Shown in pieces: positions 1 through 64,000 of a stretch of 64,000 nt of DNA. Where the stretch lies: assembly GCA_964016885.1 (NCBI GenBank), contig OZ024753.1, positions 248,001 through 312,000 on the forward strand, in the 5' to 3' direction. Both the position numbers and the translations under genes were made by a program. The notes under the pieces are model-generated. The model was not told the DNA's origin and ran no database searches. It saw only the letters and a list, made by a program, of their open reading frames with translations. Every line of letters begins with the position of its first letter. Positions within the stretch are counted from its first letter, which is position 1. Source of the stretch: Eledone cirrhosa. Taxonomy: Eukaryota.

Positions 1-570
1 GGGAGCTAGAACAACCCCCAAGCAGGACGTCACTGTGTGGTGCCAAAGGTCCTTCCACATCTAGAATGGAGGGACTAGCACCAAACTTTGGCATTGGGAG
101 CTGGAACAACCCCCAAGCAGGACGTCACTGTGTGGTGCCAAAGGTCCCGTCTTCCACATCTAGAATGGAGGGACTAGCACCAAACTTTGGCATTGGGAGC
201 TAGAACAACCCCCGAGCAGGACGTCACTGTGTGGTGCCAAAGGTCCCATCTTCCACATCTAGAATAAGGAGCAGATATTGCAATAGCCTCGGGTTCAAGC
301 GCCCTCAACTCTTCAACAAGCTGCCGAGGGATCTCAGAGATCTGCATGGTGTGGAGGTGGATGTTTTCAAGAAACATCTCAACACCCTGCTATCCAGGAT
401 CCCGGATGAGCCCACAGCAAGGCATGAAGGAAACCTAAGGGCAGCAGCAACGAACTCCCTCTTGCACCAGTGGCCAACCAATACAGGCTGGAGATAAATG
501 TGTACAACAAGGGCGGTGCCCCAGCATGGCCTCAGCCAGATGGCTGGAACAGGTAAAAGAGTAAAAGAAT
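1..570 (+). mobile_element. 3' end of a CR1-group LINE (ORF2 C-terminus and tail) with an internal ~95-99 bp tandem triplication at 1-262
   Basis: ORF ...PQLFNKLPRDLRD...IPDEPT...RAAATNSLLHQ; tail gtgccccagcatgg...gtaaaagagtaaaaga; repeat units start at 1, 96 and 195. Confidence 0.65.
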
Positions 571-744
571 ATATATATATATATATATACATATATATAC
601 AAGTGGTAGGATGCTGTCCTGAATAGGACCCGTCCAACCCTTGCAAGCAGGGAAAAGCGGACGTAAAATGATGATGATATATGTATATACATATATATAA
701 ATACATATATATATATATATATATACATATATGTATGTATGTAT

Positions 745-1547
745 ATAATAATAATAATAATGAATTATTGTGTAAAGTGCTCAGGTGCACTACAACTCGT
801 CAAAGGTGCATGTATAGTACATAGAATAATATACAAATGTCAGGGAAGTGAATAGTGTATGAGTCATGATATACATGTGTGTAAGTGTATGGAGGGGGAA
901 CATTAGGTGTAGTGTTGGCGAATCTCAGGAAGTATGGAGGTTTTAAAGGATGCAGTGTTTCGACAACTAACAACTGATCAAGGTAGTTTGTTCCACACTT
1001 CAGCAACTCTGAGCATGAAAAAATGTTTCCGAAAGTCATGGGAACTGTGCTGTTTTCTGACTTTGTGGGCATGCCCACGTGTGTTAGACACATGAAAATC
1101 AAAAAGGTACTCAGGGTTGTTGTTGGCAAGATGGTTAATAATTTTGTGGGTGTTTATCAAGTCAGTTGCCAGACGTCGGAGCTTCAATGTATCCATGCCC
1201 AGGGAAGCAAGGCATTCAGAGTATGGTAGATGCCTGATGGAGGGTATTTGCTTGGTTGCACGTCTCTGAACAGTTTCCAGGCAGTCAATGTTCTGAACTA
1301 GATAGGGGTTCCAGACTGGTGATGCAAATTCTAAGTGTGGCCGCACCATAGCTATATACAGCTTTAAATAGATAGCTGGAGAGCGGCTGACAAAGGTCTT
1401 GCTGTGTGATGCTAAGACATCCTCGGCCTTCTTAACAATTTTAGAGACGTGCTTCGTCCAACGCAAATCGCTGCTGACCGTAATGCCCAGGCCACGTTCA
1501 CAAGAAGACTTCTTGATATTAGTGTTGTGGAGGGAGTATGTGGACAC
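745..1547 (-). mobile_element. CR1-clade LINE 3' fragment (RT C-terminal region, 3'UTR, (ATT)n tail)
   Basis: RGLGITVSSDLRWTKHV...RPHLEFASPVWNP...LETVQRRATK...TRGH...RVAEVWNKLP. Confidence 0.85.
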
Positions 1548-4024
1548 ATATATATAATCATCATCATCATTTAACCTCTATCTTCCACGCTACATATATA
1601 TATATACATGCATATAAACACATATATGCTAATACATGTGTTGTTTCCTTGAGCAAGACACTTTATTTCACATTGCTCCAGTTTACTCAGCTGTAGAAAT
1701 GAGATGATAGGACTGGGGTCCATATCATTCCACTGCAAAGTGGTCGTGGAGGTGTCATGGCAAAAAAGCACCCAGCACTCACTGTAAATGAGGTTGGTGT
1801 TAGGAAGGGCATCCAGCTGTAGAAATCAAGCCAGAATCAGTTCCCGTCCCACCCTTGCAAGCAGGTAAAAGTGGACGTAAAATGATGATGATGATGATGA
1901 TGATATATAAATTAATAAAATTCCAATGAAGTGTCCAGTTATGTTTTGAAATCAATTTAATAGACTTTATCTGATCTCAAAATTTGTGCGAATATCTTCT
2001 ATTATAATTCCATTTAAATCTACGATACATTATCAGAATATAAATGAACCCCAGTACTTGACTGGTACTTCATTTTATTACACCCAGTTGAATGAAAGGT
2101 TGGAATTGAACACAACATATCTACGATAGAAATCATTAATATCTATATCATATTGGCTACTAATCATAGTTCTGTTCATTTCTTTCTCCGAGTATCCCCC
2201 CTGCGGTTATTTTTATTTTCATCCTTACGGGATCGATAAAATAAAGTACCAGTAATGCACTGAGCCGATTTAATCGACCCCCAAAATTACTGACCTTGTG
2301 CCTAGAGTAGAAATCATTATTCGGTAAATGAACTTATTGCGATCTGTTTGTCCATCCGTATAAACTATCAGTATTACACTATATTGAATCTGTATTACAT
2401 TGCAAAAGAAAAACAAATAAATTCTATTATGTTTCGGTTGTCCATCCATAATAATTTAGTGTATTGTTTCCCTACTTATGTTTAGCGTGTACATCCATAA
2501 TACCAAGTGGTATTTTTCTTCCCTTACATGTGAAATAATTCTTACTCTCTCCTTCCGTTTCTAAACCACATTAGTAGTTAAAAGTATGCCTATCATTCCA
2601 TATCTATTTATTTCTTCTAATGTAGTAAAAGATAAACACGAATGACTAAACTATTTACTGATTTTACACAGAATATATTGATTTTTCTTTAATGGGTACA
2701 AAATCCAGTTACTGTCGACTGACCTATAATAATTTGAACGAACATCTGAGCGTGAGAAATTGAACTCTCTGGAGTCACTCCTCCTATTGTCTTTGGACAT
2801 ATTTTAGCCAAGACTCATTGCTCAGCGCTTAGGGTGTTCAACTCACAATCATATAGCCGTAAGTTCGATTCCCTGTGGTGAGCTGTGTTCTTAAGCAAGA
2901 CGCTTTAGTTTACGTTGTCCACTCAGATAGGAAAAAGATGAATTATACCTCTTACTCAAAAGACTAGTCGTGTCATGCTGGATCTGTCTGAGAACTACAT
3001 TAAGGGTACGCGTGTCTGCAGAGTGCTCAGCCACTTGAAAGTTAATTTCATGAGCAAGCTGTTCCGTTGATCAAACAACTGGAACATTTTTTGCTGGAAC
3101 AGACGGAGATCCAACAGTCTAATCAACGCGGTTGCATGGCCTGCTAGAAATAGCAGTCAAATCATACCTTATCGTCTTATAAAAGGAAGGACATGCCCAC
3201 AAAGGAATACGTGGTCCTAGATTTACATAAAAAAATAATTATGGCTGGAACGCTTTTCAATCAGGGCCGACCTTGGGCTAAACTCTCTTACTACTAACCC
3301 TTGTATTAGTTGTTTGATCTTAAGCCAGACCCATGATAAACAAAACTCCAGTAATGACCGTCTCGTCCACTGTGTGGATGTTTTTTTAAAGGTGCAATTT
3401 GAATGGATTTAGTTGTTATATCTAACAAGTCATGGCTGGCGGCTCGCCTTACCAACGTACCAGGTGATCCTGACGGGGTCGCTTGGTTATTTCAGCGTCT
3501 TAGTCTCTCCATCATCCTTAGCAATGCTGCCAGTGTGTTGGCTTGCCTCAAAAATTATGAAAGGGAAACCCCAGAGCCCTTTGTTGGGATGTGTGGTCGA
3601 GTGTGCATGTTTTCTCCCACTATTTTTCCTTTCTGTGTGTCTGTTCTCAATCACATACACAAGTGGTTACCTATTTTAAACGATATGCACACAGAAATAC
3701 AGTATACCTATTCCAAACCAGATTCACACATGGTACTTATTTTAAACCAGATACAGTATTCCTGTATACAACCCCCCCCCCCCCCCCCACACACACACAA
3801 GGGGATACCCTATAATTGTTTCTACGTTAGGCACAAGGCCAGCAATTACCCAGTGCATTACTGGTACTTTATTTTATCGACCCCGTAAGGATGAAAGGCA
3901 AAGTCAACCTCAGCGAGATTTGAACTCAGATCGTAAAAGTATGTAACTATGCTGGAAAGCATGGCGTCTGACCCTCTACCGATACTGCCAATCCTATAAT
4001 ATACACAAAGCAGTTTATAATTCA

Positions 4025-4385
4025 CGGCAATCGAAAGGTTGTGAGTTCAATTCTCAGACCGGGTGATGTATTGTTTCCTTGAGCAAGACACTTTATTTCA
4101 CATTGCTCCAGTTTACTCAGCTGTAGAAATGAGATGATAGGGACTGGGGTTCCTATCATTCCACTGCAAAGTGGTCGTGGAGGTACCACGGCAAAAAAGC
4201 ACCCAGCCCACATTGTAAAGTGGACGTGAAGGTGCCACGGAAAAAAAGCACCCAGCACTTACTGTAAATGAGGTTGGTGTTAGGAAGGGCATCCAGCTGT
4301 AGAAATCAAGCCAGAATTAGTTCCCGTCCCACCCTTGCAAGCAGGAAAAGCGGACGTAAAATGATGATGATGATGATGATGATAA
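4025..4385 (+). mobile_element. 5'-truncated copy of the same SINE, inverted relative to 4970-5320
   Basis: Near-identical sequence on the opposite strand. Confidence 0.8.
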
Positions 4386-4529
4386 TGCTGCAAACAGTGA
4401 CATACTTCATTGCATCACTAAATTGAGGATAATCAGATTCTCTTGCAAGAGTTGTTATGCTCATCAGAAACAGAGTTTGATCCCACCTGCCACATCTGAT
4501 ACAGTTTTTAGGTGACACTGTCCCCGTGA

Positions 4530-4910
4530 GACATATACATATACACCAGGTCCAAACACAAAGGAACCAAACTCCTACTGTCTCTGTCGATCTCTCACTA
4601 TTACAAGCAAATGGGGGCCCACGCTCTGGCCTACCCAACAGACAATAGAGAAGACATTTCCCTGGAGGATGGTGAGGGAGATGTGTTGGAAGGGCCATTC
4701 CAGCTCACACCTGCTGGTAGCCAACTCTTGTGTCGATGGTGGTGAGTAGGGTGAGTGGCCCTAGGACACCAGAAGTCTCCACATCTACAGGCAGGCTCGA
4801 CTGCAAACCTGTCAAAGACCAACTGATAATTGGAGTTTACCCTCCTCAGATTAAAGTGTAGCAGAGCCTGGGTTAGTCACAGACTGCACCAGGTTGCCAC
4901 TCGAGAATGT
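4530..4910 (-). mobile_element. Decayed CRE-like 3' fragment
   Basis: DRFAVEP...gagacttctggtgtcctagggcc...gagctggaatggcccttcca; 3'UTR shared with 8325-8720 and 53090-53325. Confidence 0.6.
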
Positions 4911-4969
4911 ATCAAGGGTACTATTTTACTTAATTTTCAGGAAATGTCATATAATCACTTTAGTCGTCT

Positions 4970-5320
4970 ATCATCATCATCATCATTTCATTTTACGTCC
5001 GCTTTTTCCCTGCTTGCAAGGGTGGGACGGGAACTGATTTTTTGGCTTGATTTCTACAGCTGGATGCCCTTCCTAACACCAACCTCATTTACAGTGAGTG
5101 CTGGGTGCTTTTTTGCCGTGGCACCTCCACAACCACTTTGCAGTGGAATGATAGGGACCCCAGTCCCTATCATCTCATTTCTACAGCTGAGTAAACTGGA
5201 GCAATGTGAAATAAAGTGTCTTGCTCAAGGAAACAACACATCACCTGGTCTGAGAATTGAACTCACAACCTTTCGATTGCAAGGCCAATGCTCTAACCAC
5301 TAAGCCATGTGCCTCCATCT
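4970..5320 (-). mobile_element. Full-length tRNA-derived SINE with an RTE-type 3' tail and (ATG)n end
   Basis: A box TGGCTTAGTGG, B box GTTCAATTC, ccttgagcaagacactt core, tail ...ggaagggcatccagctgtagaaa...cggacgtaaaatg...(atg)n. Other copies or tails at 1636-1903, 4025-4385, 600-680, 16465-16635, 18610-18712, 29480-29630, 31400-31560, 32565-32800 and 44800-44940. Confidence 0.8.
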
Positions 5321-5500
5321 AACATAGCCATTATAATACTTTTTTGCAGTTGATATTTGAATTAATGTATAAATTACCTTTACAAAGTAATGTTAATTTG
5401 ACCTCATGGAGAGTAAATAAAAGAGATTATAATTTGTACATAGTTTTCCTTAATTCTTATTTAATAAACCGTCTTAGTTTTCTCATTTCTTCACATTTAA

Positions 5501-5702
5501 TCCTTTAGCATTTACATTACTCTATATATACTTATGTATTTTGTGGTAAATGCTTTATCTCACTTAATATCAATGAGATTTTGATGTTATTTATTTTGAG
5601 AACAATACCTTAACATCAGTATAAGTGACCAGTTACGGCCAGTTTAAACAGAAAAAGGTGAGAGAATTCTGGCCAGATGTGGTCGGTTTAAATGCTAAAG
5701 GG
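5501..5702. mobile_element. piggyBac-type MITE (~200 bp)
   Basis: TTAA-(t)CCTTTAGCATT...AATGCTAAAGGG-TTAA. Confidence 0.8.
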
Positions 5703-7461
5703 TTAAGTTTTTCTTTCGTACATATCCACTGAAAATGCTTTGTGGTATTCATTAACTTTGCTTTTCATCCTTTTGTGTTGATAAAGTACCAGCCCACTAC
5801 TGGGGTTGATTCTTCTTTCTTTCTGCCTAGGAGAAATCAGCTATGGTTAAATCTGGAGAGGGATGGGTACCATCGGGCTTCAAATGCCTAATAATAATGC
5901 ATGAATAAGTAAACTGTTAATATGAATATATATATTCAGTTGTAACTACATCAAATGCTGAAGTGACTTCATCTAAGAAAGATCTGTATTCAGACTGTTT
6001 GGTGCACAAAATTGTATCATCCACAGAGACTTTCAGCCAAGTTTCAAAAGACATTCTCTCTCCCAATAGGATCCAGTCTATAACACATTCTGACAGCAAG
6101 AGATCTGTGAGAATCCCCACTCATGCCTGTGTAGTTATTTCTGGCACTACACCTGAATAGTGGAGTTTCCATCCTCCATCCAAATCCATGGTACCAGAGC
6201 AACTTTGTTGATGAAACCCTGACTAGATCTAGCCTCCTCCACTAGTTCTTGCTCCTTACTTGTACGGGTTGTAATATTCCAGTTGCCATTTATTCAAGTT
6301 TACTCTTTCTGGAGTCTCGGGATACACAATCTTTGTGTATCCATCCCACCCCTCTCATGATAGGCTGTAGGTTCATCGCTAATTTTTATGACATTGGATG
6401 GAGACTGCAATATATTTTTTTAACCCCCCCCCCCCCTACTTAAGGCCTAAAGGCATCTCTTTGTTACCCCCATGCAAAGGACGATGCTTTTATAGCATCT
6501 GAACACACTGCAGTTTTTAGTGATCTTATTGATGCCAGTCACAATTTGGGTAATTTTCTCAGATCCATAAAGATTTGGCTTCTTTTTTTTTAGAGGTAGC
6601 CTATACTCACCTCATCATAGATACATCACTAGGGTGTGGGAGTTTTCTTGGAAGCTAACAGTGTCACCCATTGCCTCTAGTAGCTTACAGCTGTTTAGTC
6701 TGGGGGCTGCTTATATCAAAACTAACCATCATATCTGGTTGCTGTACTGCTATCCACCATCTGTGACCCATTCTCTAACAGACAGTTCTGCCAACCATTT
6801 TTATGGAGACAAGCTGACAATATCCACATAAAATTATCTTCTGTCAACATAAAGAAGTCAGGAAGTCACGATAAATTTAGTAAACCAGATGAAACAGTGG
6901 GACAGATCCATCAAACCAGGATGTATGGTAAGCATATATATATATATATATAATAAAATATATCATCATCATTTAATGTCCGTTTTCCCAGCTAGCAAGT
7001 ACATTTTGATTCAAATTAAATTCCTTAGTTGTCTATCTGTCTTAAGTCAGATAGGCCTGACACTAGAGTACTTGAGATATTTTATGTAACCTTAGAAACA
7101 TTCACACACATACATATACTAACAATTAGATATGAACACACTCACATTATCATGCACATACATCAGAAGCTAGATCCGTGAGTATCCACTCCTCTTCAAA
7201 TAGTATTTGTTGCCATATATTTAGGTGGCAATGGGAAATATATAGTCCATGTAAGGAACTAGTATAATATCTGAAGAACAGTCATTGCCATTTGTGACCC
7301 AAGTCACCATATCCAGTGGTATGTAAACTGTTCTACTTAAGGTAGTAGAAGGGAAAGTATGAGGATATTTGGATAAGAGAAGAAATGGGAGGAGGAGGGT
7401 GAGGAAAATGGGTCATCTGGTGGAATGTGTCAGGGAGAAATAAATAATCTATTTGGGGAGA

Positions 7462-7762
7462 AGGACTGGCTCTGGATTATAGTGACCTTGTGTATATGTT
7501 GTTTAAGCCCATAAAAATATCCTTGTTACAGCAGACATATAATCAAAGATATTTCAGCTCTGAACATTCTGTGTTTTATTCAGACCGTGTATCTTAAAAA
7601 ATACAGACACTTAGGATAATGTGGTCTTAAGATACACGGTCTGAATAAAACACAGAATGTTCAGAGCTGAAATATCTTTGATTATATGTCTGCTGTAACA
7701 AGGATATTTTTGTGGGCTTAAACAACATATACACAAGGTCACTATAATCCAGAGCCAGTCCT
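7462..7762. repeat. Inverted duplication: 136-bp arms (7462-7597 and 7627-7762) with a 29-nt spacer
   Basis: Arms are reverse complements with a single mismatch by eye. Confidence 0.92.
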
Positions 7763-8324
7763 AAGTGTCTGTATTTTTTAAGAAAGTAGTGAGTGGCTGC
7801 TATTTCATCCTGGTTGAGCAATCTAATAACATTTCCATAGCTTTTATAGTCCTTTTGGGACAAGCGGAAGTTATTTAGCCCCACTCAAGTCAGCTCTGAT
7901 CGAACAAACCTATGATAAAAAAACGTTTCAAATATGATCAGTCTATCACCTTTTTCCAAGTAAAGTATATCAAGGACTTCATTATCCAATTTTATTGCGT
8001 TTTGTAAGTAGGGTATGATCTGCGTTTAACAACCATATAGAAGTGTCTTCATTGGCGTAAGTGGTTAATATTCTTTAGAACTATTAAATATTCATGTATT
8101 TTCCCATTATCTTGACAGAAAAATTGTAGTATTGGCAAAAAATTGGGTAAAACATTTACAATATCAATTGTTCAGCCCAAGGCCAGCTCTGATCCAGCAG
8201 ACCTATGATCAAAGAGGTTCTAGTCATGACCATCCCATCTTTTTGTATCACAGCAATTGTACTGTCTAACTGCATCTTCCTTTTATAAGAGAGTAGGGTG
8301 TGATTTTAAAACAATTCTCCAGTG

Positions 8325-8720
8325 GCAACTTAGTGGTCTGCGACTAGCCTGGGCTCTGCTGTATTTCAGGCCGAGGAGGGTAAGCTCACTAACAGATTTG
8401 CGGTTGAGCCTGTAGCAATGGAGACTTCTGGTATCTTTGACCCTAGGGCCACCTTCCTACACACCACCATCAGCACAGAGTTAGCTAACCACATGTGTGA
8501 GCCCCATGAGCTGGAATGGCTCTTCCAGCGTGTTTACCTTGCCATCCTCCGGGGAAATGCCATCTCTATTCTGACCATGGGGCAGCCAGTGTGAAGGTCC
8601 CCATTTTCTCACAATAGTGAGAGATGGGGAAAGCAGGAGAGATGGAGGCAGTGACAGTGGGAATTTGGTTCCTTCATGTTCAGACCTGGTGTATATATGT
8701 GTTCCACAGACACACATTCT
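8325..8720 (+). mobile_element. Decayed CRE-like 3' fragment
   Basis: ggagacttctggt...gagctggaatggctcttccagcgtgtttaccttgcc matches 55670-55830. Confidence 0.65.
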
Positions 8721-9109
8721 ATTGACTCATTCATTGGTCTTCTACTTATATTCTAGCAAGTCAATCTACAGCACAGAGGCTCCATTATTGGCTCATATAT
8801 TCTAGCAAGTCAATCTACAGCACAGAGGCTCAGCATTTACCAGGTGTGTGGGAGGTGGATGACATGGTTTCAGTAATATGACAGCCAGTATCTGGCTAGC
8901 AAGCAAGTTTACAGAAGCAGAAACTGTTGAAGTCTGGTGAGTTATGAGTGACAAAGTTATGCAGTGAGGATAGTGGTTGTACAGTAATAGTGAGTGAAGA
9001 TTTGCACATATAGGTAAATGGCCACTTTTTAGATGGGTATCACTTTGAAGGGTGTGTGCTCACCAATATGTATATGTGCTGGTATGCTTGTATAATTGTG
9101 TTTATATTT

Positions 9110-9868
9110 GATAATAATAATAATAATAATGAAATTATTGTGTACAGTGCTCAAGTGCACTACAACTCGTCAAGGGTGCATGTATAGTACATAGAATAAT
9201 ATACAAATGTCAGGGAAGTGAATAGTGTATGAGTCATGATATACATGTGTGCGTGTGTATGGAGGGAGAATATTAGGTGTAGTGTTGGCGAATCTCAGGA
9301 AGCATGGAGGTTTTAAAGGATGCAGTGTCTCGACAGCTAACAACTGATCAAGGTAGTTTGTTCCACACTTCAGCAACTCTGAGAATGAAAAAATGTTTCC
9401 GAAAGTCATGTGAGCTGTGCTGTTTTCTGACTTTGTGGGCATGCCCACGTGTGTTAGACACATGGAAATCAAAATGGTACTCAGGGTTGTTGTTGGCAAG
9501 ATGGTTAATAATTTTGTGGGTGTTTACCAAGTTAGTCGCCAGACGTCGGAGCTTCAATGTATCCATGCCCAGGGAAGCAAGGCATTCAGAGTATGGTAGA
9601 TGTCTGATGGAGGGTATTCGCTTGGTTGCACGTCTCTGAACAGTTTCCAGGCGGTCAATGTTCTGAACAAGATAGGTGTTCCAGGCTGGTGATGCAAATT
9701 CTAAGTGTGGCCGCACCATAGACATGTACAGCTTTAAATAGATAGCTGGAGAGCGGCTGACAAAGGTCTTGCTATGTGATGCTAACACACCCTCGGCCTT
9801 CTTGACAATTTTAGAGACGTGCTTCGTCCAACGCAAATCGTTGCTGACCGTAATGCCCAGGTCACGTT
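9110..9868 (-). mobile_element. Second, highly similar copy of the same CR1 LINE 3' fragment
   Basis: Near-identical to 745-1500, with the same (ATT)n tail. Confidence 0.85.
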
Positions 9869-10492
9869 CATATGGTTACATCTAATGTCACTAGAATATT
9901 GAGCTGGGTTAATCCATGCAATTGAATAATTAAATGATACCTATGAACATGGCCAAAACTGACCCTCATCTTAGGAAACAACACCACCCATTTTAAAGAA
10001 TTCCTATTTAAATCAAAATCTTCCAACATTTTAAATAAAAACGTTATATTAATTTTACTACTTGAAATAATTGTTTCTACTTTTGGCACAAGGCCAGCAA
10101 TTACCCAGTACATTACTGGTACTTTATTTTATCGACCCTGTAAAGATGAAAGGCAAAGTTAACCTCAATGGGATTTGAACCGTAAAGGGATGTAACTATG
10201 CTGATGTCCGACCCTTTACCGATACTGCCAATTCACTGCCCTTCTACTTGAAATAATTGTTTCTACTTTAGGCATAAGGCCAACAAATACCCAGTGTATT
10301 ACTGGTACTTTATTCTACTTGAAATAATGACTAATTTTAGTAAATCCCTAAAAGATTAGTATATTCCATTAGGGATATGATCACAAAAGGGTTAAAGTTT
10401 AGAAAGATGTTCAAGAGATGAAGTGACCCACAATAATACTATGGCTACTATCAAATTCCTATAGAGTAAAATGACAAACAGATAATGTTTAG

Positions 10493-10690
10493 CCCTTTAG
10501 CATTTAAACCAGCCATATCTGGTCAGAATTCTCTCACCTCTTTCCATTCAAACCAGCCACTCATACTAATGTTAAGGTATTGTTCTCAAAATAAATAATA
10601 TCAAAATCTCATAGCTTCGATATTATATGAGATAAAGTTTTTATCATGAAAATACAAAAGTAAATATAGTGTAATGTAAATGCTAAAGGG
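10493..10690. mobile_element. piggyBac-type MITE
   Basis: CCCTTTAGCATT TIRs, TTAA at the right end. Confidence 0.8.
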
Positions 10691-11118
10691 TTAATGGAAC
10701 AAAGATTGAGGTGTGAACAATAAATAGTGTAACAGTAAGCTATAAACCACAGTCACCACCTACACTATTAACTCTGATGAGTCAGCCAAGTGCCAGCTGT
10801 AGTGTGATGTAGAAATATATTGTAAACATTGTGAAATACTGCAGTATGCTACTTTCTATACACTGCAACTAGCCAATGTCTCTATGACCATTACTCATAA
10901 ACGAACCTCTATATGGTTGCTTAACCTGCTAGAAATAGCCACAGCGTTCCCCTTTCATCACGCCTTACTGGATGGAGTTGTCCTGGGTGGTGTGAAAATA
11001 AGATGGTATGGTCATGGTTTTTGAACAGCAGTCTGCATGGTGAGGACCTGGTGCCAGCCACCCTGGCTGTCCCCTTCTTCTATATATATATATAAATTTA
11101 AGTAACTTCCGCCTATCT

Positions 11119-11228
11119 GTCACACACTAGAGATGACTGAGGAAGTGAGGGGTGATGACGTCACACACTAGAGATGACTGAGGAAGTAAGGGGTGATGAC
11201 GTCACACACTAGAGATGGTTGAGGAAGG
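11119..11228. repeat. 41-bp tandem repeat, about 2.6 copies
   Basis: gtcacacactagagatg... starts at 11119, 11160 and 11201. Confidence 0.85.
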
Positions 11229-11800
11229 AAGGTGTGATGGCAAACTTCAGAAAACATCTAACCTTCACTACACTTGTTTTATTTTATTAACTCACGAGAA
11301 CTGATGCCCAATGAGTTGTTTATTTAAAATTTAAATTGATTGTATTCAAAAGTCTCGTTTCTCATATAACAATAAAAGGTCTGCTGTTATTTTCTTCCAC
11401 AAATCTGATTCACTCTACCTAATGTCCACCACCAACCGGATGTGAATGCTTTGACAATCGCATTACTACATTTATCTGTGGTTAATACAAATTATTGTTA
11501 GGTATAGTCAACACTCGTGATTAAATTTAGCTTGTGTAATTTTCCATGATTATTCTTTTATGGCCTTCGTCCGGCCCGCTATCCGTCATTAATACTCGAT
11601 CTGGCCCATGGAGGCAAAGAAGTTGCCGACCCCTGATCTATAAGAGCCATGCCTGTCAGTTCGTCCATCATGCTCTCTATATAGAGTGAAGGAAATACTA
11701 CTCAACCCCCTCTCTAAAATGTAACATCTGAACGAACGAAAATATGGAGCTTTTTTTTGTTGTTTGTGTTTCTGTATGTCCTTCAATATATAGACAACAC

Positions 11801-11981
11801 GGTGATTTGGCAGTATCGGTAGAAGGCCGGACGCCATGCTTTCCAGCATAGTTACGTCCCTTTACGATCTGAGTTCAAATCCCGTCGAGGTTAACTTTGC
11901 CTTTCATCCTTACGGGGTCGATAAAATAAAGTACCAGTAATGCACTGGGTAATTGCTGGCCTTGTGCCAAACGTAGAAACA
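11801..11981 (+). mobile_element. Second-family SINE copy with 16-bp TSD
   Basis: Flanked by AATATATAGACAACAC at 11785-11800 and 11982-11997. Confidence 0.85.
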
Positions 11982-12329
11982 AATATATAGACAACACAAC
12001 AGACTTACTATAAAAAGGTTGTTGTTGTTATTGAGAGAAATAAAGTGTATCAAAGATAAATAGATAGGTAGTGTTGTCACTTGAAAACGTAAGAATGGGG
12101 GGGGGGGGGGTCTGTATGACCTAAGGAAAATCCAGACTACAACTAAGTTAATTATAAGGACAAGTAAAGTCGACGTGATAACTTAGAATGTGAAAGGGAA
12201 GTAACTCTGCTGGTTCAGCCATTTTACAACTCAAAATTACAAACAAATATATAAAATGTTAAACAGTAAGCCACATTTCTTCTTCAAAAGCATTAATAGT
12301 TCTTACTACAAGCTGGCAAAGGTAGAATC

Positions 12330-12690
12330 ATGTTCCTTCACCATCTCCTGTGAGCTTGAGCGATTTGAGATCAGGTCTTCCTCTACTGAGATTAATTGGC
12401 ACTTCCTCACCCAGCGATCATCATCCATACCAGCGCAGTTATCTCTCCTGCCCACAACATCCAGTTCCTCCATGCTTTCTCATTCACACAATATTGCACA
12501 TCCATCGAAGCACGTTTGCTCCATTTCTCTCTAACCACTGTGTATCCTCTGCATTCATTGTCCAGGTGTTACTAACATGCCACATCATGGACTATAAAAA
12601 TTTCCTTGATAGCCTCCAGTATTTATATCTGAAGTAACCATCTTGCTTCTAAATGATAGGCATAGCATCCCAGATACGTGAACAGTAATC
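12330..12690 (-). mobile_element. Decayed RTE LINE fragment
   Basis: Minus-strand TWTMNAEDTQWLERNGANVLRWMCN resembles [26 protein letters not shown] of the 20703 ORF. Confidence 0.55.
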
Positions 12691-13192
12691 TGTAGTGGAA
12701 TAAATTAGGTATTGTAGTGAGTCAACAACCAATGCATTATCATTTTACATCCATTGTTCCATACTTGCATGGGTTGCACTATACCGAAAATGTATGTTGA
12801 ATTTAAAGAGAAATAAAATTTTCTTGAAAGAAATTTATCAATGTTAATAAACTTCTCAAGGCAACACAGTAGCTTCACCTGTTAGAAATAGCAGTCATTT
12901 TTTTTTTAAAAATCACATCTTGCCATCAAGTAAAAAAAAGGAAGCATTAAAAAATGTGGTTGTAGGTACCCCTAAATAGACAAGAAGCATAGAGCTTTTG
13001 TATATATTTTTGTTATTTATCTGTTTAATTTATGAGTAGAAACATACATTATCGATAAAATAACAGCCATCTGATAATGATAATAAATTACCTACATAAA
13101 AAAAATACACTATTCATAATGATTAATCCTCTCACTGTTGTACAATGTGAAGATGGGAAATATCTATAAGGTGCTGATGTAATATTGTCGTC

Positions 13193-13388
13193 CACTTTAG
13201 CATTTTCATTACTCTATATATACTATTGTATTTTCACAGTAAAGACTTTACCTCACATAATATCGAATACGAGATTTTGATACTATTTATTTTGAGAATA
13301 ATACCGTAACATAAGAATGATCAGCCAGTTTGAACAGAAAGAGGTGAGAGAATTCTGGCTGGAAACGTCTGGTTTAAATGCTAAAGGA
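13193..13388. mobile_element. piggyBac-type MITE
   Basis: Degenerate TIRs, same internal consensus. Confidence 0.7.
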
Positions 13389-13832
13389 TTAATGTAAAAA
13401 GTACCAATTGCATTCTTGTGTTGGTAAGCATTAGTGGGTTGTAGAATTGCTGAAAGGATATGCATATAGGTCTACTTTCCCGCAAACATAATGGTTTCTA
13501 ATTTAGGCATATGGCCAATAATTTGTGGGGAAGGGGAAAGTTGATAACATCAACTCCAGTACATGACTGGTACTTTATCTTATTGACCCCCACTCTGCTC
13601 CCCAAGGACGAAAGGCAATATCGACTTCAGCAAGATTTGAACTCAGAATGTAAAAAGCTGGAACAAATATTGTAATGACAGGTTATCTGATACTCTATCA
13701 ATCCTACCAAAATAATAGTTGCATTAAAACCACTACAATTATAAAAGAGAAAGGGGTTCTTGTGGGCCCTTACACCTTGGGCAAAAACAAAATTAAAGAA
13801 ATAAAGGAAAGCAAAAAATAATTTTTTAAATG

Positions 13833-13838
13833 TTTATT
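13833..13838 (-). terminator. Candidate polyadenylation signal of ODC (3'UTR about 1.85 kb)
   Basis: AATAAA followed by a U-rich tract; 13840-15685 is largely repeat-free, as expected of a UTR. Confidence 0.35.
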
Positions 13839-15685
13839 TCTTCAAGGATACACATATTTCAACCGCACCTAACCCAAATAGTTGCTGCAGTGATAGTGTG
13901 TGTTCCATGATGAAATTTTGACCAGTAGGTGTCTGGACAGCAGGTGTTCCCAAAGTTTGTATATTCACCAATCTAATCCCCTCTGACCACCACCTTACAC
14001 ATTATTTCACTAATCAAAATGCAATAAATAAAAATATAAAAATAAAAATAAAAAAAAACAGAGAAAGAGAATTTTTTAATTAAGTTTCTGAGAAGATGGA
14101 AACTTGCACACTGAGAGAAAGATATGAAGATTAATAAATAAATAGTTAGAAAGACTTATTGCAACAAGAAAGTTCCAATATTCCAATAAGAAAGAAAAGC
14201 TATGTAACTAGTTAACAGCTGACAGTTTAGCAAGGCAAAAAAGGGTCAGGGAGATATTAACTGTAGCATGGTAGAAATTATGGTTAGGTTAAAGTGCTCA
14301 TATAATTTAGAGTAAAATTTTCAAGTATAAATAAAATCTGTCTGAGCACTAACAACTTCAAGTTTACCCATAGAAGATTAGCAAGAATAGCTTCTTTCAG
14401 AATTCTCCCACTCATTTGAAAATAAAATAAGCATAAAAAGGTTCAAATGAAGTCAATTTATAAAGGCTTGCAGTATTGAATTTTCTAGAATAACATTTAT
14501 AGAAAACTGACCCCGAAATATTAATGTTCTTGATCCAACTTTATAAGAAATTGGATTGAGTGTTAATGTTCAAGAAAACAACCAGTCAAATGTTAAATGA
14601 GGTAAATTTTGACTGAGCTGACTGGTTTCAAGCTGTATTTGAGACTAAGATAAAATATTTCTAGCATTGAGTAGTGAATGGAACATGGATATCCAATAAA
14701 GATTAAAAGAAAAAAAAAATAATATCAGGATTTTAAATTCCTTCTCAGTTTATCTCAGCTAGAGTTTTGTGCCCTGAAGGAGTAAATTTATTATAATAAA
14801 GTACCAGTATATAGTATAAGCTGTTGACTAGGTAATATGGCCACCACACAACACATTCTGTCATTTAATAAGTAAAATGTATGAAGAATAGATTTCAAAA
14901 TTAGAAACAAAAGATAATGGTTCTAGACTGTCCATCAAATTGAAATTTAATACAGATGTTAGAAATTAATATTATTAAGGAATCAGAGAAAGAGAAAGTG
15001 ATATATATATATTGCGGAGAGGGAGGGGGGGGGGATATTAAGTTCAACAATGTAGTATTAAACAGTTGAAAGATAAAAAGATGGTTTAGGGATTTAAAAT
15101 TATAAGTTAAATATCTAATTTAAGCTAGCTGTTAAAAAACAAAAACTGAAAGTACTATCAAAGCTTACTTCAGTTCTTCCTAGGGATAAAAATTCCAGCA
15201 TGGAGAAAATATCTAATTGGTAAAGAGAAAGATATTTAGTGTTTGTGATGGCAAAATATTGTTGGTGTAATATTCATAAACTATGCCATAAAAGAAAACA
15301 AAGGAGAAATGTCTAGAAGCTGTTTAGATTAAATAAAATGTTAGTGTGCAAGTTGGTCCTAAAGTCTTCCGACAAAATTGTTCTCTCTGTTTAATTACAG
15401 GAGTATTAAATTAAATTAAATTAAAAGAAAATGGTTAAAAAGATAAAATAGAAACAAAATATTAAATTGTTCGAAACTAAAATATTTAGTGAAGTGATTT
15501 AAATATACTAAGTTACCTCTCTTGTGACCGACTACTTTGAGGCTGAAACAGGAGGCGGCTAGAGAGCCATTAAAACAAGGAAAATACAGCGAAAAATAAT
15601 AGAATTAATTTGTAAGTGATTCTAACTATTAACGTCTGCACATGAAGTGTCCAATGAAGTTGTAGGAGGTAATCAGAGGTCAAGT

Positions 15686-15794
15686 TTAGATATTTGAAAT
15701 CTCTAATGATGCTAAATCATCCTCAAAATTAGCGCCTTCAAGGACACGACAAATTTTTCCGTCACAGTTCTGCTCTTTCCAATCGAATCTGCTC
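15686..15794 (-). CDS. ODC1: ODC terminal coding exon: (W)[35 protein letters not shown]
   Basis: Strong acceptor tttttgctttgattgtag; correct phase (TG|G = Trp); gives a normal ODC length of about 460 aa. Confidence 0.8.
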
Positions 15795-18712
15795 CTACAA
15801 TCAAAGCAAAAAGAATAATAAATAGATGAAGAAATCTTTCAACGAAACACCCCTTACACAAACAATGGTTATGTTATTTAATAGGTACACAATTTCAAAT
15901 TATTATGTTTATATAAAATAAATATCTGAACTCATAGACGTTGGTATTCCAATCATTATCATCATTATTTAACACCCTTTATTCCTGCTAGCAAGGGATC
16001 AATGGGGCTACTTACCTCTCAGAGAGATTGGAGAGTTGCATCTCACTTATGTATGATTGTTGCCTTTGACACTGCTGAACAGTTTACCAGACCCTTTGTT
16101 TGACAGGTTTTCTATGACTGAATGCCCTTCCGAACTCCAGCTGCTTTCCAGAGTGTATTGCATGCATTTATATAGATCGCCAACACTAGGGAGGTTGTCA
16201 TGTCTTTGCAAACAGACCCTCAATCCACTCTCCAGTGTCAACAATGCAACATCTCCAAATTTTCAACTACTAAAACTCAATGTACAATAGGTGAGTTTTC
16301 CAGACTAAAAGCTTTTACTAAAATAATAAATTTTTTTATAGCTTTCATATAATGCTTGCTACACCAGCTCAAAACTTAATTTTTAAAAAATTCAGATTAT
16401 TTAAAGTGACCTGATCGATTTATTGCTAGGATAAATTTGGCCTTATTAAACTGTCAGTAATACTGTCATCATCATCATCACCGTTTTACGTCCATTCTTC
16501 CATGCTAACATGGGTTAGACGGGTTGTCCTGTTGTGGGCAGTGTCTGGTCGGCTGACCTTGTCTTGTTCATACAGGAACTGATTCTGGCTTGATTCCTAC
16601 AGCTGGATGCCCTTCCTAACACCAACCTCATTTAGCCAATACAATCAAGTACAGGTTTGTCTCCTTGTGCATGTCAAAATTCATTTATAAGAACTTGTTG
16701 CAGGTGAACTAACTGACTGCCAAATGCTGCTATAATACCATTAAGGTATTAACGATTATAATATCAACTATTTTCCCTCCTCACGCAACAAAAGTCTTCA
16801 TAAAAGTGTTTAGCTAGAAATGATGTCCTTACCAAATCTCTCGATCGCAGTAATAGTAATGTATTGGTTCAGGCATACCATTGAACTGAGAAGACACACA
16901 GAAGGTGTATGCTCCCATATTGTCAAAGTAAAGCCATTCACCAACTTTCATAGCTGGAAGCTGACAATCTGACAGGATACAATCCAAGCCATCACATGTA
17001 GGGCCCCAGACACTAGAGCTGTACAACATATCAACATCAGACAGGTCCTGAAAGATAGAATTTGCAGTATTAGATAAACATTCAACTGATAATGTTGAGA
17101 ATTGAAGTCAATGAAATCAAACAATGTGATAAACAAAAAGGAAAAGCAAGCTTAGATATGTTGGTTACATAAATAAATATTGAATAAATGAAATATATTT
17201 CCTCAAAATAATACTGGAGCAGTGACATAAGGGAATACTTCTGAAGAACAATAAAGCTATATCATTTCTAAGAAGCTGAATGAAAACCTGAACGTAAGTA
17301 GCTAATGTAATGATTCGCAGGTTTCAAGGTATTCCTATTGCAGCCACAGAGAAACTTGAGATCTAGATGTAAGCATAGATCAATCATTAAAGCAGAAGAC
17401 CCAAAATATGTATAACATTACTGGTAGTAAAAAATTATTAAAACCACCAGACCTAGTCAATAAGTTTATCTACATTCAGATACGAGAAATGAATATTTAC
17501 AGGAGCAGATAAGAAAGCCATGAAATGCTAATTGCCAAAATGACTGAGTTGAAGTATAACTACATAAATGCTCCCTCCTTCACCCACCCAAACAAATAAA
17601 TGAAATTATTAGTGGTGTATCCTATGCTCTATACATCTAGTAATAGGTTGACTGTTCCTGTAGATGTTTACACATTGAAACAATGTAACTGCCTAATAAC
17701 AACGCTGACCTTGGGAACCTTACATAGTTGCTTGACCTGCTTCAAATCTCCTTCAAATTACACCCTATTGTCTTGAAAAGGGTAAGGGACATTGGATAAT
17801 GTCGAACTAGATAAGCAATGCTTGAGAGGATGGGATGATCATGAATGGAGTACCCTTCACTTGGAGTCAGACAGCAACTGATTTTTTTAAAAAGTAGATT
17901 TGGAATAGATTACTTAATATACAATCTTCTGTGGATATACAGCATTTCTTAATTGCTGCTAGGAATTTCTACCTTCTGCCAGTAGAAGATAAGTAGCCAT
18001 GGACAGAAATAAAAGGAGAGTCTTAGATGAACCTTTTAAAAAATTCATTAATAATGTTAGTATGGGAGATTGAATTTACAAGGATATGAAGTAAAAAGCT
18101 AAGATTCTCACAACTTTCTAATCTAGAAAGGTCAGTCTAAGTTCTTCATGACATAAGTGATTAATTAGAATATTAATTGCCTCATTACTACATACAGCCA
18201 GTGTGAATTGAAATTGCTGGCCATTAGTTCAAATTTTACAACAGCAAGTATGTTTTCTTAGGCAACATATCAGTCAATATAAATAAAACACCAAGACCAC
18301 TTTTCATTTCATAGTAATATAGTAGTGGTTGGTAGGACATCCAGTTGTAAAAATGTGCTCTAATAATATGAATTTGAAAACAAGTATGGAAAAGTGAATG
18401 CAAAACCATTAAAGTAGTTAAATAAATTTAGCCTGCAAACATCATGTTTTAATTGAATAAAGCTCCATGTTCTCAGGTCAACAGCATTTTAAGGGAGGAG
18501 AAAGAAAAAGGAAGGCGGAAAGAAGGAACAAACAAACATTTAATAAATTCAAGAAGAAATATATCGAACAAATTTAAATATTAAGAAATTATGTATATAT
18601 ATATATATTCATTTTACGTCCGCTTTTTCCCTGCTTGCAAGGGTGGGGCGGGAACTGATTTTGGCTAGATTTCTACAGCTGGATGCCCTTCCTAACACCA
18701 ACCTCATTTACA

Positions 18713-18765
<53 letters not shown>

Positions 18766-21700
18766 GGGAGGGTGTTTTACAAAGCAAATGGAAACCAAAA
18801 TGGAAAGCTCACCTTATCCTTGTTCCATGATGAAAAAAACCTGAGAAAAAGCAAGTAACTTGCTTCAGAAATGCAAACGAACCTAAAGAGCTGACTCATC
18901 ACACATGAATTTATTATAATTACCATTGCAATAATGGTTGTATTAGCAGCTCTGTTATAATATACTTAAACACCAAAATATTTTACTGTTAGTAACACTG
19001 TAAAGTTGTTGACATTCGCATAACAACCTCTAGGTGTCATGATAAATTGTATTTAGTACAGTCTTAAAGTGGTTGGTGCTGGAAGGATATCCAGCCATAG
19101 AAAACAGACAGTAAGATGTCACATCTCAGTCTGTAAGAACCAGTTCAACCCATGTTATAAAATGGTGATGTAGATTATGATGAACTCTCATCAAGGTTGG
19201 ATGTTGCCATAGCAACTTTAATTTCCACTTAAAACTTCCTTTGTTAATTTAATGGTATTACACTTTCAATATTAACCCTTTAGCATTCAAACCAGCCGTA
19301 TCTGGCCAGAATTCCCTCACCTCTTTCTGTTCATACTGATGTTAAGGTATTGTCATCAAAATAATTAATATCAAAATCTCATAGGTTCGATATATGAGGT
19401 AAAGCCTTTACCGTGAAATATAATAGCAAATATAGAGTAATGTAACTAAAATAGCCTTGTCTGATGTAAGCTTTTAGTGTGCATGAACTTTGTATATAAA
19501 CCAAATTGGTGAAAACAGCAGACATGTTTCCATCTTATTAGATCTCATATTCACTTTGCAGGTTGGAGTGACAAGGTTCACTCTCACTGTATTGTCATAT
19601 ATACATGTATATATGTTTCTGCCTGTGCATTTTCACATCAACACCATTTAAGTGGTCACATTTGTTTGTATCCTGCATCTTAGTCTTTTGGTGAAGATAA
19701 TGGAAAATATGTACCATACTTAAAAACTAAAATATAGGTTGGCACATGATGATATTAGAGAGAGAGGGGTATTTACCTGGATTACACTCGGAAACACTTT
19801 GGCGTGGTCCAGCAAGATACAGTTGAAGGAGCCATAAACACCATCATTGACATAATACATGTAATGGGGTTCGTCATTTGCATCCGGCTCCCTGTCTACA
19901 CCTTCAACAAAACAAACAAGTAGAATTCTTTTTAAGTCACGAACTTCTTTAGCAAAAGAAAAAAGAAGCAACAATGGATGAGTAAAGAAGGAGTGAAATG
20001 AAAAGATCGACAAACTCATTGCTCAAATTCACTGAGATAATCCAGTATATTATTGGGTTAATTCTAAACTATTTTCTTCTAAATTAAATTGCAAATATAT
20101 ATATATAATCTATACAACATTAATATCACATTAAAAATTTGAGACAATATTGGCTATCTAGATGGTGGAGTAAAAAAAAAGCTACTCTAGTCAATCAGTT
20201 TATTATTATACAACTGCCTAATGACACAATACATTTGCTGTTGTTAAGTTTAAATATTGGGTTAGTAATCTATTAAACATACCTTCAAGAGACTCAGGCT
20301 GATATAACTTTTTTTTTTTTTTACTCACTACATATGTTATCCCCCACTGAAGTATATATCCTTCATATAGAAGGCATCCATGGGAAATATTTCCTCCCAT
20401 GTCATGAGATAAAGATTGTTCTGAGTTTAGTAAAAGGGTTTCCCTAGTCTAGCGATGGTGTCATGGTGAACAGACCTGGTCTGTGCCGTTGTCAGGATAA
20501 ATAGATCTAATCTGTACTGTACTGACAGTTGATGATGGAAAGGGCACTCAGCAGCAAATTCCCCTGTGGACACATTCAGCCCACACCTGCATGGAAAAAT
20601 AAATGCAAAACTTATGATGATGAACAAAATAGCAAACTGATGACATTGATTTGAAGATGTTCAGCTAGAGAGTATAGCAATGTTACAACAATAAGTAGTG
20701 GCATGGCAGAAGCGACACACACAAAACAACATGTTCAGTTTTTAATTTACACTTTTAAAAATCACAGGATCACAGGTAAGCTAACTAAGAACACAGATTT
20801 TACATGTGGCCGGTGCTCTGGTGCAATAAGTAGCAGCAAGTGCCCACAAAATACTAGCTCTTTCAATTGCGCAGAGGGTTCTATAGAAATAGTGGACAGC
20901 TTCCGTTACCTGGGTGACAAAATCAGCAGTGGGGGAGGGTGCTCTGAAAGTACAGTAGCTAGAGTCAGAACTGGATGGAAAAAGTTCAGAGAGCTTATAC
21001 TACTATTAGCCGCTAAAGGGTTCTCGCTAAAAATGAAAGGCAGGTTGTATGATGCCTGCATACAAACAGCAATGTTGCATGGCAGTGAGACCTGGGCATT
21101 GTGTGCAGAAGATATACGCAGACTAGAGAGGAACGAAGCTTGCATGCTCCGCTGGATGTGTAATAGTAATATACGTGAACGGCAAAGCATAAACGAACTA
21201 AGGAAAAAATTAGAAATAAGAGGGATCAGATGTTGTTTACTCAAGAGAAGGCTACGTTGGTATGGTCACATGATGCGCATGAAAGACGACAGCTGTATAG
21301 CAAAGTGCAGGGCAATAAAGATAGATGGTAGCCACGGAGTAGGCAGACCCAGAAAAACCTGGGACGAGCTGATAAATTCCGATCTCACACACTTACACCT
21401 CTCCAAGACAATGTCACTGGACCGAGACCTTTGGCGGTACTCAGTAATAGAGAAGACCCGCCTTACCTAAATACAAAGTAAAACCTACTACAGTCAGTAG
21501 GCATCTCTAACAAAATAACCCCCCCCCCCCCCTTCAATGTAAAGTTATGTTGGTGCCACAACATCCAGGCCGAAACAAATGAGATTGTGTAGGTGTCACG
21601 ACAAAAAAACACACAGTCCACGCTGTAATGTGGCCGTGTAGGCAACACGGTAAAAACCTCCCAGCCCCACACTGTAAATGTGGTTGGTGTTAGGAAGGGC

Positions 21701-24700
21701 ATCCAGCTGTAGAAAACCCGCCAGACAGTCCTATGCGAGCAAGACAACCACTCTTGCCTCAAGTGGGAAAACTCCCGTCCAAACCCATGCAAGCGTGGAA
21801 CATGGACGTTAAACGATGATGATGATGATGATGAACCCTTTAGCATTTAAACTGGTTGCTCGTACTGATGTTAAAGTATTGTTCTCAAAATCTCATAGAT
21901 TCCATAAAGCATTTACTGCGAAAAGAGTAATGTAAATGCTAAAGGGTTAAAAAATACATAACATGATAATTTCTTAAATCACAATTTTAAGTTAAAAAAA
22001 TACTAAAATTGATAAACATACTTTATGGTTATTAAAAATTTGAAGTTTATTGTCTAAACTTGTATAATTGCAGACACCCTGTATAATGATAGAATGATAT
22101 ATCATTGTACTGACACATGAAAGGCTAGACAATAGACTGGATAGTCTAGTTTTCAATGAAAGACTACAGCCCAAGTTGTCGTTAGTACACCTATTCAGGT
22201 GTTATATAAAATATCAATGTTAATTAAAATATTCAGAGAGAGTCTTAATGAAACTTCCATGCTTTATGTATATCAATTTTAGTAAATAAAAAGTTATTTC
22301 CTCTCCTTTTAAAATTTACTCATTTAACCCTTTAGCATTCACATTGAATTGTCAAATGTCATGTTCATCTATTCGCATTATTTTCACTTAATTATACTCA
22401 AGAGGGTTATCAATTTTATTTGTTTGTAATTACTTTAATTTTCTATGTGCAGACTTGAAGTTTTGTCAGTAGATATTTAAATAACTATAATTTACAATTA
22501 TATATTTTTACCTGATTTTTTTTTGTTAAATTTGATTTTTATGGGCAGGTGAAATTAATTAACAGGTGTAAAAGTAATAACTTTATGGATAAACACAAAA
22601 ATTTAAACTTTATCTGCCTTATGGGCATGGATTCATTGAAGCTCCAACGCCTGGCAACTGACTTGGTAAACACCCACAAAATTGCTAACCATGTTGCCAA
22701 CAACAACCCTGAGTACCTTTTTGATTTCCATATGTCTAACACACGTGGACATGCCCACAAAGTAAGAAAACAGCACAGTTCCGTGACTTTCGGAAACATT
22801 TTTTCACGCTCAGAGTTGCTGAAGCATGGAACAAACTACCTGCATCAGTTGTTAGCTGTCGAGACACTGCATCCTTTAAGGCCTCCATGCTTCCCGAGAT
22901 CCGCCAACACTACAGCTAACACATACACACATGTACTTCCCTGACATTTGTGTATTATTCTATGTACTATATTGACGAGTTGTAGTGCACCTGAGCACTT
23001 TACACAATAATTTCATTATCATTATCTGTTAGATTTGTTGCAAAAAAATCCAATAATGATCTAGATGCTGATTTCCATCAATTCTAGCAGTTTTCCTAAT
23101 AGGTGAATTAATTAAAAATGCAGGTGTAATCAGTACAAGGTTTTAGTCTTTCTCTACATTCCAGGCAAATATTTTCATTGAAAAAAATGTATAAAACCTT
23201 TTCACCAGTCAAAATAATATTGGCAATGCACTCTGTAAATGTACGGTGTAAAATTACGTAACAGAAAGTTCCCAATATATAAGTTTATACACACTTTTAA
23301 ATTTTTCTGACATTTCAGTTAATGGTCATGTACAGTGGGTCGTAATTTGATTCATTTCTACCAGGGGCATTTGAAGTATCAACCAGGTGCAAATACTGGT
23401 TTAATTTGATGAATCTCGTTTTTGCCATAATACTAGATATATAAGGGTCACCAAACCTTATATCAGTACTCCAATAATTCCACAGTCGTGGAAATTGTTT
23501 AATACCAAACAATATTTATGGTAAAAAACGCTTTCATTTCGGCAGAATCTGTCGGACGCCATAACAGATCAGGTTTTCCGATATTAGAAATTTGTTGTTG
23601 TGCATAGCGATTTGCCACAACTTCGAAGAAAGTTTGTGGTAAAAATAAAAAATAATAATCCAGTGCTTTAGCATCGGGTGGTAATGTGTGTTGTGGTCCA
23701 ATATTTTCAGTAAAATCCGAAACATGTATCGATGTTTCTTTCAACCACGTTGGTGTTTTTTCAATGGTGTCAGTCAAATCTTCTCTTTCACTTTCAAAGT
23801 GACTATCAGATATATCAGAAATAAATATCTGATTCGTTTGAAGATAAATCACTGATATTATCTTCTGTTTCTTTCTGATCTCGAATGTCGTCGGACGTAA
23901 AACCTTCAAATTCGTTGTCGCTACTTTTAGAAGCCATGTTACACTTTCAACGTTAAAAACACGTGTTTTCGCAAGTTCTTTAACTATACTAAGAGTTAAT
24001 TTTCGTGTGTAAGGGCTTTATCTCGCAGTAATCTCGTATTGACGAGATTTCGATGATGTCAATGTTTATATTTAGAAGGAGATCTTCGTGTGTTATTAAA
24101 TGTCGGTTTTTGTCGGTTTGAATAAATGAAAGGGGACATAATCTTGTCGGTTTGAATGCTAAAGGGTTAATAATGGAAATGTGCCAAAACTTAATTTGTG
24201 TTATTATTTGAACTTGTTATAACATACCATGATTGAATGTAGAACTTGTAAAAACACACAAACTAAAATGAAAAAAAAAAAAAAAAAAGTAGATGTTGAT
24301 TCTTACCAATCGCATTCTCATCTCTGCCGGTTACCCTCATAGCTATGATGTTCACACCAAGGGTATATGCTGAAGATACAAAGTATCGGCCTGGTTCAGC
24401 TATAATATCTACCCCACATGATGTGGGGAAGTACATATCCAGTGACTCATTAATAACTTCAGCAATCTAGAAAAGAGGGATTGAATGTGGTTTATCTTAC
24501 TATTAATAAAAGAAACTGGACATAAATACAAATAGTTTGATGTCTTTAACGCTTTAGCATTTAAACCGGCTGTAACTGGCCACTCATACCAATGTTAAGG
24601 TATTGTTCTCAAAATAAATATCAATCTCATAGCTTTGATATTATGTGAGATAAAGCCTTTACTATGAAAATGCAATAGTAAATATAAAGTAATGTTTTAT

Positions 24701-27045
24701 TGGCTACTCTTGTAACATTACAAACAAAACAACAAAAACAATTCCAGCGTAGCCTCAGCCTGCCAACTGGAACATGCAGTAGAGTAACAACACAGTGATC
24801 AACTAATATCTATTTTGGACTGTGTTAGTTTTGAAGTTTCTATTACTAAAATGCAAGGCATTAAATATGTAGTAAAGAAGTTTGCAACTACATGGTTTCA
24901 GATTCAAACCACACAATGCAAAACCATGGGCAAGCATATTGTATCATAGCCCTGGTTAACCAATTTGGTACAGAGAAACTCTAGATACGTGCAAGAAAGG
25001 CTATTCTTGTTCTTGAATGGTAGATTTAATCTGTTGTTCAGTTTGACACCGTGAACTTGTGAACTTTTAATACAATCCACTCCATTGCAAGCATTTGGAC
25101 TAAGTCTCCTGTCTGAAGATAACATCCTTCCACCAAATTTTGAGGCCCCAAGACCCCTTCCTTCCTTGAAAAGTCATTAAAAACAAATTACAACAAAGAG
25201 GTTGACCATACAAACTTACCTCATCAAAGGTTATTTCCGGAATTTCATGTCCAGGAAAGCCTCCTCCTATATCTAAGAGTGAGAAATTAAAGCCAAATGT
25301 CTCTGCAATGTCAAAGACATGACGTGCATCTCGGATAGCAACTTCATAGGCTGCTGCTTCTTGACATCCGCTGCCAACATGGAAGCTAGAACCAAAATAA
25401 ATATGGATGATTATTATTACATTTCTAGTAGAAAATAAACACAACATGTTGATTGTACAGGGAAATCAGATGGGTTTAAAATGGCATGAATTAGACTGAG
25501 AGGAAGGGGTCACATGCTCTGTGGAGTTGAGTAACATACACAACACCAGTGGAATATGTGATATTGTGGAGTAATGAGACATTATTATTATTATTTAAAT
25601 ATGAATGGGTAATTGAAAGCAGTATTAGGCAGGTTGATAATGGGAGAATTAAACCATTTATTCTTACTGTTACATTTATCAAAGCCAGATGTCTTTAAAA
25701 ACATGCTAATTTACACTTAATTATGTTAGATAAGCCAGAAGAATTCATACATACCTGACGCCGACAACTTCTAAATCAAGGTCTTTTGCTCTCTTCAGTA
25801 GAGATGGTACTGTTTTCAGCAGGCAGCCAAACTTGAGGCTTAGTTCACACTGCACCTTATAGTCACTTGGAGGAAGGATCCTAATAACCAATCTAAGAAA
25901 GAATGACAAAAGAACACAACAAGGTTATGCCATTTTCTTATGTAATTTTTCTGTTTCATTAGATTAGTCACCATCTCTTTATAGACAGGATTAAAATGCT
26001 GTTAAAGTGTGTGTATACATGTTTTTAGGACACACTGTATATTTCCTGAAATTTAGAAAACATTTCTTGTATAGTGAAACCCTAGTTTTAAAAGAGTTAC
26101 ACACAAAAAAGCACAAAGTCCACCCTTTAAGGTGGTCGTGCTGGTACCACAAAAAAAAAAACATCCCATCTGCCTTGTATTGTGACTCTTATGTGCCATG
26201 ACATAAAGCACCTAGTCCAGCCTGTAAAGTGGTAGTGGGGTGCCACAAAAAAAAAAGCTCCCAGTACATGCTGTAATGTGGTTGGCATTAGAAAGGGCAT
26301 CTAGACAAAACCCAAGCCCAAAACAGATCTGTATGACCAAGACAATAACATGATGACTATGATGATTACATACTTCTGATATTAGTACCAATCTCCTATC
26401 ATCACCACTAAGTTAATATTTTCCATGTTAGCATGAGTTAGACAAACATATGTAATGATACAACTAGTTCTAGAAACCAACTTCGGAGAACTGTGGCATT
26501 AGTCAAAAGTAGCTTACAGGTTGTTTTTCAAAGTTGAAGTCTCATAAAATCAGTTCAAAATAACTGCCTTTAGCATTTAAACTGGCTGTATCCAACCAGA
26601 ATTCTCTCACATCTTTCTGTTCAAACCAACCACACGTACTGGTGTTAAGGTATTGTTCTCATCATAAATAATATCAAAATCTCAGATTTGATATTATGTG
26701 AGATAAATCCTTTACCATGAAAATACAATAGTAAATATAAAGTAATGGAAATGCTAAAGGGTTAAGATATTGAACACCTCCAACTGTTGTACTGTTAAAA
26801 ACTGAAAAATATAAACAAAATGGTATAAAGGATACTTACTTGGCATCAGGGTAGAGTTCTTTAATCTTGAACAGTTCTGTTTCATTGTCAAATGTCATCA
26901 AAGAGACATTGTTCTTTGCAGCATATCTTATGAAGGATCTCTGCTTGCATGGATTGGCATAAATAATGTTGTCACTAGATACACCAAGTTTCAAGATTTT
27001 GGAAATTTCAGTCTGTTAAAAAAAAAAAAAAAAGTAAATATTTAC

Positions 27046-27076
<31 letters not shown>

Positions 27077-30073
27077 TCTCTTTACATGTTCTTCCAAATA
27101 ATAGTTTAATAACAATATCATAGACTTCAGGATGAACTTTTATTTAACCTAATGATAGGTATTACAAATTCATCCACGAGGTTGAGGAACCACATTTTGC
27201 TATGTTCCATACAAACCAATGAACAAGTAAATTTTTTTTAAAATAGAGGGTGATTATCATAATAGTAACAATCAGATACAAATATGGTTGTCTGGTCAAA
27301 AGGTTTGCTTCTCAACCATATGGTTCTGGGTTCAAACCTACTGTGTGGCACCATGGACATGTGTCTACTATAGTTAAAGGTTGACCAATACTAAGTGGAA
27401 TTTGGTAGATGAAAACTGAATAAGCTAATCATGTTAATGTGTAATATGTGTGTGTGTGTATGTATGTATTTTTAGGCATGTACATACAAGGGTGTTTGAA
27501 AACATTGGCAATTAAGGGGGGGGGGGGGGGAATTGGTGTGTTAAAATGTTGATTTAGCCACTTGATAAAACTTAGATGGGTAAAATAAGTACCAAACTGA
27601 AATAGTACTGGGATCAACCCATTAGCATTTAAACCAGCCATATCCAGCCAGAATTATTTCACTTCTTTCTGTTCAAACTGGCCACTAATACAGACGTTAA
27701 GGTATTGTTCTCAAAATAAATAACATCAAAATCTCAGATTCGATATGTGAGCTAAAGCCTTTACCACGAAAATACAATAGTATATATAGAGTAATATAAA
27801 GGCTAAATGGTTAATATTATCAACTAAATGTCCTTGGTGATGGCAGTGCCCCAGCATGGCTACAGTTCAATGACTGAAACCAGTAAAAGAAAATTAAATA
27901 GAGGAATCAGTGAAACAACAGCTGGAAGGAGTAAAAAAAGAGGCCACAATGGTGTCAGGAACTATCTAGAAGGTCAACATCAAATTTTAAAATGGTTGAC
28001 AACAAATACTAGTTGACCTGAAAAATCTAATCACAAGACACCCAACAAAGCTAAAAGTGGAAGAAAAGCAAACGACTTACTACTGATCTACTTTAACGAG
28101 GTTAATGATGGAATTAATTGGGACAGAATAGTTGATAAATTTATATGAGAGTTGAAGGCAGTGAGTAGTGGAACACAGCCAATAATACTACACTGTGACC
28201 TTTACACTGTATTATTAAGTAGAATACAAAAACTGCTACATCTTCAATACTTGATGGAAATATTGCTATGATTGTAGCTTTAACCCTTTAGAATTTAAAC
28301 TGGCCATATCCAGCCAGAATTCTCTCACTTCTTTCTGTTCAAACTAGGTATTGTTCTCAAAATAAATAACATCAAAATCTCATAGATTCAATATTATGTG
28401 AGATAAAGCCCTTACCACGAAAATACAATAGTGTAATGTAAATGTGAATTTGAAATATCGAAAGTCAACATCTGTGATTATAGCTTGTAACATGAAATAA
28501 TATGAGGGATGAGGAAGGCAGACAAATATTTTTTTTTTTTTTTTTAAAGGGAGAGAAAAGCAATTTTGATAAAATGCGAGAAAATAATGTGACAGAAAGT
28601 GACAATGATATCAATCAGAAAATTTAAAAGAGGGGAAAACGATGGAAACAACTTACCTTACTGGCACAATCAAATCCTGTTCCGAGGGTGACCAAAGTCT
28701 TGAGAATAACAGGATCATCATTGCACTTAACAGCTGTAAATAAACATAACACAAACATTACACAGGAACTGTACAAATGTTGCAATAGTAACAATTATTC
28801 ACACAGCAATTTAGGGAGTTCATCAGCTTAAAGATTCATCCATCAACATCATCACTGTTTAATGTCCATTTTTCCATGCTTGCATGGGTTGTAACGTTAG
28901 GACACGAGTCAGGTCTTGTCCGTACAGATCTGTATTTTAGCTTGGTTTCTATGGCTGGATGCCCCTCCTAGTGTGGACTGGGTGCTTTCTGTCGTGTCAC
29001 CAGCACACCATACAGAGTGCTCAAATGTTCCACATTTTGCATGGTTTCTACAGATGGATGACCTTCCTAACATCAACCACCTTATAGAGTATATATATAT
29101 ACTGAGTGCATTTATCATGGCACCAGCACTACTGAACAGATGCAAATACTCTCTGAGTAAAATAACTTAGAAATATTTGGTCAATGGATTCTTTAAACAT
29201 AGGATCAAAGATAACATAAGACATATTCTCAAGTATAGGTACTTACCATAAAATGGCTTTATTCTTGGTAGTTTGACATTCCAATTGCAATATTTTTCAA
29301 TAATATCACCAATGTTGCAAATGGTGAAAGCATCTTCGCACCCCTGCAGAAAATAATTGAGAGAATCAGTACAATTTAGCTTACTTATCAAACATTTGCT
29401 ATTATTGCTGTTTTAAGACAATACATTACAACAGGTGATAACAACAATTATTTTAAGACCATCTTTCTTGCTAAAAAAATGAGGTTGGTGCAAGGAAGGG
29501 CATCCAGCTGTAGAAACCAAGTCAAAATCAGTTATGTATGAGCAAGACATGGTCACCTGACCTGGCATTGCTTACAACAGGATAACTCATCTAACCCATG
29601 CCAACATGGAAAAATGGACGTTAAGTGATGATCTCAGCTCACCAAGGACCGGCTTTCATTTCCACTTCCATCATTTTTAGCTGTGTCTTTCTTTTTTCTA
29701 CTTCTGCTTCCCATACTTGTGTGTATTTTGTTTAGAATAGGTTCACCATATCCCAGTGTATCGTAAGAAGTGACGAAAAGATCTGATGCTAAGAAGGGTA
29801 TTTATTCTATTTACCCCAAAAATTAAAAACAAACTTGTAATTCAACAGGGTTTGATTGTAGAAGGACCTAACTAAATACTTTCAAGATATTTTGATACCC
29901 ACCTCCCTGGTATTAGGAACAACAATGACAAGAACTATAAAAGAACTTACTGTCTTTTTGCGATCTTCTATCAGTTGAGCTACAAGCTCCTTATGGGAAG
30001 GATTGGGAAGCAGTTCTGGGACTTTGATGTTAATTTGACGTCTCATAATTTCGGAGGAATCTTCAAGCGGCAT
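15686..30073 (-). CDS. ODC1: Ornithine decarboxylase, 10 coding exons, 460 aa: join(30073-29951, 29343-29247, 28733-28657, 27012-26840, 25892-25755, 25385-25220, 24466-24307, 19901-19777, 17047-16833, 15794-15686)
   Basis: All introns are GT-AG with matching phases and the exon lengths sum to 1383 nt. Motifs PFYAVKCN (PLP Lys76), [68 protein letters not shown] (Cys371) and NMGAYT are diagnostic of eukaryotic ODC. Confidence 0.95.
16833..17047 (-). CDS. ODC1: ODC coding exon 9: [71 protein letters not shown]
   Basis: ctttcag acceptor, gtaagg donor; catalytic WGPTCDG motif. Confidence 0.95.
19777..19901 (-). CDS. ODC1: ODC coding exon 8: [42 protein letters not shown]
   Basis: ttttgttgaag acceptor, gtaaat donor; [13 protein letters not shown] motif. 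Confidence 0.93.
20760..21833 (+). mobile_element. RTE-clade LINE 3' portion in an ODC intron (antisense to ODC)
   Basis: ORF 20703-21470 with CGRC...DSFRYLG...[18 protein letters not shown]...MLRWMC...RRLRWYGH...GRPRKTW; (GAT)n tail. Confidence 0.88.
22328..24166 (-). mobile_element. Internally deleted piggyBac transposon with a frameshifted transposase N-terminus (about 23315-23937)
   Basis: 14-bp TIRs CCCTTTAGCATTCA flanked by TTAA on both sides; acidic N-terminus then PGBD-like ...W.PTD..EMKAF...[15 protein letters not shown]...YISSIM..TRF..LNQYLH...DPLY. Confidence 0.85.
22617..23025 (+). mobile_element. Third CR1 3' fragment, nested inside the piggyBac element
   Basis: [20 protein letters not shown]...[14 protein letters not shown]; same 3'UTR and tail. 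Confidence 0.8.
24307..24466 (-). CDS. ODC1: ODC coding exon 7: [53 protein letters not shown]
   Basis: ttttctag acceptor, gtaaga donor; AEPGRY motif. Confidence 0.95.
25220..25385 (-). CDS. ODC1: ODC coding exon 6: [55 protein letters not shown]
   Basis: ttctag acceptor, gtaagt donor; FHVGS and DIGGGF motifs (ORF track 25100..25447). Confidence 0.95.
25755..25892 (-). CDS. ODC1: ODC coding exon 5: [46 protein letters not shown]
   Basis: tttcttag acceptor, gtatgt donor; LSxKFG motif. Confidence 0.93.
26840..27012 (-). CDS. ODC1: ODC coding exon 4: [57 protein letters not shown]
   Basis: Poly-T/aacag acceptor, gtaagt donor; IIYANPCK and MTFD motifs. Confidence 0.95.
28657..28733 (-). CDS. 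ODC1: ODC coding exon 3: [26 protein letters not shown]
   Basis: tttacag acceptor, gtaagt donor; contains the PLP-binding lysine. Confidence 0.95.
29247..29343 (-). CDS. ODC1: ODC coding exon 2: [32 protein letters not shown]
   Basis: ctgcag acceptor, gtaagt donor; matches the ODC DAF...LPR..PFY segment. Confidence 0.93.
29951..30073 (-). CDS. ODC1: ODC coding exon 1 (transcript exon 3, 29951-30106): [41 protein letters not shown]
   Basis: Acceptor tttcttcctttcag before 30106; donor gtaagt after 29951; phase 0 into the next exon; second in-frame ATG at 30046. Confidence 0.8.
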
Positions 30074-31564
30074 AGAGAGGAGTGATCAAGTAATAATACA
30101 AACAATCTGAAAGGAAGAAAAGATATATTGAACAAGATTGAAATGGTTGGAAAAAAAAACAACACAAGCAATAAAGAATAGAATTTATTTTTATTCCCAA
30201 ACAACACTACATTTCTATAACACTGCTAAACCCGATTTCTTGTTACGACAAGGACACACTTTAGCATTTACCAGTTGCTGACTATCTCTCAAGTAAAACC
30301 CACAATGGAGTATACTGCTTCCATATACAAGATGGTGTTGTTGCTGCACATGTATACATTCTAGACTACATCTAGGTTTAAAAAGACAAAAAAAAAAGCA
30401 ATGATTAATGCTATCCACAAGTATTGCTTTTCTTCACTTTGCTACCTCTATTGCTACTATAACCTCTGCTATTCTCAACTAGTTACCTAACTTTGCCCAT
30501 CATTCTAGCTAACTTCCCTGTTCATATTTCTCAGGACTACAGCTCTACCGGAATTCTCCTTCTTTGTAAAACATTAAACCTACAAATTTTCAAACTGAAC
30601 ATAAACTGTGCCAACCACACAATCCTCTTCAAGGTCAGAGTCCTGTCGCTGACTAACATATAAATATAAATATTTCTCTAGAGCTAAATATAACTAAGTT
30701 GGTTCTGTACAGTAATAAGTTAAGGTGCCTGACCTTTCAAGGTCAACAATTTAAACACTTTTTTATCTCTCTATATTTGATTTGCCATGCTTCAATAACT
30801 GTCCTTCCCACTCCACTGAGTTTCAAGGCAAGACTTTATTACTCATCAGTGTGGGATAGCAAAGCAACTGGTGAGCTCAATCAAGGAAATATGCTAACAG
30901 TTGGAAAATTTAGATTTAATTCCCACCCTGGCAAATATAAAAGAAACAGACATAACATATACATGTCTATACCTTGTATTTGCATAGGACAAGGGAGTGT
31001 ATGAGTCAGCATGTGTGTGTGTGTATCATCATCATGGAATATATATATACTCGAATATAAGGCAAGGAATATGTGACCAAGAAAAAAAAATCAATGTTAA
31101 AATGGGGTGGGTGTGTACTTATATTCAAGGTCAACATTTTGATGATTTTTCACCAACTTCAAATTTTATGTAAATAAGTCCTAGAATATCTAGTGATTAT
31201 TTTACAATTGAAACAATGATTTTCTACATCTAATACATCATTAGTGTTATTTATGCAGTCCCATGAAAATATTTCCAACAAATTTTTGTAATTGAACTTT
31301 TCAATACATAAATGTGTTGATTAGCAGCCTTGGTTTATAAATGGTGTTTGGATTTTTGCTAATTTTTCAGGGGTGGCTTATATTTGAGTATAAGGGACTT
31401 GTGTAGGTGTCAAGACAAAAAGCACCCAGTACTCACTATAAATGTGGTTGACGTTAGGAAGGGCATCCTGTTCTGTATGAGCAAGATATGGTCATCTGAC
31501 TTTGACTTGCCTCAAATAGTGTGGAAAATGGACGTTAAATTGTGAAGATGATGATAATGATACA

Positions 31565-31595
<31 letters not shown>

Positions 31596-33612
31596 ATCAT
31601 TGTCATGTTTACATCTGCTTTTTTTCATGCTTGCGTGAACTGGAGAAGACATTTTAAGGCAGGTTTTTAGAGCTGGATGCCTTTCCTCATATGAATCCTT
31701 ATCTTAGTTTAGGCATGGTATATATACCACTGAAGTTTTTTAAACTGCTATGCTGCAGGGAGGTATTGTTTAGGGGTGACAAACCTCTTAACTATGAGCC
31801 ATGCCTATGCATATATAGTGACATGTATATGTTAATATATAATTTATCTAAAGACACGACTATGTTCGAAGTTTCCCTTTTTTTATTAAATGTTTTCATT
31901 AGGAACTTTGTTGCTCCCAATGAGCTTTAAAGGACTCATCATGATAAAAAAATTTTAAAACTCCAATAATCTGTCTTCAATAACACGTCTAAAAAGAAAG
32001 CTGTTCTTATATATACAAACTCCAACAGCATTCTAATAAATATTGCCTGTACAGGTAATCAAAGTGTGTATATATTTTGGGGGGACACCCTGTATATGGT
32101 ATGTGTGAGAGAGAGAGAGAGATCAAAGAAAAAAAAAACAGATACAGGTTATTTTATTATTATCCTTAAATGGAGAAGTAATTTAGCCACCCTCTTTCCT
32201 CTCTCAAAAATGTACATACTGCTAGAGTTTAAATATTTAAGATGAATGTTACAGTTTTCCAACATAGTAAAATAGTCATTCACTGGTTCACTGTATATAT
32301 GGCAGCAAGTAATAAGAACCAACACTACACAAGGTGTCTTTGTTTTAAAAGCACCAATTTTTTTGATGATGTCTACACATTTCATCAATATTTTCCCTAC
32401 TGATTTGGCTGGAAGTGGCTGTGCCTATGATCTACGCAGATCTTCCAAGACTAGTGAGATTTAATGTTGTTAATGTTACAACACAATAGTTAAAAGAGGA
32501 GGAGAGACAGTACCTGAATGGTGATAGAATAAATTCTTGGAGTCAATACAGATTTGAAGCATTTAAGTCACAAAAAGTGCCCAGCCCTCATTGTAAAGTG
32601 GTCATGTAGGTGTCAACAAAAAGCACCCAGCATAAACTGTAAATGTGGTTGGCATTAGGAAGGGCATCCAGCAGTAGAAGCCAAGCTAAAATCAGTTCTG
32701 TGTGAGCGAAACACTGTCCTCCAACTTGATCTCTCACAAAGAGTCAACCCGTCCTACCATGCTAGCATGGAAAATGGATGTTAAAATATAATGATGATGA
32801 AGATAGCATCCGAAACGTTAAGACCCTCTTCCTGCTATTTCAAGCATTAAACTAATATATTCCTTTCATATACTGTACCGATTGTGTTTACCTTTTACAT
32901 ATATATATATGGATCCTAATCAATTTTGACTGCATGGACCTACTAGTTCTAAGTAAAATTTATTAGCAGCTGATTTAATCAGATATAAACAAGCCTTGCT
33001 AAGAAGGATCTAATAAGGAAACCAATACTTTAGTTGGTTTCACTCAGAACTAAACTAAAAGTAGTTTTTAAAAGAATTATGAAAATGTTTTGTTCGGAAG
33101 TTAAACTCACACTGCCTACCACTACATAACTTGCCCGGTAACAGCCTCCCATCCCAGTTTTTTTAAAAAAATCAATGAAGTATTTTTTACACTACTTGCA
33201 TCTTCCACATTGTAACAGCTGAGTAATGACATAGTATTCAATTGATTACATTAGTATTTAGTTATTTTTGACAATAGCTGACAGCCATTGTTAAACAGTA
33301 TGCCATACAACCTCAACATTATGTATACCTACTACTAATGAGTATAGAAGGTGTGCTTAGGAATGAGAAGTTACTGGGTTTGTCCCAATCCTCAATCTGC
33401 TCAGGTAAATTCTAGGTGACATTCTTAACTTGAAGGAAGTCTGGTTATATGATTAGATTAGGCAGAATATCTAACAAGATCCCTAACATCATAGACAAAC
33501 AGCAATAAAATTACACCCAAACAACTGTGCTAGCATTTCTGGGTGTAAAATTATTTTTAAGAAATAGACACTTTATCATGAAATATCATTGAACAGTGTT
33601 TCAGACACTTAA

Positions 33613-36600
33613 CCCTTTAGCATTTACATTACTCTATATATACTATTATATTTTCATGGCAAAAGCTTTACCTCACTCAATATTGAATCTATGAGATTTT
33701 GATATTATATATTTTGAGAACAATACATAAACATAAGTATGAATATCTGGTTACAACCAGTTTGAACAGAAAGAGGTAAGAGAATTCTAGCCGGTTTAAA
33801 TCTTGTGTTTCTAATAAGTAAACATATATTCAAGGCTTCAGAAGATTTGTACAAATATACACAAATACATATGTATACATACACACATCATTTTACATCC
33901 ACTTTTCCATGTTTACTCTCCTTAATGGGTTGAGGAACATCTCACTCAAATATATAAATTCCATTCTGCCCTTCTTATCGCAAAACATTTTACTAAGTGT
34001 AGTGGGTACATTTTATTGTTGTACTAACACTAGAGAGATTGTCTTGTTCTTGTCATGACTAAAGAGTTCATTCTATTTTGTTTTGGCATGGTTTCCACAG
34101 TTGGATACCTTTCTTAATGCTAACTACTTTGCAGGGTGTACTGAGTACATTTTATCATGCCAACCAGAGAGGTACTCTCTCTCTCTCTTTCATATATATA
34201 TTTTACACTCAGTCATATACATATATATACAGATGGATATACATATATACATACACTTTAAAAATAAGTGTTTTTAGATGCATAAATAAGTATTTTTAGA
34301 TGTACATAGTGCATCTTATAGTGGCACCAGCACTGAGAAGGTGTCAAGTTCTTGGCATACGTGTATAGACAAGACATATATATATATCCAACCCTAAATA
34401 TATAAACACATGGAATTATATTTGTGTGGTATGAATGCATATACACATATACACACATACTATGGAAGACTTTATAAATAGCTTCTCAGATGAATATTAG
34501 ATAATTTTTCACACATCTATAAAAACATAATGAAAAGCTACAATACACCCACCACCAAAATATTATCAATAGTCCAGTTAAAAACATTTCCTTAAGGCTT
34601 ATTATATTTAAATGAACAAATATTCAAGTTAACTTCTGCACACTATAATACAGCTTTTACAAGTGGCTTTGATGAAGAAAGAAAATATATCTCTAATACA
34701 ACCAGACCTTTGAACTGAAAATGACAAATCATCATTGCCGTTTTATGTTAGTTTTGGAATGCTTTCTACGATTAGATGCAATTTCCTACAACCAACCACT
34801 TTACACCATACGTTGAGTGCCTTTTGTGATACCAGCACTACTTTTTATTGTGTTTTATCAGGGCTACAGCCCTACCACCTGACTGAGTGCAAGTCACTAC
34901 ACCCATAAATTCAGTACACATACACCTACACATTCCATTCCAACAGCTGTAAATATCAAACTATTTAACAAAACCACAAAAATCTACTTCATGCCCTGCA
35001 ATTTTGCCTAACCTATCAAAATGAAAAACCCAACAGCTTAAATACAACTCACGGAACTGTAAACTATACAGACAATAGTATCTGTCCACTTGAAGGTAAC
35101 TGCCAAATATAAGATATACTCTACCACAGAAATTCTCAAACCTTTTGGGCAACAGCCACCCCATCTCATGGAGCCTCTGGAGGACGATAGCGCCCACTCT
35201 CAGAACTGCTGGTCTACCATTTCATAACTCAAATAGAAAAGCAGTAAGTTTCCCTAAGCTAAAGGATTCTAACAGACCTTTAATATTGTCTGGAATATTC
35301 TATCTGCTAACCCACAGACTCAATAAGACATAATATCTTTACACATCTAAAACTTATCTCTAAAATAAAATTACTTAAACACTGAACTTGTTTCTTCATG
35401 CTGACAAAACTTTCAGCACCTTGAAATATTTGAAACCTATCATTCATGCCATAAGTTCTCCCACCCTAATACCTCTATGCCATACGTTCTCCATACACTG
35501 ACAACAAGAAACCACATGTCACAACTGACTATTTCTGCTCCTTTTCATTTACACTATAACAATTTATTTTACATTAAATGTTTTGTTATATGTTAACCCT
35601 TTAGCATTCACATTACTCTTTTTTACTATTGTATTTTCACAGAAAAGGCTTTATCTCACATAATATTGAATCTATGAGATTTTGATATTTATTTTGAGAA
35701 CACTACCTTAACATCAATACGAGTGGTCAGTTACAGCCGGTTTGAACAGAAAGAGGTGAGAACAGTTTAAATGCTAAATGGTTAATTTACATACTCCAAT
35801 AATATTCATGTTTGTGAATTAGTATATTTGTATATGATATTGTGTTCATAAATATATATAGTACTGCTGCTACAATAAAATACTCCCAGTACACTGCATA
35901 GTGGTTGGCATTAGGAAGGGAATCCAGTCATAGAAACCGTGCCAAAAATTATTACAGTTCTATGTGGAAGCAATGCGTGTTTATATACATACATAAATAT
36001 TTTACTCTATAATATAATATATATATATATATTTAAACTCAGATCTCAGAGAGTAAAAAAAAATACTGCAATGCATTCTATCTGACGTTTTAATAACTGC
36101 TACTTCGACACTTTACTTACATATAAAATGTGCAACAGATGCATTTGTAAAGATAATCTGGCTTCTGAAAAGGATTGTCGAAAACAGAGAGAGGGGTAGG
36201 GAGGATTAGTAAAGACAATTGTATGAAAACTTGCTTAGAAAGCAAGTTTTCATACAATGAATGTATAATATCTTACCTGGTCGGTAGGAACACCTGCACT
36301 CAGCCGATGCTAGCTGGGATCCCACGGTGGTTCTGCGTTAAAGTTGAATTTCCGCTTGAAACGGCAGAAGCCCTCGGGATTTTCTATGTAATAAAGACCA
36401 GAACAGCCGCCCTGAAAAAATATATAAGATACATTAAAATAAGAAGTTTCAGAATTTTTCTTATATTGAATTAACTCTTTTGATACCACCTCTATCATTA
36501 GATACAAAGCTCTGCAGTTTTAAAATATTTATATTTAAGTGAAACCCTACCACAATTTTTAAGTTTAGAACATGACATAGGCTAAATAATGTCAGATATT

Positions 36601-38781
36601 TTAATAAATTCCTCCAAATTGTTCATTATTTCCAAAATTCGTTGAAACACAGAGACAGTGTATTTCATTAAAAATAGGGAAATGAATAGGTTAAGGTCAA
36701 AAAGAGAATTTATTTGTAATCTGTCAACACAAGTTTGATCATATATGCACACAAAATGCCTCTAGTCAAGATAAAAATAATTTTGAAAAAAAATATATAT
36801 ATAAAGAATGTTTCCACTAGTATAAACTAGTGTCAAAATATCAGTCATTCTTGCTGCTGTGATTAGATTTTATTTTTATATATTTCTGTTGTGTTGTTAT
36901 GACAGAATTTAGAAAAACAACCAGGGCAATATACTAAATTGTAAGCAGCTAGAAAGATATGGAAGAATTAGCCTAATGTTAAAAGGTGGAGGACAGAAAG
37001 GTTATTTAACTAGTTTGGTCAATGTTAAACACTACATGGCTTTTAAAGCAGATATAAACTATGCAAGCAGCCCTAATTACACAAGCATTATTCAGTTATT
37101 TAGATATACTTATCTCAATGTTTAATAGACATAAATGATGCATTAGATTAAACAAGACAGCAAAAGGAGCCAATGTTTTAAATATATTTACATTTGTAGC
37201 TTATAGATTCAAGTTAGCAGCATCAATTAATATCACATGAGCCAGTTGATTATGCAGTTTATTTTTGTTAGGTAAAGTACAAATTAATTAATAGATATTA
37301 ATTAACAGTATGGTTTGGTATAAGTTTCATTGAAGAGACACAGAATAGCATATTGAAATACTAGGTTTTAAAGATTCAACTTGGACAGAAGATATGTAGT
37401 GTACTACACAGTAAATACTAGTTTTTGGGGCCCCAAAATACTATCTGTAAAATATTTACAAGATAATATCAGTTATATTAACCCATAACCATTTAGATTA
37501 CTCTATATTTACTATTATATTTTTACAGTAAAGGCTTTAACTTACATAATTATCGCATATAATATCGAATCTATGAGATTTTGATATTTATTTTGAGAAC
37601 AATACCTTAACATCAGCATGAGTGGTCAATTACAGCCAGCTTGAACAGAAAGAGGTGAGGGAATTCTGGCCGGATATGGCTAGTTTAAATGCTAAAGGGT
37701 TAAAGAGCTGTATACTGATATATTCATCAATAGCATGTGTATTCTCTGCTAAAGGTACCATGTGGTGGTACAATCCCAACAACAATAATAGTTTCTACTT
37801 TTGGTACAAGGCCAGCAATTAACCAGAGCATTACTGGTACTTTATTTAATCGACCCTGTAAGGATGAAAGGCAAAGTTAACCGCGGCAGGGTTTGAACTC
37901 AGAATGGAAAGGGCCGTAACTCTATGCGTCAAAGCATGACGTCCGACCCTCTACCGATACTGCCAATCCCAACAATAATGAAGACTGATCACAAATGCAT
38001 GAAACCATAAGGGTACATCTATGTAGTAGCTCATACAAGAAATAGCAGCCAGAACAGCATAGAAAAGGCCAGAATGCCTTACAATGAGGAGTTTGTTCCA
38101 TCAAGGTTGATTTGAGATTAAACAATATACACATGTACCAATTAAACCAAACATTTTCTACTCATAAAGCAAATAGAAAGGAGTCGAACCAGTTCAGTTT
38201 AACCTTTTAGCATTTACATCACTATATTTACTATTGTATTTTCACAGCAAATACTTTACCTCAAATTTATTTTGAGAACAATACCTTAACTTAAGTATGC
38301 GCAGCCAGTTATGGCCAATTTGAACAAAAAGAGGTGAGATAATTCTGGCTGGATATGGCCAGTTTAAATGCTAAAGGGTTAAACAACTGATAAATATGTA
38401 ACTAAATGTTACAAGTTTCTAATTAAAATCTTTAATTGGCCCCTTATTTTCTATGGTAATGTGGGTGAAATAGCAATGCTGTTGTGGTTGCAAAAAAATA
38501 CATTGAATACAATGTAAGCTTTATAAAATGCTAAAGGTTAGGTTAGATGTAGGGTTTTAAAATAGACCCTCACACACAAACTTTAGCATTTACATTACTC
38601 TATATTTACTACTGTATTTTCACAGAAAAGGCTTTATCTCATAATATTGAATCTACGAGATTTTGATATTTATTTTGAGAAGAATACCTTAACATCAGTA
38701 TGAATGGCCAGTTACAGCCGGTTTTAAAAGAAAAAGGTGAGAGAATTCTGGCTTGATATGGCCAGTTTCAATGCTAAAAGG
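33613..38781. mobile_element. Five piggyBac MITE copies in the opposite orientation (33613-33801, 35597-35781, 37482-37699, 38203-38378, 38581-38781)
   Basis: Each starts with a variant of ccctttagcatttacattactc and most end ...tttaaatgctaaagggttaa. Confidence 0.75.
36310..36411 (-). CDS. AUU-initiated uORF (uCC), part 2: GGCSGLYYIENPEGFCRFKRKFNFNAEPPWDPS* (in leader exon 36277-36411)
   Basis: ttttttcag acceptor, CAG|gtaaga donor at 36277; C-terminus FNAEPPW(D/E)PS-stop matches the AZIN1/ODC uCC motif. Confidence 0.88.
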   Translation of the reverse strand, partial: GGCSGLYYIENPEGFCRFKRKFNFNAEPPWDPS

Positions 38782-40700
38782 TTAAAATATTTGTTCCACA
38801 AAGTTAAGGAGGTAACCACAAGATTTACAACTGGAAAGCAAGCAAATACAATGGAGATGCAAGCAATATTTTAATATCACTGAAGCATATGATTTATTTT
38901 TAACTTGGTGTGACTGAGCAGTTCTGTGATCGTGTCGAAGGACAATAGTAAAAGAAAGAGAATGTGTGTATGTAATACAAATAACCAATGAGAATCCTCA
39001 GAGTCAATTTATAAATAAAGAGAATATACATCAGTTGATGTTAATGCAGCAAAAAAAAAAAACTGATAAGGATTATTTCTAATTAAACTACAAATTTACT
39101 GCTTTATTAAACTATTTGTTAGAGAGAAAAGCTGTTTAATTTTTCAATTGTAGTTTTAAATACATGAAAAATTGTCATACAGTTGCTACATCAAGCCCAG
39201 AGTCATTAGTAAACTCATCCTTAGAGTAAAAGAAGTTGAATTGCTTCAGCTTAGCTCAGTTCAGCTGTTTGAGCATACCTATGACAAAAGGTATTGCACC
39301 TGTAACCATTCAGTGTATAAAAAAAAACCATTGTGAACTGTTCTTCCAGTTTTAGGATTTGAAAGAAATTTCTTAGTTTTTACTAGCAGATCAAGTGAAC
39401 ACATGGTTGCTACACCAAGTTGTTAAGGCCTACGTCAGCTCTCATTGAGCAGGCCTATGGTGAAAGGTGATCCAACCACAATCATTCTATCACCTAAGTA
39501 ATCAATGCAAACAGGACCACATCATCTGATGTGCACCGAGTTTTAAGGATGACAGACAGTAATGTGAACATTTGACAGCTACTTCTAGCAGATCAAGAGA
39601 TCATATCAGTCCCCTAGCTAACTAGACCGGAGTAAGATCACATTCTAATAGTATCATCTAGTAGTTTTATGTCACATTCCAACTGTACATGCTGCCCACG
39701 TTTAACAGCTTAATAAAATACATCATCATTTGCACAAAAACAATAGTTGATATATTTCATATAGTAAGCATGAAGAATCCCAATAGAAATATTTATGTGA
39801 TGAAGAAAAGACTTCATCATACTTGCCAATACTAATTATTTTAGAGCATTGGTTGCTAAACTGATTTTGTTGCAGAACCCTGAACCCTAACACGATTTTC
39901 CAAAAATCAAAGAACTCATACCTATATTTTATGGACAATCACAATCACTTTAAATTTAATGTAGCATTACAAGAAACCAAAAATGTTTTAGAAGAATTTA
40001 TTCATATTACATATATAAAAAATTATTGAATTTTATTAAGACATAACCCAATTTGAGAAAGAATAAAGTTCAGAATAGATATTAACCAGTCAGATTATTA
40101 CAAAAACCACATTACAGGAATAGAAACAATAATTTGTATTCATTAAGAATGTTTTGAAAATTTGGTGTTTAAAAAAATATTTCTTATAATGTATGTAAAA
40201 AGATGATTGATTAAGAAAAATAAAAGGTAGATAACATACAATAGGATTCTATTGTAAGTTATATATCTTTAATTAATAAACTACTAGCACCATGGTGAAC
40301 ACCATAGAGTAAGCTCCCAGCAAACTGAAACCATAGATAATTCACTTCACTTACACTACTAAGCTTTTTGGAGAGGACCTTTGTGCCTAGTCAAAAAGTA
40401 AAGCAATATTTCATCACATCTTGCGTTAGCTGCTGCTGCAGAAGTTCCATCTTTTCCTTCGTCTTTAAGCCCCAACTACCACCTGGTGTCTGGTGATGTA
40501 TACAGAGCTTTGGCTGTGCGTAAATGGCAAGTACAGAAGCTGCAGAGAGTATGGAAAATATAAACAAGTAGAGATGTGGAATTTACCAAATCTATCATCT
40601 TTCAAGCAAAAGTAAAATTACAAGTATATATTTCATTTCCCCTACAACTTGCAAATGAATCACACTAGGCTTGTCTGCTAAAGTGATTCATAAGCACTGC

Positions 40701-40746
<46 letters not shown>

Positions 40747-42539
40747 TATATATATAATATATATATATATATATACCCACACAGCATAGCACATTCTATC
40801 TCCTCAACAACTGGTTATGTTGTTCTCCGATAAAGATTAAAAAACAATGAGACTTTTAAATATAAAGTAAATGTGCTTCTTTGATAATACATACATAATT
40901 GAAATCATAGCCTACAATTTGTTTAATAGATATTATAATTGTGACTGAATACCATTCTAAAATAACACTAACAGGCTTATTTTAATAATCTCGTAGTTTC
41001 ACTTGGTGCATACATAAGTACTAAAGAGTTCTTTCTGATTGCACTAAAGTTTTGTAAAGTGTAAACCTTGGATCCCTCTCACCCACCAACTTAAAACTGC
41101 TACATTTATACTACAATGTAACCACAAGGAATCATCATCATCATCATAGTGGCTAACGTCCACTTTCCACGCTAGCATGGGTTAGACAATATAAAATAAA
41201 TCCTTAAAATGGAATAACAAGAATTAATTTATATTGTTACAAAATGAAAGGCAACAAGCACTTTTATATTCTAGAATTAGAATTAATTAGATTAATTTAG
41301 AGAACTTAACAGTAATTAGTCATATAAAATTACTAATTATAACATCTGTAGGTGGTGGAACCACTGCACCTACTTCCTCTTACTGAACAAGCTGTTGCTG
41401 TAGAAAAATTACAGTAACAAGTGGTCCTGCTCAATAATTGATAGAGTTCAGTATTATATATATTGGTAGGGTTAACAAAATGGCAGTGAAAGTAGGGACC
41501 TAAATGATACCAAGAGCACTGACATAAGCAGTGCACTCAATGAAACATGAAAAACCTACAAATTATTAATGGTTGTTGTTTAGTCCCAGGTCATCTGTGA
41601 ACCAGCAAATCATTGATCAAAGGCATCTAAGCCATAACCATTGTTTGTTTTTTTAAAGATTATATTACCTAATGTACCTTTTCCTTTTTAAAGTTGCAAA
41701 GACTAAGCCAGTTGGGTAACAATGCAGAGAAACCCAGTTGTTGGTTGTGAAAATGTGACGACCTGGTAAAGAACGGGTTGAGGGGCCAAAATAAAGTTGT
41801 ACCTAACATATTTGACCCAAGCTCCTGCTCTCTTTTATCAGTTTAGGCCTATTTCCTCACCCAAGTTCTTATTTTCTCTCTCTCCTTTCACAAGACCTGT
41901 TATACCTCTAATGTTAATATGATAAAAACATGTGAAAATGCCATGAACCTGAGGTAGACGTAGTTAAGGTGTTTCCAAACATACATTTGCAGAAAAAGCA
42001 AAACAAAAAAAAAAAAAAACCAGAGAGTTCATGATAGAAACACTTTATTATCATTTACAAAACTATGGTAGATACTAGAATGGAATTTTAAACAAGACGA
42101 CTACATAACATGAAAGCACAATGAAGAAATTTATAAAATGAAGAAAAAAAAAAATTATCATTACAATAACAGCTTATATTAATGTGGACATAATTATTTT
42201 TAGGTGTCAGCAAGCAATTTTCATCAAATTATCAATGATTTTCAATATATATGGTTGGCTTTGCTTAACTGCTGCAGTGCAGAGCTATTATTTTATCAAC
42301 AGAGACAAAAATAAAGTAAATACTGCTAGATGTTCAATAAGATGCTGTCTATTTTTGCAAACACTCAAATAATTAGATGAAGTTATTGGAGAAAAGCCTC
42401 ATTTGAAATAAGCATTCCTGTGATCTAGCACCGAAGGCAAACGTACATACATACATACAAAAAACACAGAGGCCCATAAGAAAATCCTAGACACAAGTCA
42501 ACCAACCTGTAGTCATTAAGCTTTATTCATAACAAAATG

Positions 42540-43520
42540 AAGCCCATTTCGAAAGCAAATGGCAACGCAAGTGGAGCTGAATGCTGTAATGTCAGGGAAG
42601 AGACCAGGAAATATCATTCCGAACAGTAGCCTGAAGTATTTTCATGTTCCACATACGATCAGAAGTGGCATTATATGCCGTGGTGAAGCTATAGATGGGA
42701 GTGGAGTACTCACGCATAGAAATACACGTTCGCAAAAAACTATTACGCACATACGCCAACACTAACAATATTTCTTCAGAAATGGAAACCCCTTTTAAGA
42801 AACTATTTCCAAGACAGTCTGCCTATCATGATTATCTAAGCCGAGAATCTACGTTGAAGCTAACATTGCAAGGCAGACAAACTAAACTTTAGACAATTTC
42901 ACAACGTGTGCCAACGAATAAGGATATATTGATGTATTAAAAGAAAATCAATATGGTCACCTTGACACACAACCAAGGTATAACGTTAATCAGATTGACA
43001 CAGACATTACACCAACAACTAGACACAAACACATAACTTAATTGGATTGTATAGGCTATATTCATGCAGACTGCACACGTACACATGCCATGCGGTATAT
43101 ATAAACCAATGACCCAACAAAACAGAAACAAGGTTTGAAACATAACCAATAAATATAGAAACCCGGGAAAACTTCCCGGTGTTATCAATGAATTAATATT
43201 AGTACTAAGCAAACGTAGTTTGTAAAGAGCTTAACTTTTACAGCATTCGATAATCACAAACAAGGTCTCGATTTTCATGAATTTTAACCTTGAAAACACT
43301 AGCCCGACACTGACCTCCAAGACAATTGTATAAAAGTTTAAAATGAAAGTACCAACCAACTGGGATACTAACAGATGGCTATTCGACGTCGAAACATGAA
43401 AATAAAAGGATATTTTTTTATAAGATGTCCACACAACTATAATGTTTAATATAATTATTGCAGAAATAAACCAACAGAAACAAAGAAGAGATAGCAGAAA
43501 CTGAGGTACGATAGTGGGGC
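42540..43520 (+). mobile_element. Possible heavily decayed Ty3/gypsy pol remnant (RNase H/integrase)
   Basis: Only fragmentary resemblances (GVEYSR; PDTLTS.DN-like across frameshifts); many stops. Confidence 0.3.
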
Positions 43521-44129
43521 TCAACAGATCATTGTTAGATTTAACAGTATAGTGAAGACCTCTTTCCCATCGGGTTAATATTTCACATAGCTAATTGAAA
43601 TTACGTGTGTAACAGACTAGTAAGTTGGTTTATTTTAGTACTGGAAGGAAATATATAAGTTCTTTTCGAAATGGCCATATTTTAAACATGATTTTATCAC
43701 ACCGTCAAACAGGCAAGGACAAACAACATCTAGTGTAGAGTTACTTCTATGTGGTTTGTTCATGGCAGCTAAATCTTCAACGAGATAATGTAGTCCTGAC
43801 CACATTCAACTATAAACAAAGACGGAATTATCACGGCATGAACGCCTTTAATCATAAGAATGGTCAACTAAGACAGACATTGACAACGAAAGGTCAATAG
43901 CGAAGAATGCAGCTTAAAAACGAAGCATGGCAATCAAAAATCGACAGAATGAAGAAAACTGAGAAGCTGAAGTAAAAAGGCTTATTTTATTACAAAAAAA
44001 TACGAGAGTTTACCCAGTTACACTCACACACATACATCGCTCTATATGTTTAAAGTAGCAGCCAACCTCACTTCAGTTTAAAATGAGTGTGAGCATTATT
44101 AATCCTTGAAGTTTGAAGACTGCCACCTA

Positions 44130-44465
44130 CACCTGCCCTAATATGTCACCTGTCTCTTGGTCCCGGTCGACAGGATGGAGAAGACATTGTCCCGGGGGAC
44201 GGCGAGAGAGACGCGCTGGAACAACCAACTCCAATCCGATAACAGGGTGTGATCTGAGGGTCAAGAACGCTGGAAGTCTCCACTGTTACAGACTCAACCA
44301 CAAACCTATCAGATAGCGGCCGATATTTGGACAGTTTGCCTTCTTGGGCAAGGCGGGTAGCGAAGCCTGGGTTGGTAGCCGATGTCGCATCTCCGATGAG
44401 GGGCCTACTCTCGCGGAACGAGAAGATTGTCATGCCGTCCGGCCTTTTGTCGTCCCTTTGAGCCA
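44130..44465 (-). mobile_element. Decayed CRE-like endonuclease fragment in ODC intron 1
   Basis: ORF DDKRPDGMTIFSFR...KYRPLSDRFVVESVTVETSSVL. Confidence 0.75.
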
Positions 44466-45933
44466 TGCTTTACTCAAATCCAAATCACAACCTTCTTCGC
44501 TCAGTTATCTCTCGGAGAAGAGACATCAGACACGCCTTCCAGAGGGCCCTATCAGAAGCAACCATCTCCAACCAAGCTCATGAATGTTATCCAACTATCT
44601 TGCTGATAGTTTTTTCATGAATCTCCTGTCGGTTGGCTTTGTTCGTAAAATCTGTCCAATGACAGTCTAACCACATGTCTGTAGTACCGGAACTCTTATG
44701 ATCTCTCCATCTCAAAAGATGGTCATTGTTGGAATGTTTTTTTAAAATAAGTCTACTCGACCAAAACTGAACGATCTATATATATATATATATATATATA
44801 AGGGCATCCAGCCGTAGAAACCAAGCCAGAAACAGTTCTGCATGTGCAAGACACGGTCACCGGACCCAACTTGCCTCAATCGACACAACCCATCTAACCC
44901 ATGCTAGCGTGGAAAAAGGGACGTTAAACGGTGATAATGACACACACACACACCAACAACAGAAAGTTAACACGACCGACACTCAATATAAGCAGGTGGT
45001 AGTACTAGTGATTGCCACGTGTGGTATCAGAGATATAAATATGTTAGTAAAAAAAACAGCCACACTACTAATTCATGAGTGACAGAATTAGAACAGTGAC
45101 GGTATAAAACAAAAAAAAAACAAAAATATTCGTGAAATTGTAGATATATCGGCGATTCCAATACGAGAGGACACCGACCCGCTAGGAATAAAAATCTGAA
45201 AAATATTAGGTGGGATGGTCACGACCGGATTCATAACATGATTCAATCAGAGGCAAAATAACCCGGACGTTGGGTCGTATTCAGAATTTATATATATATA
45301 TATATATCACCGGGATTAAATAACAAACAACAAATTATTTACCAATATGTCCCAATATCTCAATTCCAAAAATATAGTCTATACAGGGTGTCCTCAAAAA
45401 ATGTATACACACTTTGATTACCTGTACAGTCAATATTTATTAAAATGCTATTGAAGTGTGTATACAGTTTTGGGAGGTTGAGATTCGACCACGAGATATA
45501 ATTTGAGTAGCTAAATAGGTGTTATCATGGGTCAAGCCCATATGTAAAAAAAAAAAACAACAACAACAAAAAACCCTGTCTGCATGCGGTTACTCGACAT
45601 GTTTAAATTGTAACCAAATTCTCCCGCAAATCACACCCCACGGTCTTCAGTAATGAACACAAGATTAGATAAGACAGGATGATCACGGCTGGAACGTTTT
45701 TGATCATAGCTCTGCTCGATCAAAGCTGGTCAGAGGATAAACAATAAGTCAAACAAAAGATGTAACTATATAGACTGGTCAACCGCTTATTGTTTATCTC
45801 CTGGTCAATACTATAGCAAACTTGTTAATTATAATTTAAAGATTTCTTTTCATCACTATAGACAAAATTTTGCAGAATGAACTGATTGCTGCCCATGGAA
45901 ATACTGCAAACCAAGCAGTGTCTACACGTGAAC

Positions 45934-45977
<44 letters not shown>

Positions 45978-48900
45978 TGAAGCTAATACGTATATTATAA
46001 CAAGAGTGACCCCTGTGAATACAAGCGAGCTTCAAAATCAAAAGGGCAGAAAACGCAGACAAGAGAATAACATTCCTATAAGGCAGAGAGATGTGAATTA
46101 ATTATAAGACTACGCAATAGGATAAAGCTAATTATCTTAATAATGATAACAGGAGTAAAATCTTTATGAAAATCAACCGAGTATTTATATTTTGTACACA
46201 GTATACGGTATACCATACATATAAATAATATATGTACTATTTACAAAAAAACAACAACATACAATATATATCTAACCAGCGGTATAGGCTCTACGTAGTC
46301 ACTCGACTTGCTAGATGAAGCAGCTACATCGCCCTCAAATTACACCCCACCGTCTTAAAGGGTACACTGAACAATTTTGTCCATGATTTACAAAATGGAC
46401 AACACTGGAACTCACTTGACCCTGGGTCTGTTGGTTTATATTGACCAGAGGCTAAAATACGTATATATTAATTATTTAGGTCCAAGAAAGCTTGAGTGAG
46501 TAGATCTATAATCAAAGATGTTCCTACCATGACTATTTTATTCAGACGCATTAAGTGTTACATTGTCCTACATATCCCCACTTTTTAAAATAGTTTAACG
46601 TTCTCCTTCGCAGGCAATCGGAGAGATCAACAAATCCAAGTTGATGGCTGCACGGGGTTCACGTTCTGATCTGGATTGGACTGCGATTTACTGCGAAGCC
46701 TGAATCTGAACGAGGACACTATGGGCGACAGGCGAGTCGATCAGACCCGAGTAGCGGTGACACAGATCAGCCAATTCCCCACCAAAAAATAGAGACCATT
46801 ATAGTAGCGGTAGAAGAGGCAAGGGTGCAATTTGGGGGTAATGTAGCTACTATTTCAAGCAAGTCGAGCGACCACGGAGAGGCTTCCATGTTGGGTCAAT
46901 GATTATATTTATCCATAATCATGTCCACTCCAACACAAGTTTGCACATGGCCTTCATATAGCCCAAGCAAAGTTATGAAAAGACTTCGACACTCTCAGTC
47001 AGTCCAGATTAATACCTGTAAAATGAGATAAAGCTATACTACACATCACTTTAGTATTAAAAACGATAAAAAAAAAACAGCAACCTTAAATCAATAATTC
47101 AGTCCCAACTAGCCTGGGAGCTGCTAAGTAATAATACAAACATCACTGCCAACTGCAATATTCTAACATCCACGATGAAATGATTTATCAGGACTCACGC
47201 TATATAGTATTAAGTCTATGGAATCTATTTACACCAGACAGACATTGGCTGTTGAGTAACAGGCAATGTCTGTGGAGTAACAGACTTTCACAGGTTGTAA
47301 GATGTTGGTTGTCAAGGAAACAGTAAAATTGCAGTTAACGGAGGTGTATTCCTCAGACGTGCTTACAAATTCTATCTTACTATACTACAGGCCATAGTAA
47401 GTAAGGTGTACACAGTACACATTGCTGTAAGCTGAAATAAGGATTACTGCTTCATCAACAACTACTAATTAGACATGGAGAAGAGAAAGATAGGCAACTT
47501 ATACAGTGACGATTCAGATTACTACTGCAGGCGATGGACTAATTAAATATTGTAAAATAATCCTGATATTTATTATTGAGGGAGCTTTCTACAAACGGTA
47601 CAAGTGGAATTATTTACCCCTAAGCTGAGCCTTTCACAGCAGGTTTGTCAGAGTTGGGGAGAGCTATTCAATTGATAAAAACATGTAGTAGGGGAAAGCT
47701 TTAATACCCACATAAGGGCACCCACCGATTATAAGCTATTCAGTGAGATGAAGGGAAGGGCGATTCGTACAAGATAAATTAGGACAAGAAGGCAAACAGA
47801 CCAGTTGGATCTCATTCATAACTTCTAACAATAGACAGTAAGAAAAAAAAAATGTTTCTTCATTGGGTAGCTGAAGTGGTACTGAAGAGGGGGACTAGAT
47901 TTTGAAGTAGAGATGGTAAAGAGACATTAGTACAAGGCTGTAAAAGGGGACGTATATACTAAACTAATTTACACACAGTAGGAAACTTAACATTTTCAAG
48001 TGTTTAATACTTCAGAGATTTATTCATCCACCTGCCTCCTCCTTTCAGCCCAAATATAGTTTGCTGATATAGATACACACATATATCTAACAAAATGGTG
48101 TAAAAAAGAATGAAATAAAGCTGGTTTAATCCGTGCAAAATGGATACCACCATAAAGGAATGTCTGCAGAGAGATGAGGGACAGTTAGCAGTGATTCAAA
48201 GAGAAAAACTCACAGTAAATGAGTAATTAAGATAATCATAACGTGGTAGATAGGCATTAGTAATACAATATAAATAATTGTAGTTGATTAGCGTATATTT
48301 CAAACTATCATCCCCCGCAACATTTATTGTTGGAATATCTGATGATGACAGCAAATAAAATTAGCTATTTATTGAGGCCTTTCCCTAATCAACGAACAGA
48401 TAATAACAATGATATATAGGTTGACGTAAATAGAATTCGCTATCCGAATCACAGATTAGGAAAATTGAAAACGACATGTGATGAAATAATGGCGACTGGT
48501 CCATGCGTAGTTAGTGCAAACAACATAAGACGGAGTGGAAAATGGAAATTTCGGAGAGATTGGAATACATCAACAATTCTATTTATATACTACAAGCGTT
48601 AAAAGAGCCAACCAACAACTGTTATATTAAAATGTATTATATATATATAGAGAGAGATTAATATGAAAGGCGTTCTAATGTGTTAAAATGTATGATGAGG
48701 ATGGAGGTGAAACTGAATCATGTAACCGACCACCATCTCTATAACAACAACTACTACTAACGTTACTATAATCATTCAGCCATTAGAACAAAAACGAGTC
48801 CAAATATGACAAACGGCCTTTAAAAATACTGTCATGTTATAAAAACCTTGTTCAGGAAGTATATTTTATTTGCTTCTTCATCCACTGCTGCCATAACCAA

Positions 48901-50028
48901 AGTATCAATAGTATGTTGTTAAACTAAAATTCCACTGAGAAACGAAACATTACTAGAGGCTAAAGTATAACCAAACAGCCTTTAAAAATACAGATGGTGA
49001 CAGTCTGAAAGACAAGAGTGGCAATGGCACTAACAGCATCTTTAGTTAGGTATAGTAGTAGCAGTATAGTTAGTGGTAATAAGAACATATGAACATAGTA
49101 GTAAATGTCTATATATAGCCAAACAGTGGGTAACACCATGGTGAGAGGTAGATAGACACACAGACAGACTAGACTAGACTAGACAATCTGACAATACACC
49201 ATTGACAAAAAGAGTGTGCGAGTGTGGCAAAGATAGACATTAAAAGATAATGATGGTACTAATGATTTCTAGATAATATAAAATGCGTTCTGCACAAATA
49301 CACACACATATATATATATATAAATTTATATTTAGATGCGTTTTCTAAATGAGTGTGTATATCTTGTCTCCTCTCTTCTTGCAGAAGAGAGAGAAAAAAA
49401 CTAAGATTAGGCACTCATAAAAATAAGAACCAGCAATGAAAATCAATAATACTAAATGGCTACGTTGACAGGGAGAGAGAAGGCAGCTTTTAGCAATTAC
49501 AATCTGACCGATCACACATACACAAATATAGATCTTACATACATGTCTGTCTCACAGATACGGATAAATTGTTTTTCTCGTCAGTGACAAAAATATTACT
49601 GCAAACAAAAAACTAAAACGAACATATATCATCTAATGACCTGTTGAAGATATTGTATTTCATTATTTAGCTAGAAAACCCCCCAGCTATATATATATAT
49701 ATATATATCGCACGTGGGGTATGGTATATCATATGTAATTATATATTATATACATACTTCGCATATGTGGGCATATCATGTTTATATATATAAACTTAAT
49801 TGATGTATTTTATACACGCGACCGTTATATTACATTGTAATCTATATCTATATATATATATGTGTGTATATATAGACACTAACGTATGCACGTAAATCTC
49901 AAATTACATGTTTAATCCAAAACAAGATTGCTGTTTATGGATCAATTCAATGGAATACGTATTTGTCTATAAGGTATTTTACATTAGGGAGTCACAAAAT
50001 TAATTCATTACGTAGAGGTCGAACTGTA

Positions 50029-50085
<57 letters not shown>

Positions 50086-50645
50086 ATATATATATATATA
50101 TATAAATGATGATGATATATATAGTGTGTGTGTGTGTGTGCGAGCGAGATAGGACAGTAAAATACTGGGCAATTGATAGAAATTTTCAATATTACTGCAG
50201 TCTACGTGTATGCATGTGCGTAGTTGTTTAGCCACAGGTCAGTCTTGATCGAGCTAACGTGTGATCAAAGGCGTTTCAGCCGTGACCATCTCGGTCGTTT
50301 GTATATTTACAACTAAGCTGCTCAATGTATCTTCTTTTTTTTTTCTTTCAAAAACGGAATGGTGTGCTGATAGAGATTTGGCTGCTATTTCTAGTAAATC
50401 AAGCGACTACGCAGAGGCTACTACCACGTATGTGGTCAGTAGTAACACAATTAAGACTTAATAAATTAGTATTTCGTTGGTTACACGAGACTTTGTGTGT
50501 CCAGCAGGAGATAAGACAATATAGATTATATAATGCCACCGGATGTGTGGTCAGCAACAGCACAAATTAGCTATTCCAAGTGTACTACGTGTATATGTTG
50601 TACAGCTAAGTGTGTGTGTGTATGTGTATATATATACACACACAT

Positions 50646-50745
50646 ACAAAGTGTCCCCCATAAATGTATACACACTTCAACAGCATTCTAATAAACATTG
50701 CCTGTACAGGTAACCAAAGTGTGTATACATTTTGGGGGACACCTT
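50646..50745. mobile_element. Short Tc1/mariner-type MITE; copies at about 32005-32093 and 45381-45475
   Basis: TA-flanked cagggtgtcccc-like TIRs and a shared core attacctgtacaggcaatatttattagaatgctgttg. Confidence 0.55.
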
Positions 50746-51444
50746 ATATATATATATAGATACATATATATATATATGGTAATGTGAGGTATATATGTAT
50801 GTACGTATATAATATATCAATCAGGCTAATAATCAATAAGCAAGACGTTGAATGATGATTTTTTAGTCTGATAAAATACTGTACAAGTAGCAGATATTTA
50901 GGTTTGAGTAATGGGAGTTATGTAATGGTAAATAGAGGATTGTTTAAAAAAAAATCTGAGATATATACTACAACAACTGAGTATATAAACAGGAATGAGT
51001 CTCTACGATTAGAAATAGCAGCCAAATATTCCAAAATCACCTTTCCATCTTTATATAAAAAACAAAGGACATATTGGAACTTGAACATGTAGACTAGACA
51101 GATGTAAAAAAAAAAGACGGGTTGATCACACCTTTGGCCTTGCTAAATCAGGGTTGATGATAGGAAGCTAAACAACAGATGGCCGAATATAACAATAACT
51201 ATGTAAGACTTTGAACCCCAGGCTGCAGACAATATCAACAATCATACATAACAGACAGCTTCAATATAGGTTTCATTAACATGTAGACACACACTCATTT
51301 AGAGAAAGATATATAAAAAAAAAAAATGAGTAAGAAAAGTGACTAAGCTTTATGTTAGCAAGAACCGTTAAGTGAAGTAACGGTTTAATTAATATACACA
51401 GATATTTAAATAAAATATATTATTTACTGATCATATATATTTAC

Positions 51445-51492
51445 CTGAACAGAAGCTCCACAACCGTTCTCCTTACTGTTTTTCCCCGGAAT
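51445..51492 (-). CDS. AUU-initiated uORF (uCC), part 1: ATT CCG GGG AAA ... GTT CAG = IPGKNSKENGCGASVQ
   Basis: gcaagATTccg start context, 16 open codons, phase-0 donor CAG|gtaaat; joins in frame to the PPW exon. Confidence 0.75.
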
Positions 51493-51508
51493 CTTGCTGA
51501 TTGTGGGG

Positions 51509-51526
51509 CTAACACATGTAAAGCAT
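51509..51526 (-). CDS. Minimal AUG uORF MLYMC* in leader exon 1
   Basis: ATG CTT TAC ATG TGT TAG, ending 16 nt before the uCC AUU; real only if the TSS at about 51622 is correct. Confidence 0.45.
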   Translation of the reverse strand: MLYMC

Positions 51527-51617
51527 AATAGAGCCAAAGGAAAAAACCGACACACCGGCGTTAGAAAGTTTAGTGTAATTGAATGACTTCCTAAGCAGCT
51601 TTCAGTGTGACACCGGT

Positions 51618-51655
51618 GAAATAGACAGCTTTCTACTAATGGCGAACTTTATATA
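51618..51655 (-). promoter_or_regulatory. Putative ODC core promoter: TATA box plus initiator (TSS about 51622)
   Basis: TATATAAAG at 51655-51647; YYANWYY-type CTATTTC with its A 31 nt downstream of TATAAA; locally CpG-containing; immediately upstream of the uCC exon. Confidence 0.6.
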
Positions 51656-53089
51656 CAACACCGCGTATGGATACACACACACGCTTACGAAATAGTCCAG
51701 CGGAAGAGAAAGTATAAAAGCTAAAAAATGTTGATAAAAGTTTTTAATTGGCAAATATAATAAGGAAAATTAAAATTTATGAGTCAATGTTCTAAGAGAC
51801 TATGAGTGTGATTATGAATATAATAGGCTTACATTCTCTCTCATTCACTCTTTATTTATCCCCTCCTACTCTTATCTCATTTTCTTACTTTATCTAGTCC
51901 TCTCTCTCTCCCTCTTCTTGTCTCTCTCTTTCGCACACACTTTTTTTTTTTTTAATTTACTTGAATTAAAACTTACTCATTAATAAAACTCTGATGGTCC
52001 TCTCACTTTCACAATATTTACCGCCCCCACCAATTCTGTCCCTCTCGATCTCAGCTGTGTGTACTCTCTCCTTATCTTATTTACAACCACCCTACCACAA
52101 CTCTTATTTATCGGTTACTTTATTCCACTACATTATCAGTCTCTCTCTCTCTCATTACCTTTCTCTCCTTTATTCATACATATTTAAAAAAAAAAAACAA
52201 CATATACTTGCTTTCACCCCGCCTCTCTCTCAGAGAGAGAGAATCATAATGGGACAAGAACAAAGTATAAATACTAATAGCAGTCCGTAGATAGTGAACA
52301 GACCTGTCAACTCTCCCCGTCTGACGGAGAGATTTACAATAGAGTTTAGGGTGGGCGAGAGATGTCTTCTCTTGTGAAAATGCGTATAGCTTTCATTATG
52401 TAAAATCTCCCTATTTTGCCTCATTTCCTTTTTTCATGGTACTCCCCGTTTAGTTTTTTTTTAGAGGTTGGCAGGTCTGACAGACAGATAGACACATAGG
52501 TAGGGGAAACAATCATAATTTAGTGGATATGTGTTTGATATTGATCTCAGAAAATATGGAAGAAAATTATTGTAATTGATTTTGTGGTGTCTTGTTTATT
52601 CCCTTAAATTATATGCGTAGGTAATTGAACAAGACACATTAAATTACGAATTTCTATTTCGACATAATGAAGTACAATAAACTGTTGAACGGTAGAACTG
52701 TTGAACTGAAGCGAGGGTGGAACCATTGTGCTTGGATGTGCTTAAACACAGGGCCCCGTTGACCAGGGAAGAGGGACATCTTCCTGCCAAAATAATTTGT
52801 TACGAATGAATTTTTCAAATGTAAGGGGGCTTCATAACTCAACTAGTACAGGACCTCATTTGTCTTAAATCCGGCAATATAACAATAATAACACTGAATG
52901 TAATTCCGTAGTGATAGAAAGAATTGTGTACTCTTCAAACCGTCAGAGATTTCAAAATGTACTTCGAACCTATTGAACAAAATTATGTACCCCTGTTTAA
53001 TATATTGGCAACAAAACACGAGCGCACTTAAAACACGTGATTGTGTTATGATTGGCTGTCCTTAAATAATTAAACAATTACACAGCACT

Positions 53090-53325
53090 TTTTAGATAAT
53101 ACTCAATACGAGTTCAATGCGCGTCAGATCACTGGAATGGCTCTTCCAGCGCGTCTCCCTCACTATTTCCGGGGAAACGCCTTCTCTATTCTGTCCGCCA
53201 GGGCCACGGGGCGGCCAGCGCGTGGGTCCCCATTTGCTCACAATAGTGAGAGAGACGGTGGCAGTGACAGTTTGGTTCCTTTGTGTTGGGACCTGGTGTA
53301 TATGTATATGTTTCACGGACATACA
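53090..53325 (+). mobile_element. CRE-like 3' terminal fragment
   Basis: LEWLFQRVSLTI..GNA plus the shared 3'UTR; a more diverged piece lies at about 3430-3545 (AWLFQRLSLSI). Confidence 0.65.
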
Positions 53326-53397
53326 CTCATGACGGTATGTCCGTTTATATCATAACATCATACATGTTGCCTTCACCCCAACTTCTGTCATTTAAAT

Positions 53398-53710
53398 CAG
53401 TGGTCTCTAACCTTTTTTATACCACGGACCGGCTCCATGTCGGACAATCTTTCCGCGGACCGGTAGTTGCACATATGTCTTATTTAAGTACATTTCGATG
53501 AAGAGAGCAATAACAAAAAGACTAATTTATTAAAGGGAAGAAAAAGTGGATCATCTTTTGACTCTCGTGTAAATCTTAAATCTCAAATTAAGTCCAATAT
53601 TCAATTTATCTATTATAAAATTTTAAACATGTTAATTATTTCTTTGCGGCCCGGTAACAAATGATCCACGGACCTGTACCGGTCCGCGACCTGGTGGTTG
53701 GGGACCTCTG
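53398..53710. mobile_element. hAT (Charlie-like) MITE
   Basis: Imperfect TIRs CAGTGGTCTCTAACC / CAGAGGTCCCCAACC with a perfect 8-bp TSD ATTTAAAT. Confidence 0.85.
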
Positions 53711-54619
53711 ATTTAAATTATTGTAAAATGAACTACAACGATGGTCGGAGTGGCAAGAGGGAGGTCATGGAAAATCGAGGTATCAACCATCTTTACATGG
53801 AATGTTGTAATCAAGGAATTAAGTCAAATATTTTAATTTTGAGTAACTTCCTTCGTATTCCCCTCGCGTACGTTCCGTCATTTAGTTGGGTGTAAAACAA
53901 TTGATTAAGTAACCGATGATCCATCATTAGGGTGGATTAATCATTAAACGAAATAACTACACACTTAGAGCTTAGAGGGAAGAGGGATGGATCCTATTTT
54001 ATTCAAATTAAATGTATTTGTCATACAAAAACAACAAAAAACTTGTAGACTTTAAACTTGTTGATGGGACACCAAAATTTTTTAAGCGGTTAGAACGTCA
54101 AAAGTACTTAATTTCGGCCTGTCTGTCAAAAATGTGCCATGGCGAACTCATTAAAGATAATTGTTTCTATTTTAGGCACAAGGCCAGCAATTACCCAGTA
54201 CATTACTGGTACTTTGTTTTATCGACACCGTAAGGATGAAAGGCAAAGTTAACCTCGGCAGGATTTGAACTCAGATCGTAAAGGGACGTAACTATGATAA
54301 TGATTTCTGATTTAGGCACATGGTTAAGAATTTTGATTAAATCCACCCCAGTGCATTACTGGTACTTTATTTTATCGAACCCGTAAGGATGAAATGCAAA
54401 GTTAACCTCGGCTCGCATAATCACCGTTTCAATACTCGAGACATTGACTTGCTCGTGTGCGCCAACATTTAACTGCAATTGGATAGGCATATTCTTCTCA
54501 CATACCTTTGTGTATTTCCAGCTTAAGGATATTTCACCTATAGCACTGAGTTCGATGCAATTAGTCATACACTGAGTTAGATATAATCAGCCATAGCACT
54601 GAGTTCAATATGCCTCGAG

Positions 54620-55936
54620 TCACCGATCCACCCGCCGGCCATCCGCTCCACCATTAGGTCCAGGTTTCAACAGCTCCAGACTCTCACGAGCCGACTGGGC
54701 TTGATTGACGGCCACCCAGCTCTCTTTCTGCTGAGGAACTGCTTCGCCATGCCGAAGCTCCTCTATACACTCCGCAGCGCTCCATGCTACACCCAGACAT
54801 CTCTCCTCGTTGACCTCGATACTTGTATCCGAGCAGCAGCCGAGGGCATATGCAACGTCAAGTTTGATGACATAGGGTGGCAACAGGCCACTTTACCGGT
54901 CAGGTATGGCGGCCTAGGCCTCCGGTCCCCGATCTCACTAGCTTTGCCGGCAACCTCGTCAGCAGGATTCTTCAAAACACAACAGAACCCTCTGTGTTCA
55001 GAGAACGCGTGGCCGCCTGTGAGACGTGGGACCGGCTGGGACTTAGCCCAGTAGACGTCCCTCCCCCTTCTCCCCTTGTTGACGTCAAGTCGCCCCAACA
55101 CACTTGGGATGCCATCCAGTGCAGCCTGGCCTCAGACAGGCTCACGCGCCAGCTCGACCAGCACGCCCTTGCTTGTTTTCGTGCGGCCTCCAAACCCCAC
55201 AGTGGTGCCTGGCTCCATACTCTGTCATCCTTCTCCACTGGCACGCAGCTAGACAACCATAGCCTGCGAATCGGCGTTTCCCTGAGGCTCGGCCACACCA
55301 ATGTCGCTGCGGTTCCACCGTGGACTCTTTCAGCCTCCACCCGCTTTCCTGTCGCCACAGTACCGGCCGCATTCCACGCCATACTGCCCTCAACGAGGTC
55401 ATTAAGCATGGCTTGGACGCTGCAGGCTTCCCTTCCCAGCTCGAGCCGGTGGAGCTGGATCGAGGGGACGGCAAAAGGCCAGATGGCATGACCATCTTCC
55501 CGTTCCGCGGTGGCAAACCTCTCGTCTGGGATGCCACTTGCACCGACACTTTCTGCAGTCGCAACCTGGTGCAGTCTGCGACTGACCCAGGTTCTGCTGC
55601 ACGTCGGGCTGAGGAGGCCAAACTCCTCAAATACCGGTCGCTCTCTGACAGGTTTGCTGTCGTTCCCCTGGCAGTGGAAACTTCTGGTGTCCTCGGCCCC
55701 AGGGCTACCTCTTTACTCACCACCATAGGCGCTGAGCTGGCCAGCCGCAGGTGTGAGCCCCGCGAGTTGGAGTGGCTTTTCCAGCGCGTCTACCTTGCCG
55801 TGCTCCGGGGAAACGCCTTCTTCATTTTGTCCGCCGGGGCTGTGGGTGGGCCCCATCGCGTACCAATACATTAGTTAAATACCATTCTTTCATCTGATAC
55901 AACACAATCAAGATTTTTATACCATAAAAAAAAAAA
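54620..55936 (+). mobile_element. CRE-like non-LTR retrotransposon 3' half (post-RT region, Zn knuckle, restriction-like endonuclease), frameshifted, with poly(A)
   Basis: LPVRYGGLG, HSGAWL, H.LSC..., RH..LN, KRPDG...WDATC, AEEAKLLKY, PLAVETSG, LFQRV.LA..RGNA; A-run at about 55925-55936; GC-rich island. Confidence 0.85.
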
Positions 55937-56434
55937 TACCTGAAGATAAAGTATTTGCCGCCTTAATTTAATCAATACTACTTCCTCTCGGCTATTTTGC
56001 TTCGACACACAACTCATCCTTGTGTAGTTAACTGACTTCTCATGTTACATATGATCAGTTATAGCACTGAATTGGATATGATCAGTCGTAGCCTTCTCCA
56101 AAATATTTGGCTTCAATTCTATATTAGAAATCAATATAAGATGCTATAAAGTTTATTAATGTCCTCCTTGTATCTTTAGTGACCTCGCAGTTCAGTTATA
56201 CTATCTACGAACTATTTTTAAAGATAAAATATAATAGCAATAATTTTATTACTTCCATTTATTTTTATGACTTCCTGTTTTTGTGTGTGTGTGTGTGTGG
56301 GTTATCAAACAGGAAGGGGTTTATTGTGTCAGCACTACTGCACGTAGATGACTTTTGTTTTGGTATAGCCGGGCGGTGAAGAAGTTCGATTAGCAACCAA
56401 TTATGTAGTTCCAGGATAGATCACAATGTGTGGC

Positions 56435-56540
<106 letters not shown>

Positions 56541-56679
56541 TACTTCGTTTTTGAATTTGTTTTGCAAGAGTTCTTATCTGAAAACCTGTGTTGAAACAGA
56601 TATTGTTATACTCTGGGAGGGTCATGCTGCTAATAAAAACACAGGCACTTGTTGGTTTTCACTTCAATTTATCATATAT

Positions 56680-57660
56680 TCAGGTGCACATAGATATTTT
56701 CAAAATAGAGGTACATATAGACATTTTCAGGCTAGAGGTACATAGAGATATTTTCAGGCAAGAGGTACATACAGATATTTTCAAAATAGAGGTACATATA
56801 GATTTTTCAGACAAGAGGTACATATAGATATTTTCAGGCTGGGGTACATATAGATATTTTCAGGCTGAGGTACATGTAGACATTTTCAGGCTGAGGTACA
56901 TGTAGACATTTTCAGGCTGAGGTACATATAGACATTTTCAGGCAAGAGGTATATATAGATATTTTCAGGCAAGAGGTACATACAGATATTTTCAAAATAG
57001 AGGTACATATAGATATTTTCAGGCTGAGGTACATAGAGATATTTTCAGGCCGAGGCACATAGAGATATTTTCAGGCAAGAGGTACATATAGATATTTTCA
57101 GGCTGAGGTACATGTAGATATTTTCAAAATAGAGGTACATATAGACATTTTCAAAATAAAGGTACATATAGATATTTTCAGACAAGAGGTATATATAGAT
57201 ATTTTCAGACAAGAGGTACATATAGATATTTTCAAAATAGAGGTACATATAGATCTTTCAGACAAGAGGTACATATAGATATTTTCAGGCTGAGGTACAT
57301 ATAGATATTTTCAGGCTGAGGTACATGTAGATATTTTTAGACAAGAGGTACATATAGACATTTTCAGGCTGAGGTACATATAGATATTTTCAGACAAGAG
57401 GTACATAATGACATTTTCAGGCTGAAGTACATATAGATATTTTCAGGCTGAGGTACATACAGACATTTTCAGGCTGAGGTACATATAGATATTTTCAGAC
57501 AAGAGGTACATATAGACATTTTCAGGCTGAGGTACATATAGATATTTTCAGGCTGAGGTACATATAGATATTTTCAGGCAAGAGGTACATATAGATATTT
57601 TCAGGCTGAGGTACATATAGATATTTTCAGGCAATAGGTACATATAGATATTTTCAAGAT
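56680..57660. repeat. Minisatellite, about 37 units of 26-27 bp, GAGGTACATATAGATATTTTCA(GGCT/GGCAA/GACAA/AAATA)
   Basis: Directly visible tandem array. Confidence 0.95.
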
Positions 57661-58637
57661 AGAAACTAATGCAGTAGAGACAGAAATTTATGGCTCAATG
57701 ATGGAATGTAGGTTGAGAGTATTAGAACAAGATAATGAATCCACCAATTAGGATAGGGGATCTAGGAGTGCCAAATAACGTAAAACAATTAACCTAGTGC
57801 TATAAATATAATAATAATGGCTGATTGAGCAGACATATGACAAAAGATATTCCAGTTTTGACCATCCGCTCTTTTGTATACCTAGGACTATATTATAGAA
57901 TATATTCTTACTTTTATCAGAAGGTAAGTTGTGATTTCAGAGAAATTCGGTTACTATTTCTAGAAGATCGAGAGACCACGTAGAGACTGTCTTCGTTAAC
58001 TCGAAAAATTTGTATATAGCTTTATTAAATCATCCCAGGCTTTCGGACACCATGTCTCATGCAAGAAATTGTAATATTACAATACAATTATAACATAAAA
58101 CAACGCTCTTATTGATAGGTTTAATGGATAAACAATATATTTCGTTAGATTTATTCTTAAAATATTACTTTGGAGTAGAAATAGTTCTCTATATTATTTT
58201 CTAGTTAAAACCACAATTCTCTATATCACTTTCTAGTTAAAACCACAATTCTCTATATCACTTTCTAGTTAAAACTATTAGAAATAGTTCTCTACATTTG
58301 ATTATACTGATATTAAATGTTCTTTCGATTATCTTTTCATTTTTTTTTTTTAGTTTTTTGACAGGATAAGGAGTTGATGTTCTTGGGTCATAGATGTTAT
58401 CCGTCACCCAATTTAACACCACCACCTGTCCTTTAGTCCACTCTGTTGCAAGAATTAGGACCAGAACACACACCGGAAGAATACCTATATGTCATGTGAT
58501 TTCTTCAGTTTCTGCCCACTAGTTTCGGGGGCTTTGCAAAATAATCATAGGCATTGCTCTTCCTCCTCAGGCCCAGTCGTCCAAAAAATAAGATAATCGT
58601 GAATGAAATAAGTTATCTTACACAATGACTAGGAAAT

Positions 58638-58945
58638 CAGACCTGCCAACCTCTAAAAACCTAAACGAGGAGTACCATGAAAAAAAGCGCCCCAAAACGG
58701 GGAGGAATGAGGCAAAATGGAGAGATTTTACATAATGAAAGCTATACCCATTTTCACAAGAGAAGACATCTCTCCGACGGGGAGATCTCCCACCCACTTT
58801 GGAATGGGTAAGAGATGTCTTCGCTTATGAAAATGGGGATAGCTTTCATTACGTAAAATACCCCATTTTGCCTCATTTCTCCCCGTTTTGGGGCACTTTT
58901 TTTCATGGTACTCTCCGTTTAGGTTTTTAGAGGTTGGCAGGTCTA
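58638..58945. mobile_element. Fold-back MITE (CAGACCTGCCAACC termini, ~130-bp arms); relatives at 52299-52479 and 60342-60465
   Basis: Left and right halves are reverse complements; probably hAT/Tip100-like, superfamily uncertain. Confidence 0.7.
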
Positions 58946-59754
58946 CATTAATAGAATAACTAAAACACTCATCCTCGAAACCAAAGATCATCGTGTGTTG
59001 AATTTTGACAAAGTATTTGTGCTTCGACCCTTGGATGTCATACCACATTGAGATATGTTGCCTTCTCCAGTTGGACTTAAAGCCCGATAATTTTAATATA
59101 GGGTGATGATATGGTTGACAGAGTGGCTAGAGCATTGGATAAAATCTTTCGAAGTATTTGTTCCCGCACTTTATGTTCAGAGTTCAAATCTCGCTGAGGT
59201 CAACTTTGTCTTTCGTCTTTGCAGCATCGATAAAATATAGTATCAGTAAAGCACTGATTCGATTGAATCGACTCCCCCAACCACCCATCCACCCACAAAT
59301 TTTAAAGAAAAAGAATGGGCGCTGATATTTTTACTTGTTTTCTAAGTACATTTGCTATGTAAGTGAAATGAAACAGTTATGACGTGGTAATCGGAACTGA
59401 ATCGTGGACAGACTTTATTAGACATATCTCATATCATCAATCTGTAGCAGAGATTGAAGTTAACCTTTAAAATGAGAAATTATAATTAAAACGATAATCT
59501 CAATTTCATCAGCAGAGAAAATAGAATCAAATAGAAGTCTGTATTTTCGGGTTAAGGCGGCGAATTGGTTGGATAGAATGCTTTATGGCATTCATTCTGT
59601 CTCTCTGCTGTCTGAGTCCAAATCTCGCCGATGTCAACTTTGCCTTTCATCCTTTTGAGGTGGATAAAACAAAAGTTATCTTTACCTTTACAACTCGAAA
59701 TAAGAAAACAAAAATATCTCCTTAGATTCACTGGATTTATTGCGCATGCTCCGT

Positions 59755-59803
<49 letters not shown>

Positions 59804-60165
59804 TTGGGGGGGGGGGATGCTCCCTTCGGGTATTATTCCACAAAAAAGTTTTTTTGTGGAGTAATAGTTACGCATTCATGCCAGTCTTCACTCTCGATGT
59901 TGTCCAAAAGTCGATAGAGTTTGGCACCAGAGACGTCGCAACTCATTTTTACTAGATAAGTGGATTGGCTGTAACGGGAAACAAATTGTCTTTCTCAAGG
60001 GCACATCGCGCCACTCAGTTCACAAATCGTGTTCATAAGCCCATGATTGTGAGCCCAACAAACTAACTACTAAACGGATTTAATTACATTCACAAGAAAA
60101 TGTACCAAATTTAGAGAGGCAATAAATGATATGATCAATCATTCATAAAAAAATTTAGGCGTAAC

Positions 60166-60489
60166 CAGTTTCGGATTTAGAACAAATGAGGCCCTGTGCT
60201 AGTTAAGTTATGGGGCCCCTTACTTAGGCCCTGAAGGAGGTAAAATATGTTTGGCAGGAAGATGGGGCCCCTGACCAACGGGGCCCTGTGCTTCTTCTTA
60301 TCGTGACCAAAATAAGTTCGCTTACACAACGACTAGGATATCAGACCTGCCAACCTTTGAAAACTCAAACGGGGAGTACCATGAAAAAAAAAGTGCTCTA
60401 AAACGGGGAGAAATGAGGCAATATGGGGAGATTTTACATAATGAAAACTATACAAATCTTCAAAAGCACAATGTTAAATCCGGCACTGA
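60166..60489. mobile_element. Non-autonomous DNA element with CAGT(G)CCGGATTTA-like termini; related piece at about 52700-52875
   Basis: cagtttcggattta...taaatccggcactg; gggcccc-rich interior; contains half of a fold-back MITE. Confidence 0.5.
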
Positions 60490-60573
60490 GTATTGAGTCT
60501 GCAGCTATCTCTCTGCTTTCCCTTACTTTTGCTATGTAAATTTTTTTTTATTGTAATTATTCAGAAATATTGA

Positions 60574-60788
60574 TTTCTTATATAGGCACAAGGCCAGCAA
60601 TTTTGGGGGAGGGGAAAGTCGATTAAATCGACCCCAGTGCGTGACTGACACTTTTATTTTATCGACCCCGTAAGGATGAAAGGCAAAGTTAACCTCGGCG
60701 GGATTTGAACTCAGATCATAAAGGGCCGTAACTCTATGCTGCAAAGCATGGCGTCCGACCTTCTACCGACACTGCCAACCCACCGCCC
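60574..60788 (-). mobile_element. Second tRNA-derived SINE family, full copy with target-site duplication
   Basis: B box gagttcaaatcc; body aactttgcctttcatccttacggggtcgataaaat; flanking direct repeat ATTATTCAGAAATATTGA (60556-60573 and 60789-60806). Related copies at about 3815-3995, 10070-10245, 13490-13710, 37790-37970, 54160-54415, 59110-59270 and 59553-59670. Confidence 0.85.
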
Positions 60789-61909
60789 ATTATTCAGAAA
60801 TATTGAAAGGATAAGTGAAACGCATCTAACTTTATAAAGCAATAATACAATAAATCCCCCTGACAAACAAACGAAAACAATAATAAATGATATGCTACTC
60901 ACCTTGATTGTTTTTCTTTTAACAAAAAAAAGTCACGAGTTAGCGTCAGCAAAGACAACAGCAATAGTTGAATTGTATTTTGTAAACCATGTTGAAAGAG
61001 GTGCAAAAGGAAACAACACGCGAATATACTTAGGTGAATGCATAAATTAATAACTAATTAAATAATTGAATAAACAAATAGATAAATAAATAAATATATA
61101 TATTTACATGTGTGTGACTAGATATGTGACTGCCTCAAACATTCATTTTGGTATCGGCTATACTGCGGCTACAACTTCGATTTAAATGTATTATTATTAT
61201 ATATATATAATATATATATTATATATAGATATATATATAGATACACAGTTAGATATATGTGTATGTATGTGTGTGACTAGATATAGAAATATATACACAC
61301 ATGTATATAGTTAGATATAGATTTATAGATGTTCGTTACGATCTGATTCGAACTAAGATATTTTGTATACTCGTGAGCCGGCTAGTTGCTTTCTTTTATA
61401 TATAAGTATATCTTCTATTTATAGTACCTGATGAAATTTCATGTTGTCTGATATACATGTTAAGGCGGTCACAAAGTAAAAAAATTATGTCAACGCTTGT
61501 GTTTACATTTTTCTTCTTTCTTCTGTAATTCTGTTATATTTTCTTGTGTGAGAGATGTAACAAGCTGATAAGATAATAAACTTGTCCTCCGACCCGAGCC
61601 GAACTATCAACAGTTCGGATCTAGTCAACAGCGTTGTCCTCTTGTCCATGTCTAAATACATTTAGTTATGTGGGAGCTATATTAGAACCGAAAGGGGATC
61701 TCTAAATAATCAACCGGCTGCAAGAAACAGCAGTGAATTTCATTGAAAAATCGTATCTAAGCGTCCTAAATATGAGACATATTAACTTATATATAACCCT
61801 ATACTGAAGTGAAAGTAAAATCAGAAATGTTTTAATTAGACAATTGTGATTAAAGAACTAAATATTTAGTTAACTGCAAATATGAAACTAATTTACGGGA
61901 AAATGTATA

Positions 61910-62138
61910 TCTATATTATCTATATCTACATATAATATAAAAGAAAAGTGTTTATTGGTTGAATCACATGAAAACTACAGAGACCCCACACACACAAATA
62001 CATACACACACACCTAAAGAGAGACAGAGGGATAGGCAGAAAGAGAGAGATAGGCCGTTATACAGAGAGAGATACAATTAAAGTCTTAGATATTCAGAGA
62101 GAGGGAGAGAGAGAGAGAGAGAGAGTGAGAGAGAGAGA

Positions 62139-62197
<59 letters not shown>

Positions 62198-62565
62198 ACG
62201 TCCCACGAAAGTCTATAAACGGCTTAAACTATAGATCCTTTGATCTATAGGAAGGTTTAACAATATTGCGTTAGCTTTTATAAAGTCTTGGATTTCACAG
62301 GACAAAGAAAATATTGATACTATTTGAAATTAATCTATCCTCCAGCTTTTATCCATATACTACTTACAGACCATACTAATGAAGCAACACTTCAGAAGCA
62401 ATGTTATGCGATATATTGCTGTATTTCAGATGACATCCTTTGGAGCTGACAAAGATCATACTGACTATGGTTATTTGACAACATTTAAAATCCAAGGCCA
62501 ATGCTACCATTTAATTGGCAGTTTACTCCCCCAGACTAATAAGGAAGTTTTATGATTGTTTTTTT

Positions 62566-62637
<72 letters not shown>

Positions 62638-62741
62638 TTACGGTCTCACCTCATAACCAGACAACATCCAATACAGTCGTTTTCTCTTTTATCCGTCTTC
62701 TCTTAACTGTTCTCCCGGGCGAAGCCGGGTACCTCAGCTAG
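61910..62741 (+). mobile_element. Non-autonomous Helitron-like element carrying (GA)n and (TC)n(CA)n tracts
   Basis: 5' A|TCTATATT...ATATAAAA; 3' hairpin CCCGG-GCGAAG-CCGGG (62714-62729) then CTAG|T; no TSD. Confidence 0.6.
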
Positions 62742-62881
<140 letters not shown>

Positions 62882-63083
62882 TAGGTAATTCCGAGGGAAA
62901 AGCAAAGGAAAAAAAGAGTGCTCTATGTATAGAACAGAGCTATTTAATTAGAAAGTGAACAACACAAAATATAACTACTCCAGACAGAGATTCTCTGTCT
63001 GATGACCGATCCAGGCGTATATTAATATTGTTTGGGATCCAGAAACCTTTCGTAATGGAGTAGATATATTTTGTGTTGTTCAC

Positions 63084-63121
<38 letters not shown>

Positions 63122-63324
63122 AGGGGGTGTAGCTAGGAGTTACTGCAGGTTCACCCGTGAGAGCACTCGATGTTTAGGTTCACTTCTGTGATGAGGTGTA
63201 GAGCTGCGATTATTGAGTCGGGTAGCATCGATACACATCGAACCTTGAGCTGATCAGTGGCGAAACGCGCGTCACCTATCAATAAATGCAATGAGGGAGT
63301 AATCAATCGTCCTTGTTATCCTTT

Positions 63325-63378
<54 letters not shown>

Positions 63379-63528
63379 GAGTGCATGTGTGTATATATAT
63401 ATACATACTACTGTACGTCTGTATACATATATGTATATACGTGTATATACTTATATTTAAGTAACAGCCGTACTAAGAGTGGGAAATGAAATTTCGTTTC
63501 ATTTTTTCCGTTTATATATATATATATA

Positions 63529-63918
63529 TGTCAACTGTGGATGTCGGTGAGCATGTCCAGCTAACCTCAGTCACCCTCTTCCAGTGTGTCCATGTCCAGC
63601 TAACCTCAGTCACCCCTCTGTCACTTTTGAGCTGACTTTTGGGAGGCTCTCATACAGCTCTCAGTTTCTCATCCTCAGTGTATACTGATTAATGTTCAGG
63701 GCCATCCTCAGCATTCTCGTGTTGACATTGCACTCAGTGCTCCCGTGGGAGCCCCTACATGGACACACTGGAAGAGGAAGACCAAGGTTAACGTATGTTG
63801 ATGCCCTAAGGACAGACACTGGTCTGTTGGAGACGCAGGACATGGCAGCGATAATGAGGGACAGAGACCGCTGGAGAGAACTCGTCCATGGATCTCGGGA
63901 ATTTTACCCGCCTTAGAT
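63529..63918. mobile_element. 5'-inverted RTE-group LINE 3' fragment inserted in (TA)n
   Basis: Minus: TRMLRMALNIN...ELYESLPKVS...LRLAGHAHRHPQLT; plus: LTLHSVLPWEPLHG..GRGRPRLTYVD...RDRDRWRELV. Confidence 0.75.
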
Positions 63919-63924
63919 TATATA

Positions 63925-63974
<50 letters not shown>

Positions 63975-64000
63975 CATATACATATATATACATATATATA

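Follow-up and report, generated by a model that had tools for sequence, protein, structure and literature searches.

The 5' leader of the ornithine decarboxylase (ODC) gene in the window, the whole 64,000-nt stretch of DNA analysed, contained an upstream frame of 49 codons, for which splicing from two exons and initiation at AUU are predicted. Comparison with relatives strongly supported the frame as a new instance of the animal uCC class, the upstream conserved coding regions of ODC homologues. By analogy with mammalian AZIN1, this conserved uORF probably represses ODC synthesis when polyamines are high. The features of the locus, from upstream to downstream, were as follows.

51648 to 51655, minus strand: TATA-like box, putative ODC promoter, the sole match to TATA[AT]A[AT] in 51500-51700
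51509 to 51526, minus strand: short AUG uORF of 5 codons, A at -3, second in-frame ATG at 51517, read from the sequence
51445 to 51492, minus strand: first part of the uCC, 16 codons from the AUU start up to a phase-0 GT donor after 51445, read from the sequence
36412 to 51444, minus strand: intron 1, 15,033 nt, GT-AG, phase 0, within the uCC, predicted from the sequence
36277 to 36411, minus strand: leader exon 2, 135 nt, with the 33 final uCC codons, TAG at 36312-36310 and 33 nt more
36310 to 36330, minus strand: Pro-Pro-Trp (PPW, 36330-36322) and the Pro-Ser-stop end, a predicted stall motif with a role assigned from AZIN1
30107 to 36276, minus strand: intron 2, 6,170 nt, donor after 36277, next exon from 30106
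15686 to 30073, minus strand: ODC coding region in 10 exons, giving 460 aa when the micro-exon is skipped, with 30106-29951 as first coding exon
18813 to 18840, minus strand: ODC micro-exon, 28 nt as assembled versus 9 codons in relatives

The joined frame on the minus strand consisted of 16 codons from exon 1 and 33 from exon 2 by predicted splicing, opened with ATT-CCG at 51492 with A at -3, and contained no ATG. The start, the donor at 51445, the intron length, the acceptor before 36411 and the TAG were re-read and matched the initial annotation, and the peptide reported there was the translation of the joined frame. The peptide ended in Pro-Pro-Trp-Asp-Pro-Ser-stop, with PPW at codons 44-46 and 129 nt past AUU in the spliced leader. 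The distance from the uCC stop to the ODC ATG at 30073 was 33+33 nt, giving the 66 nt previously claimed for the spliced leader. Leader exon 2 had a single match in a genome-wide search, no second uCC or retrocopy was found in genome searches that scored best candidates only, and the peptide matched no Pfam family. The earlier observation of 8 CpGs in the 135-nt exon was accurate (5.9 per 100 nt versus 1.8 in ODC exons; at least 8 CpGs in 1.8% of 2467 windows of that length), but its description of the surroundings as CpG-poor was too broad, in that intron 1 was not uniformly so (1.7 per 100 nt). The coding part of exon 2 held 6 CpGs, where the amino acids by themselves predict 3.3 (P=0.08); CpG retention was therefore dropped as support for the frame, being weak evidence.

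The gene downstream encoded an octopod ODC, identical to an Octopus ODC at 430 of 460 residues. All 12 of the ODC motifs checked were intact in the 460-aa model (including the PLP-lysine, the GGG loop, EPGR and the catalytic cysteine) and agreed with mouse and human ODC in alignments of P0001. Catalytic roles are assigned to these motif residues. A close relative of the main ORF scored 460 bits against ODC versus 365 bits against AZIN1, and the micro-exon was alternatively spliced in Octopus annotations. By its sequence, the regulated gene thus looks like an active enzyme and not an antizyme inhibitor. Neither a second ODC copy nor an antizyme-inhibitor paralogue was found; the genome did contain an antizyme gene.

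Relatives of the uCC were collected by a pattern for its last nine codons, without ODC being part of the query. The scan returned 26 loci, 18 of which had ODC downstream on the same strand. One further locus, L010, was uCC-like and offered only 120 nt of downstream sequence, and seven chance matches with neither ODC nor uCC likeness (L004, L005, L006, L012, L014, L022, and L026) were dropped. The near-duplicates L021 and L023 were removed before counting, the AUU-anchored alignment was made without L009 and L015 (no AUU), and the ungapped codon tests without L016 and L027 (indels); the compared leaders include no cephalopod relative. An AUU stood 46-49 codons before the stop in 12 of 14 non-redundant transcript-like contigs, missing in L009 and L015, and codon 2 was CCG in 11 of 13 sequences, the window included. 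Independently found relatives, mostly with ODC downstream and with a conserved AUU, bore out the proposal that the frame is an animal uCC lying ahead of ODC.

With the searched motif left out, identity at the three codon positions was 0.64/0.73/0.40 among 11 sequences, and pairwise amino-acid identity was 0.55 in frame versus 0.28 and 0.32 off frame. Stops interrupted none of the 11 sequences in frame, versus 7 and 11 of the 11 in the other two frames. Codons 23-30 before the stop were hardly conserved (0.32/0.39/0.30). Judged by these patterns, the uCC is conserved across animals as a peptide, mainly in its C-terminal part. Conservation for RNA structure was ruled out as the explanation, since third codon positions vary; no Rfam match was present in 29000-64000, and the 3' uCC folded no better than shuffles (z -0.9). 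The gap from uCC stop to ODC start was 63-165 nt in the 14 relatives. In all three genomic relatives (L010, L011, and L020) a phase-0 intron lay at the matching place inside the uCC, differing in length alone, and the intron 2 donor lay 33-35 nt past the stop. The two-exon uCC layout was common to L010 and L011, where the intron measured 860 and 922 nt. The split by an intron, presented earlier as a novelty, is therefore shared, and the supposedly novel Gly/Cys-rich N-half corresponds to a freely varying spacer in 12 of 12 aligned relatives.

The published description of the uCC class covers six or more animal phyla (PMC2811004). As in that description, the octopod frame lay in the 5' leader of an ODC homologue, began at AUU with a purine at -3 (a non-AUG start in good context), ended before the main AUG, carried two adjacent prolines near its end and Pro-Ser-stop at its end, was conserved toward the C-terminus at the peptide level, and was accompanied by a conventional AUG uORF. 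No difference in kind from the class was found; its 15-kb intron was far longer than those of L010 and L011. The mammalian AZIN1 uCC likewise has an AUU start and PPW near its end, upstream of a polyamine-raising protein (PMC9082881, PMC11550727), with PPW at codons 47-49 in mouse (10.1101/710061) versus 44-46 here. Unlike AZIN1, the octopod main ORF carries the catalytic motifs of ODC, which would make the enzyme itself the target. According to a 2009 review, AZIN1 alone retains the non-AUG uCC in vertebrates, mammalian ODC having lost it (PMC2811004). The fungal HOL1 uORF (PMC11550727) and the short uORF of plant AdoMetDC (PMC2811004) share the Pro-Ser-stop end and a polyamine-pathway context, but differ in host gene and have a termination-type stall. 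Among the papers listed by our literature searches, none concerned a cephalopod ODC uORF, and the Ivanov 2008/2018 supplements may list mollusc or cephalopod uCCs.

The initial annotation had described the uCC in this leader correctly, but overlooked the 5-codon uORF with its two in-frame ATGs (51526 and 51517), the stop of which ended 16 nt before AUU. Seven of the 14 relatives had a comparable short AUG uORF (expected, 1.7; the lineages are not independent) and the other 7 had none. Relative to AUU, its start fell at -34 to -50 and its stop at -9 to -23. The TATA-like box stood ~160 nt upstream of AUU, and we infer a transcription start near 51625. A sigma-70 promoter scan was disregarded as not applicable to an animal gene. 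A hairpin of -20.3 kcal/mol was predicted 23 nt past the A of AUU, spanning the exon junction (p=0.0045 from 4000 dinucleotide shuffles, without correction for the four regions tried at the outset; p=0.04 versus synonymous recoding; rank 10 among 363 donors). It was not shared by the 14 relatives, none of which fell below z -1.7 in that window, and we regard the predicted junction-spanning hairpin as a weak lead only.

The proposed mechanism follows AZIN1, to which the direct experiments in the cited papers are confined (PMC2811004, PMC9082881, PMC11550727). When polyamines are low, most scanning ribosomes would bypass the weak AUU and go on to the ODC AUG. When polyamines are high and eIF5A is inhibited, the few ribosomes on the uORF would stall at PPW, and the queue would extend back over 129 nt to AUU, raising initiation there and blocking access to ODC. 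With a target that looks like an active enzyme, and with an antizyme-inhibitor paralogue looked for and not found, the circuit would amount to direct feedback by the end product, running in parallel to antizyme. We further infer that the 5-codon AUG uORF may capture some ribosomes and free them too near AUU to restart there, a step that would determine both the basal leak and the switch threshold.

Several observations were counted against the PPW-stall explanation. Mouse liver disome data placed the strongest uCC pause at codons 14-15, not at PPW (10.1101/710061). A polyamine-transport mutant of C. elegans gave inconsistent odc-1 changes (PMC13578949). Many ribosomes may be diverted by the upstream AUG uORF, which is itself missing from half of the 14 relatives, and AUU is missing in two of the 14 (L009 and L015). 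Tentatively, and with rather low confidence, the invertebrate ODC switch could be a two-uORF module, in which the short AUG uORF controls how the PPW sensor is loaded and fixes its polyamine threshold; in the octopod, a hairpin formed only after intron-1 splicing might adjust AUU use further and so link sensor strength to splicing. The position of the short AUG uORF would in that case be kept at one to one-and-a-half ribosome lengths 5' of AUU.

The decisive pause of the same polyamine sensor might instead be termination at Pro-Ser-stop, as in HOL1, which would be compatible with a PPW pause. AGC was the last codon in 18 of 18 uCC sequences examined and in 0 of 7 chance matches, even though the pattern permitted any W-S-N codon. 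This invariance can follow from ancestry, because the AGY and TCN codons of serine are not interconverted by one change; the complete absence of AGT is left unexplained by ancestry. Polyamine-sensitive release at a PS-stop motif has been described (PMC11550727), and the PS end is common to the uCC and the plant AdoMetDC uORF (PMC2811004), but the AZIN1 stall was mapped to PPW (PMC9082881, PMC11550727), and we consider a decisive termination pause improbable. Still less probably, the frame, though translated and conserved, works as a constitutive brake or gets mostly bypassed via the AUG uORF, with antizyme doing the polyamine control. The AUG uORF at 51526, with A at -3 and its end 16 nt before AUU, would fit such bypass, the predicted hairpin 23 nt past the A of AUU could raise AUU use regardless of polyamines, and the genome has an antizyme gene. 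However, the near-cognate start, the spacing and the PPW-x-PS end are all as in the polyamine-responsive AZIN1, conventional uORFs also occur beside the vertebrate AZIN1 uCC (PMC2811004), and the hairpin is not common to the 14 relatives.

The least probable alternative, and a very improbable one, accepts the PPW exon as real but pairs it with a different first exon or with one outside the window, or takes the join as artefactual. The N-half is poorly conserved, the upstream scan covered 27.6 kb only, and the junction is predicted. Against this, 51492 was the sole one of 25 ATTCC sites in the 27.6 kb upstream to be open to a phase-0 donor after 10-22 codons (control scans gave 3 sites of this kind on the plus strand, 64 kb, and 1 on the downstream minus strand, 36 kb). 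Scored against a profile of the relatives, the AUU exon ranked first of 123 candidate first halves with 69.6 bits, 3 bits above the runner-up (66.6), versus 64.0 for the unspliced frame; the AUU context by itself ranked only 7th among 27,574 upstream sites. The joined length of 49 codons aligned gap-free to L013 and L017, the two-exon layout was that of L010 and L011, and the TATA-like box lay 160 nt upstream of AUU.

The octopod ODC uCC is another case of a known switch and reveals no new mechanism. The recurring short AUG uORF bears on a question open in the 2009 review, namely the role of conventional uORFs beside the uCC (PMC2811004). If the mechanism of a PPW stall with ribosome queuing is true, octopod ODC would be under direct translational polyamine feedback through an element invisible to protein annotation. 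Together, these results support the view that a non-AUG uCC was present on the ancestral animal ODC, with its two leader introns already there, and was kept on AZIN1 in mammals.

The uCC (upstream conserved coding region) in the leader of the ornithine decarboxylase (ODC) gene was read as an AUU-initiated frame divided between two exons. The initial annotation's coordinates for the AUU, donor, intron, acceptor, TAG, next exon and ODC ATG were all verified in the sequence, as was the claim that the upstream open reading frame (uORF) lacks AUG, the joined 49-codon frame having zero ATG. The splice junctions of the leader are predicted. The features, all on the minus strand, were as follows.

51655, minus: TATA-like box, upstream of the 5-codon uORF
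51526 and 51517, minus: two in-frame ATGs opening a uORF of 5 codons, its end 16 nt short of the AUU
51492, minus: AUU start of the uCC, then 16 codons to a phase-0 donor, read in sequence
15,033 nt, ending at an acceptor before 36411, minus: uCC intron, predicted from splice sites
51469-51447 with 36410-36401, minus: predicted hairpin across the splice junction, just 3' of the AUU, formed only after splicing
From 36411, minus: second part of the uCC, 33 codons, then TAG at 36312-36310, read in sequence
36277 and 30106, minus: donor after 36277 ending leader exon 2, and beginning of the next exon, both predicted splice sites
30073, minus: main ATG of ODC, 66 nt past the uCC stop in the spliced leader
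18813-18840, minus: ODC micro-exon, 28 nt as assembled including a seven-T run, 9 codons in relatives

The 27.6 kb upstream contained 25 ATTCC sites, of which 51492 alone began a frame that stayed open for 10-22 codons up to a phase-0 donor; control strands gave 3 and 1 qualifying sites. When a profile built solely from 12 relatives was applied to 123 open-frame donor candidates, the AUU exon at 51492 ranked first (69.6 bits; runner-up 66.6; unspliced 64.0). Its start context by itself ranked 7 of 27,574, and no other of the top 8 had a usable donor. A wrong exon join is very improbable. Three genomic relatives had a phase-0 acceptor 32-36 codons ahead of the stop, with a donor following the stop by 33-35 nt, and an AUU-CCG exon was also present upstream in two of them (18 codons in L010, 15 in L011). 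From these matching sites both leader introns are judged to be old; the split, initially taken as novel, is unusual here in length alone. The eight CpGs pointed out in the second leader exon exist, but are mostly explained by its amino acids (P=0.08).

An exact degenerate pattern of the last nine uCC codons, scanned in metagenome sequence, matched 26 loci. A same-strand ODC lay downstream in 18, seven were apparent chance matches, and L010 resembled a uCC but offered just 120 nt of downstream sequence to judge by. Sixteen transcript-like loci had unbroken ODC frames, 14 after removal of two near-duplicates, and in 12 of these 14 an AUU lay in frame 46-49 codons ahead of the stop, with CCG next in most. 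The ODCs of the closest uCC look-alikes (L008, L013, L016) clustered with Aplysia (support 97/94). Outside the searched motif, 11 sequences showed identities of 0.64/0.73/0.40 at the three codon positions, and pairwise amino-acid identity was 0.55 in frame versus 0.28 and 0.32 off frame; stops occurred in 0/11 sequences in frame and in 7/11 and 11/11 in the other two frames. The uCC is conserved as a peptide. AGC was its last codon in 18/18 sequences. The N-half varied freely among relatives, so the Gly/Cys-rich part, proposed as novel, is nothing special.

Several loci departed from this layout. The C-terminal half occurred without AUU-CCG at L009:3-149, where an AUG in frame with the stop and 46 codons ahead of it, near the contig end, suggests a possible AUG-initiated variant, and without a clear AUU start at L015:192-344. 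At L019:27-1728 an AUU-start uCC preceded a highly divergent ODC homologue with a long branch and 4/6 checked motifs missing, possibly an independently derived antizyme-inhibitor-like gene. One clade (L002, L018, L024) had out-of-frame AUGs within the uCC, whose short frames closed before or just past the uCC stop.

With the last-but-one exon as query, ODC proteins were recovered, the top match being Callistoctopus ODC (93%). Tblastn and splice-site reading gave ten coding exons, spanning 30073 to 15686, whose 460-residue product had every one of 12 checked motifs, was identical to an Octopus ODC isoform at 430/460 residues and clustered with octopods (support 100/100). The score of its close relative P0001 was 460 bits when compared with mouse and human ODC, and 365 when compared with AZIN1. 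Genome searches found at least this ODC locus, the only one among the best candidates scored. Given these scores, intact motifs and the lone locus, the regulated gene is likely the enzyme itself. One antizyme gene was found among the best candidates scored (L030:1180-1701, G000 contig C28), with a TCC-TGA at 1299, close to where the conserved frame starts, a putative +1 frameshift site of the kind expected.

With the micro-exon included, the reading frame changes and the protein ends at residue 362. In Octopus annotations some isoforms contain it and others lack it (469/460, 466/457 aa), so the form that skips it is intact here; the 28-nt length may reflect either an assembly error in the homopolymer or a long isoform that has been lost. 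Context was weak at the first ODC ATG, which had T at -3 and C at +4; nine codons downstream, a further in-frame ATG (30046, minus) had A at -3. Both methionines were kept in 8/9 octopod cluster members, the annotation of the ninth beginning at a later start, so the protein may have two N-terminal forms. Elsewhere in the window, decayed retroelement- or transposon-like frames were seen by eye at 20655-21470 and 54587-55874 (plus) and 978-1577, 9348-9875 and 23499-24017 (minus), some within ODC introns; six scanned pieces, 9348-9875 lying outside the scan, had no Pfam match at E 0.01. An 85-codon open frame at 7627-7884 (minus) resembled a protein exon, and its Pfam scan gave no match.

The 5-codon uORF had been overlooked initially. 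In 7/14 relatives a short AUG uORF stopped 5-25 nt ahead of the AUU (1.7 expected from dinucleotide shuffles, P ~0.0006), a P value too favourable because the range was picked post hoc, several leaders were shortened and the seven cases represent about three lineages. PMC2811004 describes conventional uORFs at conserved positions beside the vertebrate uCC, their effect not known there. A conserved two-uORF arrangement may tune the polyamine sensor. The junction hairpin is a weak lead: its core pairs had a predicted probability of ~0.92, with modest statistics, it was not shared by the distant relatives searched, and it begins 23 nt past the A of the AUU, somewhat farther than the 14-16 nt optimum cited in PMC9082881.

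The uCC probably represses ODC through polyamines, eIF5A and a ribosome queue at Pro-Pro-Trp (PPW), the predicted stall motif near its end; of this mechanism we observed the anatomy, the conservation and the host gene. By extension from AZIN1, as described in PMC9082881, PMC11550727 and PMC2811004, scanning ribosomes would leak past the AUU when polyamines are low. High polyamines would impair eIF5A function and stall ribosomes at PPW, and the resulting queue would increase AUU initiation and repress ODC. As a counterpoint to the PPW stall, the mouse liver disome peak reported in 10.1101/710061 lies at uCC codons 14-15 and not at PPW; that the decisive event is a termination stall at Pro-Ser-stop is unlikely. 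The polyamine feedback has its own counterpoint in C. elegans, where the odc-1 response was inconsistent in one mutant (PMC13578949), and a uCC acting as a polyamine-independent brake is less likely still.

The proposal of a uCC in this leader is well supported by relatives with ODC downstream, a retained AUU and a conserved peptide. A literature search showed no mollusc or cephalopod example among the papers listed, and one could already be in print. The frame showed every sequence-level feature that PMC2811004 gives for the animal uCC group. Together, our results support well a real uCC that is ordinary for its class and that, by analogy, would work as that of AZIN1 does.
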